Shown piece after piece: positions 1-64,000 of a DNA stretch of 64,000 nt. The stretch lies in NCBI GenBank assembly GCA_016928395.1, contig JAFGKV010000134.1, positions 2,631-66,630 on the forward strand, given 5' to 3'. This stretch comes from Candidatus Fermentibacterota bacterium. GTDB lineage: Bacteria; JAFGKV01. Positions within the stretch are counted from its first letter, which is position 1; every line of letters begins with the position of its first letter. The notes under the pieces were generated by a model that saw only the letters and a list, made by a program, of their open reading frames with translations, did not search any database and was not told the origin of the DNA. A program made the translations under genes and the position numbers.

Positions 1-85
1 GCGGGCGAGGTTTAAGAAGACGATACGCACCAGGCTCTCCGAATAGACCGACGAAGCCCGACTGGCGGCTCCAGACCCTCCAGGC

Positions 86-113
86 GCCACTATTCTCATA
101 TGAGAATAGTGGC
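86..113. repeat. 28-bp perfect palindrome GCCACTATTCTCAT/ATGAGAATAGTGGC (centre CATATG); function unknown
   Basis: Read directly. The 14-nt arms are exact reverse complements with no spacer. It lies in a stretch of more than 700 bp without a credible ORF. Confidence 0.9.
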
Positions 114-317
114 ACGAATGATCTGACGGCGTCATGGACACGTTGGTAACACGGCGAATTGCTGACTCAACAGGAAGATGGACGAGGCCCTTCCGCAACG
201 GAAGGGGGCGCTGTCTGCGGTTGCTGACACGATCAGAAAGAGGGTGGCGCATGCATCTGCCCGACTCACCACCGGCCACAAATTGGACAGAATCACCGAT
301 TTGAATTGGACACTCTG

Positions 318-333
318 ATGCGCATATGCGCAT
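318..333. repeat. 16-bp perfect palindrome ATGCGCATATGCGCAT (centre CATATG); function unknown
   Basis: Read directly. It sits in the same ORF-poor region as the 28-bp palindrome and has the same central hexamer. Confidence 0.9.
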
Positions 334-715
334 TTCGGAATGAGTTACCACCCGTTTCGGGAATAACTTACCAGTGGGCGGAGCGTAGCGACGCTGGCAT
401 GGGCACAGGTAAGCGAGTGGAAAGTGTGCGTCAAGAGTAGGGGGTGTGGACGTGCATCGGAGTGCGCCCTGGCGGACGACGTTCCTCCTTTCACGTTCCC
501 CCTGGGGAGGGGGGGTTCATGTCTGTCAAAAAGGCAGCGCACCTCCGAGGAGAGGAAGAGGGGCTGGATGAAGAGTTCTCTGGTGCGGGCTCTTCCCTCG
601 GAGACGCCATCATACGGATCTCCTCCCGTGGCGGCAAGGGGTACACTCGCCCTGAGCCTTGGCCCGCCCCTGATGGGTGACCCCGCTACTTCCTGACATA
701 GATCCTCCTGGCCGG

Positions 716-2122
716 CTACGGGATTTCCGCCTGGAAGTCGAACTCGCCAACGCGGTTGGAGACGCCCAGGAGCTGTTCTGTAGCGTTGACCGCACTCACC
801 AGGTAGGTGCGGTTCGCTTCCGGATCTGTGACGCCGCTGGTGCTGGACCACGTGGAATCGGGGTGTGTGATGACGGCGAGCCGGTACTCATAACCAGGGG
901 CGCCGCCAGGCGGGAAATGGGGCAGATTGCTGGCGCCGTAGACCCAATAGTCAGACGCATCTGGAAGAGTGGTCCACGTGAGAACAAGCTGATCGTTGTC
1001 GAGAGCACCGGAAAGAGAGATGTCGCTCACGCCCCGCGCATACTTGACGGCGTGGTTCGTCATATCGCCGTATGCGATATGGGGTAGACCGGAGCCGTCC
1101 AGAGCCAGAGAGGTAGTATACCCCATGCTTCCATCCCAGTCCACCGTGTGGACATGCCACTCCGATGCGTCGCGGTATGCATACTTCAGATCCCAGTTCG
1201 TCGGGTCGAAGTAGCTGATATGCGGAAACCCCGATGCATCCAAGGCCAGCGAAGTGAATTGGCCCACATTCCCTGTCGAATCCACTACCTCGATGGTCCA
1301 CGCCGAAAAGCCACGATACGCGTATTTCAGATCTTGGTTTGTGGCATCCCGGTAGCTGATGCGCGGCCTGCCCAAGTTGTCAAGGGCGAGTGACGAATGT
1401 GCACCCACTTCCCCCGCTTCGTCTACTGTCTCGATCTGCCACCCCGATCCATCTCGATACGCGTACCTCAGGTCACTTGACGCATAGTGGCGATAACTGA
1501 TGCGGGGTTGGCCAAACGCGTTCAGGGCGATGGAGGTAGATGCGCCCGAAGCGCTCGTATAGTCTACGATCTCAGCATGCCACCCCGATTCATCACGATA
1601 TGCGTATTTCAGACAGTGAACCTGGTCCTCATCATAGACTCCCTGATAACTGATGTGGGGGTGCGCTGAAGCATCCAGTACCAACGATGTATAGGAGTCC
1701 ACTTCTCCTACGGAGTCTACGATCTCGTCATGCCAACCCGTGGCGTTCCGGTAGGTGTACTTAAGATCGTCATTCGTAGCGTCGTGGTGGCTTATGCGGG
1801 GTCTGCCCAAGGTATCCAGAACAAGAGACGGAGCGTGCCCCAATGATCCAGATCCAATCGAGTCCGCCGTTTCGAAATGCCACCCCGATGCGTCACGGTA
1901 CGCATACTTCAGTTGGCCCAGATGTCGGTAGCAGATTCGGGGTCCGCCGAACTCGCTCAAGGCCAGCGAGAGACCCCCAGTCGTAAACCCACCGGAAACA
2001 ACGGTTTCAAAGCTCCATCCACCCGGTTGGGAGGGCGCGAGGTTGGGGCAGACTGCCACCGCAAAGGCCGCTATGAGACTGACTGTGCGACCCCTGCTGG
2101 GATGGGAGACAGTGTGACACAT
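716..2122 (-). CDS. Secreted 7-repeat beta-propeller-like protein with Fn3-like C-terminal module ending SNRVGEFDFQAEIP
   Basis: Seven tandem repeats of about 45 aa fit the pattern W(H)xE(T)VDxxGxVGxxTSLALDxxGxPHISYxDxTNxDLKYAYRDxSG. The ATG at 2122 is preceded by AGGAGG, and the N-terminus is hydrophobic (SLIAAFAVAVCP). The ORF track extends to 2179. Confidence 0.8.
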   Translation of the reverse strand: MCHTVSHPSRGRTVSLIAAFAVAVCPNLAPSQPGGWSFETVVSGGFTTGGLSLALSEFGGPRICYRHLGQLKYAYRDASGWHFETADSIGSGSLGHAPSLVLDTLGRPRISHHDATNDDLKYTYRNATGWHDEIVDSVGEVDSYTSLVLDASAHPHISYQGVYDEDQVHCLKYAYRDESGWHAEIVDYTSASGASTSIALNAFGQPRISYRHYASSDLRYAYRDGSGWQIETVDEAGEVGAHSSLALDNLGRPRISYRDATNQDLKYAYRGFSAWTIEVVDSTGNVGQFTSLALDASGFPHISYFDPTNWDLKYAYRDASEWHVHTVDWDGSMGYTTSLALDGSGLPHIAYGDMTNHAVKYARGVSDISLSGALDNDQLVLTWTTLPDASDYWVYGASNLPHFPPGGAPGYEYRLAVITHPDSTWSSTSGVTDPEANRTYLVSAVNATEQLLGVSNRVGEFDFQAEIP

Positions 2123-2732
2123 CTTTGACCTCCTGGCCGAAGAGATCCTCGGGGCGGCTGAGGGAAATGTCAAAAGCACGGCTCAGCATCTCCACGGTGA
2201 GATGTACATAGTCCCTTTGCGCTTTGGGCGCAAGACCAAAACAGCATCCAGGCTCTGTTCGGGGTCGATAACCGGAGGAAGGGTAGGGTAAAGACAGGAT
2301 GCGAGCCCGCAGTGTCCCAAGTCCGGTGTTGGCTACCGAAAGGCAGCGACGGCTTGGCAGGCACTCGGGGACTGAATCTACCTTAGAGACCTCGGGCATC
2401 GACCGACGTTCCACTGGTCAGGTCATGGCCGCGGAGAACGTGATCTGGTGGAGAGCGGTGTGGGCAAATCCCTAGTCTGCAATCTTCGATCGCTCTCACG
2501 GCCCCGCGCCCATGGCGTAACGGTGGCGAGGCAGTCAGGGGTGTTCATTCGCGCACCGAAATCAACCCGCCTGGCGAACACGCGATCCGAGGGCGGTCTG
2601 TGGCCTCGCCGAGATGGTGGAGGCTGACAGGCATCCACATATCGGAACGGGGCCACCAGGCTGCATGCCGGCCTCCATGCGATGCACACCCGTGCAGGTC
2701 TCACGCGACCGGGTTCGGGGACGCCGACCGGC

Positions 2733-4538
2733 TCAGGGGACGGGCAGCTCCCAGTCGAAGTCGATGCAGTGCAGCGGCGGCATGGAGGCGATCTCCAAAA
2801 TCGCGCGCCGGAGTTCGCCCGGATGGCTCTGCATGGACTGCGCGTAGTAGATGGGCGGGTTGTCGTGATCGTACAGAACATTGGGCTCATTGCCTATGGC
2901 AGCCACGTTGACGCGGGTCCAGGGGACGCCACCGAGGATCGCGATGTTCGTGAGATCGATGGCATGTTTGCACGGGTACCACACGGGATTGTAATCGAAT
3001 CCGGGCCACTGTGCATTGGGCGGCTGTGCGTGATCCCACTGGGCTTGGAGCCGCAGGTAGCGGCATCGCAGCCCCGCGATGAAGCTCGCTGCCTCGCGCT
3101 CGGCCCACCAGGCGGCATTCTCGGGCGATGGATCTCGAACGAGGCTCCAATGGCCGAAGAGGTCGTAGGCCTGCAGGTAGCGGTCATTGGAGGGGTCTTC
3201 GTCTAGTGACCAGGGCTCCATACTGGTAACGAAGTTGTCCGAAGGCCCTTCGACGTCGATGAGGTAGGCGACCTGAAGCTCAGGATATCTGCCCAGGCAG
3301 CCGGCGCCCATGGTGATGCCATAACTGCTGGTCACGACACCTACATTGTCGTCACGCACATTGGGCAGGCCGTGGACGAACTCCATGACGGCCTCAAGGT
3401 CATCCTGGTGCGCAACGCCGTTGTGATCCTCCTCGCCGTCACTGGGATGCTGCACCCCTCGCCCCTCGGCATTGAAGTGCACCTCGACAAAGCCCGATGC
3501 GGCCACCTGGAGGTTGCCGTTCTCACCTGCGCCAAGCCCGCCGGGAACATTGACGACCGCGGGGAATAGCTCGCCGGGATAGAGGGCGGGATTCGGCTGG
3601 ATGATCTTGGTCCACAGAGCACTGCCGCTGGGCGCGATGACGAAATACCCCTCAACCACTGTGGTGGCATAGGTGATCGGATACTCCCAGATGACCGCGC
3701 CAGCCGTGTCGACTTCCCGGATGGAAGCGTCCACCGAGTACAGAGTTGTCTGTCCCTCGAGACGGTCGGCGTCGTAGGTCAGTCCGCCGGTGGGATGCTC
3801 CCACACGACTGAACCATCGGGCGCAACCTCCAGAATCCGCTCGTGGTTGGAGTCGACGATGATGGTGTGACCATTCGCGAGACGGTCGGCATCCCGCGGC
3901 CAGTCCAGGCCGGCTGCATAGGTCCAAACGATAGCGCCTCCCGCGGTCACCTCGATGATGCGATTGTTGTTGGAGTCTGCGATGATGGTGTTGCCGCCCG
4001 AGAGACGGTCGGCGTTGTGGGGACCGTTGAGCCGATTGGGTCCGCCTCCCGCGACCCCGGTCACGCCGAATTGCCAGACGATGGTCCCGCCACCGTCGAT
4101 CTCAATGACCCGATGGTTGTCTCGATCCGTGATGAGCAGGTGACCTCCGGCCAGAACATTGGCGTCGTTGGGATAGTGCAGGGTGGATCCGTCGCTCAAC
4201 GAGATATCGTCACTGCTCCACAGCACGCCTCCAGCTCTGTGCACGATGATGACGCGGTCATTCCCCGTATCGGAGATGACGATGGTCGAGTCGGTGACAA
4301 TGTCTGCATTGTGAGGCCAGGAGAGCCCTGTGTCCAGCGACCACAGGATGCTGCCGCTGCGGTCCATCTCTACGACCGCACCGCCGCTCATGTTCAGGGG
4401 GCCTCCGTCGGTAACCAGGAGGCTGTCCCCCCCCACGAGATCAACATCGTGCACGCGGATGGGATAATAGGCATCTGTGAGAGCCGGCGGAGGACCAAGC
4501 AATACCATCGCAAGAAGTACGGTGAGACGAGACTGCAT
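2733..4538 (-). CDS. Secreted two-domain protein: N-terminal beta-propeller and a C-terminal domain that may be alpha/beta-hydrolase-like
   Basis: Signal peptide MQSRLTVLLAMVLLGPPPALTDA with a GAGGAG RBS. Repeats include ISDTGNDRVIIVHRAGGVLWS, ITDRDNHRVIEIDGGGTIVWQF, IADSNNNRIIEVTAGGAIVWTY and IVDSNHERILEVAPDGSVVWEH. The function of the C-terminal half is not recognised with confidence. Confidence 0.75.
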   Translation of the reverse strand: MQSRLTVLLAMVLLGPPPALTDAYYPIRVHDVDLVGGDSLLVTDGGPLNMSGGAVVEMDRSGSILWSLDTGLSWPHNADIVTDSTIVISDTGNDRVIIVHRAGGVLWSSDDISLSDGSTLHYPNDANVLAGGHLLITDRDNHRVIEIDGGGTIVWQFGVTGVAGGGPNRLNGPHNADRLSGGNTIIADSNNNRIIEVTAGGAIVWTYAAGLDWPRDADRLANGHTIIVDSNHERILEVAPDGSVVWEHPTGGLTYDADRLEGQTTLYSVDASIREVDTAGAVIWEYPITYATTVVEGYFVIAPSGSALWTKIIQPNPALYPGELFPAVVNVPGGLGAGENGNLQVAASGFVEVHFNAEGRGVQHPSDGEEDHNGVAHQDDLEAVMEFVHGLPNVRDDNVGVVTSSYGITMGAGCLGRYPELQVAYLIDVEGPSDNFVTSMEPWSLDEDPSNDRYLQAYDLFGHWSLVRDPSPENAAWWAEREAASFIAGLRCRYLRLQAQWDHAQPPNAQWPGFDYNPVWYPCKHAIDLTNIAILGGVPWTRVNVAAIGNEPNVLYDHDNPPIYYAQSMQSHPGELRRAILEIASMPPLHCIDFDWELPVP

Positions 4539-4844
4539 TGTGACGCTCCTCTGTAGCGGTACGTGTACGAGACAGGCCTCTGCATCGCAGGATGAATCCT
4601 TTCGGTACTCCTTGGACGGCGCGGGCCATGGGTGGTTTATCTCGGGAGTGCGTGTGGAATCGGTGCTCCATTCCTATCTTCTCTCCTTCTCAGGCTCCCA
4701 CGTCTCGCGACGCGGGAACACAACACCCGGATCACGCAGGAGAGACAATCCGTCCATGGCACGTAGATTGCAGCGGTGTGAGTCTGAGATAGAGGAGCAG
4801 CACATCACTGCCCGATCAGTACCCAATCAGGAGGGAGACTCTCA

Positions 4845-5405
4845 ATGATCAAGATCGGCATACTCATAGGCAGCACCCGTCCCGGTCGCAACGGGGAAGC
4901 GGTTGGTCATTGGGTCTTCGAGATTGCGCAAAAGCGCAGCGACGCCGAATTCGAACTGGTAGACATCAAGGATTTCAACCTTCCTTTGCTCGACGAGGAG
5001 ATTCCGCCGTCTGCGGGCGAGTACGAGCATGCGCACACGAAGGCCTGGGCAGCCAAGATCGCGTCGTTCGACGGCTTCGTGTTCGTGACGCCCGAGTACA
5101 ACCATGGGACCTCCGGTGCACTGAAGAACGCCATAGACTTCGTGTATCAGGAATGGAACAACAAGGCTGCCGGATTCGTGAGCTACGGGAGCGCCGGCGG
5201 AGCACGGGCGGTCGAGCAATTGCGGCTCGTCATGGCCGAGTTGCAGGTGGCGGATGTGCGCGCCCAGGTGATGCTCTCGATGTTCACCGACTTCAAGGAT
5301 TGGAGTATACTCACTCCTGCCTCCTATCAGGAGGGGTCCGTGACGGCCATGCTCGATCAGCTTATCGCCTGGAGCAAGGCCATGAAAGCTGTTCGCGAGC
5401 ACTGA
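4845..5405 (+). CDS. NAD(P)H-dependent FMN reductase family protein
   Basis: N-terminus MKIGILIGSTRPGRNG, plus FVFVTPEYNHGTSGALKNAIDFVYQEWNNKAAGFVSYG, which is typical of the FMN_red family. An AGGAGG-like RBS lies upstream. Confidence 0.85.
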   Translation: MIKIGILIGSTRPGRNGEAVGHWVFEIAQKRSDAEFELVDIKDFNLPLLDEEIPPSAGEYEHAHTKAWAAKIASFDGFVFVTPEYNHGTSGALKNAIDFVYQEWNNKAAGFVSYGSAGGARAVEQLRLVMAELQVADVRAQVMLSMFTDFKDWSILTPASYQEGSVTAMLDQLIAWSKAMKAVREH

Positions 5406-5644
5406 GCGACGATCCACCCCCGGGCGTGATAGTGGACGGAATGAGGGTCGGGCGGGCGAATCCACACAGTACTGATCATTAATCGCAGAGTGAGTCGTCA
5501 GGCGACTGCGGTCTGAGCGAGTGTGAAGTCAGCAATTGGCCGCTGCACGGCACTGCCGACGCGAAAGGCCCGGCATCAGAAACAGAGCCCTCAGCTCTGC
5601 ATGTCTGCCGGCTTGCAGGACCACCGGATAGTGGAGGTTCAAAA

Positions 5645-6142
5645 GTGAAGCTCGACTCGATGAAGGGGAGACTCCTCGGTCTCGTGGCGTGGCTGGCAGT
5701 AAGCTTTACCGCTGCCGCCTTCGGCGGCATGGCATCCGCCCGCGCCGGAGACTTCTATCTGCTGCTTGTCCGTCCGCCATGGGCTCCCCCTGCGTGGGTC
5801 TTTGCTCCAGCCTGGACCCTGCTGTACTTTCTCATGGGCGTGGCCGCATGGCTGGTATGGCGGGAAGGCGGCTTCCGCGGGGCTCGAACGGGTCTCTCAC
5901 TGTTTCTGATCCAACTGGCTGTCAACGCACTATGGACATGGCTGTTCTTCGTGTGGCGTGTGGGAGCGGTGGCCTTCGGTGAGATTCTCATACTCTGGGT
6001 GCTGATTCTCTGCACGATCGTCGCATTCTGGCGGGTGCGCCCCATGGCCGGAGTCTTGCTCCTCCCCTATCTGGCCTGGGTAAGCTTCGCGTCTGCGCTC
6101 ACCTATGCAGTCTGGCAGGGCAATCCCGGGCTGCTGTCCTGA
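5645..6142 (+). CDS. tspO: TspO/MBR tryptophan-rich sensory protein
   Basis: Five-TM Trp-rich pattern: RPPWAPPAWVFAPAWTLLYFLMGVAAWLVW ... NALWTWLFF ... LPYLAWVSFASALTYAVW. GTG start with GGAGG 7 nt upstream. Confidence 0.85.
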   Translation: MKLDSMKGRLLGLVAWLAVSFTAAAFGGMASARAGDFYLLLVRPPWAPPAWVFAPAWTLLYFLMGVAAWLVWREGGFRGARTGLSLFLIQLAVNALWTWLFFVWRVGAVAFGEILILWVLILCTIVAFWRVRPMAGVLLLPYLAWVSFASALTYAVWQGNPGLLS

Positions 6143-6475
6143 CCTCAGACCCTGCGGCGAGGGGTCACGGCCCGCCGGGGGGCACCCCACAAGTAACCCG
6201 CGGCAGCGATGATTCTTCACAATGCGGAAGGCCGGCAAGGAGGCCAAGAAAATCCAGTCGCGACCCGGGTTGCCCGTGCTTGACCAGGCGAAGCCGGCCG
6301 GGTTCTTTCTCCCCGTGCCGTTCCGACTGCCTCGTATGACTCAAGGAAGTGAAGCCGCACGAGGGGATGACCACCATGGCGCCGGGGGCAGATTCAAAGG
6401 GATGATCCACTCGGCCGCGTCACAAGCGCAGCGCCGTACGACCATTGCAGCTATCACACCCAAAGGGAGTATGAG

Positions 6476-7129
6476 ATGGTGAAATCGGTCATCATCGCTG
6501 GCGCCCTCTTCGGCGTCTTGTCGCTGGCCTTCCTGGTCACGGGCATCGCGGCCGCGAAGCGTCGGCACTTCAGCGGAGTTCCTGCAAACCTGCTCCTCTC
6601 GGTGCTTCTGATCGGGCAACTTGCGCTGTGCGCCCTCATCGTGGTTGGGACCCAGGGCTATCGAGCGTTGACACAGGAACACGCCGCAGCCACCATCGAG
6701 ACCTATCCTATCGGCCCCGGCTCCTTTCGAGCTGTCTTCGCTTTTCCCGATGGATCCGACACGTCCTTCGTGATCGCCGGTGACCAGGTGTACGTGGATG
6801 CGCATATCCTGAAGTGGACGTCTCTGGGAACGATCCTGGGCCTAGACACGGCCTACGAGCTCGACCGGGTGTCCGGGAGATACTTCCGCCTGGAAGATGA
6901 GCAAGCAAAGCCACGAACCGTCTATTCGCTGGCCCGCAAGAAACGTGTTGACATGTTTAGCGTGCGCCGCCGCTATCAGTTCCTCGATCCGTTGGTGGAT
7001 GCTGAATACGGATCCGCCACATTCATCGCCGCCGACCGGCCAGCCCGGTTCGAACTCCGCGTATCGCTGACCGGCCTGCTCATCAGGGAGACGGCGGTAT
7101 CGCCTCGCACTCGAATACCCGCGACGTGA
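6476..7129 (+). CDS. Hypothetical membrane protein (two predicted N-terminal TM helices)
   Basis: Clean ORF with an AGGGAG RBS and the hydrophobic segments IIAGALFGVLSLAFLVTGIAAA and LLLSVLLIGQLALCALIVVG. No family recognised. Confidence 0.6.
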   Translation: MVKSVIIAGALFGVLSLAFLVTGIAAAKRRHFSGVPANLLLSVLLIGQLALCALIVVGTQGYRALTQEHAAATIETYPIGPGSFRAVFAFPDGSDTSFVIAGDQVYVDAHILKWTSLGTILGLDTAYELDRVSGRYFRLEDEQAKPRTVYSLARKKRVDMFSVRRRYQFLDPLVDAEYGSATFIAADRPARFELRVSLTGLLIRETAVSPRTRIPAT

Positions 7130-7616
7130 CATACTGAGGGTGCCGGCCCATCACGGATCGAAGAAACGCCGGTCGTGAGCCGAGTCTGTGGGGTGGGCTC
7201 CGGCCCGTGAGCATGAAAGTCCAACGGCCGCAGCGCCTTCGGCGCCACGCCTCGCCTCAGTCCATCTGCGGGGTGCGGAGCGGGTGAGCCCCCGGAGCCG
7301 CCGCCCGGCGAACGGACGCCTTTTCCCCGGGCCTGGACAATAGGTTGTCGAATCAGAACGAACGGCATTCATTGCCGCGGTGCCCGCAGTCCTGGCGTCT
7401 CCATTACGCCTTCCCGCGCCGCATCATGTCGATCACCCATGGGATGCAAGGCTCCCATGGCGTGGTCACCCACTGAACCTGCCGCGGAACTGCAGAATGG
7501 TGAACCTGGATCGTCACGTATGCATGAGTTCGTTGAGAACTGATCCCATGCCTCTTTACCTCAGCCGTTCCGGCACGCGACGTATCGTGTGCGGGGCCGG
7601 GCAAAGGAGCATCCCC

Positions 7617-9866
7617 GTGTCATTCCAGATGTGTGTGTGCCTGACCGTACTGTGCCTCGCTGCCGTGCCTCCCTGGGTTGGCGGTGCCGACGCCACGCAG
7701 CCGGGTGCGGCTCCCCTCATCTATCTCAAGTACGCAGCCTTCGATCCGATTGCCGGGGAGCCGGCCGTGCCGCCGATGCTCCAGGCCCGTCCCGAGAATA
7801 CCGTGCGCCTGGTGCATGTGGGCCGCCCGCTCCAGAACGATGAGATCGCCACGCTGGAAGCCGCCGGAGCCCAGGTTTTGAGCTATGTGCCCGAATTCAC
7901 CTATCTAGTGAACCTTCAGGAGAGTGACCGAGCCCGCGTGGCCGGGCTTCCTCTTACCCGATGGATCGGCGAGTTCCATCCGGCATACAAGATCCAAGCC
8001 GGGCTTCTTGGCTCGGATGAGGGCGACCTGGAGCTGAATGTCATGTACTTCCGGGAAGTAACCTCGAACGGGCGCCCGGACCGCCTCATGGAGATCGTGG
8101 CGCGGTGCGGGGGGATCGTCACCGAGGACGACGGCCTCTTCCCTCTGCTCAGGATCCGGTGTGCGCCTCGATGGATCCAGACCCTGGCCTCGCTTCCCGA
8201 GGTCAGATGGATCGACAGGTATGACCCTCCGGTGCGGGCCATGAACTACACACGAGTTGCTGTGGGCGCGGGCACTGCCGCCGCCGGTGGTTTCACCGGG
8301 TCGGGCATCGTGGGTGAAGTCAAGGACGACGGCATCGATCAGACTCACCAGGACTTCGGGAATCTCATCGGCACCTACGGATCGCCTGCAGTAGACTCGC
8401 ATGGCACCTGCACGTTCGGCATCGTGTTCGGTGACGGGACCGGGTCGGCCAATGCGACGGGCATGATGCCCTCCGGGAGCGGCGTGTTCGCCAACTGGAG
8501 CACGAGTCGTTCGGCATCGATCCAGAACCTGAAGAACACCTGGGGCGGCGTGTTCCAGACGAACAGCTGGATTCAGGGAAACCTGGATGGCGACTACAGC
8601 TCCTACTCGAACCAGAATGATGACGCCGTCGTCCTCCACGACGTGCTCATGCTCTACTCCGCGGGCAACAGCAACTATGGGGTCGGGTCACAGACAGTCT
8701 CCCAGGATGCCGTCGGGAAGAATGTCATCGCGGTGGGCGCGGTGTGCCACTTCAACACCGTGGATCTAAGCGATGACCGCTGGCAGAACGGAGGCTCGGG
8801 CAACACGCCGTCGCAGGGTCCGGCGGCAGACAGCAGGATCAAGCCCGATCTCTGCGCATTCTTCGATTATATCTACACCACCGATCGCCCCGGCGCGGCC
8901 GGATACGCAAACGGAGACTACTTCACGTATTTCGGCGGCACCAGCGCGGCGGCACCCATCGTGGCCGGGTCGGCAGGCCTGGTCTACGAGATGTACGGGG
9001 CAGACCACTTTGGCACCGGGGCGCTTCGCACCACTCCCCATGCGGCAACGGTGAAGGCGATCCTCATCGCCAATGCCCATCAGTACAGCCTGACCGCGGC
9101 GAACCGCTACAGACAGGGGTGGGGCCTACCGGATGTCGGTCGTATCCATGAGGTGGGACCGAATCAACTCATCATTGACGGGGGGAATCCTCTGTGTACC
9201 GGTCAGACATGGTCCACGAACGTGACCCGCTTCAGCGGTGAGGAGCCTTTGAAGCTCTCGTTGGTCTGGAGCGACAAGCCGGGCGAGGCCTCATCATCCC
9301 GGGCGCTGATCAATGACCTTGACCTGAAGGTCACAGACCCCAATGGCGATGTCTACCGGGGCAACTGCGATCTCGTCTCCTCACTCTGGTCTAGCCCGGG
9401 AGGCTCGTTCGACCGCTACAACAACGTGGAAAACGTGTTCATTCAATCACCGATCGCCGGCGCCTACCTGGTCGAAGTAGTCGCGTTCAACGTTGCACAG
9501 GACAATGATCCCGCCGCAGGCGTGAATCAGGACTTCTCCCTCGTGGCCACCATGACGGGCGGGTCAGCGCTGGCTCCCATGGGCCTGTCCATACAGCAGA
9601 TCGATGCGACCACCGCCCGGCTGTCGTGGTCTGCCGTCACCGGAGCAACGCACTACTGCCTCTACCGGAGCCAGTCGCCTTACTTCAGCGCCTCGGCATT
9701 GGCCTGGCAAACCGTGGCAGCTCCTACGCTGCAGTACGATTTCACAGCAGGCGTAGGCGATCCGAGCACGAGCTACTACTTCCGCGGAGTCGCCCGAAAC
9801 GCCACCGAGAGTTCACCGGAGTCGAATATCGTCGGCGAGATGGACTATGACACCGACATCCCCTGA
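7617..9866 (+). CDS. Secreted subtilisin-like (S8) serine protease with P-domain-like region and Fn3-like C-terminal module ending SNIVGEMDYDTDIP
   Basis: Catalytic motifs appear in D-H-S order: VKDDGIDQTHQDF, DSHGTCTFGIV, SAGNSNYG (oxyanion Asn) and GGTSAAAPIVAGSAGLVYE. A P-domain-like stretch reads LSLVWSDKPGE...INDLDLKVTDPNGDVY. The start is uncertain: the ORF opens at 7380, and I prefer GTG 7617 (AAGGAG 7 nt upstream). Alternatives are 7524, 7548 and 7629. Confidence 0.85.
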   Translation: MSFQMCVCLTVLCLAAVPPWVGGADATQPGAAPLIYLKYAAFDPIAGEPAVPPMLQARPENTVRLVHVGRPLQNDEIATLEAAGAQVLSYVPEFTYLVNLQESDRARVAGLPLTRWIGEFHPAYKIQAGLLGSDEGDLELNVMYFREVTSNGRPDRLMEIVARCGGIVTEDDGLFPLLRIRCAPRWIQTLASLPEVRWIDRYDPPVRAMNYTRVAVGAGTAAAGGFTGSGIVGEVKDDGIDQTHQDFGNLIGTYGSPAVDSHGTCTFGIVFGDGTGSANATGMMPSGSGVFANWSTSRSASIQNLKNTWGGVFQTNSWIQGNLDGDYSSYSNQNDDAVVLHDVLMLYSAGNSNYGVGSQTVSQDAVGKNVIAVGAVCHFNTVDLSDDRWQNGGSGNTPSQGPAADSRIKPDLCAFFDYIYTTDRPGAAGYANGDYFTYFGGTSAAAPIVAGSAGLVYEMYGADHFGTGALRTTPHAATVKAILIANAHQYSLTAANRYRQGWGLPDVGRIHEVGPNQLIIDGGNPLCTGQTWSTNVTRFSGEEPLKLSLVWSDKPGEASSSRALINDLDLKVTDPNGDVYRGNCDLVSSLWSSPGGSFDRYNNVENVFIQSPIAGAYLVEVVAFNVAQDNDPAAGVNQDFSLVATMTGGSALAPMGLSIQQIDATTARLSWSAVTGATHYCLYRSQSPYFSASALAWQTVAAPTLQYDFTAGVGDPSTSYYFRGVARNATESSPESNIVGEMDYDTDIP

Positions 9867-10197
9867 CTTCGGATTTCGGTGCCGCGCATTGGGACCCTGT
9901 CAGCAGACCCACGCTGAGAGAGGCGGGTTCGCTGTGAGACACCTCGTGCGATCGTCTTTCGCGGCCGCTACTCGCGCGGCATCTCCTCACGCCGGGTTGC
10001 CAAGACCAAGGCGGGTCACGCTCGGATAATGGCCCACGACGGATTCATCTGTGCGTAGAGACGGGTCACTTAGCAGAGGAGTTGGTGCTGGCGGGCAGCC
10101 GATCCGGCGGAGGTCTCTCGCTCCATAGGTCGCGATCCTCGGCGACTCTGCGCACTGCATGTGACTGGCGTGCACCGGCCCTTGGTTCACACCGGGC

Positions 10198-10503
10198 GTG
10201 GGATGGATCGGCAAGAGCTGCCTCTTGGTGGCGCCCGAGGCCGGGCCTCGGGTTCGCTGGGAAACGTTTCTCACCGATGCGCCCGTGCAGGTGACCGGGG
10301 AGCCGATCGAGGACCGTTGCGGCAGTTGCAGTCAATGTGTGGAAGTCTGTCCTGTGCAGGCCTTCACCGGAGAACCCTTCCGAGTATCTGAGCCCCGGGA
10401 GAAACGATATGACGCCCGCAAATGCGATAGCTACTTCGCCACGATGAAGGCGGCGGATGCCGAACGTGGGGTATGCGGCTTGTGTCTGTATGTCTGTCCG
10501 TAG
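10198..10503 (+). pseudogene. C-terminal fragment of a QueG-like 4Fe-4S double-cluster protein (truncated or remnant)
   Basis: [10 protein letters not shown]...[16 protein letters not shown]...CGLCLYVCP matches the C-terminal ferredoxin part of the epoxyqueuosine-reductase-like family. An in-frame TGA at 10162-10164 lies just upstream. No N-terminal half is visible in any frame of 9867-10197. Confidence 0.5.
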
Positions 10504-10540
10504 GGGAGGAGACGCGACGCAGAGCGTCCGAGTCTGCACG

Positions 10541-11179
10541 ATGACACGACACCCCTACCCCATGGGGGCGCCCCTGCCCTGCGCGTCGCCGAGAGTCAGC
10601 GCCACGGCCGTTGGGGCCCCGAGTCCTGAAGTGTCAGAGGCCAGGAATGTCGAAGTGAAGGCATGGGCGTTCGATTTCGAGGCTCAAACGCGAGTCGCCG
10701 CGAGCATGGCAGGCGAGCCTCCCGTCGTGGTCAAGCAGGAAGACACGTTCTTTCACGCGGCGAACGGGAGACTGAAGCTGAGAGAGTTCGGAGACGGCAC
10801 CGGTGAGCTCATCCACTATCACCGCCCAGACTCCAAGGGTCCGAAGCGGTCAACCTATGTCCGGTCACACACGACTGATCCGTGCCGTCTCAAAGAGACC
10901 CTTGCCCGCGCCCTTGGCATTCGTGCCATCGTGAAGAAGACGCGCAGAGTCGTGCTGACCGGGCAGACAAGAATCCATCTAGATGAGGTGGCGGGTTTGG
11001 GAGATTTCATCGAGATAGAGGTTGTGCTCCGGCCGGAACAGACCGTCTCGGAAGGTGTCATCATCGCGGAGAAGCTCATGGCGGAGCTGGGTATCGAGCG
11101 ACGCCATCTCGTGCCCGGCTCCTACGTTGATCTCCTGGCAGAGGAAAAGCCCAACACCAGCGTGGAACCGCCGGCCTGA
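10541..11179 (+). CDS. Class IV adenylate cyclase / CYTH-domain protein (CyaB-like)
   Basis: NVEVKAW...QEDTFFHAANGRLKLREF...GELIHYHRPD...RIHLDEVAGLGDFIEIEVVL fits the CYTH/CyaB pattern. The start is uncertain: the ORF opens at 10457 and overlaps the previous ORF. ATG 10541 or GTG 10631 are both plausible. Confidence 0.7.
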   Translation: MTRHPYPMGAPLPCASPRVSATAVGAPSPEVSEARNVEVKAWAFDFEAQTRVAASMAGEPPVVVKQEDTFFHAANGRLKLREFGDGTGELIHYHRPDSKGPKRSTYVRSHTTDPCRLKETLARALGIRAIVKKTRRVVLTGQTRIHLDEVAGLGDFIEIEVVLRPEQTVSEGVIIAEKLMAELGIERRHLVPGSYVDLLAEEKPNTSVEPPA

Positions 11180-11283
11180 CGGTGTGACCACACACCCGCG
11201 ATGGCGCGTGTGCCCGTGGATCGTAGTGCCCGGTGATCCCCCGATGAGATGGAGTTGTTCGACGTGCCGCAAGGACAGAGAAG

Positions 11284-12600
11284 ATGAGTAGTCTGAGGCA
11301 GCTTTTGTGGACCGTGCGCGCCCTGCATCACCGCAACTTCCGCCTGTTCTACATGGGCCAGAGTATCTCTCTCATCGGCACGTGGATGCAGCGAATCGCC
11401 CTGGGCTGGCTGGTTTATCGGCTGACAGATTCGGTCTTCTTGCTGGGACTTGTGGGATTCGTCGGCCAGATACCAGGCTTCCTTCTGGCGCCTCTTGCCG
11501 GGGTGCTGGCCGATCGATGGGATCGCCACCGCATGCTTCTCGTGACCCAGGCCATCGCCATGGCGCAGGCGCTTGTCCTGGCTATCCTCGTCCTGACGAA
11601 CGCAGTCACGATCTGGCACATCCTCGCGCTGAGCCTCGTCTTGGGCATAATCAATTCGTTTGACATACCTACCCGTCAGTCTTTCACCGTCGAGATGCTC
11701 GAAGACAAGCGAGATCTGGCGAATGCGATTGCGCTCAATTCCTCCATGGTGAATGGCGCTCGCCTGCTTGGGCCTTCAGTCGCAGGTGTGCTCATCGCCG
11801 CGGTGGGTGAAGGCGTCTGTTTCCTGCTCAACGGACTCAGCTACCTGGCCGTCCTCGCATCGCTCCTGCTCATGCAACTCGGGCAACGAAAGCTGCCGCC
11901 CCGTAGATCGGGAGTATGGCACGAGCTTGGGGAAGGCTTTCGCTATGCATTCCGGTTCCCTCCTATCCGGGATCTCCTGCTGATGGTCGCGATGATCAGT
12001 TTGATGGGTATGCCCTACGCAGTACTCATGCCGGCGTTCGTCCGGGATGTTCTCAGTGCCGGCCCGGGAGCATTGGGGTTTTTGATGGGGGCAGTGGGCG
12101 CGGGCGCTTTGATGGGAGCCCTGTATCTCGCCTCACGCCGAGACGTTCTGGGACTCGATCGGTTGATTCCCCTCGCTGCCGCCGCTCTCGGCTGTGGGCT
12201 CATGGCATTCTCCTTCTCCCCTGTCCTGTGGCTTTCCCTGCCGCTGATGCTGGTGGTGGGCATCGGCCAGATGCTCCAGATGGCGTCGAGCAATACGCTG
12301 CTGCAGACCATGGTCGACGACGACAAACGGGGAAGAATCATGAGTTTCTATGTCATGGCGTTCATGGGCATGGCCCCTGTCGGGAGCCTCATCGCCGGGT
12401 CCGTTGCAAGCAAGATAGGCGCTCCCTGGACTGTGTTCCTGGCCGGGGCGGGCTGCACGGTTGCGGCGGCAGTCTTTGCCAAGAGACTCCCCGCGCTGAG
12501 AGATCTGGTCCGGCCCGTCTACGTGGCCAAGGAAATCCTACCGGAGACCGCCCAGGGCACTCGGCCCGGGCGGGAGAGGGAGAGAGAGGTGCGCAGGTGA
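11284..12600 (+). CDS. MFS transporter (EntS/'transmembrane secretion effector'-like)
   Basis: N-terminus LHHRNFRLFYMGQSISLIGTWMQRIALGWLVY, about 12 hydrophobic segments, 438 aa. Confidence 0.8.
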   Translation: MSSLRQLLWTVRALHHRNFRLFYMGQSISLIGTWMQRIALGWLVYRLTDSVFLLGLVGFVGQIPGFLLAPLAGVLADRWDRHRMLLVTQAIAMAQALVLAILVLTNAVTIWHILALSLVLGIINSFDIPTRQSFTVEMLEDKRDLANAIALNSSMVNGARLLGPSVAGVLIAAVGEGVCFLLNGLSYLAVLASLLLMQLGQRKLPPRRSGVWHELGEGFRYAFRFPPIRDLLLMVAMISLMGMPYAVLMPAFVRDVLSAGPGALGFLMGAVGAGALMGALYLASRRDVLGLDRLIPLAAAALGCGLMAFSFSPVLWLSLPLMLVVGIGQMLQMASSNTLLQTMVDDDKRGRIMSFYVMAFMGMAPVGSLIAGSVASKIGAPWTVFLAGAGCTVAAAVFAKRLPALRDLVRPVYVAKEILPETAQGTRPGREREREVRR

Positions 12601-12998
12601 GGTGAGAGGAGGGCGAAACCGGGACGGTGAGCTGCAAGCGGGGTAAGCCCTCGGGCGGCGCGCCGGTTCCATTCTGCGGAGTGCTGCGAGCCCGCGCACC
12701 TGAGCCGCGCCTCGATTGGGACACGAAGCGGTCGCTCTGGGCCGGTTGGGGCCCTCGTCACTATGGTCGACAGGCCTCTCCACGTCTTTGGACAGGGCCA
12801 GAGGAACTAGAATCCACTGTTCTCGGCGATCATGATCCGGTCGCGCCGCATCGAATAGGCTGTCCCCATAGTGCTCGACAGCAACCCCGGGGCGCTCTAC
12901 ATTCCATCATTCGACGGCAAGAAGGAGCTTCGACGCCTGCGCGCAGATGCGTCGACAGACGCGGTGCTCCTCTCGAAGTCTCTCGGAAGGAGTCATCG

Positions 12999-13553
12999 AT
13001 GGTCTGTGCTCGCCTGCCGACCTATCTCCTCGGTGTCCTCTGCGCTGTGCTGCCTGCCGGCGCGCAGATAGTCTCCTGGGATGTCATCGCCGCAGGAGGG
13101 ACGCACACGTCTGCTTCTGAGTGTCACGGCATGGCGTCCACGGTGGGGCAAGCCTTGGCCGGGATGCAAGTGGGGCCAACGCACTGGGTATGGGCAGGAT
13201 TCTGGAACCCCGCGGTTCGGGGGCCTCTGGGGACCGGAAACGCGGCGAGTCTTCTCCCCACATCCTTCCGGTTGGGCACAAACTGCCCGAACCCGTTCAC
13301 GGACAGGACAACGGTCTTCTACGCGATACCTATGCAATGCCGGATCACGCTTCAGATCTATGACCTCCAGGGCCGCCTGATCCGACACGTGGTGGACGCC
13401 CAGACCAGCGCCGGATTTCACGCATGTCCCTGGGACGGCAGAGATTTCCTGGGTCGTACGCTGGGGAGTGGCGCCTACGTGGCACGACTGAATGCGCGGT
13501 CGCTCGATCATGAGCTGTGTGCGTTGAATCACACGATGATTCTCGTCCGATGA
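12999..13553 (+). CDS. Small secreted protein with T9SS type-A / FlgD-Ig-like C-terminal domain
   Basis: ATG 12999 is preceded by GGAAGGAG, followed by signal peptide MVCARLPTYLLGVLCAVLPAGAQ. The CTD reads NCPNPFTDRTTVFYAIP..ITLQIYDLQGRLIRHV...AGFHACPWDGRD.LGRTLGSGAYVARL. The ORF-track extension back to 12627 looks non-coding. Confidence 0.75.
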   Translation: MVCARLPTYLLGVLCAVLPAGAQIVSWDVIAAGGTHTSASECHGMASTVGQALAGMQVGPTHWVWAGFWNPAVRGPLGTGNAASLLPTSFRLGTNCPNPFTDRTTVFYAIPMQCRITLQIYDLQGRLIRHVVDAQTSAGFHACPWDGRDFLGRTLGSGAYVARLNARSLDHELCALNHTMILVR

Positions 13554-13568
13554 GAGGAAGATGAACCC

Positions 13569-15446
13569 ATGAACACCATCCCAATCGTCGCATTCCTCAC
13601 GCTGGCCGTCTTATGCACGGCCGGGCTGGGGGAGGTTCCTTTGGCCATCTCGTACCAGGGCTATCTGACCGATGACTCCGGATCAGCGGTTGACGATGGC
13701 GCGTATGAGCTTACGTTCCGGATCTACCAAACCGAGACTGGCGGCACACCGGTGTGGACGGAGAGGCACTCCTCGGTACCAGTGTTCAGCGGGCTCTTCA
13801 AAGTCATTCTGGGCGATCTCACACCCCTCACCATCGACTTTAGTCCACCCCGATTCATCGAGGTGCAGGTTGGCCCAAATGCGCCGCAGGCCCCACGGAT
13901 CTTCCTCACGTCGGTCCCCTACTGCTTCAGTGCATCCGGCGCTGATGCGGTGGATGGGTTCCATGCCGCCCCTGAGCCCATGCCCCACACCCTTCTCGCC
14001 CTGGATGGCGCCGGCAGGTTCCCCGTTGAGGCCATCCCGGCCAGCCCTCCGGGCGGGCCCGCCGGGGGAGACTTGGCGGGAGCCTACCCCAACCCATCGG
14101 TCGCGGTCGATGCCATCACCGGCGCAAAGATACAGGATGGAGCGGTCACCAGCGCTGATCTGGCTACCGGAGCGGTAACCTCAGCCAAGATTCTCGACGG
14201 CGCGGTACACACGCAGGACCTGGCCGATGATGGGGTCACTGCAGCCAAGCTCCTTCCCGATGTAGTCTCAAGCATTTGCGGCGTGTCCAACGATGCCGGC
14301 AACATCGATTTGGTCGCGGGATCCAACGTCACCATAACACCCAACAACGAGGCGAACACTATCACTATCGCCTCGTCCGGCGGCGGCGCCGCGGGAGACA
14401 TCACGGCGGTATGGGCCGGCGATGGCCTCTGGGGCGGAGGCGACCAGGGCGATGTCACCCTCGGCGTGAATAGCCCTCTCCAGTTGACCGGATCATCGGA
14501 TGGGGTCATCCGGGGCCTCAACACCAACGGCCACACCGGCTATCTGGGCGGTTCCTCCTCTGCGGTCGTGGGGGAGACATCCACCGGAGTGGGTGTGAGC
14601 GGATCGGGAGGCAACTCGGGAGTCGTGGGGTATAGCGGCAGCGCATTCGGGGTGGTAGGCACCAGTGACGGAGCGGCAGGGACCTATGGCCAGGGAACCG
14701 GCATCGAGGGCGTGGGCGGCTACCACACTAGCAGCGGCTGTTCGGGGGCCTTGGGCACCGTGTTGGACGGCGCCTACGGTGTCAGCGGCACGGGAGGCGC
14801 ATGGGGATCCCTCGGAAGGTACAACTACGGCGTCTATGGCAACATGCCAAACGTGGTCACCGACTGGGCTGGCTGGTTTGACGGCGATGTCAACGTTACC
14901 GGGGTGCTCGCCAAAGGGTCTGGTTCGTTCGTCATCGACCATCCCCTCGATCCAGAGAACAAGCTCCTTCGTCACAACTTCGTGGAGTCACCGGAGAACC
15001 TGCTCATCTACCGCGGCACGACGATCCTGAACTCATCGGGAGAGGCTGTGGTCGATCTCCCGTCATACTTCACTGCACTCACGAAGGAGGATGGCGCCTC
15101 CATCCACCTGACACCAGTCGGGAGGCCATTCCCCGTGGGGGCAGAATGGAACTCAGGATCGGCCAACTTCACCGTGTATGGCGACCCAGAGCGTTCCGTG
15201 TTCTGGGAAGTACTGGCAGACCGGGACGACCCGGTGATCCATCAGCTCGGGAGGCCGGTCGAAGAAGACAAGGGCCCGGCCGGCAAGCTCTGCCCGCGCG
15301 GCAAGCTCCTCTATCCGGAGGCCTACGGGTATCCTTCGTCTGATGGTGTCAACCACGAGCAGCGCAAGGCACAGGCCGCGCAAGAACAGCAAAGGGCGGA
15401 AGTTTATGGCGAGCTGCGGACCGCCATCCAACATCATCATCGGTGA
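13569..15446 (+). CDS. Secreted tail-fibre-like surface protein
   Basis: Signal peptide, then an N-terminal ISYQGYLTDDSGSAVDDGAYELTFRIY...PVWTE module. Next come short repeats (GAKIQDGAVTSADLATGAVTSAKILDGAVHTQDLADDGVTAAKL) and a Gly-rich stalk. The C-terminal domain FVIDHPLDPENKLLRHNFVESPENLLIYRG...VDLPSYFTAL recurs in tail-fibre-domain proteins of FCB bacteria. Confidence 0.75.
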   Translation: MNTIPIVAFLTLAVLCTAGLGEVPLAISYQGYLTDDSGSAVDDGAYELTFRIYQTETGGTPVWTERHSSVPVFSGLFKVILGDLTPLTIDFSPPRFIEVQVGPNAPQAPRIFLTSVPYCFSASGADAVDGFHAAPEPMPHTLLALDGAGRFPVEAIPASPPGGPAGGDLAGAYPNPSVAVDAITGAKIQDGAVTSADLATGAVTSAKILDGAVHTQDLADDGVTAAKLLPDVVSSICGVSNDAGNIDLVAGSNVTITPNNEANTITIASSGGGAAGDITAVWAGDGLWGGGDQGDVTLGVNSPLQLTGSSDGVIRGLNTNGHTGYLGGSSSAVVGETSTGVGVSGSGGNSGVVGYSGSAFGVVGTSDGAAGTYGQGTGIEGVGGYHTSSGCSGALGTVLDGAYGVSGTGGAWGSLGRYNYGVYGNMPNVVTDWAGWFDGDVNVTGVLAKGSGSFVIDHPLDPENKLLRHNFVESPENLLIYRGTTILNSSGEAVVDLPSYFTALTKEDGASIHLTPVGRPFPVGAEWNSGSANFTVYGDPERSVFWEVLADRDDPVIHQLGRPVEEDKGPAGKLCPRGKLLYPEAYGYPSSDGVNHEQRKAQAAQEQQRAEVYGELRTAIQHHHR

Positions 15447-15865
15447 GGATGCGGGGAGCATCGCGGCACACGCAGAAGACTCAGGGCACCGCTGACCTGC
15501 GAGCGGTTGCCAGTCGTGGGCCCTGGGGGATCCGGCGTTGGAAGAGGGGGCCCGCCATGGCAGAGGGGGGCCACAGCGCTCACACCCCCGGCATGCGGCG
15601 CGGCGGGGATTGATGGCTTCACACCTGGGCTCGTAGACACAAAGCCAAGAACGAATGCCTTCCGAGAGCCCATCCCACAGCCGGTCCCTCCGCCGTGAAC
15701 CTTCCGCTCCCTTGTCGCGCTAGAGGGGGTGACTGCTTCAAGAGCAGACGCACAGCGGGCTCCGCGCGAAGAGCTTTCCGTGAAGGACGGGCCGTGAGGA
15801 ACTTACCCCCGGTGCGGAGTGTGCTCACAGATGACATGCAGGCACGCTCGAAGGAGGCGCACACA

Positions 15866-18160
15866 ATGACCAGGTTCTCTCGTTTCACCGTTGCGGCTAT
15901 GGTAGTGCTGGTGGCTTCGATTGCCGGGGCCGATGGCATGATCATAATCCCCCATCCACCCATGCCGCCGTATCCTCCTCGCCCACCCCACCCGTGGCCC
16001 ATGCCGCCGCCGCATTATGAGTTCGCACCCCTGGAGGTGAAGTACCATCATGTGACGGCCCGCATCGATGACCAGATCGCCGTGACGGAGATTGACCAGG
16101 TCTTCTACAACCCCAACCACCAGACCCTGGAGGGGGAGTATCTCTTCCCGGTTCCCAAGGGTGCCCGCATCGACAAGTTTTCCATGGATATCAATGGTAA
16201 GGAGGCCGAGGCCGAGCTGCTGGATGCGGACAAGGCGCGCAGGATCTACGAGGATATCGTACGCCGCATGAAGGACCCGGCGCTCTTGGAGTATGCCGGG
16301 CAGGCCCTGTTCAAGGTGCGCGTCTACCCCATCGAGCCCCACAGCGAAAAGAGGATCAGACTCTCGTATTCGGAGCTCTTGCGACGCGATGCAGGCATGG
16401 TTTCCTACGTCTATCCGCTGAACACAGAGAAGTTCTCGGCAAAGCCGTTGAAGAGCGTGTCGGTCAAGGTTGAGCTGTCATGCGCCAAGGGCATCAAGTC
16501 GGTGTTCTGCCCGTCTCACACGGTGGAAATAACCCACCGCGGCCCCTCCGAAGCCACGGTCGGGTTTGAGGCCAAAGACCTGCGACCTGATACCGACTTC
16601 CAGCTCTTCTTCGCCCCTGAGGCGCCTTCTGATGTGGGGATCGATGTCTTGACCTACCGGGAGAAGGCCGATGCCGACGGCGGCTTCTTCCTTCTCTTGG
16701 CCTCTCCGGCCGTGGGTCTGGAAGGAGCTCGGGTCGTGGAGAAGGATGTGGTCTTCGTGCTGGACACCTCGGGCTCCATGGCCGAACGGGGCAAGATCGA
16801 TCAGGCGAAGCGGGCGTTGAGCTTCTGCCTGAAAAACCTGAACCGGGGGGACCGGTTCGAAGTGGTCAGGTTCTCCACCGAAGCCGAAGCGCTCTTCGGG
16901 CGCGTGGTGGCTGCCGGTTCCGAGAACCTCGCCAAGGCCGAATCCTTCGTGCAGGGCCTCAAGCCCATCGGAGGGACGGCCATCCGGGATGCGCTTGTCG
17001 TGGCCCTTGGCCCGGCCACGGAGACCCGAAACAAGGGCCGCCCCTACATGATCGTGTTTCTGACAGACGGTAGGCCGACCATCGGCCCCACGGCCGCTGA
17101 CGAGATCATGGCCGCCGCCATGAAGGAGATGGGCGATCGAACCATTCGCATCTTCTGTTTCGGCATCGGCACCGACGTGAACACCCACCTGCTGGATCTG
17201 CTCACGGAGTCGACCCGCGCAGCCAGCCAGTATGTGCTGCCCGACGAGGATATCGAGATCAAGGTTTCAAACTTCTACGCCAAGATCAGTGACCCGGTGC
17301 TCACTGACCTGCAGCTAGAGATGACTGGGGGCATCCGGCCCTCCAAGATGACGCCGTCGCGCCTGCCCGACCTGTTCAAAGGCGAGCAACTGGTGGTACT
17401 CGGCAGGTACGCGGGCGACGGAGACGCAGCCGTAACCCTCAAGGGCATGGTTGATGGGAAGCCCCGCACCTTTACCCATGAACTGAAGTTTCCCGCCTCC
17501 GCCACGGACCATGTGTTCATCCCGCGCCTCTGGGCCACGCGCCGGGTAGGCTTCCTGCTGGATCAGATCCGCCTCAATGGTGAGAACGCGGAGCTCCGTG
17601 ACGAGGTCGTCGACCTGGCCCGGAAGTATGGCATCGTCACCCCCTATACCGCCTATCTCATCGTGGAAGATGAGGACCGCCGCGGGCTGGCCCAGACGCA
17701 ACGCAGCCTCCCGCAGTTTGACGCGGAACTCCACGAAACCACCGGCCGCATGTATAACGAACTCCCGACCAGCGTGGCCGGCGATGGTGCAGTTGGAGGC
17801 GCCCAGAGTCTCGATGCATTGAAGCGCGCCAAGGGAATGTCGGCTCCGAGCATCGCCAATGCACCCATGATGCGGGGCGGTCGCGCGACGATGGCGTCAC
17901 CCTTGGCCGACAGAATGGAGCAGGCCGTCTCCGGGCAGCAGAACCGATATGTGGCGGGACGAACGTTCTACCAGAACGGCGCGCAGTGGATCGATGCCAG
18001 TGTCCAGACCACGGCAGATGCCCGCCGCATCCAGGTCAGGATTGGCTCCGACGAGTACTTCACCCTGCTGAAGAAGCATCCGAACGCCGCCCAGTGGCTC
18101 TCGGTGGGCCGCAATGTCCAGGTGCTGCTGGATGACACGGTATACGAAGTGATTGAGTGA
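15866..18160 (+). CDS. Secreted VIT-domain + von Willebrand factor A (vWA) protein
   Basis: ATG 15866 follows GAAGGAGG, with signal MTRFSRFTVAAMVVLVASIAGADG. VIT region: YHHVTARIDDQIAVTEIDQVFYNPNHQTLEGEYLFPVPKGARIDKFSMDING. vWA MIDAS motif: VVFVLDTSGSM. The ORF-track start at 15695 is probably too long. Confidence 0.85.
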   Translation: MTRFSRFTVAAMVVLVASIAGADGMIIIPHPPMPPYPPRPPHPWPMPPPHYEFAPLEVKYHHVTARIDDQIAVTEIDQVFYNPNHQTLEGEYLFPVPKGARIDKFSMDINGKEAEAELLDADKARRIYEDIVRRMKDPALLEYAGQALFKVRVYPIEPHSEKRIRLSYSELLRRDAGMVSYVYPLNTEKFSAKPLKSVSVKVELSCAKGIKSVFCPSHTVEITHRGPSEATVGFEAKDLRPDTDFQLFFAPEAPSDVGIDVLTYREKADADGGFFLLLASPAVGLEGARVVEKDVVFVLDTSGSMAERGKIDQAKRALSFCLKNLNRGDRFEVVRFSTEAEALFGRVVAAGSENLAKAESFVQGLKPIGGTAIRDALVVALGPATETRNKGRPYMIVFLTDGRPTIGPTAADEIMAAAMKEMGDRTIRIFCFGIGTDVNTHLLDLLTESTRAASQYVLPDEDIEIKVSNFYAKISDPVLTDLQLEMTGGIRPSKMTPSRLPDLFKGEQLVVLGRYAGDGDAAVTLKGMVDGKPRTFTHELKFPASATDHVFIPRLWATRRVGFLLDQIRLNGENAELRDEVVDLARKYGIVTPYTAYLIVEDEDRRGLAQTQRSLPQFDAELHETTGRMYNELPTSVAGDGAVGGAQSLDALKRAKGMSAPSIANAPMMRGGRATMASPLADRMEQAVSGQQNRYVAGRTFYQNGAQWIDASVQTTADARRIQVRIGSDEYFTLLKKHPNAAQWLSVGRNVQVLLDDTVYEVIE

Positions 18161-18420
18161 TGGATGGATGGAATGATGGACAAGCGGGCGGGGCCTGTGA
18201 ACTGGAGTGCCCGGCTCGCCGATTACGATAGCGATAGCGACCCGCAGGCCCGGCCGACCTACGAGGCAACGGCGCCGTGGGCGGCTCCGTAGGGGAGGGA
18301 CCTGTGCCCTCCCGCTCAGTGCGCCGTACTCTCAACCCTCGAGAAATCTGAGTGCCTCCACACTCAGAGGCCGGACTGAACCCTGAACCCTGCAACCTCA
18401 ATGGAGAAAGAGAGAGACCA

Positions 18421-19563
18421 ATGATTCGAATCGCACCCCTCCTGCTTGCCGCCATCTCTACCGTGACGGTGTTGGCGACGACCGCCGAGGCTGAGCAACC
18501 GCCTCGCATCGAGGTCTGTTTCGTTTTGGATACGACCGGCTCCATGGGCGGGCTCATCGAGGGCGCCAAGGCCAAGATATGGTCTATCGCGAATCAGATG
18601 ATCGAGGCAAAGCCGACGCCCAGGCTCAGCATTGCGCTGGTCGGCTACCGGGATCGCGGCGACGACTACATCACCACGGTCTTCGACCTTACCGAGGACA
18701 TCGATGCCGTGTATGCCAATCTCCATGGCTTTCAGGCCGACGGAGGTGGGGACACTCCGGAATCCGTCAACCAGGCACTACATGAGGCAGTCACCGATAT
18801 CTCCTGGAGCCAGGACCGCGACATCCTCAAGATCATCTTCCTTGTGGGCGACTGCCCTCCCCACATGGACTACTCCGACGATGTGAAATATCCCGAAACC
18901 TGCCAGGCGGCGGTGCGCAAGGACCTCATCATCAACACGGTTCAGTGCGGGTCCCATGAGCCGACCGTACCGATCTGGCAGGAGATCGCCCGCCTGGCCG
19001 AAGGCTCCTATGTCGCCATCGGGCAAACCGGCGACATGCAGGTCATCACCACGCCCTTTGACAGCCGTCTATCCGAGCTGAACGCCTCGCTGGGAACCAC
19101 GGTCGTCGCCTACGGCCGCGATGAAGTCAAACGTTCCGTTCGGGCCAAGCAGATGGCGGCCGAGGCGGCCCCCGCACCGACCATGGCCGACCGTCTCGTG
19201 TACAATGCCAAGACCGGCATGGTGGTGCAGGGCGGCGGCGATCTGGTCAAAGACCTGGATGACGGCACGGTGAAGTTGGAGGAGTTGGCCGAAGACGAGC
19301 TTCCTGATGAATTGCGGGAACTGGGCGCCGCCGAACGGGAACAGGTAATCAAGGAGAAGGCGGCCCAGCGCCAGCAGATTCAGACGGAGATCAACGACCT
19401 GCTGAAAAAACGGCAAGGTTTCATCGATGCCGAAACGGCCCGGCTCGCCCGGGAAGGCAAAGGACTCGCCTTCGATGTCAAAGTCAATGAAATGCTCCGG
19501 GAACAGGCCCTCCGCAAGGGCCTGACCTACGAGAGCGAGAGCTCCTCGGGCGGAACGGAATAG
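18421..19563 (+). CDS. Secreted vWA-domain protein with C-terminal coiled-coil-like region
   Basis: ATG 18421 with signal MIRIAPLLLAAISTVTVLATTAEA. MIDAS motif VCFVLDTTGSMGG, then ...ADGGGDTPESVNQAL...IIFLVGDCPPH. The C-terminus is charged and heptad-like (ELRELGAAEREQVIKEKAAQRQQIQTEINDLLKK). Confidence 0.8.
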   Translation: MIRIAPLLLAAISTVTVLATTAEAEQPPRIEVCFVLDTTGSMGGLIEGAKAKIWSIANQMIEAKPTPRLSIALVGYRDRGDDYITTVFDLTEDIDAVYANLHGFQADGGGDTPESVNQALHEAVTDISWSQDRDILKIIFLVGDCPPHMDYSDDVKYPETCQAAVRKDLIINTVQCGSHEPTVPIWQEIARLAEGSYVAIGQTGDMQVITTPFDSRLSELNASLGTTVVAYGRDEVKRSVRAKQMAAEAAPAPTMADRLVYNAKTGMVVQGGGDLVKDLDDGTVKLEELAEDELPDELRELGAAEREQVIKEKAAQRQQIQTEINDLLKKRQGFIDAETARLAREGKGLAFDVKVNEMLREQALRKGLTYESESSSGGTE

Positions 19564-19723
19564 CGGCCCTGAACTCACTGGTCACGCGGCTTCCGGGGAG
19601 CGTGGCCGGGGCGCTCCGGCGCGGAACCTCGTAGCAAGACGAAACAGGGACTTCTTCGCCCCCGCAGCCCGTTCAGCTTGCGCGTGAGGCCGAACTGGCG
19701 TACGTTGCATGTGGCTTCTGACT

Positions 19724-19765
19724 GCTGACTGGCCCACGCATGGCGCTGACTGGCCCACGCATGGC
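19724..19765. repeat. Perfect tandem duplication of 21 bp (CTGACTGGCCCACGCATGGCG x2)
   Basis: Read directly: copies at 19724-19744 and 19745-19765, with a partial CTGACTG just upstream. It lies about 65 nt upstream of the ATG at 19831. Confidence 0.9.
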
Positions 19766-19830
19766 GGGGAACGCCCCCCATCCTGAGACCGCTGGGCGCA
19801 CCCTCCGTGCATTCCCATGGAGTGTGGGGC

Positions 19831-22233
19831 ATGCAGATCTCCTCCCTCGCGTCGTGTGTGCTTCTCATCTCGTTCATCGCATCAGTCGTTCCGCAGGCGT
19901 CCGCCCAGGAGTGGAGCGTTGAGCATGTCGACTTCCCCCGCTGGTTCGAGCATCTGACCGACCGCTACGTCAGGGTCGATGCATCGGGAGCCCGGCATCT
20001 CGTGTATGGAGCCTTCGGTTTGTTCTACCTGAGGGTCGACGGCCTGGCCCTGCAAGAAGAGCTAGTCGACCCATCGCCCCACGTCGGGAGTCATGCGTCG
20101 CTGGCTCTGAACTCGGAGGCCCGGCCCCACGCGGCCTACGCCGATGGACTGAACGGCTTCCTTCGCTACGCCTGGAAGAGCCCCTCGGGGTGGGTCGTCG
20201 AGGTGGCAGACGGCCAGGGATCCGGTGGGCTCTACACCTCCGTGGCCCTGGATCCGTCGGACGCACCATGCATCGCCTACTATGACAGCGCAGGACAGAA
20301 TCTACGCTACGCCCACAGAACGGGATCGGGGTGGGTGGTCCAGGTCGTGGACAGCCTCGGATCGGTCGGCGAGTACGCATCAATGGCCCTTGATGCTTCC
20401 GGAGCCGGGCATATCGCCTATTTCGAGCGCACGGAAGGCGTGTCGGGCATGCTGAAGCATGCGCGATGGGATGGCTCCCAGTGGGTGATCGACAGCATCG
20501 TGCCGGCCAAGGCCGCCGGCCTGTCCATCGACCTCGACAGCGCCTCCCGCGAGCACATCACCTACGTCAGCGCCTCCAACAACCGGGCTCATGCCTTCTG
20601 GAACGGCTCTTCATGGGAGACCACCGAAGTGCACGGCATCGGCGGCTTCTCCTCGCAGGAGGCCTCGCTGGTGGTGGATGCCGCCGACGGAATTCACCTC
20701 GCATTCAGATACCATGACGCCGATCCGTATGACGCGGTGTACTCGGTGATCTATGCATACAATGGCGGATCGGGGTGGTCGTTCAACACGGTCATCGTGT
20801 CCTACACCTACGAGACCTGGGGGTATGGCGCCGTATCGCTGGCCGTAGGCGACGACGGGACGCGCCACATCGGCATCATCGACATCGGCCCTCCCGACGC
20901 GCTCAAACTGGCCATCTCGCAGCCTGGCGGCACGTGGGGAGTGCCCAACATCTCGCGGGAGAATGAGTGCGACTGGTGCAGCCTGGAACTCACCGGCGAC
21001 GCAAGCCCCAGGGTGACCTATCGCAAGACCGAGGGCCTTGACTCCAACTTCCCCCTGTGCTACGCGCAGAAGACGGAATCAGGATGGAGCATCGAGACGT
21101 TGGACCTGACGGGGTCCGGCGTATCGAAGCCTTCGCTGGATCTGGATAGCCTCGACCAGCCTCACATCGGATACTACTACTCCACGACCCCTCACCTTCG
21201 TCACGCCCTGAGAGACGACACCGGATGGCATCGGCAGATCGTGGATGCGGGAGCCCAGATCGGCCAGCACGCCTCCTTGGCGCTGGATTCCCTTGGCTTT
21301 GCCCATATAAGCTACTATGCCGGCGGAGCCGCTGATCTGAAGTATGCGTATGAGGATGACTCCGGATGGCACCTGCAGACGGTTGACTCGCAGGGCTCCG
21401 TGGGAACCCACACCTCGCTGGCTTTGGACAATGGCGACTTCCCCCACATCTGCTACTACGACGCGACAAACACGGCGCTCAAGTATTCCTTCCTGGATGG
21501 CGCCGGCTGGCATGTCGAGACGGTGGATGCGCCGGGGTCAGTCGGGACCTACGGCTCACTCGCCTTGGACGGATCGGGCTGTGCCCACATCAGCTACCGC
21601 GACGCCACCAATCTTGACCTCAAGTACGCCTACCGAGCCACAGCCGGGTGGGTCGTTATTGCCGTGGACATGGTCGGCAATGTGGGTGAGTTCACTTCAC
21701 TCGCGGTGGATCGATTCGGGAAGCCGCATATCAGCTACCACGATCATAGCAATGGCAGGCTGAAGTATGCGTATGAAGACTGGGCGGGCTGGCACGTGCT
21801 GACCCTGCCCGGCATGGGGCATGGAGGCCACTACACCTCCCTCGTGGTCGATCAGTTCCGACACGCCCATATCTGCTACGTTGACAACAATGCGGTGGCC
21901 TACGCGACGGCGGCCCTCCCACCTGCCACCAACCTCGTCGGCAGCCTGAGCAATGGGCAGTTCATCCTCATGTGGGCACCGGTGCCAGAGGCCGATGCAT
22001 ACTGGATCTATGGGTCCGCCGATGGGCCGTGGTTCACCCCGGGGTTTGGGCCGGGGTATGCGCATCGCCTGGCCGTGGTGCCGCAAGGCACGACCACATG
22101 GCAGAGTGAGAACTCGGCCGGCAATCCCGCCCAGAACTGGGCCTATCTTATTCTTGCGGTCGACCCGGCGGAACTGGAGCTCTGCCGTTCGAACCGCGTG
22201 GGCGAGTTCGACTTCGAGGCGTCGGTTCCATAG
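19831..22233 (+). CDS. Secreted 14-repeat (2 x 7) beta-propeller-like protein with Fn3-like C-terminal module ending SNRVGEFDFEASVP
   Basis: Signal MQISSLASCVLLISFIASVVPQASAQ. About 14 copies of the same 45-aa repeat as in 716..2122, for example WHVETVDAPGSVGTYGSLALDGSGCAHISYRDATNLDLKYAYRATAG. The ORF track opens at 19807. Confidence 0.85.
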   Translation: MQISSLASCVLLISFIASVVPQASAQEWSVEHVDFPRWFEHLTDRYVRVDASGARHLVYGAFGLFYLRVDGLALQEELVDPSPHVGSHASLALNSEARPHAAYADGLNGFLRYAWKSPSGWVVEVADGQGSGGLYTSVALDPSDAPCIAYYDSAGQNLRYAHRTGSGWVVQVVDSLGSVGEYASMALDASGAGHIAYFERTEGVSGMLKHARWDGSQWVIDSIVPAKAAGLSIDLDSASREHITYVSASNNRAHAFWNGSSWETTEVHGIGGFSSQEASLVVDAADGIHLAFRYHDADPYDAVYSVIYAYNGGSGWSFNTVIVSYTYETWGYGAVSLAVGDDGTRHIGIIDIGPPDALKLAISQPGGTWGVPNISRENECDWCSLELTGDASPRVTYRKTEGLDSNFPLCYAQKTESGWSIETLDLTGSGVSKPSLDLDSLDQPHIGYYYSTTPHLRHALRDDTGWHRQIVDAGAQIGQHASLALDSLGFAHISYYAGGAADLKYAYEDDSGWHLQTVDSQGSVGTHTSLALDNGDFPHICYYDATNTALKYSFLDGAGWHVETVDAPGSVGTYGSLALDGSGCAHISYRDATNLDLKYAYRATAGWVVIAVDMVGNVGEFTSLAVDRFGKPHISYHDHSNGRLKYAYEDWAGWHVLTLPGMGHGGHYTSLVVDQFRHAHICYVDNNAVAYATAALPPATNLVGSLSNGQFILMWAPVPEADAYWIYGSADGPWFTPGFGPGYAHRLAVVPQGTTTWQSENSAGNPAQNWAYLILAVDPAELELCRSNRVGEFDFEASVP

Positions 22234-22285
22234 GCTGGATCGGGGAGGCTGCTCCGAGGGGCCTGGTGGGAACAAAGAACCGGGC

Positions 22286-22313
22286 GCCCCAGGCGGCAGA
22301 GCGGCGCCTGGGC
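22286..22313. terminator. Imperfect GC-rich hairpin between convergent genes (possible bidirectional terminator)
   Basis: GCCC(C)AGGCG - 9-nt loop - CGCCTGGGC, with one bulged C. It lies between stops at 22233 (+) and 22376 (-). There is no clear U-tract. Confidence 0.3.
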
Positions 22314-22375
22314 AATCACCCGCGGAGCATGGGTCAGGACCACAAGGGGATCAGACACATCCTGTCGCCGAGAAA

Positions 22376-24511
22376 CTAGCGCACGATCAGGAACTTGCCG
22401 GTGTGTTCGGCTGAGGCCGCCTTGATGCGATAGAGATAGATCCCACCCGCGACCTCTCGGCCATCTGCGTTCTTCAGGTCCCACGCTTCCCACGACAGGC
22501 CGCTGGTGTGGCGTAGTTCTCGGATGAAGTCGCCCGCCAAGGTGTAGATCTGAATCGTGCAGACAGGGGGGAGCACGCGGAACTCCACCAGCCTGCCCGG
22601 CTGCCCGATCTCCAGCCGCGATGATCCCCGGTAGGGATTGGGCACGACGACAATCGCGCTCAGATCCCCGTCTGATATGGCACCCTCGGCGGGGATTGCC
22701 AGCTGCGCAGCGTCCCGGCTCGACTCCAGCACGCCGATGAGACCACGACGCTGCGTCCAGGCTGCATTGTGGATGCCATCGCCATTGTTGCCGTCATCGA
22801 AGGCCGTCACTACGTAGCGCAACCGGGCGCCATTCATCAGCCCCCGGTCGAGATACTCGTAGGCATACCCCGAATCTGCGCCGGCCGGCGACGGCCAGCC
22901 CATGTTCAGACCGATGGTATCGGGAAGATCATAGGTTGCCACCAGAGTCCACTCCTCACCGTCAACGGTGCGCCAAATGTTGTAGCCCTGGAAATCGGCA
23001 TACCCGACGGCGCGCTCAAACGAGCCCTCCGCCTCATCATCCCACACGACGAGCACAGATCGGTGATGGGGCTCAGCGAGGAAACGTGGGGCGTGCGGCG
23101 GTGTCGGGCCGGCGAAGTCGGGATCGAGCATCTGTTCGGCGGTGATGCCCCCATACCAAAGATGCTGGTCGTCGAAGCCGTTCACGATGGCGATGGCCGC
23201 CGTCATGACCTCCCCGGGCCCCAGATCTCCCAGTGGCCCGACGGCCAAGACCATCCTCCAGTCACCGATGTTCCGCCGCTCATCCGCATCACGGACACCG
23301 GAAACCATGAGGGAGTAGAGGGCATAGTCATCGATGGGATCTCCTCCGGTCAGGCGGTTGAGGTTCTTGTAGGTGAATGGTGGGTCGGGAATGGGTGTTT
23401 CCACAAACCGAACTCCGAAGGCCCGGGATGAAAGCAGCCCCTCGTCACCATCATTGTCTGCCCCGACGGCCATGCGAATGTCGTCGAAAAAGTAGGTGAT
23501 GTCGTCTTCCGATCGATCCCACGCTTCTTGGGACAGGTGGCCGACATCGAAATCGAAGAACGTGGCCAGGCACACATCCTCGAGGAGATACCCGCCGATA
23601 TTGGCAATGGAATACCGTATGAGAAGGATATCATCGGCATAGGCTGCAGACCACTGAAAGGAGTGCTGCACCACCTTGATGCCCAGTGGCCAGTGATCAT
23701 CGCCGGGATTCTCGACGCAGGCGGCGCAGGTGTCGACCATCACCGTCACCAGCTCCTGGGTTGTCCATGCCGCATCATCCTCGTCTATGAGCCCATCACC
23801 GTCGTCATCGCAGCTCCCCGGCACACGATCCCCATCAAGATCCGGATCGTCGGCATCGATGAGCCCGTCGCCGTCATTGTCGATGAAGTCAGCCGAAATG
23901 TCCCCCGCCGGGTCCTCGTCGATGCGGCCATCGCCATCATCATCGATCCCCATGATGCCAACCCCCAGGTAGCGCCCCTCCAACTTCGCCCGCTGCCTCG
24001 CCTCCGAGTCGGCAACGGGGCGCCGCTCGAGCCAGCTCACGCTGTGGACCGCGGAATCAGCGCGATCAGCGGGGGTCGCAAGCTCCAGGGCGCCAAACTC
24101 ATTGGTCCCGTTGTTGCTGTCGGTACAGGTCGAGACGTGGGGCTGGCCGTCTACGGTGGCGCCGACCCACAGCCCTCCGGAGAAGAGGAACACCGTCCCG
24201 CTTTCGCCGGGATACTCCAGCTCGGGAACCCAGAGGGTATCTCCGCCGGGATTTCCGAACTCCCCATCATTGCTCATGCCGAGCCACTGCAGGCCGCCGT
24301 GGTGCACCGCGTATCGTCGCTCCGCCACGATGGGAGCCGAGGTCGGCTGACACCAGGCCAATCCAGCGAGGTCAAGGCAGAAAAATGACCCATGCACCAG
24401 AGCAACCGTGCTGGCCAGAATCGCGATGAATCGAGGGTGATCACGCATGGTACGCCTCATCGTTGCCATGGTTCGGCAGCCGGCGCGGTATCGAGAATGC
24501 CCCAGAGGCAC
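22376..24511 (-). CDS. Large secreted protein with Asp-rich Ca-binding-like repeats and T9SS type-A / FlgD-Ig-like C-terminal domain
   Basis: CTD (nt 22376-22657): VVVPNPYRGSS...CTIQIYTLAGDFIRELRH...WEAWDLKNADGREVAGGIYLYRIKA...GKFLIVR. Acidic repeats: DDDGDGRIDEDPAGD..DNDGDGLIDADDPDLDGD...DDDGDGLIDEDD. The start is uncertain, with in-frame ATGs at 24511, 24469, 24460 and 24448. Confidence 0.8.
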   Translation of the reverse strand: MPLGHSRYRAGCRTMATMRRTMRDHPRFIAILASTVALVHGSFFCLDLAGLAWCQPTSAPIVAERRYAVHHGGLQWLGMSNDGEFGNPGGDTLWVPELEYPGESGTVFLFSGGLWVGATVDGQPHVSTCTDSNNGTNEFGALELATPADRADSAVHSVSWLERRPVADSEARQRAKLEGRYLGVGIMGIDDDGDGRIDEDPAGDISADFIDNDGDGLIDADDPDLDGDRVPGSCDDDGDGLIDEDDAAWTTQELVTVMVDTCAACVENPGDDHWPLGIKVVQHSFQWSAAYADDILLIRYSIANIGGYLLEDVCLATFFDFDVGHLSQEAWDRSEDDITYFFDDIRMAVGADNDGDEGLLSSRAFGVRFVETPIPDPPFTYKNLNRLTGGDPIDDYALYSLMVSGVRDADERRNIGDWRMVLAVGPLGDLGPGEVMTAAIAIVNGFDDQHLWYGGITAEQMLDPDFAGPTPPHAPRFLAEPHHRSVLVVWDDEAEGSFERAVGYADFQGYNIWRTVDGEEWTLVATYDLPDTIGLNMGWPSPAGADSGYAYEYLDRGLMNGARLRYVVTAFDDGNNGDGIHNAAWTQRRGLIGVLESSRDAAQLAIPAEGAISDGDLSAIVVVPNPYRGSSRLEIGQPGRLVEFRVLPPVCTIQIYTLAGDFIRELRHTSGLSWEAWDLKNADGREVAGGIYLYRIKAASAEHTGKFLIVR

Positions 24512-24724
24512 TCAACGGCGGCTATTTGCACCTGTCGACAAAGAATCTACTTCCGGGGGCCCTACAGGTCAAATTGGCTCCGGTGTGCTCTGGGCTTTGG
24601 GACAAGCCCACCCCGCGGCTGGGGGCAGGTCTGGGTTGCCACAGCCCGTGAGTCTCGCCCTCCGACGGAAGCGAGCCTTTGGGCTCGCCGGGTGCGGAAC
24701 CGCCCGCTTTGGTGGGAGAACGGC

Positions 24725-25372
24725 CTACAGCCGGAGCCAGACGGTGGACCCAAGCACGAACTGGAAGTTGGAGCTCTGCATGAAGAGGTGCTCCACGCCG
24801 CGCCAGCCTTTGGTGGGTACGGCGTTGAGCTGCCAGCGTATGTCGGCGGAGAGGGCCGCAAACCGAGTCAGGAAGTAGTCCATGCCGAACGCAAGGTCCA
24901 TGACGAACGAGGTCTTCACGCTGACGTCGAAGCCCGGAGTCTCGGCCTCCAGGGAGTCGAGATAGGCGGTCTTTTCGAAATCGTTGAGGCTGATCCCGAA
25001 ACCAAGGCCCCCGTGCGTAGCCAGGCCGGCCTGACCGCGGACTTTGCGGAAGGTGAATCCCAGAAGCACCGGCGTCATGCGGAGCGTGCCGGCGACCTCC
25101 CCGTCCAGCTCCAGCTCAAGCTCGTACTTCCGGGCGGACAAATCGACACCTACGAAGGTCGGATCCCGAAACATGAAGGTCAGCGTGCCTCCCATGAGCG
25201 TGGAGGCATCGCCGAACTTCGTATCCACGAACTCCACGGTATTGGACGACACGGCGTACTTCGCGTGGGTGACCGGCAGGCCTCCGAAGAGGGAAAGCCC
25301 CCAGGTATCGGCCCAGGCGCCCGACGCGACTGCCGCCAGGATGATGAGAATGGCCCAAGGTCTTCGCCGCAT
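24725..25372 (-). CDS. Outer-membrane beta-barrel protein (OmpW/porin-like)
   Basis: Signal MRRRPWAILIILAAVASGAWA, then alternating hydrophobic beta-strand patterning throughout. 215 aa. Confidence 0.6.
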   Translation of the reverse strand: MRRRPWAILIILAAVASGAWADTWGLSLFGGLPVTHAKYAVSSNTVEFVDTKFGDASTLMGGTLTFMFRDPTFVGVDLSARKYELELELDGEVAGTLRMTPVLLGFTFRKVRGQAGLATHGGLGFGISLNDFEKTAYLDSLEAETPGFDVSVKTSFVMDLAFGMDYFLTRFAALSADIRWQLNAVPTKGWRGVEHLFMQSSNFQFVLGSTVWLRL

Positions 25373-25717
25373 GTTCCTACCCCTTCTTGGGAGTCGTGAA
25401 TCATCCCCTCACACATCGAGGGCCGCAAAGTGGGATGTTTCGCCGTCTCGCGCAACCGTCAAAGGGTCGCAACCTTCGCGCAGCGGGAGACTGCGAGCAC
25501 CCCGGATGCTTCTGTTGTGAGCGATGCGGTGGAGTGCGAGGCGCGGAAGGAAGGAGGGAGGGTGGGTGGATGGATGGAGCGAACAAAGAAATCCCCCGCG
25601 ACTTCGCTCAGGGCCAACGACCGCTTCGGGAATGGGAGGGGTCAAGTGATCAAGAAGGCCGACCCAAACCCTGAAACCTGAGCCCTGAAACCTGCTCGCC
25701 GCTCGCCGCGCGAGCCG

Positions 25718-26659
25718 CTAGCTTCTCTCCTCCCGCCGGAAGGGAATGGTGAGGGCTGCGGGGGTGTCCGCGTCGCGGTGGAGACGGGCCCGCCAGGCGA
25801 TGAGCACCAAAGCCACGATGGTGGTGACATACGGCAGGGTCTGCAATAGCGGGGCTGAGACCCTGGAGCCCAGCGCCTGCATGCGGAAACTGGCCGCACC
25901 CACCACACCGAACAGGTAGGCGCCGATCAGCGCACGCCCGGGTCGCCAGAGGGAGAAGATCACCACGGCCAGGGCTATCCAGCCTCGGCCCGCCACCATG
26001 CGCTCGATCCACATACGATTGTAGGCCAGCGAGAGATGCGCTCCTGCCAGCCCCGCCATGAACCCGGCGAAGGCTGTTGCCAGCATCCGTACCCTGATGA
26101 CGGGCACCCCCTGTACGTCTGCAGCCTCGGGATTCTCTCCCACGGCGCGCACGGCCAGGCCCCACGTAGTGCGCATCAGAAAATACCTGATCACCGGCAC
26201 CAGGAGCACGGCGGCGTAAACCAGGGGATCGTGCCGGAACAGGGCCGGACCGACCAGCGGGATATCTGCCAGCAGCGGCACAGCTACCGGGGCGATACCC
26301 GGCGCGGTCTGCCCGATGAAGCATTGCCCAAAGAACCCCGAGATTCCTGTCCCCAGTATCATGAGAGCAAGCCCGGCCACCACCTGGCTGGCGCCGAGCA
26401 TCACTGTGAAGACCCCGTGGAGGAGGCCCATGAGCATGCCCGCGCATGCGGCCGCGCCCAGGGCAAGGGCGGGATTGCCTGTGGCGTGGCTTGCGGCAAA
26501 ACCCGTCAGAGCTCCCACCAGCATGATTCCCTCGATGCCCAGGTTCAGCACCCCTGAGCGCTCCAGTACCAGCTCTCCCAGTGCGGCAAGAAGCACGGCC
26601 GTCCCGCCCTGCATACCGGCGGCTACGAGACCGGCGCCCATGCCCATCAGATCAATCAT
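25718..26659 (-). CDS. ABC transporter permease (BMP/nucleoside-type importer)
   Basis: Polytopic membrane protein. ATG 26659 overlaps the upstream permease stop (26652-26654) by 8 nt. The ORF-track extension to 26812 overlaps the upstream gene and is unlikely. Confidence 0.8.
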   Translation of the reverse strand: MIDLMGMGAGLVAAGMQGGTAVLLAALGELVLERSGVLNLGIEGIMLVGALTGFAASHATGNPALALGAAACAGMLMGLLHGVFTVMLGASQVVAGLALMILGTGISGFFGQCFIGQTAPGIAPVAVPLLADIPLVGPALFRHDPLVYAAVLLVPVIRYFLMRTTWGLAVRAVGENPEAADVQGVPVIRVRMLATAFAGFMAGLAGAHLSLAYNRMWIERMVAGRGWIALAVVIFSLWRPGRALIGAYLFGVVGAASFRMQALGSRVSAPLLQTLPYVTTIVALVLIAWRARLHRDADTPAALTIPFRREERS

Positions 26660-27743
26660 GGACGACGCCCTCACTGAGCGCGGAGCCCTGGTGAACAACC
26701 CAGGCCATTCGCCAGTTCGCCGCCGCGTCCGCAGCCAGCACCGAGAGCAAGATGAGACCCTGGAGCACATCCACGAGAGACGAAGAAATGCCCATGACCT
26801 GAAGTTGTTCACCGCCGGTGAGCAAAACCCCGAACAGGAAGGCTACCAGGGGCACCGCGAGGGGATGGAGCCGGGCCAGCCACGCCACCAGAATGGCCGT
26901 ATAGCCGTAGCCCGGGGAGAAACGAGGCTGCAAGCGATGGAGTACCCCCGATAGTTCGACTCCGCCGGCCATACCGGCCAGGGTGCCCGAGAGGATCATC
27001 ACCACCACTGCATCACGCTTCACCCGATAGCCCGCATACTCGGCGGCGCGGACATTGCTGCCGGCAACCCGTACTTGAAACCCCCATTTCGTCCGCCACA
27101 GAAGCGCCCAGAGCGCCAGGGAGCATAGCACTCCAACGAAAAGCCCGACATGAAGACGGGTGCCCGCAAAGGCCGGCAGCGCAGCGTCATCGGGAAAGCG
27201 ATCCGACATGGGGAAGCCGAAGGTGGTCTTCCCTTTCCACGGGCCGTAACAGAGATGGTCTGCCACCAGAATGGCCACGTAGTTGCCCATGAGGGTGACC
27301 AGGATCTCGCTCACACCGAGCGTCGCTCTGAGGACGCCGGGCACCGCGGCCCAAACCGCGCCGGCAGCGCACGCCGCGACGAGCATGAGCGGCGCCCGGG
27401 GAAGGCCGAAGTCCGGCGTGAACAGGGCCACGTAGGTAGCGGCCAGCGCCCCGGCATAGAGCTGGCCCTCGGCGCCGATGTTCCACAGGCGCATCCGGAA
27501 GGCCACGGCCACGGCCAGGCCCGTCAGGATAAGGGGGATGGCTTTCACGAGGGTCTCAAAGAATCCGTAGGAGGTGCCCAAGGGATCCACCAGAAGGGCT
27601 CGATACGCCCCTGCGGCGTCGATGCCGGAGGCTTCAAGGAAGAGATATCCGGCCAGGAGCGCGACGCCGATGGAACCGGCGATGGTGAGGCTGTCGTGAA
27701 GCGCGGAGCGACCATGTCGCCGGTGAAAGATGAGGCGTCTCAC
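26652..27743 (-). CDS. ABC transporter permease (BMP/nucleoside-type importer)
   Basis: Polytopic membrane protein of 363 aa. Its start overlaps the ATPase stop by 4 nt. Confidence 0.8.
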   Translation of the reverse strand: MRRLIFHRRHGRSALHDSLTIAGSIGVALLAGYLFLEASGIDAAGAYRALLVDPLGTSYGFFETLVKAIPLILTGLAVAVAFRMRLWNIGAEGQLYAGALAATYVALFTPDFGLPRAPLMLVAACAAGAVWAAVPGVLRATLGVSEILVTLMGNYVAILVADHLCYGPWKGKTTFGFPMSDRFPDDAALPAFAGTRLHVGLFVGVLCSLALWALLWRTKWGFQVRVAGSNVRAAEYAGYRVKRDAVVVMILSGTLAGMAGGVELSGVLHRLQPRFSPGYGYTAILVAWLARLHPLAVPLVAFLFGVLLTGGEQLQVMGISSSLVDVLQGLILLSVLAADAAANWRMAWVVHQGSALSEGVVHD

Positions 27744-29302
27744 GGGGTCGATCTCGGGCCCAGCATATCCAGGCCGAGTTGCAGGGGCGTCGTGGCCTCG
27801 GGGCGACGCTGGGCCACGATTCTCCCGCGAAACAGCACGACGATTCGCTGGCTGAGCGACAGGAGCTGATCAAAATCCTCGCTGATCAAGACAATGGCTG
27901 TGCCTGAGGATGCCAGTGCCCGAAGTCTGGCCTCGACGAAGCCTGTCGCCTGCACATCAAGCCCGTGAAGAGGGTACTCGGCGATCAACATGACGGGGCA
28001 CTGCAAGGTCTCCCGGCCGACGATGAGCTTCTGGATAGTGCCGCCCGACAGGAGACGAACCAGCCTGCCCGGATCGCCCGGTTCGATCCCCTCCGACCGC
28101 GCAAGATCCGCGCCCATACGCCACACGGCGCCCCGGGAAAGCCAGTGTCCCCGGCCAAGACGCGGATGGTGAAGCCACGTGAGCGCCGCATTTTCCGCCA
28201 ATGAGAGATCCTGGGCCACGCCACGACCCCGCCGGTCTCCCGGCACATACCGCACGCCCCGCATGCGGAACCTGTGTGCAGACATCCCGGTCATGTCGTC
28301 TCCGTCGACCAGAATCGAGCCAGCCGAAGGCGCTCGAAGTCCCGCCAGCACTTCGGCAAGAGCCGATTGACCCGCGCCGGCCACCCCGGCGACTCCGAGG
28401 ATCTCTCCCGCACGAACCTCGAGGCTAACATCAGTCAGTGACTGAACCCCATGGAGACCGTCGGCCTGAACATGCTGGAGTTTAAGGACCACTCGGCCCG
28501 GGGCGGGAGCCGGCGATGAGTACTCCGAGCGCGCCGCAGGGGAACCCATCATGTGTGCGACCAGATCGCCCGGGGCACAGGCGACTGCCGGGGCGCTATG
28601 CACCACTCGTCCCTGGCGTAACACGGTGATGCGATCGGCGAGGTGCAGGACCTCGTCCAGTCTGTGGCTGATGAACACCACCGATGCGCCGTCTCTGATC
28701 AAGGTGCGCATCGTGGCGAACAGCCCTGCCGTCTCCTGCGGTGTCAGCACCGCGGTGGGCTCGTCAAGGATGAGGACGACGACCTCCCGAGCCAGATTCC
28801 GCAAGATGTCCGCCTGCTGGCGTTCCGCCACCGAAAGCTCGGCCACCCGCCTCTGGGGATCGAGGGGAAACCCCAGTCGTTCCGCCATGGCTGACGCTCG
28901 AGCGAGGAGTTCTCGCCGCCGGACTATCCGGGGCATCGAACGATCTCCCACCGCCATGTTTTCCGCCACGGTCATGCGGGAGAGTAGCATGCTGTGCTGA
29001 TAGACCATGCCTATGCCCGCCTTCAACGCGTCGGCGGGTGAACGGAAGCATGTCGACCTGCCACGCACGCGGATCGTACCGGCGTCCATGCTGTATGATC
29101 CGGCCAGGATACTCATGAGCGTGCTCTTGCCGGCGCCGTTGGCGCCCAGCAGGGCATGGATCTCGCCCGGCCAGAGGTCGAGATCGATGTGATCGTTGGC
29201 TTTGACTGGTCCGAAGGACTTGGTGATGCCGCGCAGTTCTACGACCGGATCCAGCGTGACCTCACGGGAGAGTTGGGGCGCGGGATGGAATGATTGACGC
29301 AT
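27740..29302 (-). CDS. ABC transporter ATP-binding protein with duplicated ATPase domains
   Basis: Two Walker A motifs (GANGAGKST, GVAGAGQS), an LSGG signature and Walker B LILDEPT. 520 aa. Confidence 0.9.
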   Translation of the reverse strand: MRQSFHPAPQLSREVTLDPVVELRGITKSFGPVKANDHIDLDLWPGEIHALLGANGAGKSTLMSILAGSYSMDAGTIRVRGRSTCFRSPADALKAGIGMVYQHSMLLSRMTVAENMAVGDRSMPRIVRRRELLARASAMAERLGFPLDPQRRVAELSVAERQQADILRNLAREVVVLILDEPTAVLTPQETAGLFATMRTLIRDGASVVFISHRLDEVLHLADRITVLRQGRVVHSAPAVACAPGDLVAHMMGSPAARSEYSSPAPAPGRVVLKLQHVQADGLHGVQSLTDVSLEVRAGEILGVAGVAGAGQSALAEVLAGLRAPSAGSILVDGDDMTGMSAHRFRMRGVRYVPGDRRGRGVAQDLSLAENAALTWLHHPRLGRGHWLSRGAVWRMGADLARSEGIEPGDPGRLVRLLSGGTIQKLIVGRETLQCPVMLIAEYPLHGLDVQATGFVEARLRALASSGTAIVLISEDFDQLLSLSQRIVVLFRGRIVAQRRPEATTPLQLGLDMLGPRSTP

Positions 29303-29386
29303 GGATTGATGGGAGCATCGTACGTCCGATCATCCACCCATCCAGTCATCCAATCATCCAATCATCCAGATTTCCAGGGCACACTG

Positions 29387-30499
29387 CTACTTCGGCACTG
29401 TCCCCACCACACCCTGGACGAAGTAGGTCATGCCGAGGAGTTCCACGTCGGTGGCGCGGGTATCCGCTGGTATCGCCCGTGTTCCGTCCTGACGGAAAAC
29501 CGGGCCGTCAAAGACATCAAAGCGGCCGTCCACGATGTCCTGCTGGCGGGAAGCAACAAGCTGGCGCACATCCTCGGGTACGGCCGGGCCCCAGTCAGCC
29601 AGCGTGGTGAGGCCGGTTTCCATGCCCCACCAGTAATCCTCGCTCTTCCACACCCCGGCAAGCACCTCCTCCACGATGCGGGAATAGAGAACGCCCCAGT
29701 CCCAGATGGCCGCCGTGACGTATTTGGTGGGCGCGAAGGCCCGGGAATCGGAGTTATAGCCTATGGCGAAGATGCCACGTTCCTCCGCGGCCTGGATCGG
29801 CGCCGGGGAATCGCCCTCGCTCATGATCACGTCGCAGCCGGCATCCATTAGACTTCTGGCGGCATCCTTCTCGGCCGCCGGATCATACCAGGCATTGGTC
29901 CACACGACATGCACGGTGCATGAGGGGTTCGCCTCCCGGGCGCCCAGGGTGAATGCGTTGACATGGCGGATTACCTCTGGGATCGGCACGGGTGCGACAT
30001 AGCCGATCTTGCCCGACGTCGTCAGCGCGCCCCCCGCCAGCCCCGCGAGGCAGATGGTCTGATACGCGCGGCCGAAGTAGGTGCCAACATTGGCGGCGCG
30101 CTTGAACCCCGTGGCGTGCATGAACACGGTGGCAGGGAACCTCTCGGCTGCGGCAAGCACGGCATCCATGTACCCGAAACTGGTGGCGAAGACGAGCGTG
30201 CAGCCCTCCTGGGCGAGTTTGCTCAAGACTCGCTCGGCGTCAGCTCCTTCCTTGACATTCTCCACACACATGGTCTGAAGGCCGGGAAAACGCGATTCCA
30301 GCGCCTTGCGGCCCTGGTCGTGGGCAAAGGTCCACCCTGCGTCACCGATGGGGCCGACATAGATGAACCCGACCTTACGATCCACCTTCGTGGGGTTACC
30401 GGCCTCGTCACCCTTGTCTTCCTTGTGCGAAGCCTGGTCACCGCACGCGGAGAGGAGCACAACGCTCAGCAGGACCACAGTCATCCGAGTGAGTAGCAT
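29387..30499 (-). CDS. BMP-family (PnrA/Med-like) lipoprotein, ABC substrate-binding protein
   Basis: Lipobox LLSAC, then VGFIYVGPIGDAGWTFAHDQG...FATSFGYMD... An AAGGAGG RBS lies upstream. First gene of a 4-gene operon. Confidence 0.85.
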   Translation of the reverse strand: MLLTRMTVVLLSVVLLSACGDQASHKEDKGDEAGNPTKVDRKVGFIYVGPIGDAGWTFAHDQGRKALESRFPGLQTMCVENVKEGADAERVLSKLAQEGCTLVFATSFGYMDAVLAAAERFPATVFMHATGFKRAANVGTYFGRAYQTICLAGLAGGALTTSGKIGYVAPVPIPEVIRHVNAFTLGAREANPSCTVHVVWTNAWYDPAAEKDAARSLMDAGCDVIMSEGDSPAPIQAAEERGIFAIGYNSDSRAFAPTKYVTAAIWDWGVLYSRIVEEVLAGVWKSEDYWWGMETGLTTLADWGPAVPEDVRQLVASRQQDIVDGRFDVFDGPVFRQDGTRAIPADTRATDVELLGMTYFVQGVVGTVPK

Positions 30500-30782
30500 A
30501 ACTATCCTCCTTGCGGAAATGCCCGTCGTGAAGTAATGAGGAGCGCGGTCTTTGTCTACCCCTGATGCAGAGACGGTGAACCTTGTGCACTGCGGCCGTC
30601 GTGCGCGGAGTAGCGAATTCGCGAGCCCCGGAGCGGTTCATTTCTCTTGTTGCGGCAGTGCCGAGAATCACGTAGTCTTCCGGTTGCGCATGGTGTGTTA
30701 CTGCGCTAAGTTGAATGGAATGGACAAGTGCTGGGCTCTGCGTTGAACCTGTCAGCGCTGGACGGCGCCAGGAGGAAGCTGG

Positions 30783-32096
30783 ATGGATCGACCGAAGATG
30801 ATTGCGCCTGCCGAGGGGAAGCTGGGTGTGCTGCTTCCCGGCATGGGCGCCGTTGCGACAACCTTCATTGCCGGGGTCGAGGCAGTCCGCAAGGGCGGGG
30901 GGCTCCCCATCGGCTCCGTGACACAGATGGGCACGATCAGACTGGGCAAGCGAACCGAGGGAAGATCTCCCCATATCAAGGATTTCATACCTCTGGCCTC
31001 GTTAAACCAGCTTGTGTTTGCCGGCTGGGACATTTTCACGGACAATGTCCATGACGCGGCAATTCGAGCGGGAGTCTTGCGGCCTGAACTCCTGGCGCGG
31101 CTTCGCCCCGAGTTGGAGGCCATCTCGCCGATGCCTGCCGTGTTCGACCGTCACTACGTGAAGCGGCTCGACGGCCCGAACGTCAAGAAGGGTGCCAACT
31201 GGCGGGAACTGGCGGATCAGCTTGGCGACGATATCGCCTCGTTCAAGCATCGTGGTGGATGCGACCGCCTGGTGATGATCTGGTGCGGCAGCACCGAGAT
31301 CCACATGGTTCCCTCGGAAGTGCACCAGACCCTGGAACGCTTTGAACGCGGGTTGGCCGAGAGGGATCCGGCTATCTCCCCCAGCATGGTCTACGCATAC
31401 GCGGCCATCAAGGCCGGTATTCCCTACGCCAATGGCGCGCCTAACCTCTCCGCGGATATCCCCGCCCTCATGGACTTTGCCCACGACCGCGGAGTACCGC
31501 TGGTCGGGAAAGACTTCAAGACGGGCCAGACCCTCATGAAGACCATACTGGCTCCGGGCCTGAAGGCACGCATGCTCGGAATCCAAGGGTGGTTCTCTAC
31601 CAATATCCTGGGTAACCGTGACGGCGAGGTGCTCGACGATCCGGAAAGCTTCAAGACCAAGGAGGAAAGCAAACTCAGCGTTCTCGAGCACATACTGCAA
31701 CCCGAGGTCTATCCCGATCTGTATGACGGGCTGTATCACAAGGTTCGCATCAACTACTACCCGCCCCGAGGCGACAACAAAGAAGGGTGGGACAATATCG
31801 ATATCTTCGGGTGGCTGGGCTATCCCATGCAGATCAAGATCGACTTCCTCTGCAGAGACAGCATCCTGGCTGCGCCTTTGGTGCTCGATATTGCACTATT
31901 CCTTGACCTCGCGGCCAGATCGGGATGGCGAGGCATTCAGGAATGGATGTCTTTCTTCTTCAAGAGCCCCATGCATGCCCCGGGGCTCTATCCGGAACAC
32001 GATCTCTTCATCCAACTCATGAAGCTGAAGAATACGCTCCGGTTCTTGATGGGCGAAGAGTGTATTACGCATTTGGGGAACGAGTACTACGACTGA
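30783..32096 (+). CDS. ino1: myo-Inositol-1-phosphate (inositol-3-phosphate) synthase
   Basis: GVLLPGMGAVATTFIAGVEAVRKG...NLSADIPALMDFA...GKDFKTGQTLMKTILAPGL...WFSTNILGNRDG is typical of archaeal/bacterial-type MIPS. AGGAGGA RBS. Confidence 0.85.
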   Translation: MDRPKMIAPAEGKLGVLLPGMGAVATTFIAGVEAVRKGGGLPIGSVTQMGTIRLGKRTEGRSPHIKDFIPLASLNQLVFAGWDIFTDNVHDAAIRAGVLRPELLARLRPELEAISPMPAVFDRHYVKRLDGPNVKKGANWRELADQLGDDIASFKHRGGCDRLVMIWCGSTEIHMVPSEVHQTLERFERGLAERDPAISPSMVYAYAAIKAGIPYANGAPNLSADIPALMDFAHDRGVPLVGKDFKTGQTLMKTILAPGLKARMLGIQGWFSTNILGNRDGEVLDDPESFKTKEESKLSVLEHILQPEVYPDLYDGLYHKVRINYYPPRGDNKEGWDNIDIFGWLGYPMQIKIDFLCRDSILAAPLVLDIALFLDLAARSGWRGIQEWMSFFFKSPMHAPGLYPEHDLFIQLMKLKNTLRFLMGEECITHLGNEYYD

Positions 32097-32193
32097 AGGA
32101 CGACAGCCCAGGGGAGTGCGCGTGATAATTGGTCAAGCCCCACCTCCGAAGGCGGCTGCGGAGCGATTGCCCCAGCCCAAACGCCCCGGACCG

Positions 32194-32667
32194 ATGGAAC
32201 CCAAAGTGTTCACACGGTTTCTGAAGCCGGATGCCTACATACCCAACCTCGTTGCGACGGAAAAGGCCGAGATTCTCCAGGAATTGGTCTCGGTGTTGAA
32301 GCATCCCGGCCTCGAGAACGAATGCCGTTGCGTCCATGAACTCCTGCTTGCTCGTGAGCAGGTAGGCACCACTGCATTGGGCAAGGGGTTAGCTGTACCC
32401 CACGCCCGTACCGCCTTTGTCACGGGCTTGAGCGTGGTGATCGGACGGTCCATACCGGGAGTGAGCTACGGTGCTCCCGACCGCAAGCCCGTGCACATTT
32501 TCTTTCTCGTGCTGGGCCCCAATGAGGATCCCAGCCAGCTCTACCTCTCGTTTCTGAGCACCATCGTGAAGGTGTTCAAGACCCGAGCCATGAAGCGCCG
32601 GCTCTTGAGTGCGGCGAGCTTCGAGGAAATGGTCGGCATGCTGGAGGATGCACTGGCAAGTGAATAA
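32194..32667 (+). CDS. ptsN: PTS EIIA(Ntr)-like nitrogen regulatory protein
   Basis: EIIA type-2 pattern: LKPDAYIPNLVATEKAEILQELVSVL...REQVGTTALGKGLAVPHART...VHIFFLVLGP. The ORF track opens at GTG 32116. ATG 32194 gives the usual length of about 157 aa. Confidence 0.8.
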   Translation: MEPKVFTRFLKPDAYIPNLVATEKAEILQELVSVLKHPGLENECRCVHELLLAREQVGTTALGKGLAVPHARTAFVTGLSVVIGRSIPGVSYGAPDRKPVHIFFLVLGPNEDPSQLYLSFLSTIVKVFKTRAMKRRLLSAASFEEMVGMLEDALASE

Positions 32668-33010
32668 GGACATACCGCTTTTGGTCTCGCTGCAGGATAT
32701 CGACAACCTCCTGGAGGACGCCAGCGATCAGGGCGATGCCCATGAGCTCAAGTCACTGGGATTCGTCCTGGGAAGCCTCGAAGAGCTCAAGGCGGCCAGA
32801 GTTCGCGTGCGGGCCACGATTGATCAGGCCCTACTGCGCGCGTATGACCGGCTTGCCTCCGTCTATCGCCGCAGAGCTGTGGTTCCCATCGTCCACGGTA
32901 CGTGCTCGGGCTGCTTTGGCACCCTGCCTACTGCGAGGCTCCAGGAGGCAAAGACCGGCGACAAAGTGCTCTGCTGCGAGAACTGCGGCCGCATCCTGTT
33001 CTGGATGTAG
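32648..33010 (+). CDS. C4 zinc-ribbon protein (COG1579/DUF164-like C-terminal domain)
   Basis: GTCSGCFGTLP......CCENCGRILF forms a CxxC...CxxC ribbon after a helical region. It overlaps the ptsN 3' end. The start is uncertain. Confidence 0.6.
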   Translation: MHWQVNKDIPLLVSLQDIDNLLEDASDQGDAHELKSLGFVLGSLEELKAARVRVRATIDQALLRAYDRLASVYRRRAVVPIVHGTCSGCFGTLPTARLQEAKTGDKVLCCENCGRILFWM

Positions 33011-33049
33011 CCGCACCAGCTTTGGCCTGCGGGGGCGATCGGAGGTAGC

Positions 33050-33727
33050 ATGGCCCTTCAAACCGTAACACAGGAAGGGCGGATTCACGCGCGGACACTC
33101 AACTGCGCCTTTGAGGGCACAGTAGTGATGCCCGGAGCCACGCGTCTCAGGGAATTTCTAAACCGCCCGAACCCAACCATAAGCTTGACCGACGTCACGG
33201 TCACCACGGCCCCCCCGGGCGTATCGCGCTCCCCCGAGGAGGTCGCGGCTCTGACGGTCTACAAGAGCCAGATTCTCTATGCCACACTTGTTGAAGAGAT
33301 CCGCCGGGCCCGGGCCAATGTATATGAACGTGACGTGCTGGCTGCCCACCTGAAGAAGGCGCTCTTCACGTTTCAACTGGATGGGGGCATCATTGTGACC
33401 GGCGAAGTGGTGGGCGGCGAGCACGCGGTGGCCTTTCCCAAGGGTGCATTCCTGGCCATTGCCAATCCGACCCTCACCAACCTCCGGGGGATCGATCTGC
33501 TGGGCGCATTGACCTTCGTGCTGATCAATATGAACCGGATGGAGTACTACAAGTCTGTAGGCGCCGAGCCAGGCCCTCCTGTCGAACGAGCAGAGGCTGA
33601 AGAGCCAGTGCAGGAAGTGCAGGCGGAAGCGCCGGTGAAGAGTCCTCCTGACCCTGAGATGGATTTCTCTGATTTCGAAGCGCAATTCGTCCGTATCGGC
33701 CCGACTGACATCAAGACTCCTTCCTGA
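33050..33727 (+). CDS. Hypothetical protein translationally coupled to lexA
   Basis: GGAGG RBS. Its TGA stop overlaps the lexA ATG (TGATG). It may be an internal two-domain duplication with an acidic C-terminal tail. No family recognised. Confidence 0.6.
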   Translation: MALQTVTQEGRIHARTLNCAFEGTVVMPGATRLREFLNRPNPTISLTDVTVTTAPPGVSRSPEEVAALTVYKSQILYATLVEEIRRARANVYERDVLAAHLKKALFTFQLDGGIIVTGEVVGGEHAVAFPKGAFLAIANPTLTNLRGIDLLGALTFVLINMNRMEYYKSVGAEPGPPVERAEAEEPVQEVQAEAPVKSPPDPEMDFSDFEAQFVRIGPTDIKTPS

Positions 33728-34344
33728 TGCGTGAGCCCGGCCTGTTTCCCCGTCAGAGAGCCCTACTCCGGGAAGTACGGCGTCTCACGAAGGAGCAAGG
33801 CTATCCTCCCACGATCCGTGAGCTGGCCCAGGCCCTCGGTGTTCGCTCGCCCAACGGCGTCCGACAACAGCTCCTCTCCCTGGAACGAAAGGGGTGCCTC
33901 AGACGCGAGCCGGGTAAGCCCCGGGGAATCGTCTTGGCAGACTCCGCGGAGGAGGAATCCATTCCCATCCTTGGGCTCGTCGCCGCCGGATCTCCAATCG
34001 ATGCGGCCGAGATGCACCGCGGACGACTGGCGCTTGGCCCTTCACTGGGCGTGGCGACCGACAGATGCTTTGCGGTGGAGGTCGAAGGCGAGAGCATGAT
34101 TGGAGAGCACATCGTGCAAGGTGATTTCGTCGTGCTCGATCCGGGAGTGGAACCGCGCAATGGCCATATCGTAGGAGTCACGGTCGACGGGGCCGTGACC
34201 CTGAAGACGTATCATTCCGACTACGACGGCGTGGAACTCCGCCCCGCCAACCCCCGCATGCGTGCCATTCAGATCCGCTCGGGAACGGTGCATGACGCCC
34301 GGGTCATGGGAGTGGCCGTGGCCGTGGTCCGTCGCTTGGGATGA
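33727..34344 (+). CDS. lexA: LexA repressor (S24 peptidase)
   Basis: wHTH region TIRELAQALGVRSPNGVRQQLLSLERKG, cleavage site VAAG, catalytic Ser in VEGESM and Lys in VTLKTY, then C-terminal MGVAVAVVRRL. Confidence 0.9.
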   Translation: MREPGLFPRQRALLREVRRLTKEQGYPPTIRELAQALGVRSPNGVRQQLLSLERKGCLRREPGKPRGIVLADSAEEESIPILGLVAAGSPIDAAEMHRGRLALGPSLGVATDRCFAVEVEGESMIGEHIVQGDFVVLDPGVEPRNGHIVGVTVDGAVTLKTYHSDYDGVELRPANPRMRAIQIRSGTVHDARVMGVAVAVVRRLG

Positions 34345-36260
34345 GCATAGTGCGCCGTCTCTGGCTGCTGCTTTTGCTGCCCTGCGCCGCAATGGCCGAC
34401 TGGGGCGGTGTGGCCGGTGCCTACCTTCGTTTCGGGGCCTCGGCCCGCACCCTGGGTATGGGAGGATTGGATCTAGTGCTGGGACGCGGTGACGCCGCAG
34501 CCTACGGGAATCCAGCCCTGATCGGCCTGTTGGACGCCCGTGAGCTGTCATTCACCCATGTGGCCCTGTATGAGGGGTCATCCTATTCCGTAGCCACGGC
34601 GGCCCTTCCCGGCCAACGATGGGGCGGCCTGGGCCTGGCGGTGGTCAGTCTGCGATGCGACGGCTTCGAGAAACGAGGCGAATTCGACAATCGATACTCT
34701 ATCAAAGGGGAGGAGTTCGGCAGCGCCCAGACCGCACTCCTTGCCGGAGGGGGCAGGGATCTCAGTTCGTGGGCCACGGGAACCTCCCTGGGTGGTCGGA
34801 TCATCATTGCCGGGCACTCGATGCTGGATCAGCGGGCATTCGGCTTCGGCGCGGATTTCGGCATCGAACACCGGATGGTACTCCCCTATGTCCATCGACG
34901 TCTCGCTCCTCTGACCGTGGCCGTGACGGTTTCGAACGTACTCCAGCCTCGCGTTCGAATGGAGAGAGATGTGGAGCGTTTTGCCCGCCGCGTCGACGTG
35001 GCAGCAAGCTATGCCGTGCATCCTTGGGGCGCACTGGGATTGCAGGCCTGCGTGGCCGGCGATGCGAGCCGGCGGTTCATAGCCGGCATCGAGGCTATGC
35101 CGCGTTCCGACCTGGCGCTTCGGCTTGGTGGCAATGCCTCCGAGCTGACTGCAGGAGTGGGCCTTGCCTGGAAGGGGCTTGGCATAGACTACGGCGTGGC
35201 CTGGCATGACGAGTTCTCGCTCAGCCACAGGCTGAGCCTCGTCGTGGCCCGTCCTCGGCGGCCCGCGACGGAACCCTCCTCCCTGCCGCTCTGGGATGCC
35301 TCCCGGTGGGTGGTGCAACATTACCGTGACCCGAAGGCAGCGGATGCGGCCCATCGGCTGGCACAGGCGTTCGGCGGGAGAAGGGCGTCCCGACTCTACC
35401 GGTACGTTGTCGGTCAGCACCCCGCCACGATCTGGGCCGCCCATGGATGGCGATGGTTCGGCGATCGGTCCTACGAGGACCGCAACTGGAAGAAAGCCGA
35501 AACCAACTTGGTGCGGCTTCTGGGCCATCCCCACAGGGATGATGTGGCGGTGCCCGCCACCTGGTTCAGGCTTGGGGATGCGTCCGAGCATCTGGGTCAT
35601 TGGCGGACGGCGGTGGAGGGCTACGAGCTGGTGATGCGAGCATCGGGCGAGCCCGAAGACAAGGCGGAATCGTTCTTCCGAGCGGGGGCGATCCATTTCC
35701 TGCATTTGACCGACTATGCGGCGACCGTCCGCGTGTATGAAGAGGCCGTTACCCGGTATCCGACCCGTGATCTGTCTGATGCCTTCTTCCGGCTCGGCAG
35801 GTCGTATGCGGAGCTTGCACGGTGGCAAAGCTGCATCGACAGGATGGATGTGTTCCTGGCCAGGTATCAGACCGATTCCAGGGTTCCGGCCGCCCTCTTT
35901 TGGAGCGGGCGTGCCTACTACGAGCTCGGGTTGCCTGAGGAGGCGCTGCTCCGGCTGGAACGAGTGGTCGAGGGCTATCCTCAGGATGAGATAGCAGACG
36001 ACGCAGTCTTGTACAAGGGGCACTGCCGTCGGCTCACTGGAGAACTGGCGCTGGCCCGGATCGAGTATGCGCGGGTGGTGAAGGATTTCCCGATGGGAGA
36101 CACCGCGCCTCTGGCCCAGCTTTCCTTGGGCATTGTGCTGCAGGACGAGGGCTCGCATGACATGGCGATTCGCGAATTCCAGCGATTCATTGTGAACTAT
36201 CCCACTCATCCCGGCCGGAAAGAAGCAGAGGCTCGCCTCGGCACGTTGCGCCGTGAATGA
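34341..36260 (+). CDS. Fusion protein: N-terminal region with PorV/UPF0164-like motif (putative OM barrel) and C-terminal YbgF/BamD-like TPR repeats
   Basis: Signal MSIVRRLWLLLLLPCAAMA. The motif GAYLRFGASARTLGMGGLDLVLGRGDAAAYGNPALIG resembles the N-terminal signature of PorV/PorQ/UPF0164 barrels. The C-terminal half carries TPR-like helices (DAFFRLGRSYAELARWQSCI, ALFWSGRAYYELGLPEEAL). ATGA overlap with lexA. Confidence 0.65.
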   Translation: MSIVRRLWLLLLLPCAAMADWGGVAGAYLRFGASARTLGMGGLDLVLGRGDAAAYGNPALIGLLDARELSFTHVALYEGSSYSVATAALPGQRWGGLGLAVVSLRCDGFEKRGEFDNRYSIKGEEFGSAQTALLAGGGRDLSSWATGTSLGGRIIIAGHSMLDQRAFGFGADFGIEHRMVLPYVHRRLAPLTVAVTVSNVLQPRVRMERDVERFARRVDVAASYAVHPWGALGLQACVAGDASRRFIAGIEAMPRSDLALRLGGNASELTAGVGLAWKGLGIDYGVAWHDEFSLSHRLSLVVARPRRPATEPSSLPLWDASRWVVQHYRDPKAADAAHRLAQAFGGRRASRLYRYVVGQHPATIWAAHGWRWFGDRSYEDRNWKKAETNLVRLLGHPHRDDVAVPATWFRLGDASEHLGHWRTAVEGYELVMRASGEPEDKAESFFRAGAIHFLHLTDYAATVRVYEEAVTRYPTRDLSDAFFRLGRSYAELARWQSCIDRMDVFLARYQTDSRVPAALFWSGRAYYELGLPEEALLRLERVVEGYPQDEIADDAVLYKGHCRRLTGELALARIEYARVVKDFPMGDTAPLAQLSLGIVLQDEGSHDMAIREFQRFIVNYPTHPGRKEAEARLGTLRRE

Positions 36261-36309
36261 TGGTGGGTGGGCGTAGGGATTCTTCGTCTTCTGGGTGAAG
36301 GGAGATGGC

Positions 36310-37119
36310 ATGAGACTAGCCGTGGGAAGCGCGGTGTTCATCGTGGCGCTCGGCGCCATGACGATCGCCGGCGCGCAGCCCCCCCAAGATCCGGCGGGGC
36401 TGGAGGGTGAGAGCGAGGCACTGGGTCTGCCCGTGGTTGACACCGTGACGCTGGAGCCTGTCCGTGAAGAAGGCCACATCATGGTGAAGCGGGGCTTCAT
36501 TCAGGATTTGTGGCGCAAGGGCGGCCCGGTGATGTGGGTTCTACTGGCCAACTCGGTGTTCGGCATTTCCTTGGTTGTGGAGCGGCTGCTTGCCCTACGA
36601 CGATCCAAAGTGCTGCCGACATCGTTTCTCAGGAATGTCCGTACCCGATGGCTTTCCGGCGATGTGAAGGGTGCCTTTGACCTGTGCAGCGAGACCGACA
36701 TCCCCATCGCCCGGGTGCTCAAGGCGGGTCTCGCCAAGCACGGCAGGGGCGTGGCGGAGATCGAGCGCGCCATCGAGGCTTCGGGTGGCCATGAGATTCA
36801 ATCTCTGTCCAAACACCTGCGCACCTTGGGCGCTCTGGCGAGTATCGCTCCTCTCCTGGGCATTCTGGGTACCGTCACGGGAATGATCAAGGCGTTCAAC
36901 ACCATTGCCGTGAGCGGGTCGCGCCGGCCCGACCTCATCGCCTCGGGTATTTCGGAGGCTCTCATTACCACGGCCACCGGGCTCTCCATCGGCATTCCGC
37001 TGTTCGTGCTGTACCATTACCTCATGGGCAGGGCCGAGCTTCGTACCTGGGAGATGGAGGAGGTCGCCATCGACATCGTCGAGAATCTCTCACTCCGGAG
37101 CGAGGGCATTGAGGTTTAG
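36310..37119 (+). CDS. exbB: MotA/TolQ/ExbB-family proton channel
   Basis: LGALASIAPLLGILGTVTGMIKAF...ISEALITTATGLSIGIPLFVLYHYL. The ORF opens at GTG 36295. ATG 36310 has a GGGAG RBS. Confidence 0.9.
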   Translation: MRLAVGSAVFIVALGAMTIAGAQPPQDPAGLEGESEALGLPVVDTVTLEPVREEGHIMVKRGFIQDLWRKGGPVMWVLLANSVFGISLVVERLLALRRSKVLPTSFLRNVRTRWLSGDVKGAFDLCSETDIPIARVLKAGLAKHGRGVAEIERAIEASGGHEIQSLSKHLRTLGALASIAPLLGILGTVTGMIKAFNTIAVSGSRRPDLIASGISEALITTATGLSIGIPLFVLYHYLMGRAELRTWEMEEVAIDIVENLSLRSEGIEV

Positions 37120-37531
37120 AAAGCGCACCCCGGAGGGGATCGAACTGCAAATCGTGTCGCTTATCGACGTGGTCTTCCTCCTGTTGATCTTCTTCCTCAT
37201 GGGTACGACCTTCGTCGACCTCCTGGACAAGCTGGACATCCGCCTGCCGGAAAGCACGGCGACCACCCGGCAGCAACGCCGCAACCACCTCATCGAGCTG
37301 AGCGTAGACGGCCGGATGTTCCTGGACGGGGTCACGGTCACCATGGAGGATCTGCCTCTCCGGCTGGAACAGGTCTCTTGGGACCCGGGTATGGGAGGAA
37401 GAGTCGCTATCATCAAGGCGGACAAGCGAGTCACCCACGGCGACGTCGTCAGGGTGATGGGCATCTGCAAGAAGGCGGGAGTGCTCCAGGTCGGTATTGC
37501 AGCACTGCTGGAAATAGAAGAGGAAGTCTGA
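37109..37531 (+). CDS. exbD: ExbD/TolR-family biopolymer transport protein
   Basis: IVSLIDVVFLLLIFFLMGTTF followed by a periplasmic domain ending KADKRVTHGDVVRVMGICKKAG. It overlaps the exbB end. Confidence 0.9.
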   Translation: MRFRKRTPEGIELQIVSLIDVVFLLLIFFLMGTTFVDLLDKLDIRLPESTATTRQQRRNHLIELSVDGRMFLDGVTVTMEDLPLRLEQVSWDPGMGGRVAIIKADKRVTHGDVVRVMGICKKAGVLQVGIAALLEIEEEV

Positions 37532-37564
37532 GGCGCGGCCGAACGCCGGGCGTGGAGAGATAGG

Positions 37565-38509
37565 ATGCCAGCAGAAGCCATGGTGTTCCGGAAAGATTCC
37601 TTCTGGTCTTCAGGAGTGATAGTATCCCTCCTGGCCCATGTCGTCGTGCTGGTAAGCCTGAACCAGCTTCCCACGGCCCGGGTCCGCCTTCAGCCCCGGG
37701 AACTGATAATGGAGGTTGACCTCATGGAGCCTCCGCCCACGCCCGAACCTCCGCCTGAATCACCGCCTCAGGAGCGGGGCGAACTTGCCCAGCCTCCCCA
37801 GCCAAACCTGCTGGACATGAGCGCCGCGGCGCTGCCCGAGCCAGGGCAGGACCTGTTCCGGGATTTGCCTGTGCCCGACCTCGATTTGAGTTACGAATCG
37901 CCCCTTGATCTGCAGCAGCCGACCCTCGATCTGACTGAGAGGGATGTACTGCGATCAGATGCCAAGCAATCGGCCCTTTCGCTGGATGGGGAGTTCCTAC
38001 CGACTCTGCCGGGCGACAGGCTGGATGTGGGAGGCCGTAGAGACGCCATGGTGGTTGGGGAAGCCAGCCGCGACGGCCTGGCGCCGGCACCGGTAGGCCC
38101 CGGCCATACGCCGCGAACCGTGGGCTATCCCACCGCCAGGCCCACGGAGCGCACCAGCGGCCTGGAGAGCTCTCCAGTTCGACCCGCTGGAGCCTCTCGG
38201 TCCTTGGGCGTACCCGATAAGCCAACCGTGGGCGCTCCCGGCGAGGTGATGCCTGGTTCACGGACTCGGAAACGTCTTCGCCTTGTGGAGCCTACCGTGC
38301 CCGCGTGGGTCGAGGACCAGGGCATCGAAGCCTATGCGAAAGTACGTTTTCAGATTCTGGAAGACGGGAGGATCGGCACCATCGAGCTGACCATGTCCTC
38401 AGGCTATCGTGAGCTGGACAATCTCGCCATCGGCGCGGTGAAACAGTGGCTGTATGAACCGGGGCTGGTTGAGTACCGGTCCGTCAGGGTGAACTTCAAG
38501 CTACGGTAG
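37565..38509 (+). CDS. TonB/TolA-like energy transducer
   Basis: N-terminal TM (SSGVIVSLLAHVVVLVSL), Pro-rich spacer PPPTPEPPPESPP, and a TonB-C-like end: PAWVEDQGIEAYAKVRFQILEDGRIGTIELTMSSGYRELDNLAIGAVKQWLYEP. Confidence 0.8.
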   Translation: MPAEAMVFRKDSFWSSGVIVSLLAHVVVLVSLNQLPTARVRLQPRELIMEVDLMEPPPTPEPPPESPPQERGELAQPPQPNLLDMSAAALPEPGQDLFRDLPVPDLDLSYESPLDLQQPTLDLTERDVLRSDAKQSALSLDGEFLPTLPGDRLDVGGRRDAMVVGEASRDGLAPAPVGPGHTPRTVGYPTARPTERTSGLESSPVRPAGASRSLGVPDKPTVGAPGEVMPGSRTRKRLRLVEPTVPAWVEDQGIEAYAKVRFQILEDGRIGTIELTMSSGYRELDNLAIGAVKQWLYEPGLVEYRSVRVNFKLR

Positions 38510-38548
38510 TGGGCAGTTCGACAACCACAGCACGAGTGACTGACTGAC

Positions 38549-41500
38549 ATGCGTCCCCTTGCCCCCAGACAACCGGTCTGGGGTGGCGGCTGTGCCCACC
38601 CTCCTGCCGTGAGTCTTGAGGCGTCCATGTATCTCCAAGTGCTCACCCTCAACGCCCTGTGGATTCGCTGGCGGAAGACCTTCCTGGTCTGGCTCGCTGT
38701 CCTCGGCATTGTCGTACCTGCCGTGCCGGCACAGAATGCCGATGCCATTGGGGCATTCCGGTATGCGGCAGGTCTCTTCGATATGGGCGAGTATGAGCTG
38801 GCTGCCGCGGAATTCGACCATGTTCTCTCGTCATTCCCCGGCGACTCCCTGGCGCCCTCAGCGGCCTACTGGCTGGGAGAGAGCCTCTTCCAGCTGGAGC
38901 GATTTGGCGACGCGGCCAACGCGTTCTCCAGGGCGGTACGGCCGAGCGCCGACCTGGGATTGCAGGAGGATGCCCGTATGCGCAGGGCCGAGGCATTGTG
39001 GGCTGCGGGCGATACGCCGGGAGCGATCCTGGCCTACGAAGCCGTGCTGTCGGCCCACCCTGTAGGGAAGTATCGGGGCAAGGCGAGCTATTGGCTCGGC
39101 AGAGCCTATGTCTCCGCTGGACGAAAAGTGGATGCCGCACGGGTTCTGAGAAACGCTGCGGCGTGGGGGGAGGACGCTCTGCAGCGGGCGGAAGCCGCCT
39201 ACCTCGCAGGTGACATCCTTCGGGAGCTGTCGCGATGCGATGAAGCCGGGGAGCACTACCGGGATGTGCTGCGGCTTACTCCCCACGGCGCGCACGCTCC
39301 CGCGGCCTTGGAGGGTCTGGCCCGATGCGCCATAGACGCTGGAGCATGGGAGTCGGCGGCCGAGGCGCTCCGCACGCTTACGGAGACATTCCCCACGTCA
39401 CCGCAGGCCAGCGACGGCAGGTTTCATCTCGCAGAATGCCTCTCAACACTGCACCGGCCCACCGAGGCGCTGGCTGCCTACAAGGCCGTCTTGAGAGACG
39501 GGGCAGCTCATGCGCTCTGGGACAAGGCCCTGTACGGGGAGGCATGGGCCTATGCCGCCGCTGGTGACACAGTGGCCGCATTGGCCTCCTTTGCCCAGTT
39601 GGCGACCGATTTCCCCACCAGTGCCCTGGCATCGGAAGCAGCGTTCCGGGAGGCGCAACTGGCGTACGCCGCCGGTGAACACGCCCGCGCCATCCGGTCC
39701 TTCGGTCGCATCATGGCCGACTGGCCAACGTCGGCGTTCGTCTCCTCGGCGCTGTACTGGAGGGGATGGGCACATCAGAAGCTGGGCGGCCTGCCCCAGG
39801 CCGAGCGTGATTTCCTGAACTACGCGGCTTCCTATCCCGATTCACAGTATGCAGCCAATGCCTTGCTGCTCGCCGGCCTGGCTGCAGTGGACCAGGGCTC
39901 ATTGTCCAGAGGCGCCGAGGCATTGGAGCGGGCGCGAAAGCAGTACCCGGGTTCCTCGGTCATGCCCCAGGTGCTGACGGCACTGGCCTCCGCCTATTCA
40001 AAGCTGGGTGAGCCCGCCCGAGCCGATGGTGCGCGTTCCCAGCTGGCCGTGAACCACCCCGAAACTGAAGAGGGGAGGGCCGCGCTCCTGCAGAAGGGAT
40101 TCTCTGATCTCGAAGAGGGGCGGGAGTCCGCAGCCTTGGCGAGTCTCTCCACTCTCCTCTCGCGCCCCGATATCGGTGAAGATCAGAAGGCCAAGGCGGT
40201 CTACTACCTGGCCGAAGCCCACTACCGGCTACACGACTGGGCAGAAGCTGAATCGCTGTACGCACGGTCCGAGCTGATGAATGCCGAGGGCGACTTGGAG
40301 GATGACAGCGTCTATGGGCGGGCCTGGTCGGCCCTGAAGGCAGGGAAGACCGAGGAGGCCGGCAGGGTGTTCCAGCGTCTTGCCGTGATGCATCCAGACA
40401 GTCCCTTCGCGGCTGAAGCAGCCTTCAGGTACGCCCAGACACTCTATGATCGAGGGGCATACGAGGATGCGGCTGCAGCCTATGGCGGTCTGGTGAATCG
40501 ACACGGGGGTAGCGAGTACGCCGACGATGCGGTCTATGCAGGCGCCTGGTCTTTGGTGAAGAACGGCGCCATAGCCGAGGCGGCGGCCCAGTTTTTGCGG
40601 CTGGTGGAGATCTACCCCGCCAGTCCGCTGATTCCCGATGCCTTGTATGATCTGGGATCCTGCTATAGCCAACTCGATCGCCCCGCAGCCACCGCACGCA
40701 CTCTGCAACAACTGCTGGAGCAGTATCCACACCACGTCAAGGCTCCAGAAGCCGCCACCGCTTTGGCCTATGCCTACGACGCGTTGGGACAGCCCGCCCG
40801 ACGAGACAGCGTCCTATCACAGATGGAGTCTCAGGGCAGCAGCGCCTCGGCTGCCGCCGCGATGTTGGCATTTGCGGGCGGGAAGATGGAAGGCGATCCC
40901 GACGAAGCCCGCGCACTGCTATCCCGCATTATTGCCCGCCACCCGGATTCTCCCGAGGCAAAGGAGGCCAGGTTGCGGCTCGCGAACTTTCTCACCCAGG
41001 AGGGACGCTTCGCCGAGGCCTATGACATGGTTGCGGCCCTGTGTAGTGATGACGACGCCCAAATTCTGGGGCGCGCATGTGTGCGTGCGGGTGAGACCCA
41101 GTTCGAGATGGCCGAGTACGAAGAGGCCGCCCGTTTCTACCGGATGGCGCTGGATGAGGGCACCGGGATTGACCGGGGCATTGCATGGTACGGCATCGCG
41201 TGGTCGAACCTGGAGTTGGGCCGGCGCGATGCAGCCATCGAAGCCCTGCTGAGGCTCTTCCGGGAACATCGGCAGAGCCCGGTGTGGACGGATGGCTCCT
41301 ATCGGCTAGGACAGCTCCTTGCCGATGCCGACCGCAAGAAGGAAGCCGCCGATGTGTATGCGGCGTTGGGTGACGATGTGGAGTTAGGCTCCCTGGCCCT
41401 GGATGCGACGTATCGCCGTGCCATTCTCCTTCGCGAGCGCAAGGCATATACCCAGGCAGCAACCCTGCTGCGAAAGGTTGCTGCAGGCAGCGACAGCACT

Positions 41501-42100
41501 CTCGCGCTGCAGGCCATGCTGGAATTGGGGCGAACCCTCCACGAACAGGGCCGCCTGACAGAAGCAACGGACGTATTCATCCAGCTGGCCGGCAGAACCC
41601 CTGATGAACGTGCCGCACAACAGGCCATGTACTCCGCCGGCGTGTGTCAAACTTCGATGAAGCGGTGGAAGAAGGCCGCCGAATACTTCGGCAAGGCATC
41701 TGCCATGCCCGGTCCGAACCGCTCGGACGCACTTCTGGGCGAAGGCTGGGCCAGAGCCGCGGCGGGAGAGCACCAGAAGGCGTCCCAGCTCTTCGTCACA
41801 ATCCTGCAGGAAACACCCGACTATGCCAAAGGCGCCGAGGTGGCCTTCAGGCTTGCCCAGAGCTTGCAGGAATTGGGGCACTATACCCAGGTCGACAGCA
41901 TTTGCACCGAGCTGGTTGGCCGCCAAGACTGGCCATATCCCGACCGTGCGCTGTACCTTGGCGCCACCGCCAAGGAGAAGCTGGGAGACACCGAGGGGGC
42001 GATTGCCGCCTATCGGGGCTTGATCGAGGAGTATCCTTCCAGCAGTCTTGTGCCCTATGCAAAGGCGCATGCCGATGCGCTGGCAGGAGAAAAAGGTTGA
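38549..42100 (+). CDS. Giant TPR-repeat protein (YbgF/BamD-like repeats, 1183 aa)
   Basis: Dozens of 34-40-aa helical repeats of the form A.Y..G.......Y..A...F..........P.S..A..A.Y. N-terminal hydrophobic segment FLVWLAVLGIVVPAVPAQ. The start may be ATG 38627. Confidence 0.85.
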   Translation: MRPLAPRQPVWGGGCAHPPAVSLEASMYLQVLTLNALWIRWRKTFLVWLAVLGIVVPAVPAQNADAIGAFRYAAGLFDMGEYELAAAEFDHVLSSFPGDSLAPSAAYWLGESLFQLERFGDAANAFSRAVRPSADLGLQEDARMRRAEALWAAGDTPGAILAYEAVLSAHPVGKYRGKASYWLGRAYVSAGRKVDAARVLRNAAAWGEDALQRAEAAYLAGDILRELSRCDEAGEHYRDVLRLTPHGAHAPAALEGLARCAIDAGAWESAAEALRTLTETFPTSPQASDGRFHLAECLSTLHRPTEALAAYKAVLRDGAAHALWDKALYGEAWAYAAAGDTVAALASFAQLATDFPTSALASEAAFREAQLAYAAGEHARAIRSFGRIMADWPTSAFVSSALYWRGWAHQKLGGLPQAERDFLNYAASYPDSQYAANALLLAGLAAVDQGSLSRGAEALERARKQYPGSSVMPQVLTALASAYSKLGEPARADGARSQLAVNHPETEEGRAALLQKGFSDLEEGRESAALASLSTLLSRPDIGEDQKAKAVYYLAEAHYRLHDWAEAESLYARSELMNAEGDLEDDSVYGRAWSALKAGKTEEAGRVFQRLAVMHPDSPFAAEAAFRYAQTLYDRGAYEDAAAAYGGLVNRHGGSEYADDAVYAGAWSLVKNGAIAEAAAQFLRLVEIYPASPLIPDALYDLGSCYSQLDRPAATARTLQQLLEQYPHHVKAPEAATALAYAYDALGQPARRDSVLSQMESQGSSASAAAAMLAFAGGKMEGDPDEARALLSRIIARHPDSPEAKEARLRLANFLTQEGRFAEAYDMVAALCSDDDAQILGRACVRAGETQFEMAEYEEAARFYRMALDEGTGIDRGIAWYGIAWSNLELGRRDAAIEALLRLFREHRQSPVWTDGSYRLGQLLADADRKKEAADVYAALGDDVELGSLALDATYRRAILLRERKAYTQAATLLRKVAAGSDSTLALQAMLELGRTLHEQGRLTEATDVFIQLAGRTPDERAAQQAMYSAGVCQTSMKRWKKAAEYFGKASAMPGPNRSDALLGEGWARAAAGEHQKASQLFVTILQETPDYAKGAEVAFRLAQSLQELGHYTQVDSICTELVGRQDWPYPDRALYLGATAKEKLGDTEGAIAAYRGLIEEYPSSSLVPYAKAHADALAGEKG

Positions 42101-42102
42101 CC

Positions 42103-44625
42103 ATGCTTCATTTACTCGCGCTGTGCCTACTATTGATCGGCGGCGGAGAGACCCTCGCACCCGACCAGGAACTCTATCTTCAGGGGGCCCAAGCGTTTGA
42201 CCGTGACGACTTCGGCGTTGCCATGACCAGCTTTGAAGCTCTCCTTCACCGGCACTCCTCTAGCTCGCTGGCCTGTCCGGCGCACTATGCGCTGGCTGAG
42301 ACCTACTACAGCCTTCAGCAGTATCAGAAGGCCCTGGCTGAGCTTGATGCGGTAGACTCTCCGTGTGAGACCCGGGTAGGTCGCGGCCGGGTTCAATGGC
42401 GGAGAGCCTGGGTACTGTACCATCTCGGGCGGCTTCCGGCCGCGGGAGAAGCCTTTCAGCAGGCAAGCACGAGCCCCGACCTCTCCGCCAATGATCAAAC
42501 CGCAGCCATGGTAATGGTCGGTGACGTCGCGATGGAACAGGGCAGGGCTGCCGATGCGCTGTCCGCCTACCGGCGCGTCGTCCAGCGCAACATGCCGTCG
42601 CCGCTTCTGTGCCAGATTCACTACAAGATCGGGCGAGCAGCACTGACGGAAGGGGCCTTTACCGAGGCCCAGACTGCGTTCGCCACCGTGGTGCAACTTG
42701 ACTCCCGTTCCGAATTCGCCGACGATGCCGTCTATGGCCGCGCGTGGGCACTGCGGAAGCAGAAGAAGCATGAAGGCGCTCGCGCCGCATGGCATCAGCT
42801 CATCGTGACCTATGCGCAATCGCCGCTGGCTCTGGAAGCACGATTCCGGATGGGCGAGGAGTACTATAGCTTAGGGAAGTATCAGGAAGCCATCATGGCG
42901 TTCGATACAGTACCCGCCGCCAGCGATTTTGCCGACCATGCCATGTACTGGAAGGCGTGGGCCGAATACCGGCTGGACCAGTTCTCGAAGGCCGCATACA
43001 CGTTCAGCCTCATCCGGACCAGTTTTCCCAGATCCCGGCTGGCCACCGATTCCCAGTTCCGCGCGGCGGATGCCCATCGGGAGGCTGGCCAGTATGAACT
43101 GGCCTTGCGAGGGTATCGCGTACTGGTGGAAATGAAACCCAGCGAAGAGTATCTCGTCGAGTCGCTCTATGGCATGGCGCAATCCGCGGCCTTCAGCGGC
43201 GACCTTTCCGCGGCCGAGAACTATCGCACGCAGCTCTTGTCCACGGGAAAGGCCGGCGACTTCGCCCCGCGGGCATTCTTCGACCTGGGCGTCGCCGCCT
43301 ACAACCGCAAGCAGTACGGGCGTGCCATCCGGGAGTTCTCCACGCTCCTCTCCCAGTACCCCGCCCACAGCCTGGCGAACGAAACCTGGTACCACTTGGG
43401 GTTGAGCCACTTGCGCGATGAGCGTTATGGCGAGGCCAGAAACGCGTTCCAGCGCACCATCAAGGCTGCGCCCAACAGCGAGACCGCCTCTCTGGCGGCC
43501 TATCAGTTGGGCTGGGCGTACTTCCGTGATGGCGAGTTTGACCGCGCCGCCGAGCAGTTCAATGAGGTGAGCAGACGGGGCGGCCCCCGGGCCACAGACG
43601 CCCTGTATCGCTCTGGCGACGCTCTGTACAACGCCGGCCGATACACAGACGCCATCGCAGTGTATCAACAAGTCATCGACATGGCCCCGGGCTCTGAGCT
43701 GGCTGCCACGGCCCAGAACTCCATCGGGTGGTGTTATGAACGGCTGAGCCGGCCGGCCGAGGCCATTGGCGCCTTCCATGTGGTCGTCGATCGCTACCCC
43801 CAGAGCCTTGTGTGGGACGACTCTGCCTACAAGATTGCCGAATACTACCACGGTGCCGGAGACTACACGCTGTCGATTCCTATCCTCGAGGCGTTGCGCA
43901 GCGCCCCGGGTTCGCCTTTCTGGGAGAGCAGCCTGCTGATGCTGGGCAGCGATCTCTGGAAGACTGGCCGTAAGCGTGAGGCTCGAAGCGTGATCGAGTC
44001 TCTCCTGTCCAGGAGAGACTCGCCTCTCAGGCCCGACGGTCTGCTACTGCTCGCCGACGCCAGTTGGGATGATCGTGACTGGGACCAGGCTCAGGCCCGC
44101 TATGCGCAATTCGCCGAGGAGTACCCTTCCAGTGAATCAGCCGCCCTGGCGTTCCTGCGTGTGGCGGAATCCTATGCTGCACAAGAACTCTGGGACAAGG
44201 CAGCCGAGGCGTTCACCCGCGCTTCCGTGGCCGGAGCGCCTCGCGCCTCCTGCCTCGCGGGCACCTGCAAGGCAGCGGCCAACGTAGGCCGATGCGCCGA
44301 GGCCGAGAACGCCGCGCGAACAATGGAGACAGACTTCCCCACCGACGCCCGAACCGCCGACGCCCAGTTCTGGGCCGGGAACTGCTATGTAGGCACGGGA
44401 GACGATGAAACGGCCGCGCGCCTCCTACTTAAGGTGCCCATCTTGTATCCTGACAGTGACCAGGCTGACGACGCCCTGCTGCTGGCAGCCCGTGCACGGT
44501 TGAGGCAGGGCCGCGGCGACCAGGCAGAGCGGCATCTTCGGCTCCTTCTCGAGAAGTACCCTGCCTCGGAGCTGCGAGGACAGGCTGAAAGGCTCCTGGC
44601 ATCCATGGAAGGGGGGACACGATGA
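42103..44625 (+). CDS. Giant TPR-repeat protein (840 aa)
   Basis: ATG 42103 lies directly after the upstream stop, with signal-like MLHLLALCLLLIGGGE. It has the same repeat type. The ORF-track extension to 41644 overlaps the previous gene and translates as Arg/Gly-rich nonsense. Confidence 0.85.
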   Translation: MLHLLALCLLLIGGGETLAPDQELYLQGAQAFDRDDFGVAMTSFEALLHRHSSSSLACPAHYALAETYYSLQQYQKALAELDAVDSPCETRVGRGRVQWRRAWVLYHLGRLPAAGEAFQQASTSPDLSANDQTAAMVMVGDVAMEQGRAADALSAYRRVVQRNMPSPLLCQIHYKIGRAALTEGAFTEAQTAFATVVQLDSRSEFADDAVYGRAWALRKQKKHEGARAAWHQLIVTYAQSPLALEARFRMGEEYYSLGKYQEAIMAFDTVPAASDFADHAMYWKAWAEYRLDQFSKAAYTFSLIRTSFPRSRLATDSQFRAADAHREAGQYELALRGYRVLVEMKPSEEYLVESLYGMAQSAAFSGDLSAAENYRTQLLSTGKAGDFAPRAFFDLGVAAYNRKQYGRAIREFSTLLSQYPAHSLANETWYHLGLSHLRDERYGEARNAFQRTIKAAPNSETASLAAYQLGWAYFRDGEFDRAAEQFNEVSRRGGPRATDALYRSGDALYNAGRYTDAIAVYQQVIDMAPGSELAATAQNSIGWCYERLSRPAEAIGAFHVVVDRYPQSLVWDDSAYKIAEYYHGAGDYTLSIPILEALRSAPGSPFWESSLLMLGSDLWKTGRKREARSVIESLLSRRDSPLRPDGLLLLADASWDDRDWDQAQARYAQFAEEYPSSESAALAFLRVAESYAAQELWDKAAEAFTRASVAGAPRASCLAGTCKAAANVGRCAEAENAARTMETDFPTDARTADAQFWAGNCYVGTGDDETAARLLLKVPILYPDSDQADDALLLAARARLRQGRGDQAERHLRLLLEKYPASELRGQAERLLASMEGGTR

Positions 44626-45938
44626 GACGGTGGCTGATCCCCCTTGTCTTCGCGGGGGCGCTCCACGCACAGACACCGTCGGTGGCGCAACCGGGAAAGA
44701 TCGAGCCGCCTGAGGAAGAGATAACGGTCTTCGGCGAGCAGAAGCAACGCCTCCAGATGCGTCGCGATGCCCGCGAACTGGCCCTTCTTGAGGAGTCTCT
44801 GCGAACTCGATTCGGGCTCAATCGTCCAAGTGCGTCTCCCGATCGACTTCTCGACCGTGGGGTCGTTCTCCTGAATTGCGCGGGACTGGAAGCCCAGTCA
44901 CGGCCCGGAGGAGCGGAGGTCTTCATTGACGGCAGCATAGCCGGCGAGACTCCAGTGTCAGCGAGCGGTCTTCCCAGCGGCCGTCATATCGTGGCCATGC
45001 GGCACCGCGGGTACGAACTGTGGACCGCCCCGGTGCTTTTCCCGCCTTGGGGTACCGCACGAGTCACCGCCAGCTTGGACCGGAGAATCTCCTACGAACT
45101 CAGCGCCGTGTGGCGAACCGAAGACGCCCAGGATCGGCCCAGTGGTCTGGCTGTGCTTCGACCGGGAGAGGTGTTTGTATCGGGTGGCGGCACGGTGAAG
45201 CTGTGGGCGCGAGGCAAACCTCAACGAGATCTTCGCGCCGACGGGATGGTTGAGCCAAGGGGTATGGCCCTCTCACCCTCGAAACAGCATTTGTACGTAG
45301 CGGATCCTGGATGCCATACCGTCTGGTGTATCGATGCCGCGACCGGCCGCCTCATACGGCGCCTTACCGAAGGAAGCGGTCAACCCCTCCATCAGCCCAC
45401 CGATGTTGCCGTGGCGGAAGACGGACGTGTCCTGGTGTGCGATTCGGGCAATCACCGATTGGTCTGGTTCAACGCCGACGGCCAATGGGTGGAGACGTGG
45501 GGAAAACGGGGGGATGACCAGGGGATGTTTCGGCATCCCGAGGGCGCCGCCATCGATGAGAACGGCGCGGTGTACGTTGCCGACTGGGGAAACAACCGTA
45601 TTCAAGTACTGGCACCCAAGGGGGCAGTGCTGCGTGTGTTTGGCCAGCAGGGCATGGCACCGGGGCAACTCCAGGGACCGACAGAAGTATGCCTTGAGGA
45701 AGGGGGCTACCTGCTGGTCGTAGATTCGTTCAACGATCGGGTGCAGCGGTTCAGGCGTGACGGCACTATTGTCAGCGTGCTTCCGGAGGCTCGCGGCCTC
45801 GGCACCTTCACCAAACCATTCAGCGCCGCATTGGATCCCTCGGGGCTCGTCTATGTCACCCAACGCGACCGTCACGGCATTTTGGTGCTGCGACAAGTGT
45901 GGGAGCAGGGGTACATGAGCGCCGTGCTCAGGCCCTGA
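44622..45938 (+). CDS. Periplasmic PEGA-domain + NHL-repeat beta-propeller protein
   Basis: Signal MRRWLIPLVFAGALHAQ. PEGA-like region: GAEVFIDGSIAGETPVSASGLPSGRHIVAMRHRGY. NHL blades: LYVADPGCHTVWCID, VLVCDSGNHRLVWFNADG, VYVADWGNNRIQVL, LLVVDSFNDRVQRFRRDG. ATGA overlap with the upstream gene. Confidence 0.8.
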   Translation: MRRWLIPLVFAGALHAQTPSVAQPGKIEPPEEEITVFGEQKQRLQMRRDARELALLEESLRTRFGLNRPSASPDRLLDRGVVLLNCAGLEAQSRPGGAEVFIDGSIAGETPVSASGLPSGRHIVAMRHRGYELWTAPVLFPPWGTARVTASLDRRISYELSAVWRTEDAQDRPSGLAVLRPGEVFVSGGGTVKLWARGKPQRDLRADGMVEPRGMALSPSKQHLYVADPGCHTVWCIDAATGRLIRRLTEGSGQPLHQPTDVAVAEDGRVLVCDSGNHRLVWFNADGQWVETWGKRGDDQGMFRHPEGAAIDENGAVYVADWGNNRIQVLAPKGAVLRVFGQQGMAPGQLQGPTEVCLEEGGYLLVVDSFNDRVQRFRRDGTIVSVLPEARGLGTFTKPFSAALDPSGLVYVTQRDRHGILVLRQVWEQGYMSAVLRP

Positions 45939-45948
45939 AGCATCTCGA

Positions 45949-46443
45949 ATGCGGATCGCGGCGTGTGTTCTCCTGCTTGCTGCCTGTGGGGGCTGTTATT
46001 CCTTTTCTGCCCGAACCTCGACCCGCATACGCTCCGTGGCCGTTCCCTTTTTCGAGAACCACAGCGGGCGCTTTGGGCTGGAGGGATTAGTCACCGAAGC
46101 GGTTGCCAAGGGGTTCCTTGATGATGGTGATCTTCGAGTCGTGGATGAGCGGTCCGCTGACTCAGTGCTACGGGGTATCATCACGGGGTACGACCACAAG
46201 GCTGCCGTGTATGACCAGAGTGAGCAGGTCAGCACCATGCGCGTCACCATCACGGTCGACGTCATCTACCGTGATCTCACCAAAGGCACCGTGGTCTGGG
46301 AGCAGAAGGGGCTGTCCGCATGGGGGCAGTACCGTCTTGTGACGTCGGCGGAAGGACCGGCGCAGACCGAGGAGGACGGCCAGGTTGAGGCGATACGCCG
46401 CCTGGTTCAGGAGATCTTGGCTCGCTCCATCGAGACATGGTGA
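45949..46443 (+). CDS. lptE: LptE-like LPS-assembly lipoprotein
   Basis: Lipobox LLLAACGGC, then SVAVPFFENHSGRFGLEGLVTEAVAKGFLDDGDLRVV...VLRGIITGY. 164 aa. Confidence 0.7.
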   Translation: MRIAACVLLLAACGGCYSFSARTSTRIRSVAVPFFENHSGRFGLEGLVTEAVAKGFLDDGDLRVVDERSADSVLRGIITGYDHKAAVYDQSEQVSTMRVTITVDVIYRDLTKGTVVWEQKGLSAWGQYRLVTSAEGPAQTEEDGQVEAIRRLVQEILARSIETW

Positions 46444-47408
46444 AGCCAAAACGGTGGCGCCATCGGGGAGAATGGTGGTTGCTTCGGGGAACCCTTGCCG
46501 CCACGAGGCATCTCCCTCGGCGCGTGTATCCCACCGTGGCAAGATGCCTGGGGGCAGCGGCCTTCGACGTGTTTCGCCTCAGACGCCGCGTGGTGGAGCA
46601 CAACCTGACACGGGCATTCGGCGGTGAAATGCAGTCGCCTCAGCGCCGACGCGTCGGCAGGAAATGCTACCAGGAATTGGCTCTGGGAGCGCTGGAGATG
46701 GCGGCACTGCACCACAAGGGAGCCGCTCATGTGCTAGAGACCTGTCGGATCCGGGGGGGGCGCGAGCATCTGGATCAGGTGCGCTCCGGCAAATCGGGGT
46801 GCATCCTCGTGACAGGCCACTTCGGCAACTGGGAGTACCTCGCAGGAGCCCTGGCCGTATGGGGCGTGCCGGTCAGCGCGGTGGGCGCACCGATGAGGAA
46901 CCCACTGGTAGACCGCTGGCTCACGTCGCTGCGCACCGGGCTAGGAATCGAGATACTGCGTACGGGCCGCGGGTCGGGCCGGGCCGCGCTTCGTGCTCTG
47001 CGGGCCGGCCGAGCCGTGCTCCTGCTGATAGATCAAGACGCCCGCAACCACGGCATGTTTGTGGATTTCTTCGGCATCCCCGCCAGCACCCACGTTGGGG
47101 CTGCCGTTTTGGCTCACCACACCGGTGCCCCAGTATTTCCTTGCAGGATAGACCGCGATGGCCTGCGTCACGTTGTGTCCGTCTATCCCCCCTTGACGCT
47201 TTCCCATGCGGGCGGCAAGTCCGCCATTCTCGACACCACACAGGCAATCACGACCATGCTGGAATCGTGGATACGAGAGCGCCCCGCATCGTGGTTTTGG
47301 CCCCACCGGAGGTTCAAGACCCAACCGCCCTCTCCGTGCACTCCCCTGCCCTTCACCGCTGGAAAAGGAGCCCAATGTGGAGCGAACCTTGCTCATCATC
47401 AAACCTGA
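46437..47408 (+). CDS. Lipid A biosynthesis (LpxL/HtrB-family) lysophospholipid acyltransferase
   Basis: HX4(D/E) motif GHFGNWEY, plus VLLLIDQDARNHGMFVDFFGIPASTHVGAAVLA and WFWPHRRFK. Confidence 0.8.
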   Translation: MVKPKRWRHRGEWWLLRGTLAATRHLPRRVYPTVARCLGAAAFDVFRLRRRVVEHNLTRAFGGEMQSPQRRRVGRKCYQELALGALEMAALHHKGAAHVLETCRIRGGREHLDQVRSGKSGCILVTGHFGNWEYLAGALAVWGVPVSAVGAPMRNPLVDRWLTSLRTGLGIEILRTGRGSGRAALRALRAGRAVLLLIDQDARNHGMFVDFFGIPASTHVGAAVLAHHTGAPVFPCRIDRDGLRHVVSVYPPLTLSHAGGKSAILDTTQAITTMLESWIRERPASWFWPHRRFKTQPPSPCTPLPFTAGKGAQCGANLAHHQT

Positions 47409-47808
47409 TGCTGTGGCCGCCGGGCGAATCGCCGATGTCCTCTCAATGGTGAGCGACGCCGGGCTCCGACTGGTGGCATTGGAGATGCGCTGTCTGGCCG
47501 AGGCCGAAGTCCGGGGATTCTATGCCTTACACCAGGGTAAGGACTTCTTTGAGCCCCTTGTGCGCTTCATGACTTCCGGACCGGTGGTGCTCTGCGCAGT
47601 GGCGGGCGAGGATGCCGTGTCGTCTTTGCGTGCATTGGTGGGCGTGACGGATCCCACAGAGGCCGCGGCAGGCACGGTTCGAGCCTCATTCGGTACCACC
47701 ATCCAGAGAAATGCGGTGCATGCATCTGACAGCACGGAGACCGGTATGACGGAAACCGCCTTCTTCTTTCCCGAGGCCAGGCTCCTTCTCGGTGGTTTCA
47801 CGGCTTGA
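47377..47808 (+). CDS. ndk: Nucleoside diphosphate kinase
   Basis: GTG 47377 has an AAAGGAG RBS. ERTLLIIKPDAV...FYALHQGKDFFEPLVRFMTSGPVV...GTVRASFG...NAVHASDS, which includes the active-site His. The ORF track opens at 47206. Confidence 0.9.
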   Translation: MERTLLIIKPDAVAAGRIADVLSMVSDAGLRLVALEMRCLAEAEVRGFYALHQGKDFFEPLVRFMTSGPVVLCAVAGEDAVSSLRALVGVTDPTEAAAGTVRASFGTTIQRNAVHASDSTETGMTETAFFFPEARLLLGGFTA

Positions 47809-47832
47809 CAGGAATCGGAGAGACAAGGTAAC

Positions 47833-48414
47833 ATGAGCCCTCTCGAGTTGGATATACCGGGTGCGACCACGGTTGCCTTCACGACGGTGCTGCCCGTCGA
47901 CGGCGCGCTGCTTGAGCTGGAGGGGGCGGGCGTTTCGTTCTCAGCTGCCGGTCGTGTCACCGTTGAGGTCGCGCCTGTCAATGAAGGATTCCTGGTGACG
48001 GGGATACTGGAAATTCCCGTGGAACTGGCGTGCAGCAGATGCCTTGCCCCCGCTGAACATCGTATCCTTGAGCACTTTCGGATCGTCTTGAGTAGAGACT
48101 CGTCCGCTGGCGATGCCGATGATGAATGGGTGTTCTTCGCCCACGATGAGCGCACATTCGACTTGGCGCCATTGGTTCGTGACCTCATCATCGTCGCATT
48201 GCCGGCCAAACCACTGTGTGACGATCGCTGTCTTGGCCTGTGCCCCGTCTGCGGGAGCGACCGGAACCAGACGCGTTGCCACTGCATCAACTCTACCATT
48301 GACCCTCGTTGGGCGGGACTCCTGCCGCTGGCGGTCAATGGGGACGTATCGCCCGATAAGGAGGAGGCCAGTCATGGCACTACCGAAGAGGAAGATATCC
48401 AAGACCAGGCGTGA
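47833..48414 (+). CDS. yceD: YceD/DUF177 family protein
   Basis: CSRCLAP...DLAPLVRDLIIVALPAKPLCDDRCLGLCPVCGSDRNQTRCHC, in the canonical position upstream of rpmF. Confidence 0.85.
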   Translation: MSPLELDIPGATTVAFTTVLPVDGALLELEGAGVSFSAAGRVTVEVAPVNEGFLVTGILEIPVELACSRCLAPAEHRILEHFRIVLSRDSSAGDADDEWVFFAHDERTFDLAPLVRDLIIVALPAKPLCDDRCLGLCPVCGSDRNQTRCHCINSTIDPRWAGLLPLAVNGDVSPDKEEASHGTTEEEDIQDQA

Positions 48415-48556
48415 CAAGCGCCGAACTCATTGGGTGCTCGATGCCCCGACGACGAACGCATGTCCCAAGTGCCACCAGCCACGGCATCCCCACCGGGTAT
48501 GCCCTCATTGTGGTTACTATAAGGGAAGCCAGATCCTGGAGATCAAGGAGACCTGA
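48374..48556 (+). CDS. rpmF: 50S ribosomal protein L32
   Basis: MALPKRKISKTRRDKRRTHW....CPKCHQPRHPHRVCPHCGYYKG; 60 aa; GAGGAGG RBS. Confidence 0.95.
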   Translation: MALPKRKISKTRRDKRRTHWVLDAPTTNACPKCHQPRHPHRVCPHCGYYKGSQILEIKET

Positions 48557-48561
48557 CCCGG

Positions 48562-49632
48562 GTGCGTCCCGGTGAGGTTCCCGTGCAGACCGTGACCGTC
48601 GGTGTAGACGCCATGGGGGGTGACTTGGGTCCCCGCCCCGTGGTCGAAGGAACGGTCCGCGCCATCCGGGAATTGGGCGACGAGATCCGTGTGGCCCTCG
48701 TCGGCAACCAGGATGCGGTATGGTCGGAACTAGCCCGTTTGCATGCAGAGGATCTTCCCCTGACCGTGATCCACGCCACTGACAGGGTGTCCATGGACGA
48801 GGACCCGGTACGAGCACTGAGGCGCAAGAAGGATTCCTCCCTCCATATACTGGCGCGGATGCATGCCGGGGGAGAAATCCACGCCATGATCAGCCCGGGC
48901 TCCACAGGGGCCGTGGTCGCGTGCGCGCAGCTGGCCCTGGGAAAACTGGCAGGAGTGAGCAAGCCTGCCATCGCAAGCTTTCTTCCTACGATGCGGGGAA
49001 ACTCAGTAGTGGTTGACGTCGGTGCGTCTCCTGACTGTCGCCCGCACAACCTCCTTCAGTTCGCCATCATGGGCTCCCTGTATGCCAGTCTAGTGCTGCG
49101 CCTGCCGCGACCCAGGGTTGGGCTGCTGTCCATAGGCGAGGAGCGGGAAAAGGGCAATGAGCTCTCTCGGGCGGCGCACCGTTTGCTGGAACGATCGGGA
49201 TTGAACTTCGTTGGAAATCTCGAGGGGCGGGATGTCTTGCAGGGCAAGGCCGACGTCTTGGTGTGCGACGGATTCGTCGGGAATGTGGTGCTCAAGCTGA
49301 CGGAAGGCGCCTTGACCTTCTTCGCCAACCGGATCCGCCGGGAGATGATGGGTAGCATTGCCGCGCGGTTCGGCTCCTGGTTACTCAAACCGTCGCTCCT
49401 TCGGCTGCGCCGCAGCCTCGATCCCGAGGAGCTAGGAGGAGCGCCTCTTCTTGGCCTGAACGGTATCTGCATCGTTGCCCATGGCCACTCCGGCTCGCTG
49501 GCCATAATGAATGCTATCCGCATGGCCGTCAGATGTGTGAGACAGGGGGTTAACGAGCACATTCGGGTTCAGCTTGCGGCTATACCACAAGGATCATGGG
49601 TTGATGGCATTGAGGTTGCTCCGTGCAACTAA
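48562..49632 (+). CDS. plsX: Phosphate acyltransferase PlsX
   Basis: VGVDAMGGDLGP...ISPGSTGAVVA...VCDGFVGNVVLKLTEG...GAPLLGLNGICIVAHGHS. The exact start is uncertain (GTG 48562 or 48583). Confidence 0.9.
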   Translation: MRPGEVPVQTVTVGVDAMGGDLGPRPVVEGTVRAIRELGDEIRVALVGNQDAVWSELARLHAEDLPLTVIHATDRVSMDEDPVRALRRKKDSSLHILARMHAGGEIHAMISPGSTGAVVACAQLALGKLAGVSKPAIASFLPTMRGNSVVVDVGASPDCRPHNLLQFAIMGSLYASLVLRLPRPRVGLLSIGEEREKGNELSRAAHRLLERSGLNFVGNLEGRDVLQGKADVLVCDGFVGNVVLKLTEGALTFFANRIRREMMGSIAARFGSWLLKPSLLRLRRSLDPEELGGAPLLGLNGICIVAHGHSGSLAIMNAIRMAVRCVRQGVNEHIRVQLAAIPQGSWVDGIEVAPCN

Positions 49633-50618
49633 TCGATGGGTTCCTGTTCCCCGGCCAGGGGTCGCAGCATGTCGGCATGGGCCGGGAACTGGCGTCGCGG
49701 TGCGCCTCGGCCAAGGCGGTCTTCGAGATGGCCGACGACATCATGGCGACCCCCCTTACGCGCATCATGTGGGAGGGTCCCGAGGCTGCCTTGAGGGAGA
49801 CGGTCTTCACCCAACCGGCCATTCTCGCCCATAGCCTGGCGTTGCTCGCGACAATCCACGAGATCTACGGCGAAGTGATTCCCGCTGTGGTCGCAGGTCA
49901 TAGCCTTGGCGAATACTCCGCTCTAGTGGCGGCAGGAGTACTGACGCCCTGTGCCGCGCTTCGCATTGTGAAGCGGCGCGGGGAACTCATGCATCGGGCC
50001 GGCGAGACCCGGCAAGGGGCCATGGCCGCGGTGCTGGGGTTGGACACGCCAGGAGTCCTCCATGTTCTCGAGGCGGCCCAAGGAGCAGGAATCGTAGTGG
50101 CCGCCAATCTGAACGCGCCCGATCAAACCGTGATATCGGGCGTTCCAGTCGCCGTCGACGAGGCCATGAAGTTGGCCTTCGAGGCCGGCGCTGCCCGGGT
50201 CGTGCCCCTGGCGGTCAGCGGGGCGTTTCATTCGCCGTTGATGGCGGGAGTGGCCAGCGAGCTGGCTTCCGTGGTACATTCGGTCGAGTTCGCTGAGCCC
50301 GCGTGCCCGGTCGTGCCCAATGTCACTGGCGCATTGACCACCAGCCCAGCGGAGCTCCGACGATGCCTGCTCCTGCAAATCGAGAGCCCGGTACGATGGT
50401 GCGACTCCATGAGGGCCATGGCGGGCAGTGGTACGCGGACATTCCTGGAGTTGGGCCCCGGCCGGGTACTGGCCGGACTCGCAAAGCGGATCGACCGAAG
50501 CGTGTCGGTGCGATCAGTCTCCGATCTAGACGCCCTGACCACATGGGACGGATTCAGGGAATCTCCTCGACAAGAAGGCTTGACCATAGAAGGAAAGGAA
50601 AAGCGCAGAGATGCTTGA
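49623..50618 (+). CDS. fabD: Malonyl-CoA:ACP transacylase
   Basis: FLFPGQGSQHVGMG...VAGHSLGEYSALVAAG...ISG...GAFHSPLM. Confidence 0.92.
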   Translation: MQLIDGFLFPGQGSQHVGMGRELASRCASAKAVFEMADDIMATPLTRIMWEGPEAALRETVFTQPAILAHSLALLATIHEIYGEVIPAVVAGHSLGEYSALVAAGVLTPCAALRIVKRRGELMHRAGETRQGAMAAVLGLDTPGVLHVLEAAQGAGIVVAANLNAPDQTVISGVPVAVDEAMKLAFEAGAARVVPLAVSGAFHSPLMAGVASELASVVHSVEFAEPACPVVPNVTGALTTSPAELRRCLLLQIESPVRWCDSMRAMAGSGTRTFLELGPGRVLAGLAKRIDRSVSVRSVSDLDALTTWDGFRESPRQEGLTIEGKEKRRDA

Positions 50619-51348
50619 CGGACACGGACAGACCGCAGTGGTCACCGGCGCCGCGCGGGGGATCGGGAGGAGCATAGCCGTTGCACTGGCGGGAACCGGC
50701 ATGACTGTGGTGGGTGTCGACATGGCCTCCATGGAAGACACTCAGGAGGCGGCCGAAGCCACCGGCAGCTCCTTCCACTCCCGGATCATGAATGTGACCG
50801 ACCCGGCCCAAGTTCAGGATCTGTCATTGTGGTGCACCCAGACTTTGGGCGGTGCGTCGGTACTGGTGAATAATGCGGGGATCACCCGCGACAATCTGCT
50901 CATCCGTATGAAGCAGGAGGAATGGGACGCCGTCCTCTCGGTCAACCTGAAGGCTGCATTTCTTCTGACCCAGGCATTCGCCCGGTCGATGATGAAGGCG
51001 CGATTCGGCCGAATCGTAAACATCGCCTCAATCATCGGACTGATTGGCAATGCAGGCCAGGCAAACTATGCGGCTGCCAAGGCCGGTTTGATTGCATTGA
51101 CCAAGAGCGCTGCCAAGGAACTAGCGCCGCGGAATGTAACCGTGAATGCCGTGGCCCCGGGGTTCATCGAGACCGCCATGACCGCCGCTCTTTCGCAGGA
51201 GATTCGGGAGAAATACCTGCGTAGCATTCCTTTGGGGCGGTTCGGGACCCCCGAGGACATCGCGAATGTGGTGCTCTTTCTGTGCTCGCCCAATGCCGCC
51301 TATGTGACCGGACACGTCATCACCGTTGACGGCGGCGTGGTGATGTGA
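50611..51348 (+). CDS. fabG: 3-Oxoacyl-ACP reductase
   Basis: SDR motifs VTGAARGIGRSIA, NNAGITRD and YAAAKAG, with the typical end AYVTGHVITVDGG. Confidence 0.92.
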   Translation: MLDGHGQTAVVTGAARGIGRSIAVALAGTGMTVVGVDMASMEDTQEAAEATGSSFHSRIMNVTDPAQVQDLSLWCTQTLGGASVLVNNAGITRDNLLIRMKQEEWDAVLSVNLKAAFLLTQAFARSMMKARFGRIVNIASIIGLIGNAGQANYAAAKAGLIALTKSAAKELAPRNVTVNAVAPGFIETAMTAALSQEIREKYLRSIPLGRFGTPEDIANVVLFLCSPNAAYVTGHVITVDGGVVM

Positions 51349-51430
51349 GAGTTTGGTTCCCTGATCTAGACGGTGGCTCTCCATCGAGCCGTGTCTCACA
51401 CCCTCACCTCACGAAGGAGGTGACCTTTAT

Positions 51431-51682
51431 ATGTCAGCGTCTATCGAAAAAAGAGTGATCGAGATCATCATGGAGCAACTCGGCGTCGAAGAGGAGGAAG
51501 TCAAGCGCGAGGCATCGTTTATCGAGGACCTCGGGGCAGACTCCTTGGATACAGTCGAGCTGGTCATGGCGCTGGAAGAAGCATTTGACATGGAGATAGC
51601 CGACGAAGAGGCGGAGAAGATCGACACCGTCGGCAAGGCAATTGACTATATCAAGGCCAATTTCAGCGAGGAATCCGCCTAG
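51431..51682 (+). CDS. acpP: Acyl carrier protein
   Basis: [20 protein letters not shown] contains the phosphopantetheine Ser motif. 83 aa. Confidence 0.95.
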
Positions 51683-51733
51683 CGGATCACACCGACCGAA
51701 GCCGGAGCCCGGCCATGCCTTCCGGCTCAGCCA

Positions 51734-51749
51734 CGCCGGACTCCCGGCG
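51734..51749 (+). promoter_or_regulatory. Small GC hairpin (CGCCGG-ACTC-CCGGCG) in the 195-nt acpP-fabF spacer
   Basis: Read directly. A second 7-bp stem (AGCCGGA...TCCGGCT) lies just upstream. It may be an attenuator or processing site. No U-tract. Confidence 0.25.
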
Positions 51750-51877
51750 TGCGTAGTCGTACATCGCCAGAGGCGAGGCGTTCATGTGCCCGCCCCTGGC
51801 GATGTATGTGACGCGCGCGAAATCCATGACACACGAAGGCCGGCGACGGGCTGGCGTGCGCCAGGGCGCAAGGAGCG

Positions 51878-53119
51878 GTGATGCCTCACAGAGTCGTCGT
51901 CACTGGGATGGGTGCCCTCACCCCCCTTGGGCTCTCCGTTCAGGAGTTGTGGGACGGAATTCGCCTGGGGAACAACGGCATTACAAGGCTTTCGAGGTTC
52001 GATCCATCAGCATTTGACTCACAGATAGCCGGTGAACTGAAGGGATTTGACCCCGAACCGATCCTCACCAAGAAGGAGGCCCGTCGCATGGACCTCTTTC
52101 TTCAGTATGCCGTGGTTGCTGCGGAAGAGGCTGTTCGTGGCGCCAGGATAGCCGAGACCGGGTTCGTTTCCCCGCGGGCCGGTGTGATCTTCGGTTCAGG
52201 CATCGGGGGCATTCAGACGCTCACATCCCAGCATGACGTGCTGCTGAAGGATGGCCCCGGAAGGGTAAGCCCATTCTTCGTGCCCATGATGATCGCGGAC
52301 ATGGCGCCTGGCCTCATCTCGATGCGCCACGGCCTCAGAGGCGTGAACTTCGCGACAGTATCTGCCTGCGCATCGGCGGCCCACGCCGTGGGCGAGGCAT
52401 TCCGGGCAGTGCAGCACGGGCACGCAGATCTCATGATCGCCGGCGGGAGCGAAGCCTCTATCTGCCCCTTGAGCTATGCCGGGTTCTGCTCCATGAAGGC
52501 CCTCGCTCGCCGGAATCATGACCCGCAAGGAGCGTCGAGGCCCTTTGACAGAGATCGCGACGGTTTCGTCATGGCGGAAGGCGCCGGCGCGCTGGTGCTG
52601 GAACGTCTGGAGCATGCCCTTGCCCGTGGGGTTGAGCCTCTAGCTGAGATCGCCGGCTACGGCGCTTCGGCCGATGCGTATCATATGACCGCGCCCGATC
52701 CCGAAGGTGTGGGTGCGACCCAGGCCATGGCGGAAGCTCTTCACGATGCCGGGATCTCTCCCGATGCGGTAGACTATATCAATGCTCACGGTACAAGCAC
52801 CAAGCTCAACGACGTTACCGAGACACTGGCCATTCACCGTGTGTTCGGCCCACACGCGACCTCTCTCATGGTGAGCAGCACCAAGTCCATGCTCGGCCAC
52901 ACCTTGGGAGCCTCCGGGGCCATCGAGCTCATCGCCACCATTCTCCAAATCCGCCACGGCTGGGTTCATCCGACGGCCAATCTTGAAAACCCCGATCCCC
53001 AGTGTGACCTTGACTATGTGCCGTTAGTGGGGAGGACGGCCGATATCTCCGTGGCCCTCTCCAATAGCTTCGGATTTGGAGGTCACAATGCCAGCATCGT
53101 CGTTCGGAGGGCGCCTTAG
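51878..53119 (+). CDS. fabF: 3-Oxoacyl-ACP synthase II
   Basis: RVVVTGMGALTPLG...ATVSACASAAHAVGEA (active-site Cys)...INAHGTSTKLND...SNSFGFGGHNASIV. Confidence 0.92.
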   Translation: MMPHRVVVTGMGALTPLGLSVQELWDGIRLGNNGITRLSRFDPSAFDSQIAGELKGFDPEPILTKKEARRMDLFLQYAVVAAEEAVRGARIAETGFVSPRAGVIFGSGIGGIQTLTSQHDVLLKDGPGRVSPFFVPMMIADMAPGLISMRHGLRGVNFATVSACASAAHAVGEAFRAVQHGHADLMIAGGSEASICPLSYAGFCSMKALARRNHDPQGASRPFDRDRDGFVMAEGAGALVLERLEHALARGVEPLAEIAGYGASADAYHMTAPDPEGVGATQAMAEALHDAGISPDAVDYINAHGTSTKLNDVTETLAIHRVFGPHATSLMVSSTKSMLGHTLGASGAIELIATILQIRHGWVHPTANLENPDPQCDLDYVPLVGRTADISVALSNSFGFGGHNASIVVRRAP

Positions 53120-53125
53120 GCGCAC

Positions 53126-53923
53126 ATGCAGGCGGGGAATCCGACCGGGGGTGCTGACGCCAGTAGCAGTGATGCGAGCCGTCTGACCCCACGGGAAAGG
53201 ACTGCGGTACAGCACGCCGAAGAGTGCATCGGGTATCGATTCTCCTCGGCACCGCTGTTGCGTCGGGCGTTGACCCATCGCTCCTACGCCCACGAGCATA
53301 GCGTCGGTGACCATAACGAGCGTCTGGAACTCCTGGGCGATGCTGTCATCGGGCTAGTGGTGACCGAGGATATCTTCAACCGTTTCGCAGGCATGGGAGA
53401 GGGTGAACTCACCCAACTGAAGTCGTTTCTCGTGAGCCGTCGGCTCCAGGCCCGTGCCGCAAAAGGCATCGGCCTAGACGAGTGTATGCTGGTGGGATCG
53501 TCGGAGGAAAGGTCAGGCATCAGGGCCCGCTTGTCCACATTGGCCAATCTCTTTGAAGCGGCGGTCGGAGCGCTCTATCTCGATGGCGGCCTTGACGCAG
53601 CCGCCGCGTTCCTGCAAAGGGTCATCCTGTCCCAAGCCCAGGCCCGAGCGCCGTCGTCCTTCGACCTGAAGGATCCCAAGACGAGCTTGCAGGAACTGGT
53701 TCAAGGCCGCGAGCCCATCCAGCCCGAATACCGGTTGATCGCCGTTTCCGGGCCGGATCATCTCCCCACGTTCACCGTCGAAGTGAGGATAGGCAAAGAA
53801 ACACTGGCCCAAGGCAGTGGAGGTTCCAAGAAAGACGCAGAACGGGAAGCCGCCCGAAATGCTCTCACTCGGTTATCCGCGAACCTGCCGGCCCGGGCGG
53901 GGGACGGCGAACCCGATCGATGA
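53126..53923 (+). CDS. rnc: Ribonuclease III
   Basis: RNase III signature ERLELLGDAVIGLVV, then a C-terminal dsRBD (DPKTSLQELVQ...FTVEVRIG...GSGGSKKDAEREAARNAL). Confidence 0.9.
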   Translation: MQAGNPTGGADASSSDASRLTPRERTAVQHAEECIGYRFSSAPLLRRALTHRSYAHEHSVGDHNERLELLGDAVIGLVVTEDIFNRFAGMGEGELTQLKSFLVSRRLQARAAKGIGLDECMLVGSSEERSGIRARLSTLANLFEAAVGALYLDGGLDAAAAFLQRVILSQAQARAPSSFDLKDPKTSLQELVQGREPIQPEYRLIAVSGPDHLPTFTVEVRIGKETLAQGSGGSKKDAEREAARNALTRLSANLPARAGDGEPDR

Positions 53924-54395
53924 GTTCCCGTACCTCACGGTGAAACTCCTGCAGGGCGACGACCAGACGCGCCCGTTGGTACACCGAAAGCAACGCGGAG
54001 AGCTGATGATCCAGCTCCTCCTGAGCGCTGCAACGCTGGCGGGCAGTTGCAGTCAGCGCTGTCAGTATCTCCTCTAGTCGTGCCTCGTTGCGACCGTCAG
54101 TGCGGAGCGTCACGCGAAGCTGCTCGGTCAGCCGTTCCCGCTGATGCTCCAACTCCCGCTCCCGCCGATCGGCCGAACTCAGCAGTGGCAGCAAGCGCGT
54201 GGCAACATCCTCCGAGGGATCCAAAGCCTCCAGGATCCGCCACTTCCTCAGCATTTCCACCCGCTCTTCGACCTTCCGGATTAGCGCGTCATCTGGAGGA
54301 GGAGCTGGTCGGGGTCCTTCCATGGCACCGGAATGCCCCAGCAGTAACAGACTCAGGTGCAGCAGAACACATCGCTCCCACGGTATCACGTGCAT
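53865..54395 (-). CDS. Periplasmic Spy/CpxP-like (LTxxQ-type) helical protein
   Basis: ATG 54395 has a TAAGGAGG RBS, followed by signal-like VLLHLSLLLLGHSGA. Helical charged repeats read RKWRILEAL...RRERELEHQRERLTEQLR...RARLVVALQEFHREV. Third gene of the ECF operon. Confidence 0.55.
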   Translation of the reverse strand: MHVIPWERCVLLHLSLLLLGHSGAMEGPRPAPPPDDALIRKVEERVEMLRKWRILEALDPSEDVATRLLPLLSSADRRERELEHQRERLTEQLRVTLRTDGRNEARLEEILTALTATARQRCSAQEELDHQLSALLSVYQRARLVVALQEFHREVRELIDRVRRPPPGPAGSRITE

Positions 54396-54405
54396 CAACA
54401 CCTCC

Positions 54406-54936
54406 TTACCCACGACCGTGTTGATCGAGGAGGCCCAAGAGACTCTCCAGTTCATCGCCCGTCAACTCCGCAAAACGGGACATTGGGGCACTGTGACGCT
54501 CGATGAAATGCCCAACGATCTTCAACTCATCCAACGATCCCGCCAGACCCTGGACAAGCGCGTCATACTCCTCACTACTCAGGTCCTCCTGCCCCACGAC
54601 CCGCCGGTCCTCAGGCCGATAGCCCGTGTCTCTTGAACGCGGCATGACAACCAATACGGCGGCGGCGGCCAAAGGAAGCAACGCCCAGCGGAGACGAGAG
54701 CGCCGACGAAATCTCATCATGGATGCGATCCGTGCATCGACGACCATCGCATTGTGTTCCAGGAGTTCCTTCGACAACGGGGGTTCCTGAACTGACCGAA
54801 GCGCCGTCAGGAGGGAGACAGTGCGCTCCACCTCGTGAGAGCAGAGGCGACATAGTCCCATGTGGCGCGCTTCGGCAGGGGTAACCGGTTCACCCTCCGC
54901 AATGGCCACCACGCGGTCAGGGGAGATGTGCTTCAT
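54406..54936 (-). CDS. Zinc-binding (ZAS-type) anti-sigma factor, single-pass membrane protein
   Basis: H-x3-C-x2-C motif (HMGLCRLC), TM helix WALLPLAAAAVLVVM and a GGAGGAGG RBS. It overlaps the sigma gene 3' end. Confidence 0.75.
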   Translation of the reverse strand: MKHISPDRVVAIAEGEPVTPAEARHMGLCRLCSHEVERTVSLLTALRSVQEPPLSKELLEHNAMVVDARIASMMRFRRRSRLRWALLPLAAAAVLVVMPRSRDTGYRPEDRRVVGQEDLSSEEYDALVQGLAGSLDELKIVGHFIERHSAPMSRFAELTGDELESLLGLLDQHGRG

Positions 54937-55471
54937 CATCCTCCTCCATGAGCGGAACGAGGTCGGCAAGCGCTTTTCTCAAATTGGCTACCGCTCCGTG
55001 AAAGGCCGCTTTGGATGTGCCGACCGCACACCCAAGCAGCGAGGCAATCTCCTCATGGGTCTTCCCGTCACGCACCCGCAGCAACACCGTGAGACGTTGC
55101 CGGGGAGGAAGGCCGGCAATGGCCCTATCAAGACGTTCCATGACGGTTCGTTCGCGACTCTCCGAAGAGAGAGGTGCCGGTGCCGCCACCCGGGCCACGT
55201 CAACATCGGCTTGGGGCCGTTGGGCTCTGAGATGGTTGAGGGCCAGATTGATCGCGATTCTGCAGACCCATGTGCCGAAGGACGACGTTCCCTGGAAGGA
55301 GTCAAGGCGCTCATACGCCCGTACAAAGGCATCCTGTGTCAAGTCCATAGCATCATCCTCGTGTCGAACGAGGCGAAACACGGTTCGCAGCACCATGGGC
55401 TGGCATTCCCTGACCAGGACGCCGAAGGCTGCACGATCGCCGCATTTCGCCTTGGCAACCAGGCCATCCAC
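54917..55471 (-). CDS. ECF-family RNA polymerase sigma-70 factor
   Basis: Region 2: DLTQDAFVRAYERLDSFQGTSSFGTWVCRIAINLALNHLR. Region 4: LPPRQRLTVLLRVRDGKTHEEIASLLGCAVGTSKAAFHGAVANLR. GTG start with GGGAGG 8 nt upstream. Confidence 0.9.
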   Translation of the reverse strand: MDGLVAKAKCGDRAAFGVLVRECQPMVLRTVFRLVRHEDDAMDLTQDAFVRAYERLDSFQGTSSFGTWVCRIAINLALNHLRAQRPQADVDVARVAAPAPLSSESRERTVMERLDRAIAGLPPRQRLTVLLRVRDGKTHEEIASLLGCAVGTSKAAFHGAVANLRKALADLVPLMEEDDEAHLP

Positions 55472-55757
55472 CCTTCATACCTCCCTAAGATTGGACACGC
55501 CACACACCGTTTGGTTGAGCAGGACGCGACGGGGCATGGGAGGAAAGTGTAATGCCCATCGACACGGGCAGAAGTGTACTATGAAAGCTCTCCACCATCG
55601 AGGGAGCGCACCCGGCATCGGGAAACCCGTGTAGAATGGGTCCTTGACGACGAGGGGATGCGACGTAACATGACACACTCTGCATGCGTGCCGAACACGC
55701 TCCAGCATTCGGCATTGTTCATCAATCGGCCGGGACGTCCCCGCCATACAGCACCTC

Positions 55758-56609
55758 ATGGTGCGGACCCGTGCCATGGCGGTAGGTGTGCCCATGGGTG
55801 CAAAGCAGATTCCGTGGACGGTACTGAGCACAGGCGATCTCCGCGCCATCGCGGCGACGGCGAGTATTGCCGGTCGCTCTAGAATGAGGCGTTCCGAACT
55901 TCTCCATGCGATCCACGCCAGCGTGCGCAGGAATCCAGGCCTGCGGGAACACGCGCACCGCAAGATCAGCGAGCGCCGTGCTACGGGCAAGGGTGACGCC
56001 CCCTCCTCTAATTCCAGGGCTCCCTCATCGGGATCATCCCTGGCGACTCCGGGCGAATTCCTGGGAGTACCCTCGCCGGAACCTGCTCCCCCTTGCTATC
56101 ACGACCGCGGCCTGCCAATCCCCAAGACCTACGGCGATGATCGGCTACGGGTCATGATCCGCGACCCGTGTAGTGCCTACACATACTGGGAGCTTGCCGG
56201 TGATCGCATGGACCGCCTGCGTCTGGCGTACGGCGATGACCTCCTCATCTCGGCACCGTGGTGTCTTCGCGTTCACTCCGTGCTGTCCCGCTCCGTTGTG
56301 GACATTGAGGTTGAGGTACAGGCATACCGTGCCTATGTGCGGCTTCAGCCCGGCGAGGTCTACCGTATTGCTCTGGGGTTCTTTGATGCGGAGCAAAGGT
56401 TCGTGGATGTGGTATGGGCAGGGCTCGTTCGTACACCCATTGCGGGCCCTTCTCCAGTAACAGATGATCGGTGGCACCTGGAACCCGGCCATGTTGTGGA
56501 CCTCACAAAGCCCTTGGATCATGCACGGATGGATGCAATCAGTCCTTCATCCATATGGGACAAACGGTTTGGCTCCCGGGGCCCTGACGATGCCGGGGAG
56601 ATGGAATGA
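55758..56609 (+). CDS. DUF4912-like protein with Rho-N-like N-terminal segment
   Basis: LSTGDLRAIAATASIAGRSRMRRSELLHAI is Rho_N-like. DDRLRVMIRDPCSAYTYWEL... matches the DUF4912 type usually paired with GH57 genes. ATGA overlap with the next gene. The start is uncertain. Confidence 0.6.
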   Translation: MVRTRAMAVGVPMGAKQIPWTVLSTGDLRAIAATASIAGRSRMRRSELLHAIHASVRRNPGLREHAHRKISERRATGKGDAPSSNSRAPSSGSSLATPGEFLGVPSPEPAPPCYHDRGLPIPKTYGDDRLRVMIRDPCSAYTYWELAGDRMDRLRLAYGDDLLISAPWCLRVHSVLSRSVVDIEVEVQAYRAYVRLQPGEVYRIALGFFDAEQRFVDVVWAGLVRTPIAGPSPVTDDRWHLEPGHVVDLTKPLDHARMDAISPSSIWDKRFGSRGPDDAGEME

Positions 56610-58186
56610 CATCGCCACGAGGCTATCTGCTGCTCGTACTCCATGCGCATCTTCCCTTTGTGCGCCACCCCGAGCACGAGGAGTTTCTAGAGGAGAACTG
56701 GCTGTTCGAGGCCTTGGACGAAACCTACTATCCTCTTCTGGACATGCTCGACCGTTTGGCGAATGACCGGATACCCTTCGTAGTCACCATGTCCATGACA
56801 CCGCCTCTGTGCGAGATGCTAATCGATCCGCTCTTGCGCCAGAGGTATCGCCGCCGTCTGGACCGGATGGACGGGTTGCTGGCCCTGGAATCGGCAAGGA
56901 CCGAGGGCTCCGATCTGGAGCCCGTGGTTGCCATGTATGCGGCGCGGTACGCCGCCATACGGACCATCGCCGACCGCTGGGAGTCACCGGTGGCGGGATT
57001 CCGTCATTTCCAGGACCAGGGGCTTCTGGAGATTGTCACGTGCCCGGGGACCCACCCTGTCCTGCCGTTCTGCGCCACCGATGCCGGACGGCGCGCACAC
57101 GTACGGGTGGCGGTCCAGAACTACCTGAAACACTTCGGCCGTCGGCCCACCGGGGTATGGCTGCCCGAGTGCGCCTATGCACCAGGTACCGAGGATATCC
57201 TGGCCGAAGTTGGCCTGGACTACTTCTTCCTAGATACCCATGGGGTGCTCTATGCCGCCCCGCGTCCCCGGCGGGGTGTGTATGCGCCGGTCTACTGCCC
57301 CAACGGGATCGCCGCATTCGCCCGGGACGCGGAAACAAGTCATCAGGTGTGGTCAGCGGAATCCGGCTACCCGGGCGATCCTGACTACAGGGAGTTCTAC
57401 CGCGATGTGGGGTTCGATGCCGAGTACGACTATGTTCGACCGTTCCTGATGAGGGATGGCGTACGGAGAAACATCGGCTTGAAGTATCACCGGGTAACGG
57501 GCCGGGTCCCTCTGCATCGAAAGTCAGCATACGATCCGCAGGCTGCCCGGGTCAAGGCGGCGTTGCATGCACGCGATTTCGTGAGCAAACGCCAGGCTCA
57601 GGCCCGACGTCTGGAGGAAGCCGTCGGACGACCGCCTCTGATCGTGGCCCCATACGATGCGGAGCTGTTTGGTCACTGGTGGTTCGAAGGGCCACTCTTC
57701 ATTGAGGCTCTGATGCGCGCCCTGGCCCGGGAACCCGGCGAAGTGAGGACGATCACCGCGCCAGACTACTTGGCACAGTTTCCAAAGAATCAGGAAGTGA
57801 CGCCGCTGCGGTCTTCCTGGGGTGCGGGCGGGTACTTCGACGTGTGGCTCAATGATCGCAATGACTGGATCTACCGGCATCTCCACAAGGCAGAAGAACG
57901 AATGATCGAACTAGCCCACCTCTTACCCGCGGCGTCTGGTCTGCCGTTGCGGGCCTTGAACCAAGCGGCCCGGGAGTTGATGCTGGCCCAATCCTCCGAC
58001 TGGGCCTTCATTATGAATGCAGGAACCATGGTGGAATATGCAGAGAAGCGGACCCGCGACCACCTGCACAACTTCAACGGCATCTATCTCCAGCTCAAAG
58101 AAGATAGGTTGGAGCCGGCCTGGATCCGGGAGCTGGAAGCCCGGAACTCCATCTTCCAGGAGATGGACTACCGGGTCTTCTCGTAG
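56606..58186 (+). CDS. GH57-family 1,4-alpha-glucan branching enzyme (DUF1957 type)
   Basis: GYLLLVLHAHLPFVRHPE...ENWLFEALDETYYPLLDML...WLPECAY...APYDAELFGHWWFEGP...SSDWAF. Confidence 0.85.
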   Translation: MTSPRGYLLLVLHAHLPFVRHPEHEEFLEENWLFEALDETYYPLLDMLDRLANDRIPFVVTMSMTPPLCEMLIDPLLRQRYRRRLDRMDGLLALESARTEGSDLEPVVAMYAARYAAIRTIADRWESPVAGFRHFQDQGLLEIVTCPGTHPVLPFCATDAGRRAHVRVAVQNYLKHFGRRPTGVWLPECAYAPGTEDILAEVGLDYFFLDTHGVLYAAPRPRRGVYAPVYCPNGIAAFARDAETSHQVWSAESGYPGDPDYREFYRDVGFDAEYDYVRPFLMRDGVRRNIGLKYHRVTGRVPLHRKSAYDPQAARVKAALHARDFVSKRQAQARRLEEAVGRPPLIVAPYDAELFGHWWFEGPLFIEALMRALAREPGEVRTITAPDYLAQFPKNQEVTPLRSSWGAGGYFDVWLNDRNDWIYRHLHKAEERMIELAHLLPAASGLPLRALNQAARELMLAQSSDWAFIMNAGTMVEYAEKRTRDHLHNFNGIYLQLKEDRLEPAWIRELEARNSIFQEMDYRVFS

Positions 58187-58221
58187 ACCCCCGGGCGGCC
58201 ACACTATCCACGAGGTGCGAC

Positions 58222-59418
58222 ATGAATCCCATTGATGAGCTTCTGACCCGCGGAGTCACGCAGGCGATTGATAGGTCTCATATAGAGCGGCGATTGCGGG
58301 AAGGGGCGCGCCTTCGGATCAAACTGGGAATCGACCCGACCGGGCCTCTGCTTCATCTCGGCAGGGCGGTACCGTTGCTCAAGCTTCGTGCGTTCCAGGA
58401 TCTTGGCCATCTGCCGGTGATCGTCATCGGCGACTTCACCGGCCGCATCGGTGACGCATCAGACAAGGATGCCGAGCGCCGCATGTTAGGCCGGGACGAG
58501 GTTGAGGCCAACATGGCGGGATATCTGGGCCAGATCGGCCGCATTCTGGACATGGAGCGCGTGGAAATCGCCTACAACTCCGACTGGCTGGGCCCCATGA
58601 CCTTCGAGGAGGTCGCCCACCTGGCGAACCTCTTCTCCGTGGCCGAGATGCTGGACAGGGAGAACTTCTTCAAGCGATACAAGGAGGGCAAGCGGATCTC
58701 GCTGCGGGAGTTCCTGTACCCGCTCATGCAGGGGTATGACAGCGTGGCCGTTCGCGCCGACGTGGAGCTGGGCGGCAATGACCAGCTCTTCAACCTGCTT
58801 GCGGGCCGTTCAATCCAGCGAGCCCACGCGCAGGAACCCCAGGACATCATGACCTTCGGCATGCTGGAGGGAAGCGACGGGCGCAAGATGTCCACGACCT
58901 ATGGCAACATAATCGCCATCGCCGATCCCCCCGACGAGCAGTTCGGCAAGGTCATGCGTCTGAAGGATGAGCTCATTCTCGCCTACTTCGAGTTAACGAC
59001 CCGGGCTCCCCGACAGCGTATCGAGGACCTCCGGCAGTCACTGCGGGGAGGGCTCAATCCCATGGAGGCGAAACTCCTGCTGGCAGAAGAGATCGTCGGC
59101 CTCTACCACTGCCCGGAGGATGCCCGGGCTGCTCGTGAGCGATTCCTGCAGGTGTTCCGCCAGCGGGAACTGCCCGACGAAATACCGGAGGTAATCCTGC
59201 CCGAAGGCCCGATCACCCTCCAGGCCCTGCTGGCCGAGGCGGGGCTTGCCCCGTCACGCTCCGAGGCGGGCCGGCTCATCCGGGGCGGAGGCGTCCGGCT
59301 CAACGGCCAAGTCGTGACCGACGTGTCCCTGGGGATCACCGTCGGCCCCACGCCCCTCCTTTTGCAGGTGGGCCGCCGCCGCGTTGCCCGCATCGTCTCC
59401 CGCCCCGCGCGGCGCTAG
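58222..59418 (+). CDS. tyrS: Tyrosine--tRNA ligase
   Basis: GIDPTGPLLHLGRAVPL (HIGH-like), LMQGYDS, GGNDQLFN, KMSTT (KMSKS variant) and a C-terminal S4 domain (SRSEAGRLIRGGGVRLNG). Confidence 0.88.
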   Translation: MNPIDELLTRGVTQAIDRSHIERRLREGARLRIKLGIDPTGPLLHLGRAVPLLKLRAFQDLGHLPVIVIGDFTGRIGDASDKDAERRMLGRDEVEANMAGYLGQIGRILDMERVEIAYNSDWLGPMTFEEVAHLANLFSVAEMLDRENFFKRYKEGKRISLREFLYPLMQGYDSVAVRADVELGGNDQLFNLLAGRSIQRAHAQEPQDIMTFGMLEGSDGRKMSTTYGNIIAIADPPDEQFGKVMRLKDELILAYFELTTRAPRQRIEDLRQSLRGGLNPMEAKLLLAEEIVGLYHCPEDARAARERFLQVFRQRELPDEIPEVILPEGPITLQALLAEAGLAPSRSEAGRLIRGGGVRLNGQVVTDVSLGITVGPTPLLLQVGRRRVARIVSRPARR

Positions 59419-59617
59419 ACCCGTCTCCCGCGTCGGGCTGCGGAGCATCCCCCTTCCGAAGGTCGCCTTTACCCGTGACCTTTAGATACGCCGTCGTTGC
59501 CGCTCTATCAGCCCGTACGGCGTATTCTTTTTCGCCGGAATGCACTCATCCCATGCCCGGCCCTGTGCAAGCCCGAAGGGCAAAGCCTCGGTGTGGCGGC
59601 CTCGGGGGCACTGGTCG

Positions 59618-59785
59618 TCAGTGACCATCATGCGGTTGCCACAGTTCAATGCGATTGCCTTCGGGATCCATAACCCACCCGAACTTGCCGTATTCTGACT
59701 CTTCAACCTTCGTATCGACGTCACAGCCCTCGGTGCGTAGTGCTTCGAGCACTGCGCGCCGGTCTTTAGCTCCGTAGACTGGCAT
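59618..59785 (-). pseudogene. C-terminal fragment of a VOC/glyoxalase-family gene
   Basis: My own translation of the minus strand is MPVYGAKDRRAVLEALRTEGCDVDTKVEESEYGKFGWVMDPEGNRIELWQPHDGH*. The FGxxxDPxGNxIEL end is typical of the VOC fold. Only about half a domain is present, and a TGA lies in frame 9 codons upstream. Confidence 0.5.
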
Positions 59786-59812
59786 GAGGCTGACCTGCTG
59801 GGAGCGAAGTGC

Positions 59813-60050
59813 TCAGACACGCGTGTCATCAACGATCAGGTCCGCCCGGAACCCCTTGTCGAACCTGACTCCCTCCTACGGAATCGTCACGGACACCTGC
59901 CGGTTGACCTTCAGGCCCGCGATCGCCCAGTTCGCGGGCACGCGATCAAGTACACCATCTCCCGGAATCCCGGTCCAAGTTCCCGGTGCACGGCAGCAAT
60001 CGCCGCTTCGATCACCTGCGGCCCCGCGAATGGCTCTCCCGCGGGGCCGC
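59813..60050 (-). pseudogene. Decayed GxxExxY-family (PD-(D/E)XK-like) gene: frameshifted, with an in-frame TAG
   Basis: The minus strand reads QVIEAAIAAVHRELGPGFREMVY, with the GxxExxY signature at 59950-59970. The frame then breaks. In other frames it reads ARELGDRG and GLKVNRQVSVTIP*EGVRFDKGFRADLIVDDTRV*, with TAG at 59876-59878 where the family has Tyr. Confidence 0.6.
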
Positions 60051-60061
60051 AGCGCCTGAGG

Positions 60062-62371
60062 CTAGAAGGAGGTCTCTAGCCCAATGAACATCGTTCTGGG
60101 CTGCCAAGGCCCGTAGACGTAGGCGGGATCCCGATCGCGACCGACATCAAGGTCATCCTGGAAGGCGTCGAAGATGTTCTTCACCCCGGCATTTACCTTG
60201 GCATCGAGTCCGTTGTTGAGGGGCAGGCGGAGAGTGGCGCCAATATCGGCGTGGACATAGCGGTCGCTCTCCGCGAGCAGGAGCAGTGGGTCCTGCCCCT
60301 CTTCGGCGCCAACCTCATGGGGTACAAGGGCCTTGCCCAGGTACTGGGCATTAGCATACACCGTGAGCCGTCTGGTCGCGTCGTACGAAAGCGAGGCGTT
60401 TGCCGTGAGATCGGGCGTTCGGAAGAACTTGGTGGTATCGAAGTCCTCATTTGGCTTATCTAGCTTGCTCTTCGCGTATGTCAGACCACCCCGCAGTTCC
60501 ACCCCCGTGATGGGTCGAACGCCCAGGTCTAGTTCGAAGCCTCGAACTCTCGCACCGTCGGAGTTCACCCGTTCCCAGAGTTCGGTGGTGCCCTCCTTCC
60601 GGACGAACTCTTCGCTGAAGGTGTCGGACAGCCGGGTGGCGAATCCTGTCACGGAGACCATCAAGGGGACGTCGCTGAAGTACCCGGTGTGCTCGATGCC
60701 GGCGCTGAACGAGTAGCTTCGCTCCTCCTTGAGATCGGGGGCGTTCCGGATGATTCGCTGATCGCCTTCTACTCCGCAGAGATGAAGGTCCTCATCGTAG
60801 GTCTGCGGAGGCTTGAACCCCGAGGTGATGGAGGATCGGAAGGTGATGTCCTCCGCTAGGGCCAGCTTCGCCGTGAGGCGGGGGCTCGCGATCCACTCAG
60901 CCAACTCAGAATGCTTGTCAAAACGAACGCCGGCAATGAACTCAAGCTCGCCGTTACCCCCGAAGTGGAAATTGTCCTGAATGAAGACGCCGGTGTTTCG
61001 GTACAGGTCATCGATGTGGTATGCAGTCTCCGCGGCGGTCTCATCGAGCAGCTTGTCGTGCGAATGCTGAAGTCCGCCTGTGAGCAGGTGTCCGCCCACG
61101 CGATAGTTCGCCTGCAATCCGCCTATGTGAAGCGGGTTGTCCGTCCTGCCGTAGAAGGTCAATGCCTGGAGCTGGTCTTCGGGTGTGTCGCCACCCAGTC
61201 CGCCATAATAGGACTCCCGGTTCGTGACGGCGAAGGAGTAGTATGTGCGGTAGTCGAAGAGCGGACTCGGCCGGTGAGCCCACTGGACTGTGCCGCCGGT
61301 TCGCCAATGCTCAATCCACTCAGCGATGTCCGCCTCATGCACTGGAGAGTCGAACTTGTTCCCGCCTCGCCGCTCCTCGTGGATACGGTGAAACGAGGTA
61401 AGCAGCTCCCCGTTGTTGAAGGGTTGATAGTACCACTTGAAGCCGACGGTCTCATTCTTCAGCTCCCCAAATTCGCTGAAGCCGTCCTCATTGCGGTCGT
61501 AGGGATCTCGATTCCGGAACGACCCGTAGACATACGCACCCGAGGTTCCCTTCTTGGATACCGTCTCCGCGACCGCCCCCACGTGGTGATCCAGCTTTCC
61601 TCTTGAGGAGTTCAGTTGCGATTTGATGCGAACTTGGTTGATCAGTGGCCGTCTGGTGATCAGGTTGACGACACCGGCCACCGCACCTCCGCCGTAGAGT
61701 GACGATCCGCCGCCCTTCACAATCTCGATCTGATCGACCATTTCTTCAGGGAAATGCTCCAGCCCGTACACGCTGGCCAGGCTCCCGACTACTGGCAGCC
61801 CATCTATGAGGATCTGGGAGTACTTGCCGTCCATACCCAAGATCCTCACTTGGCTGAAGTTGCAGTTCTGGCAGTTGTTCTCGACCCGGATGCCGGTGTG
61901 AAACGACAGCGCTTCCGCGAAGTTCGAGGCGTGCTTCTGTTCGATGGTCAGTCGCGGTATGATCTCCGTCCTGACCGGATTGTCCTGCATCACGTGGGGA
62001 GTCGCCGTTCCCGTCACGACCACCGCACCCATCTGTAGAACAGTAGGCTTAAGTTCGAAGTCGTGGGTGATCGTCTGCCCCGCTTCGACCCGAATCGAGG
62101 CCCGTAGCGGCGAGTATCCCACCATCGAGGCGGTGAGGTGCCAGGTGCCGACCGGCGCATTATGAATTGCATACCGTCCGTGTTCATCTGCGGCTGCCCC
62201 GACACTGGTGCGCTCCAGCAATACATTCACGCCAGGCAGGGGCACTCCGCTTTCACCGTCGGTGACCATGCCCGTGATGAGAGCCGGTCCGGGATCGGCA
62301 GCCAGGGGGGCTGAAATGTGGAACACACAGAGGAACGAGAACAGAAACCCTAAGTGGGGTTGAATCTTCAT
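60062..62371 (-). CDS. TonB-dependent receptor with N-terminal carboxypeptidase-regulatory-like domain
   Basis: ATG 62371 (GGAGAGG RBS), signal MKIQPHLGFLFSFLCVFHISAPLAA. CarbopepD_reg-like region ITGMVTDGESGVPLPGVNVLL..TSVGAAADEHGRYAI. Plug region QIEIVKGGGSSLYGGGAVAGVVNLITR. Terminal ...FIGLETSF. The ORF track opens at 62491. Confidence 0.9.
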   Translation of the reverse strand: MKIQPHLGFLFSFLCVFHISAPLAADPGPALITGMVTDGESGVPLPGVNVLLERTSVGAAADEHGRYAIHNAPVGTWHLTASMVGYSPLRASIRVEAGQTITHDFELKPTVLQMGAVVVTGTATPHVMQDNPVRTEIIPRLTIEQKHASNFAEALSFHTGIRVENNCQNCNFSQVRILGMDGKYSQILIDGLPVVGSLASVYGLEHFPEEMVDQIEIVKGGGSSLYGGGAVAGVVNLITRRPLINQVRIKSQLNSSRGKLDHHVGAVAETVSKKGTSGAYVYGSFRNRDPYDRNEDGFSEFGELKNETVGFKWYYQPFNNGELLTSFHRIHEERRGGNKFDSPVHEADIAEWIEHWRTGGTVQWAHRPSPLFDYRTYYSFAVTNRESYYGGLGGDTPEDQLQALTFYGRTDNPLHIGGLQANYRVGGHLLTGGLQHSHDKLLDETAAETAYHIDDLYRNTGVFIQDNFHFGGNGELEFIAGVRFDKHSELAEWIASPRLTAKLALAEDITFRSSITSGFKPPQTYDEDLHLCGVEGDQRIIRNAPDLKEERSYSFSAGIEHTGYFSDVPLMVSVTGFATRLSDTFSEEFVRKEGTTELWERVNSDGARVRGFELDLGVRPITGVELRGGLTYAKSKLDKPNEDFDTTKFFRTPDLTANASLSYDATRRLTVYANAQYLGKALVPHEVGAEEGQDPLLLLAESDRYVHADIGATLRLPLNNGLDAKVNAGVKNIFDAFQDDLDVGRDRDPAYVYGPWQPRTMFIGLETSF

Positions 62372-62576
62372 GTGACCTCTCCGTTGCACGTTGTCGTACG
62401 TGCGCGTAATGACCAACACTTGAACGAAGCGATTCGAAGTGAATCTCCCTCGTGGCAACAGACACGGCTCGACGTGGCGGCGTTCGGGCATAGCCCTCCC
62501 GCCGACGCCACGATTGTCGTGAGGGAATGGTCCGACGGGGGCGTGGCTCGCGGGTGCAAGCGCACGCGTGTCGGAA

Positions 62577-62951
62577 TCAGCGGGATGTCAGGAGGGGTGG
62601 TGCGCGGACGAAGATGGGGGAGAGTTCGTGGCGTACGAGCACCCTCGCGGGTGCCGCGGGGAGCAGGAGGCGAGATGCCTGGTTGAGCGGATACAACACC
62701 CATGCGGCAACTAGAGCGAACAAGAAGAACTTCGCGATGAACCCCGAGAGGGTCAAGTACTGATGATCGGTATGGCTATGGGTGGGGGCGCCCTCGTCGG
62801 ACGAGTCGAAGGGATGGGTATGGACGACCATTCTGCCAAAGGGATCGACATGGTAGTGGAAGTTGAAAAACGCACTGTTGCAAAGCCAAAAGAATCCAAT
62901 GGCAAGGATCATCGGCCAGAGCGTGTATCGACCAGCCATCATGCGTGGCAT
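62577..62951 (-). CDS. Small His-rich membrane protein upstream of the TonB-dependent receptor
   Basis: TM1 is LWPMILAIGFFWLCNSAFF. The loop FHYHVDPFGRMVVHTHPFDSSDEGAPTHSHTDHQY carries 7 His. TM2 is GFIAKFFLFALVAAWVLY. No family recognised, and the 3' part of the ORF may be non-coding. Confidence 0.5.
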   Translation of the reverse strand: MPRMMAGRYTLWPMILAIGFFWLCNSAFFNFHYHVDPFGRMVVHTHPFDSSDEGAPTHSHTDHQYLTLSGFIAKFFLFALVAAWVLYPLNQASRLLLPAAPARVLVRHELSPIFVRAPPLLTSR

Positions 62952-63331
62952 CCGAGGGTTCCCTTTTCTGCGTGAGCACGGGCGCTCGTCGCTTCAGTGA
63001 CCTCTATGATCTCCGTTCGTTTATTTCGGAATCCCGAAGAAAATGCACCCAGGCAAAAATCCGTCAAGGAGAAGTGTCGACCTGGCGGCATCCGGGTCTT
63101 GGCAGCGAGTCGAGATCCGCACTGCATTCATCGTCGAAATGCGAGACACGTGCGTGGTTGCGTGCGGGTCTTTCACGCGGGAAGACGGTGCACGTCCGTC
63201 ACGCATCGACTCCCGGATATCTCAATGCACGATCGCCCGGCTCGCACCGTCCAGGATCGAGCACAGGTAGCAGGCAGATCGAGGATTCGGGCTTTTCCGG
63301 CTTTCGGGGGCCGAGGGAGGCATGCCCCGAA

Positions 63332-63353
63332 CCTGTCTGGAGAACCAGACAGG
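63332..63353. other. Perfect 9-bp stem hairpin CCTGTCTGG-AGAA-CCAGACAGG in a 530-bp non-coding spacer
   Basis: Read directly. There is no adjacent U-tract, and the function is unknown. Confidence 0.6.
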
Positions 63354-63481
63354 GGTGTACGGTGGAGTGCACTCATAGCTGGTGCTGTTTGCGCCAGAGT
63401 GCGGTCCTTTCGAACTGCCCGTAGGTCTCGGCTTGCGGTTGGTATCGCCTGACGATACTATTCTGAGGGAGGAGGAATCAT

Positions 63482-63976
63482 ATGACGACATCGAATCCAT
63501 GTCATCCCGGGAAGATCCTGAAGGAGCGGTTTCTCGATCCGCTTGGTATCACGCCATATCGCCTCGCAAAGTGCCTCGGCGTTCCCACTCGCCGGATCTC
63601 AGAGCTGGTGAAGGGCAAACGGCGCATCTCAACGGATACGGCCATCAGGCTGGGGCTGTTCTTCGATGTGCCGTCGGTCTGGTGGCTTGAAATGCAGGCG
63701 CGCTTCGACACTGCGAGCATGCCGTGCGTCGATGAGCTCCGTGAGCGCATCCCGTCGTATGGGGGGCTGGGGGACGTGTTGGTGACACCGACGGGGGTGC
63801 GACGTTTCGAGAAACTGCACGTGCCGAGCACAAATGTTGTGCTGGTTCCAGTCCAGGATGAGCTCCTGAAGCGGCTGAGGGCGAAGACGGTGCGTGAACG
63901 CCCCCGAACACCGCGGGAACTGCGCACCATCACCTATCCTGACGGTGCCACTGCATTGGTGGGAAGCAACCGATGA
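63482..63976 (+). CDS. higA: HigA/VapI-type XRE-family HTH protein with an ~85-aa C-terminal extension
   Basis: HPGKILKERFLDPLGITPYRLAKCLGVPTRRISELVKGKRRISTDTAIRLGLFFDVPSVWWLEMQARFD matches the HigA antitoxin HTH. Strong GGAGGAGG RBS. 164 aa versus about 100 aa typical. Confidence 0.8.
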   Translation: MTTSNPCHPGKILKERFLDPLGITPYRLAKCLGVPTRRISELVKGKRRISTDTAIRLGLFFDVPSVWWLEMQARFDTASMPCVDELRERIPSYGGLGDVLVTPTGVRRFEKLHVPSTNVVLVPVQDELLKRLRAKTVRERPRTPRELRTITYPDGATALVGSNR

Positions 63977-64000
63977 GCTTCGGCCTGGAAGCCTTGGCAG

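Follow-up and report, generated by a model that had tools for sequence, protein, structure and literature searches.

An uncatalogued C-terminal Fn3 subfamily on diverse secreted bacterial proteins is a candidate surface-retention domain

Within a stretch of 64,000 nucleotides of DNA from a Candidatus Fermentibacterota bacterium (hereafter, the window), 3 secreted proteins with different N-terminal regions end in a similar segment of approximately 100 amino acids, and we asked what this segment is and what it could do for the proteins that bear it. The carriers are a secreted BNR_4-like β-propeller of approximately 14 repeats (19831–22233, plus strand; 800 aa counted from the ATG), a Peptidase_S8 subtilase identified with Pfam (7380–9866, plus strand; ORF of 828 aa), and a secreted propeller of approximately 7 repeats that is a paralogue of the first (716–2179, minus strand). 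The ORF of the 14-repeat propeller opens upstream at a GTG codon at position 19807 (ORF 19807–22233, plus strand), its N-terminus (MQISSLASCVLLISFIASVVPQASA) resembles a Sec signal peptide, and the identical 800-aa product was called on a Logan contig. The 7-repeat propeller has a signal-like N-terminus as well (...RTVSLIAAFAVAVCPNLAPS). In the S8 protease the hydrophobic signal-like segment is MCVCLTVLCLAAVPPWVGGADA, and the true start is probably located downstream of the GTG at 7380. The C-terminal modules are located at 21919–22233 (plus strand; analyzed by translation, AlphaFold2, and Foldseek), 9570–9866 (plus strand; the most divergent copy), and 716–1024 (minus strand; analyzed by translation, BLASTP, and HMM). 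When translated, the 3 modules ended in ...SNRVGEFDFEASVP, ...SNIVGEMDYDTDIP, and ...SNRVGEFDFQAEIP, each followed by a stop codon. In the 14-repeat and 7-repeat propellers the sequence SNRVGEFDF is followed by the tails EASVP and QAEIP, respectively, and in the S8 protease SNIVGEMDY is followed by DTDIP, so that all 3 proteins have the ending SN(R/I)VGE(F/M)D(F/Y)xxx(I/V)P-stop in common. BLASTP showed 46% identity over 100 aa between the 2 propeller modules (E 2e-33) and 28% identity over 90 aa between the propeller and S8 modules (E 3e-5). In a search of all ORFs from the six reading frames of the window, an HMM of the 3 modules matched the 3 carriers with E values of 1e-41 to 8e-54 and did not detect a fourth copy, the next best match having an E value of 0.35. 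The last 100 residues or so of the 3 proteins are homologous and constitute one domain; translation, BLASTP, and HMM agree on this point with an earlier note on this DNA, which had proposed a common C-terminal module. The same note had counted 28 identical nucleotides out of 30 between the terminal motifs of the 2 propellers. This count is correct, but only 178 of 309 nucleotides (58%) are identical over the whole propeller modules, and the match in the motif therefore reflects conserved residues together with GC-rich codon usage. At 58% nucleotide identity between the modules, recent gene conversion between the propeller tails was ruled out.

Structure prediction placed the module in a known fold. 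AlphaFold2 models of the modules from the 14-repeat propeller (pLDDT 90.8) and the S8 protease (pLDDT 85.2) consisted of 7 strands in Fn3 order, and both superposed on canonical seven-strand Fn3 domains over 91 to 98 of approximately 100 residues. Nearly all of the best 50 Foldseek matches were Fn3 domains (TMq 0.55–0.77); the S8 module matched Fn3 domains with TMq up to 0.77, and the top PDB matches of the modules were the Fn3 domain of PelI/Pel3, neogenin, and a Clostridium thermocellum Fn3 domain. The Fn3 core residues tested, which are the strand B tryptophan, the strand C tyrosine, and the tyrosine corner of strand F, were present in most of 56 aligned modules (W19 in 54, Y28 in 51, and Y76 in 44). 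According to these models, the module is a divergent seven-strand Fn3 sandwich (strands A, B, C, C', E, F, and G). The signature SNRVGE(F/M)D(F/Y) was located in strand G and not in an additional strand. Hence, the Fn3 part of the earlier description stands, and the extra terminal strand that it included does not, since AlphaFold2 and Foldseek show only 7 strands.

The family is missing from Pfam and NCBIfam, in line with the suggestion that it had escaped description. The S8 module scored 18.5 bits (E 0.0024) against Pfam fn3 (PF00041), below the threshold of 25 bits, and neither propeller module nor any of 4 Chloroflexota modules matched this family. NCBIfam gave no match for the window modules or for their Chloroflexota versions. 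In Pfam, the 828-aa S8 ORF contained Peptidase_S8 and the sub-threshold fn3 only, PPC (PF04151) and the subtilase P-domain being absent. One family member already bears the JGI label "fibronectin type 3 domain-containing protein", and nothing relevant to the module was found in the searchable literature. The module is best read as an uncatalogued C-terminal Fn3 subfamily within a known fold.

Fn3 domains of bacterial enzymes are frequently mere spacers, and the first alternative to weigh is that the module is an ordinary Fn3 spacer or stabilizer that stands last by chance and plays no role in addressing, anchoring, or secretion. The canonical fold and the JGI label fit this idea, and so do the nearest solved sequences, which are linkers of the Fn3 type in glycoside hydrolases (3mpc, 1k85, and 5g56, E about 1e-3). 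Generic bacterial Fn3 domains (the N-terminal domain of PelI/Pel3, ChiA1, C. thermocellum 3mpc, PF00041) share with the module both the seven-strand fold and the core W/Y residues. An exhaustive profile search also pointed in this direction: it returned 17,642 proteins at E ≤ 1e-3, with thousands of generic Fn3 repeats among them. However, these matches were partly diluted because the profile took in the last propeller blade and because of generic Fn3 similarity. Giant multi-Fn3 proteins made up 86 of the best 150 matches and were split off with a module-specific HMM; none of the 622 generic repeats in these 86 proteins reached the G-strand motif. Generic repeats are in tandem and internal and do not have the module's own signature (PYFxP, G(D/N)PxxN, and SNRVGEFD(F/Y)), whereas the module is single-copy and nearly always the last domain. 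Searching word-indexed proteins with the module profile yielded only 22 short fragments and missed the long proteins of the window, and this search was unusable for determining position.

Position was analyzed in genome scans seeded with the motif, in which counts refer to the matches listed; this biases both the list of taxa and how invariant NRVGEFDF appears. Carriers were numerous per genome in Chloroflexota and were also seen in Eisenbacteria, Zixibacteria, Fermentibacteria, and Ignavibacteriales, and the module is thus not confined to the 3 paralogues, the outcome that the earlier note had named as speaking against its proposal. Several carriers per genome were found among the matches listed (5 loci in JALXCB01, 4 ORFs in CAZELR01, and 3 in JANWYQ01). 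For the window itself, the myo-inositol-1-phosphate synthase was uninformative as a taxonomic marker, its matches being 68% to 74% identical and spread over many phyla. A window-only HMM lacking the motif matched the approximately 90 aa upstream of the motif in at least 46 ORFs (iE to 3e-12), and the homology of the module across phyla does not depend on the motif with which the genomes were scanned. Three kinds of hits from the DNA motif scan, namely cupredoxins with FNRVGEFDFACLIPGHYQAGMVG, N6-methylases with NSVGEFDFVMANPPF, and random frames, were rejected because the region upstream of the motif was unlike the module. Among the Chloroflexota ORFs listed, 37 of 46 ended with a tail of 4 to 10 aa after the motif, and in the remaining 9 (approximately 20%) the module was internal and followed by an extension of 150 to 190 aa. 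The module is likewise internal, with a downstream extension of 150 to 190 aa, in an Ignavibacteriales carrier (L128), and a 185-aa extension of this kind belonged to no Pfam or NCBIfam family. Propeller-type carriers ended within 13 aa beyond the module in 55 of 58 cases, and some carriers continued for 15 to 50 residues beyond the motif. Altogether, about 80% to 95% of carriers have a single copy of the module as their last domain, and tandem copies within one protein never occurred. The strong terminal bias proposed from the window is thus borne out; the strict C-terminal lock is not, given the internal copies, and these also indicate that a free C-terminus directly after the module is not obligatory. 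Internal occurrence had been named in the earlier note as speaking against its proposal, and to this extent the proposal is partly contradicted.

The window also offers known sorting modules for comparison. Two neighboring genes encode T9SS CTDs, one of type A (13251–13553, plus strand; TIGR04183 with 23.2 bits against a cut-off of 23, FlgD_ig, PorU CTD) and one that is type A-like (22376–22657, minus strand; TIGR04183 with 18.3 bits, PorZ/PorU CTD) and ends in ...KFLIVR-stop, so that the module and genuine T9SS CTDs co-exist in one window. Their likeness to the module is considerable, since type A CTDs are β-sandwiches of approximately 80 to 100 aa that stand at the extreme C-terminus of diverse Sec-exported cargo and occur many times per genome. 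However, hhalign gave a probability of 0.2% for the module against 48 T9SS CTDs (both window CTDs included), and at E ≤ 1 the module matched neither TIGR04183 and PF18962 nor the type B CTD (TIGR04131/PF13585) in Pfam and NCBIfam. T9SS CTDs have an Ig-like fold and the topology of the module is Fn3, with no CTD structure among the best 50 Foldseek matches. The module is not a T9SS CTD, a distinction that the earlier note had drawn from the letters of the window. LPXTG, PEP-CTERM, IPTL-CTERM, and PGF-CTERM signals resemble the module in being position-locked C-terminal signatures on unrelated secreted proteins, but they are units of approximately 30 aa with a hydrophobic helix and a basic tail, whereas the module is a folded domain of approximately 100 aa after whose motif, unlike in these tripartite signals, the protein ends within 4 to 10 residues. 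In agreement with what had been noted before, the window modules have no TM helix or basic tail; they end 5 residues after FDF/MDY, and these residues are acidic or polar. The combination of motif, TM helix, and basic tail was not found, nor was any match to an NCBIfam sorting signal, and the module does not belong to the membrane-spanning signals of sortases or exosortases. Dockerin (PF00404), SLH, and CWB2 are likewise portable C-terminal modules, which attach diverse enzymes non-covalently to a surface partner. Their folds and sequences are unrelated to the module, which had no Pfam match to dockerin, and in contrast to the dockerin-cohesin pair, no cohesin-like or polymer partner emerged for the module.

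The proteins to which the module is attached are diverse. The 51 carriers fell into at least 32 passenger clusters, which include S8 and C25 peptidases, GH8+CBM4_9, an EEP nuclease, LamG/cadherin proteins, and a metallophosphatase with a PQQ propeller, and signal peptides were visible in those complete carrier N-termini that were read. The claim that the module occurs on proteins with unrelated N-terminal functions therefore holds well beyond the window. Because so many carriers are hydrolases, and because Fn3-like domains occur alongside CBMs in cellulolytic enzymes, the module could be a CBM-like domain that binds an environmental polymer and directs enzymes toward their substrate instead of the cell. 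We regard this as very unlikely. The substrates of the passengers are chemically unrelated (protein, nucleic acid, polysaccharide, and phosphoesters) and some passengers are non-enzymatic propellers, which makes one common substrate unlikely; moreover, some carriers already have a CBM of their own.

Homologous passengers revealed what else can occupy the place of the module. Among the 120 homologues listed for the 7-repeat propeller, 33 had T9SS CTDs and at least 9 had the module, and none of the 120 had both. Archaeal homologues of this propeller bear PKD/PGF-pre-PGF (PGF-CTERM type) ends. In homologues of another secreted protein of the window, an ASST/NHL-like protein (ORF 2733–4538, minus strand), the same core is directly followed by a T9SS CTD, a dockerin, or an IPTL-like TM anchor. 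Judged from these alignments, the module appears to be position-equivalent to known sorting and anchoring modules. This exchange bears on 2 alternatives. One is that the module is a cleavable secretion domain that, in analogy to T9SS CTDs, is read by an outer-membrane translocon and removed after export. Mutual exclusivity with T9SS CTDs on the listed propellers, the β-sandwich on Sec-dependent cargo, and the diderm traits of the window organism (a lipid A acyltransferase and a TonB receptor), which has T9SS-type CTDs on neighboring genes, are compatible with it. Nevertheless, we consider it improbable, because the sequence comparisons with CTDs were negative and because most carriers found belong to Chloroflexota, a phylum in which, to our knowledge, no T9SS has been described and in which the module, unlike a T9SS CTD, is abundant and at times internal. 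Furthermore, no translocon candidate was linked to the module in the 54 carrier loci. The other alternative is the spacer. A spacer would hardly be expected to take turns with genuine sorting modules at the end of homologous passengers, or to keep the signature and the PYFxP and GDPxxN loops conserved across 32 unrelated passengers in both Chloroflexota and FCB phyla. Taking both sides together, we consider a plain spacer rather unlikely.

The ASST/NHL-like protein raises a further possibility. It ends in a 12-aa tail (HCIDFDWELPVP) followed by a stop codon (2733–2771, minus strand), and this ending, IDFDWELPVP-stop, has the terminal peptide pattern of the module without the Fn3 body and occupies the place of the sorting modules of its homologues. 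Of the 281 window ORFs with a length of 100 aa or more, only 4 have the ending [FWYM]D[FWY]xxx[IVL]P, and the probability that the fourth of these, in the ASST/NHL-like protein, arose by chance is, as a rough estimate, about 2e-3. The functional element could thus be a linear peptide at the C-terminus, (aromatic)-D-(aromatic)-xxx-(I/V/L)-P-COOH, that is read by a C-terminus-binding PDZ-type protease or receptor and merely presented by the Fn3 body. In the Eisenbacteria-type family, 49 of 85 carriers have proline as their last residue, which is consistent with such a peptide. However, the ASST/NHL-like protein is a single tail-only case, and the tail is kept in none of its 120 homologues listed. 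The residues after FD(F) vary by lineage, being xxx(I/V)P, xLxPGx in Chloroflexota, or (K/R)x6-8K in Zixibacteria, and in some carriers the motif is followed by the 15 to 50 residues or whole extension described above. Therefore, we find the linear peptide highly doubtful, and whether the ASST/NHL tail is part of the system of the module is uncertain. Some ASST homologues have Fn3-like C-termini that lack strand G.

The reading that we favor, tentatively and at somewhat short of even chances, is that the module is a portable domain for non-covalent surface retention or addressing, as its architecture suggests. The earlier note had proposed a sorting, attachment, or secretion signal; terminal bias, passenger diversity, and position equivalence agree with this, and function itself is deduced from architecture. 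According to this model, the passenger and its module would be exported by Sec, and the module would fold thereafter and bind non-covalently to an envelope component, a surface matrix, or a receptor protein, so that the passenger would stay attached to the cell surface. Outside the core of the fold, 3 elements are conserved: PYFxP in the C-C' loop, G(D/N)PxxN in the E-F loop, and GEFDF where strand G ends. Established Fn3 topology should bring them together at the C-terminal pole, on the side facing away from the passenger. This pole is the likely contact surface. A bolder version, which we hold to be speculative and more probably wrong than right, is that the SNRVGEFDF-type Fn3 is the tag of an undescribed addressing system that extends from Chloroflexota to FCB phyla and perhaps archaea, in which a putative dedicated receptor or processing component would read the C-terminal pole or the terminal peptide and fix dozens of exoenzymes per cell to the surface. 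The tail-only protein and the G-less ASST C-termini are possibly related to such a system. The co-occurring processing or secretion gene for which the earlier note had proposed to look did not emerge from the neighborhoods of the 54 carrier loci, where, apart from the carriers and antisense shadow ORFs, no conserved neighbor or partner gene was detected.

If addressing or retention is indeed its role, the module would define the surface and secreted enzyme repertoire of Anaerolineae-type Chloroflexota, Eisenbacteria, and Zixibacteria, which are abundant and mostly uncultured degraders of sediments, soils, and bioreactors whose protein-sorting routes are essentially unknown. If it is merely a structural Fn3 domain, it would represent a clean new Fn3 subfamily with little new biology. 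A curated HMM of the module would improve the annotation of proteins now called "hypothetical" or generic "Fn3", and would provide a handle for a partner search by phylogenetic profiling.

We retranslated the three proteins that, according to the earlier note, share a C-terminal module of about 100 amino acids with the signature SN(R/I)VGE(F/M)D(F/Y)xxx(I/V)P. Two of them are paralogous propellers, one of 14 repeats with a weak BNR_4 match (19807-22233, plus strand, 808 amino acids; module at 21919-22233) and one of 7 repeats (716-2179, minus strand, 487 amino acids; module at 716-1024), and the third is a Peptidase_S8 subtilase (7380-9866, plus strand; module at 9570-9866). Coordinates and translations of the modules were as originally read, and the last ~100 residues of all three proteins were mutually alignable, with 46% identity between the propeller modules (E 2e-33) and 28% between propeller and S8 modules (E 3e-5) in pairwise alignments. 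A three-module HMM matched only these three among all six-frame ORFs of the window (next best E 0.35). The identity of 28 of 30 nucleotides in the terminal motif of the two propellers was also correct. Recent conversion between the propeller tails was ruled out because the full-length modules are merely 58% identical in nucleotide sequence, and the motif identity thus reflects amino-acid conservation in a genome of 62% GC. As judged by eye, all three carriers have hydrophobic, signal-peptide-like N-termini, and the 14-repeat propeller gene is present also on a Logan contig from SRR13394437.

AlphaFold2 models of the 14-repeat propeller module (pLDDT 90.8) and the S8 module (pLDDT 85.2), both based on small alignments, show strands ordered as in a seven-strand sandwich. 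Nearly all Foldseek matches of both models in the PDB were Fn3 domains (TMq at most 0.77), including the N-terminal Fn3 of PelI/Pel3, Fn3 domains of neogenin and DCC, the C. thermocellum Fn3-like 3mpc, and the EPO receptor; T9SS CTD structures were absent from the top 50. An Fn3-like fold with an extra terminal strand had been proposed. The fold was borne out but the extra strand was not, since the alignments cover 91-98 of the ~100 module residues and the module therefore spans the canonical seven-strand Fn3. In the model, SNRVGEFDF is the predicted G strand, with irregular geometry. At the sequence level the relationship to Fn3 is distant: the Pfam fn3 model scored 18.5 bits on the S8 module (cut-off 25) and did not match either propeller module, no NCBIfam family matched the three window modules, neither Pfam nor NCBIfam matched the Chloroflexota modules, and a PDB-sequence profile search gave marginal matches to Fn3 linkers alone (E about 1e-3). 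Outside the Fn3 core, conservation is seen at PYFxP in the C-C' loop, at G(D/N)PxxN in the E-F loop, and where strand G ends; placed by Fn3 topology, these positions would be grouped at the C-terminal pole, distal to the passenger.

When 1.84 billion cluster representatives were searched exhaustively with the profile, 17,642 proteins matched at E<=1e-3. Among the best 150 of these, 86 were giant multi-Fn3 proteins with 622 repeats matching the Fn3 core only, none of which reached the G-strand signature, and 58 were proteins of at most 900 amino acids containing the module with its signature, almost all of them window-like propellers. In these 58 carriers the module ends at most 13 residues from the C-terminus in 55 and 34-50 residues before it in 3. 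The Fn3 fold itself is not new, and automated annotation already labels some members 'Fn3', as a plain structural Fn3 domain would be; we consider this reading unlikely, since signature and architecture set the family apart from generic Fn3.

Scanning the genome collection with back-translated NRVGEFDF gave at least 120 matches. As a homology test independent of the motif, we deleted the motif from the targets as well as from the window HMM. Among the matches listed, 46 ORFs matched in the ~90 residues directly upstream of the motif (iE down to 3e-12), nearly all of them from Chloroflexota (Anaerolineae/Anaerolineales, Caldilineales, Ardenticatenaceae, Promineifilaceae, and 'Chloroflexia' MAGs) and one an Eisenbacteria propeller, and their usual ending is SNRVGEFDFxLxPGx(1-3)-stop. 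Another scan, with the window alignment as seed, detected Zixibacteria carriers ending SNRVGEFD(K/R)x6-8K-stop, a further Eisenbacteria protein and a Fermentibacteria protein, each with an S8-type module plus about 15 amino acids, and, among the matches listed, one Ignavibacteriales carrier. The closest named module relatives among the matches listed are from Candidatus Eisenbacteria MAGs. With the narrow probe, single MAGs contain at least 5 loci (JALXCB01), at least 4 ORFs (CAZELR01), or at least 3 (JANWYQ01). The genome scans thus extend the module beyond three paralogues to Chloroflexota, Eisenbacteria, Zixibacteria, Fermentibacteria, and Ignavibacteriales. A cupredoxin-like family of Burkholderiales and relatives with NRVGEFDF (FNRVGEFDFACLIPGHYQAGMVG; loci L001, L003, L014, L016, L023, and others), a convergent peptide, and N6-adenine methylases of Microcoleus with the near-identical NSVGEFDF (NSVGEFDFVMANPPF; L040, L054, L057, and others) are not related to the module; motif-only searches pick them up as false positives.

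The module is single-copy, paired matches within one locus being separate adjacent genes. Among the matches listed, the post-motif tail is 4-10 residues long in 37 of the 46 ORFs, and an extension of 150-194 amino acids follows the module in 9 of the 46 and in the Ignavibacteriales protein. This extension consists of two ~90-residue repeats (pattern ...N(W/Y)xxIALPLD ... WNPxxQxFxxWLPP...G.NF...G.PY...), frequently ends in VWP, and matched no Pfam or NCBIfam family. It occurs at Chloroflexota loci L020, L022, L030, L064, L088, L090, L109, L113, L114, and L117, at Ignavibacteriales locus L128, and, divergent, in the Thermoplasmata protein P0334; a long tail is seen in both L088 and L109, but the 46 HMM-confirmed ORFs include L109 alone of the two. 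Passengers such as Peptidase_C25+DUF11 are found both with and without it. When the module was removed, the remainders of 51 carriers formed 32 clusters, in agreement with the idea of unrelated passengers. Their Pfam content includes LTD with EEP nuclease, metallophosphatase with PQQ propeller, GH8+CBM4_9, LamG with cadherin-like, cohesin-like, C25 peptidase, S8 peptidase, and BNR-like propellers, and the complete carrier N-termini inspected have signal peptides or lipoboxes. That the module targets such passengers to a substrate is improbable in our estimation.

Known address modules were compared using the 7-repeat propeller minus its module as query. Among its best 120 homologues, 33 carry a T9SS-type CTD (PF18962 or PF13860), PKD/PGF-pre-PGF is found on archaeal ones, the module is present on at least 9, and none combines T9SS CTD and module. 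The module occupies the place that known sorting or retention modules have on homologous passengers. It shares this place with the T9SS CTD but no profile similarity: as had been claimed from neighbouring genes, the two are distinct (profile-profile comparison with 48 T9SS CTDs negative, probability 0.2%).

A secreted ASST/NHL-like protein (2733-4538, minus strand) ends HCIDFDWELPVP-stop (tail 2733-2771). This ending follows the terminal peptide pattern of the module, yet the protein has no Fn3 body. In its 120 listed homologues, varied modules directly follow the common core end '...MPPL': T9SS CTDs in 16, dockerins in 6, IPTL-CTERM-like TM anchors in about 4 (by eye), and short Fn3-like domains in some. 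Its tail has the same position as those CTDs, dockerins, and IPTL-like anchors and is shared by 0 of the 120. Just 4 of 281 window ORFs of at least 100 amino acids end in [FWYM]D[FWY]xxx[IVL]P, the chance of a fourth being roughly 2e-3, and among 403 proteins fetched this is the sole non-module protein with the ending. In the Eisenbacteria-type family, the exact C-terminal Pro is found in 49 of 85 carriers. From this single case, the terminal peptide itself could be read by something, or the tail could be a deletion remnant; a linear terminal-peptide signal appears very doubtful, the post-motif tail varying between lineages. In the ASST/NHL homologues P0174, P0186, P0188, P0189, and P0190, the module-HMM match to a terminal Fn3-like domain stops at strand F (for example ...FFVVTSWNSQ-stop). 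The G strand seems genuinely missing there because the same ending occurs on independent contigs.

The window organism is an uncultured diderm, with lipid A acyltransferase and TonB-dependent receptor present. Comparison of a housekeeping gene did not place it more precisely. Two neighbouring genes have T9SS type A-like CTDs (12627-13553, plus strand, ending ...TMILVR; 22376-24511, minus strand, ending ...KFLIVR), and the organism therefore appears to run T9SS in parallel with Fn3-tagged proteins. T9SS is not known outside the FCB group, so that the Chloroflexota carriers argue against dependence of the module on T9SS. Between module carriers lie a VIT+VWA protein (15695-18160, plus strand) that is similar to the 'marine proteobacterial sortase target' family (TIGR03788, E 1e-86, below cut-off) and has a C-terminus without LPXTG or TM tail, and, after it, a second secreted VWA protein (18352-19563, plus strand). 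Elsewhere, three large TPR/YfiO-like repeat proteins in a row (34341-36260, 38549-42100, and 41644-44625, plus strand; 639, 1183, and about 990 amino acids) are followed by an NHL+PEGA protein and a lipid A acyltransferase, which could be an envelope-biogenesis neighbourhood.

The proposal of a sorting or anchoring tag holds insofar as the module is distinct, strongly C-terminal, promiscuous, and widespread. As a strict C-terminal signal it is weakened by the internal position in about 20% of the carriers listed, by the lineage-variable tail, and by the failure to find a partner gene, no neighbour recurring across 54 carrier loci. A secretion signal that is cleaved off, as its place on homologous passengers might suggest, is a poor candidate. 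Pfam (2025 copy), NCBIfam (2026), and the PDB all lack the subfamily, and neither the motif nor a domain of this kind was found in the searchable literature. The subfamily's signature, obligate single-copy near-terminal position, and cross-phylum spread appear undescribed, as does the way it is exchanged for T9SS CTD, dockerin, or CTERM signals. The reading that we tentatively favour from these sequence comparisons is that the module would be a non-covalent binding or retention domain for secreted passengers.

Follow-up and report, generated by a model that had tools for sequence, protein, structure and literature searches.

A conserved ExbBD/TonB-type gene module with a predicted PorV-like barrel–TPR fusion in Candidatus Fermentibacterota, and its possible role as a force-transducing envelope machine

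The DNA analyzed here (the window) is a stretch of 64,000 nucleotides from contig JAFGKV010000134.1 of a Candidatus Fermentibacterota bacterium. Within it, seven adjacent genes, p1 to p7 (34341–45938), form a conserved unit and are followed by two further genes, p8 and p9. A preliminary description had treated all nine as one block running to 47408; the order and domains it assigned to them are borne out by Pfam and NCBIfam matches.

34341–36260, + strand: p1, signal peptide, predicted PorV/FadL-superfamily 14-strand barrel, C-terminal YbgF-type TPR
36295–37119, + strand: p2, ExbB/TolQ-type stator subunit (Pfam MotA_ExbB)
37109–37531, + strand: p3, ExbD/TolR-type stator subunit (Pfam ExbD)
37565–38509, + strand: p4, TonB/TolA-like putative force transducer, Pro-rich linker and TonB_C
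38549–42100, + strand: p5, giant putative periplasmic TPR scaffold, ORF of 1183 aa (TPR_6/TPR_16, tol_pal_ybgF)
42103–44625, + strand: p6, second putative periplasmic TPR scaffold, 840 aa (tol_pal_ybgF)
44622–45938, + strand: p7, PEGA domain and NHL propeller, predicted periplasmic (Pfam PEGA, NHL)
44709–44735, + strand: TonB-box-like motif in p7, P-E-E-E-I-T-V-F-G, aa 30–38
45949–46443, + strand: p8, LptE lipoprotein (Pfam LptE, 54.2 bits), outside the conserved module
46437–47408, + strand: p9, LpxL-type lipid A acyltransferase (Pfam Lip_A_acyltrans, 167.7 bits), outside the conserved module

The tiny gaps and overlapping starts described earlier are confirmed: no intergenic gap in the p1–p9 block exceeds 39 nt, lexA–p1 and p6–p7 overlap by an ATGA, and p2–p3 and p8–p9 also overlap. 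The lexA and DUF6812 genes upstream of p1 are tightly packed as well, so packing gives no boundary for the block. Close relatives (L001–L003) keep the seven-gene order, with p1 identities of 50–72%, and in a distant relative, the sister lineage L004, all seven genes are collinear at 27–59% identity amid different flanks; collinearity at such identities with unrelated flanking genes indicates conservation beyond chance. When the nine-gene block is compared among relatives, it is p1–p7 that stay together; only among close relatives (L001, L003 and L010) are these followed by LptE and LpxL, both of which are absent from the module loci of L004, L073, L074, L076 and L077. Since L004 keeps the module without LptE and LpxL, the connection to LPS genes is one of local synteny only, and the proposal of a machine linked to LPS assembly has to be given up.

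The 639-aa product of p1 carries a signal peptide, a predicted barrel at about aa 20–305 and then a periplasmic TPR domain, its C-terminal half (aa 317–638) being of the TPR_6/YbgF type (Pfam TPR_6; NCBIfam tol_pal_ybgF, 79.9 bits). Over its first 310 aa the protein matches NCBIfam PorV/PorQ (E-value 1.7e-10), the 41 bits falling short of the 90-bit cut-off. In the AlphaFold (AF2) model, residues 68–303 form 14 strands at low confidence (pLDDT 55–70) and the TPR domain is modeled confidently (pLDDT >90). A Foldseek search of the PDB with the barrel alone returned PorV (8gl6_F) as the best match at a TM-score of 0.58, with FadL next, and a barrel profile ranked PorV 6h3i first, at a marginal E-value of 0.028. 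These results uphold the earlier suggestion of a PorV/UPF0164-like N-terminal region fused to TPRs, and we predict that p1 folds in its N-terminal half into an outer-membrane barrel of the PorV/FadL type. Orthologues of p1 at 50% identity or more occur in eleven clusters; the barrel family as a whole, as retrieved by the profile search, comprises 7,675 representative proteins, and about half of those sampled (35 of 72) carry TPRs.

The products of p2, p3 and p4 have the make-up of an ion-driven motor and its transducer. The p2 protein, which matches Pfam MotA_ExbB with 104 bits, begins with a signal-like segment and has a periplasmic extension of ~70 aa. Its NCBIfam scores are 84.7 bits for tolQ and 50.6 for exbB, both under cut-off, and among PDB matches TolQ (52 bits) is ahead of ExbB (38 bits). 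In the case of p3 (Pfam ExbD, 89.7 bits) the corresponding NCBIfam scores are 52.6 for tolR and 44.6 for ExbD, and all five aligned orthologues have the transmembrane Asp of 'LIDVVFLLLIFF'. By score, then, the two proteins resemble TolQ/TolR more than ExbB/ExbD. The p4 protein is made up of an N-terminal transmembrane helix with an S-x3-H motif, ~200 aa of Pro-rich or disordered linker, and TonB_C (Pfam, 44.7 bits) at the C-terminus; its sole PDB matches are TonB C-terminal domains, and both the S-x3-H motif and the C-terminal domain are kept in the five aligned orthologues.

The two large TPR proteins match tol_pal_ybgF repeatedly, p5 with 320 bits over 14 stretches and p6 with 271 bits over 9. 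Translation of p5 probably starts at the second Met (nt 38627), as in its orthologues, a signal peptide then following; p6 has a signal peptide with no lipobox, and its L004 orthologue is collinear with 32% identity across 857 columns. The last protein of the module, p7, consists of a signal peptide, the TonB-box-like motif, a helical linker, a PEGA Ig-like domain (Pfam, 39.5 bits) and a six-bladed NHL propeller (Pfam, 99.7 bits), for which the PDB search returned NHL propellers at up to 177 bits and no TolB. The motif lies ~10 residues downstream of the predicted signal-peptide cleavage site, and no other stretch of the N-terminal part is so well conserved, P30, E32, I34, T35, V36 and G38 being invariant in four orthologues including that of L004. 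Among window ORFs of at least 200 aa, a TonB-box regular expression hit only p7, a TonB-dependent receptor and one antisense ORF. We infer that p4 binds this motif.

The preliminary description saw here a non-canonical Tol-Pal cluster, and an operon-like, conserved ExbB/ExbD plus TonB/TolA-like module with barrel–TPR, giant TPR and NHL-propeller proteins is indeed what is found. The module could be a functional replacement of Tol-Pal that stabilizes and invaginates the outer membrane at division; p7 would then be the TolB analogue, p5, p6 and the p1 TPRs together would be an enlarged CpoB, and the p1 barrel would provide the outer-membrane anchor that Pal otherwise supplies. The likeness is considerable: a TolQ/TolR-like stator of the 5:2 type, a Pro-rich transducer whose transmembrane helix carries S-x3-H, YbgF/CpoB-type TPRs, and a periplasmic propeller protein with an N-terminal TolA/TonB-box-like strand, as in TolB, all in an operon-like arrangement that in this lineage has housekeeping genes of the envelope around it (lptE, lpxL, plsX and fab genes). 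The idea that an NHL propeller takes the place of TolB gains from that strand, but p7 has an NHL propeller, not a PD40 one, and PEGA stands where the TolB N-terminal domain would be. As previously noted, CpoB-type TPRs are expanded beyond 2000 aa (to ~2,300 aa; CpoB has about 260 aa), and no OmpA-like Pal is encoded in the 64-kb window, nor is TolB. With neither TolB nor Pal there, membership of the Tol-Pal system proper fails. The absence of both genes would fit a replacement, yet no protein of p1–p7 has a peptidoglycan-binding domain, the outer-membrane partner is a predicted PorV/FadL-type barrel, the lptE/lpxL neighborhood is gone in L004 and more distant relatives, and the giant surface proteins beside those relatives (see below) are left unexplained. 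We regard a Tol-Pal replacement as unlikely, though it is the strongest of the alternatives.

In every context examined the barrel gene adjoins a motor. Five further lineages have it beside ExbB–ExbD(–ExbD)–TonB or, once, MotAB, often with TPR and PEGA–NHL proteins. L073 encodes a barrel–TPR fusion, ExbB, two ExbD and TonB. L074 has barrel–TPR, ExbB, two ExbD, TonB, a TPR_6+PEGA+NHL fusion as the p7 counterpart and a TPR protein; L076 is similar, with one ExbD, no detected TonB_C and a weaker PEGA+NHL fusion. MotAB replaces ExbBD in L075 (Elusimicrobia), and L077 (Calditrichaeota) has a barrel, a 1007-aa TPR protein, ExbB, two ExbD and TonB, the 285-aa protein after TonB beginning with the TonB-box-like 'LDDVVVQA'. 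Given these clusters in Calditrichaeota, Elusimicrobia and several metagenomic lineages, the term lineage-specific used earlier is too narrow, and the barrel+TPR and TPR+PEGA+NHL fusions indicate that the components are functionally tied. We found no paper describing this gene cluster.

These contexts also bear on whether the genes are an ordinary TonB–ExbBD system energizing TonB-dependent receptors for nutrient uptake, with the barrel–TPR, TPR and NHL genes accessory or merely syntenic. The TonB_C of p4 finds only TonB in the PDB, the window holds a SusC-like receptor (60062–62491, − strand, TonB box 'GAVVVTG') and no second TonB system, and in L076 a receptor lies three genes past the module. 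As in SusC-like receptors, where an Ig-like domain adjoins the box, p7 has PEGA. Against this, the barrel and TPR genes stay beside the motor across very deep divergence while the flanks change, the PEGA–NHL gene is kept by the motor in four lineages, gene fusions link the parts, and motor scores lean to TolQ/TolR. Although the ExbB/ExbD-family motor and TonB_C are shared, the candidate partner with its own TonB-box-like motif is a soluble, cluster-encoded propeller rather than a plugged 22-strand barrel, and the module barrel is of the 14-strand, FadL/PorV type and TPR-fused. An uptake role by itself thus seems quite improbable, although energizing receptors and the machine role proposed below are not mutually exclusive.

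A clue to function comes from the neighbors. In L004, where a 1662-aa protein with a C-terminal sorting domain (CTD) lies immediately upstream of the module, and in four of the five further lineages, the barrel gene comes straight after genes for giant proteins with T9SS-type CTDs. These giants have only their C-terminal domains in common, which match TIGR04183 (T9SS type A sorting domain) with 23.8–36.9 bits (cut-off 23) and also the C-terminal domains of PorU/PorZ; they look like cargo. In the window itself no such gene adjoins the module, lexA lying upstream instead, and the nearest CTD-bearing ORFs are 10–21 kb away. Barrels of the UPF0164 type are found in spirochaetes too, and spirochaetes are not known to have T9SS, so PorV-likeness is no proof of sorting-domain binding. 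A secretion-related motor had earlier been offered as a weaker alternative; the position of the barrel gene after the giants strengthens it, but no T9SS core gene (GldK/N, SprA or PorU among them) was seen at any locus examined. Of the type IX parts compared (the PorV shuttle, the TPR lipoprotein PorW/SprE, the TPR–propeller–Ig–OmpA protein PorE and the GldLM/PorLM motor), the module has likenesses in its PorV-family barrel, its TPR and propeller/Ig-domain periplasmic proteins and its ion-driven 5:2-type motor. PorE has itself been interpreted as a CpoB–TolB–CP–Pal fusion (PMC12204202). The module differs in that its motor is ExbBD/TolQR plus TonB rather than GldLM, and p1 is TPR-fused and falls under the curated PorV/PorQ cut-offs.

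A comparable make-up is found in the Myxococcus Agl-Glt 'core complex' (aglRQS, gltG and gltD/E/C), which Luciano et al. found in gamma-proteobacteria, Geobacter and Fibrobacter as a single operon to which no function had been assigned (PMC3169522). It too combines a TolQR-type motor, Pro-rich transducers with a TonB C-terminal domain, a ~1200-aa periplasmic TPR pillar (GltD) and further TPR connectors to outer-membrane barrels, which there present an adhesin (PMC3169522, PMC11761067). In Fibrobacter succinogenes, an OmpA–TPR–TPR set (FSU_2396–2398) adjoins an ExbB–ExbD–ExbD–TonB operon (FSU_2400–2403); its products increase on cellulose and two of them were found in surface complexes, an experimental tie of the TPR proteins to cell-surface multiprotein assemblies, although, compared by description, an OmpA-family protein is present there and no PorV-like barrel is reported (PMC6851124). 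That p1–p7 are an Agl-Glt homologue, an ancestral gliding-type force transducer, is nevertheless very doubtful: the only NCBIfam Glt family matched is GltC, whose 18.6–31.8 bits (cut-off 450) amount to generic TPR similarity, and the module has one TolR-type gene instead of two, no GltF-like gene, a different (PorV/FadL-type) barrel family and a transducer without cytoplasmic FHA/GYF domains.

We therefore suggest, because the relatives' sets adjoin giant surface proteins, that the module is probably an undescribed envelope machine rather than a variant Tol-Pal system. More specifically, we see about an even chance that p1–p7 encode a TonB/Tol-type trans-envelope machine that transmits force to a PorV-like complex in the outer membrane and handles surface proteins. 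Two further observations count against it. The fused TPR–PEGA–NHL proteins of L074 and L076 lack the p7 motif. In addition, the ExbB of the window reaches 194 bits with orphan ExbB–ExbD pairs of Nitrospinae and Entotheonella and only 70–128 bits with the ExbBs of L073, L074, L076 and L077; since the ExbBs of different cluster subtypes are not most closely related to one another, the subtypes may have recruited their motors independently.

In the proposed machine, p2 and p3 would form a proton-driven stator of the ExbB/TolQ–ExbD/TolR type in the inner membrane, on which p4 would dock through its S-x3-H transmembrane helix, spanning the periplasm on its Pro-rich linker. Its TonB_C domain would grip the TonB-box-like N-terminus of p7 by strand addition, paralleling TolA–TolB and TonB–receptor pairing, and p7 together with the scaffolds p5 and p6 would make the connection to p1 through its periplasmic TPR domain, so that motor force acts on the complex of the p1 barrel. 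Because the barrel gene directly follows the sorting-domain giants in L004 and most of the further lineages, the handling of surface proteins appears its most likely job, with wall tethering of the Tol-Pal type less likely; the machine may serve the energy-dependent release, anchoring or movement of sorting-domain proteins at the cell surface.

The region at 34341-47408 holds nine consecutive forward-strand genes (p1 to p9), which a preliminary description of this DNA had read as a non-canonical Tol-Pal/TonB-like system tied to LPS assembly genes. Pfam and NCBIfam scans matched the domains it had listed for all nine products:

p1, 34341-36260, + strand: 639 aa; first 310 aa PorV/PorQ-like, C-terminal half TPR_6/YbgF-type repeats (80 bits)
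p2, + strand: MotA_ExbB (Pfam)
p3, + strand: ExbD (Pfam)
p4, + strand: TonB_C domain after a Pro-rich region
p5, + strand: 1183 aa, nearly all YbgF-type TPR (tol_pal_ybgF 320 bits, 14 stretches)
p6, + strand: 840 aa, nearly all YbgF-type TPR (tol_pal_ybgF 271 bits, 9 stretches)
p7, + strand: PEGA + NHL
p8, + strand: LptE
p9, + strand: lipid A acyltransferase

These genes belong to a single long array on the + strand, co-directional throughout, that spans 30783 to about 53900. The tiny gaps reported earlier are real, with intergenic distances of at most 39 nt in the nine-gene span and ATGA overlaps at lexA-p1 and p6-p7. The packing is equally tight upstream of p1 through lexA and DUF6812, and it therefore does not mark the edges of a block; a promoter and terminator scan found sites no more numerous than in shuffled sequence. 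The end of lexA (33727-34344) overlaps the p1 start at 34341, and in the loci of three close relatives, L001-L003, lexA directly precedes p1 with an overlap or a gap of no more than 2 nt, an arrangement that a distant relative, L004, does not share. Downstream of ndk, 47833-53923 (+) is a standard yceD-rpmF-plsX-fabD-fabG-(acpP)-fabF-rnc lipid-synthesis array, so that in this lineage the genes of interest are embedded among housekeeping genes.

When the neighborhoods of p1 orthologues are compared, the conserved unit becomes apparent. At ≥50% identity, p1 orthologues fall into 11 clusters; the closest relatives are named Candidatus Eisenbacteria, names that would make the organism a member of that group, and one at 54% identity was deposited as Candidatus Fermentibacteria. 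Three contigs retain the complete neighborhood from ino1 to lptE, which alone shows only close relatedness. A contig scan with the p1 alignment, using two very specific peptide patterns, gave two loci, one of them already known, and L004 was reached through the next tier of ExbB homologues. In L004 p1-p7 are all collinear and full length at 27-59% identity, and the flanks differ: a 1662-aa Ig-domain protein is encoded upstream and an N-glycanase downstream on the other strand, with no lexA, lptE or lpxL at the locus. Because p1-p7 are kept despite these changed flanks, we take p1-p7 (34341-45938) as the conserved module. The preliminary description had linked the system to LPS assembly, and its proposed check of the nine-gene block separates p1-p7, conserved as far as L004, from p8 and p9, which are not. 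LptE and LpxL are ruled out as parts of the system, as neither follows the module in any distant relative; the LPS genes are mere neighbors, found only in the window's immediate lineage.

The p2-p4 products resemble a Tol/TonB-type motor and arm. For p2 the best NCBIfam family is tolQ (84.7 bits against 50.6 for exbB, both far below cut-off, which for tolQ is 221), and its PDB matches also rank TolQ (52 bits) over ExbB (38 bits). Similarly, p3 is closer to TolR (NCBIfam tolR 52.6 bits, far below the cut-off of 127) than to ExbD, and its transmembrane Asp is invariant in five orthologues. An N-terminal transmembrane helix with S-x3-H (invariant in five orthologues), a Pro-rich spacer and a TonB_C domain (Pfam 44.7 bits, cut-off 24.6; TIGR01352 40.5 bits, cut-off 27.1) make p4 a TonB-type transducer, and the PDB matches of its C-terminal domain are TonB C-terminal domains only. 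A recent survey found Pro-rich TolA outside Proteobacteria to be structurally indistinguishable from TonB, so that gene context alone defines Tol-Pal there (PMC12204202). Beyond the module, ExbB has its nearest relatives in orphan ExbB-ExbD pairs of Nitrospinae (L005, L008) and Entotheonellaceae (L009), which adjoin BamD or DNA polymerase genes; in Nitrospinae, bamD and a gene for an rpoD-like sigma factor are oriented divergently to the pair. The surroundings of these pairs contain no TonB, TolB or Pal, which makes them no help in classifying the motor.

The outer-membrane end of the machine would be p1, in which a PorV-like barrel is joined to a TPR dock. The NCBIfam PorV/PorQ family is matched significantly by the first 310 aa (E 1.7e-10, 41 bits), although under the curated cut-off of 90. 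An AlphaFold model built from an 11-sequence alignment has 14 beta-strands at residues 68-303 with low confidence (pLDDT 55-70), followed by a TPR solenoid at pLDDT >90; given the even strand number and this topology, the C-terminal TPR domain would be periplasmic. As Foldseek with the full-length model was swamped by TPR matches, a barrel-only model was made, again of low confidence (mean pLDDT 54.8). Its best PDB match is PorV of the F. johnsoniae T9SS translocon (8gl6_F, E 1.5e-5, TM 0.58), with FadL second. Consistent with this, a barrel-domain profile searched against PDB sequences ranked PorV (6h3i) first, at a marginal E of 0.028, and p1 homologues match Pfam UPF0164, PorV and Toluene_X.

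The PDB matches of p7 are all NHL propellers. The most conserved stretch in its N-terminal part, P-x-E-x-I-T-V-x-G ('PEEEITVFG'), lies about 10 residues past the predicted site of signal-peptide cleavage; it is TonB-box-like and does not vary among four orthologues, L004 included. A SusC-like TonB-dependent receptor at 60062-62491 (-), which has a CarboxypepD_reg N-terminal extension, offers a comparison: its box, 'GAVVVTG', lies between the carboxypeptidase-like domain and the plug. Among window ORFs of at least 200 aa, a TonB-box pattern matches only p7, this receptor and one antisense ORF. The conserved motif suggests a candidate contact in which the TonB_C domain of p4 may grip p7, as TolA grips TolB. 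Scanning metagenomes with the p7 alignment gave 63 loci, all of which, bar FWPV01 (the contig of L001), encode generic NHL proteins with no further module gene nearby.

An alternative is that the module replaces Tol-Pal. Tol-Pal requires, with its motor, TolB, which has an N-terminal alpha/beta domain and a PD40 propeller; no TolB was found in the 64-kb window, and p7 matches neither TolB_N nor PD40 in Pfam or NCBIfam. Pal, the peptidoglycan-binding outer-membrane lipoprotein, is likewise missing at window level: scans of p1-p9 and of other large window ORFs gave no Pal or OmpA-family domain, and the earlier statement that no OmpA-like Pal is present holds across the 64 kb. CpoB is small and combines TPRs with a coiled-coil N-terminus, whereas the YbgF-type TPRs of the module sit in proteins of 840-1183 aa and in the barrel fusion. 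With neither TolB nor Pal in the 64 kb, we consider a Tol-Pal replacement unlikely.

To see how far the p1 architecture extends, we searched the barrel-domain profile against 1.84 billion representative proteins, finding 7,675 proteins at E ≤ 1e-3, 2,233 at E ≤ 1e-10 and 60 at E ≤ 1e-30. Over half of the best 149 matches are 520-730 aa or >1,250 aa long. Among 72 sampled homologues, Pfam matches were to TPR_2 (35), UPF0164 (29), Toluene_X/FadL (18), PorV (9), PorP_SprF (8) and FlgD_ig (8); with about half of them carrying TPRs, the idea of a lineage-specific fusion is rejected. Databases name relatives 'PorV/PorQ family protein' (NCBI) or, in one case, 'TolA-binding protein' (JGI). In all five further loci examined (L073-L077), the barrel gene adjoins an ion-driven motor:

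L073: upstream, a 3116-aa protein; 1361-aa barrel+TPR fusion; downstream, ExbB, ExbD, ExbD, TonB_C, a 305-aa protein
L074: upstream, 1447-aa and 974-aa proteins; 578-aa barrel-TPR; downstream, ExbB, ExbD, ExbD, TonB_C, a 1079-aa TPR_6+PEGA+NHL fusion, a 950-aa TPR protein
L075, Elusimicrobia: upstream, a 12,025-aa protein; 528-aa barrel-TPR; downstream, a FliG-like+TPR protein, a 594-aa protein, FlbD, MotA, MotB
L076: upstream, two giant proteins; 600-aa barrel protein; downstream, ExbB, a 145-aa protein, ExbD, a 182-aa protein, a 1102-aa PEGA/NHL protein
L077, Calditrichaeota: upstream, a 2132-aa Big_1 protein; 415-aa barrel; downstream, a 1007-aa TPR protein, ExbB, ExbD, ExbD, TonB_C, a 285-aa protein

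In L074 and L076 the fused TPR/PEGA/NHL proteins lack the p7 motif; in L077, the 285-aa product encoded after TonB starts 'LDDVVVQA' and has an Ig-like domain. The ExbB homologues of L074 (9504-10724) and L076 (11920-13257) are 406-445 aa long, with a large, probably periplasmic N-terminal extension that weakly resembles fibronectin-like Pur_ac_phosph_N; the extension of p2 is shorter (about 70 aa), behind a signal-like segment. In the Elusimicrobia locus (L075:1-18249, GCA_016212885.1), the FliG_M/FliG_C + TPR protein has a signal peptide, the 594-aa protein is coiled-coil-like and MotB carries an OmpA domain; this set resembles a variant of the cluster built around a flagellar-type stator.

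Two fusions occur among these loci, one joining barrel and TPR (p1 and L073; the two are separate in L077), the other joining TPR and PEGA-NHL (L074 and L076; separate in the window). Such gene fusions are classic evidence of parts that function together. They bear on the alternative that p2-p4 are an ordinary TonB system and the other module genes bystanders, a view to which p4 itself lends some color and for which the window's TonB-dependent receptor is a possible client; the receptor implies that the organism also needs a TonB system for uptake. We regard this alternative as improbable.

The neighbors of the barrel gene suggest what the machine may act on. The giant proteins encoded directly upstream of it in L004, L073, L074, L076 and L077 have only their last ~100 residues in common. 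Scans covered five such tails, from L004, L073, L074 and L076: TIGR04183, the T9SS type A sorting domain, is matched by three (23.8-36.9 bits, cut-off 23) and PorU or PorZ C-terminal domains by all five, while the neighbor in L077 matches Pfam Por_Secre_tail. The cluster thus adjoins giant sorting-domain proteins in most lineages examined. In T9SS the barrel that binds such sorting domains is PorV, and PorP-like barrels are encoded beside their cognate giant cargo, as in sprB-sprF. We therefore favor, at about even confidence, a reading of p1-p7 as a TonB/Tol-type force-transducing machine, with sorting-domain surface proteins as its most likely clients.

Three observations stand against this reading. 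First, there is no cargo adjacency in the window's own lineage: the window ORFs with C-terminal sorting-domain (CTD) similarity, 12627-13553 (+) and 22376-24511 (-), which match a CTD profile at E 8.7e-9 and 5.9e-4, lie 10-21 kb upstream of the module. Second, no T9SS core gene (GldK/L/M/N = PorKLMN, SprA/Sov, PorU) was found in the window or in the relatives' loci examined. Third, across the three cluster subtypes the ExbB proteins are not one another's nearest relatives, the window ExbB scoring 194 bits against the orphan Nitrospinae/Entotheonella pairs and 70-128 bits against the other subtypes.

The two window ORFs end in FlgD_ig/T9SS-type domains resembling the tails of the giant neighbors in other lineages, and sit among genes for secreted proteins (S8 peptidase, VIT-VWA, VWA, BNR). 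In L004, the gene for the giant CTD protein is directly preceded by one for a 289-aa protein (L004:1589-2458), which has paralogues in the window at 716-2179 (-) and 19807-22233 (+), at 37-47% identity; the one hint at this family's function is a weak BNR_4 match. A 625-aa window ORF without a Pfam match, at 13569-15446 (+), weakly resembles at its N-terminus the Bdellovibrio mosaic adhesive trimer fibre family (NCBIfam 24.3 bits, cut-off 60).

Two published systems invite comparison. The composition of the Agl-Glt core complex is strikingly parallel to that of the module (PMC3169522, PMC11761067), which raises the alternative of true homology. At the sequence level, however, the sole Glt family matched in NCBIfam is gliding_GltC (18.6-31.8 bits, cut-off 450), and Agl-Glt has two TolR-type subunits whereas the module has a single ExbD/TolR gene; we think homology very unlikely. 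In F. succinogenes, an OmpA-TPR-TPR set with an adjacent ExbB-ExbD-ExbD-TonB operon (FSU_2396-2403) has been tied to surface complexes on cellulose (PMC6851124), a lead at the level of described gene content.

All parts of the module belong to known kinds, and the whole is of the motor-plus-transducer type of envelope system. In the literature searched for such clusters we found no description of a PorV-like/TPR cluster with ExbBD-TonB, and public annotation conceals the unit by naming its parts 'tetratricopeptide repeat protein', 'TolA-binding protein' or 'PorV/PorQ family protein'. We tentatively propose, with less than even confidence, that these clusters represent an undescribed, widespread class of envelope machine in candidate or otherwise little-studied phyla (Eisenbacteria, Fermentibacteria, Calditrichaeota, Elusimicrobia and unnamed lineages). 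Here the export, sorting or propulsion of giant T9SS-type surface adhesins would be driven by a TonB/Tol-type motor, or by MotAB, pulling on a PorV-like barrel-TPR complex. The cluster supplies testable partners in the TonB-box-like strand on a soluble propeller and in the barrel-TPR and TPR-PEGA-NHL fusions. To our knowledge, ExbBD/TolQR-type motors have few known jobs: Ton nutrient import, Tol-Pal outer-membrane stabilization and Myxococcus Agl-Glt gliding. Type IX secretion is powered by GldLM motors. A conserved cluster in which such a motor and a TonB-like arm act on a PorV-type barrel would lengthen this short list and, if the proposal is true, type-IX-like surface-protein handling would have a new power source, or gliding/adhesion a new motor. 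Such a cluster would also join TonB/Tol force transduction and type IX secretion, fields hitherto linked only by analogy.
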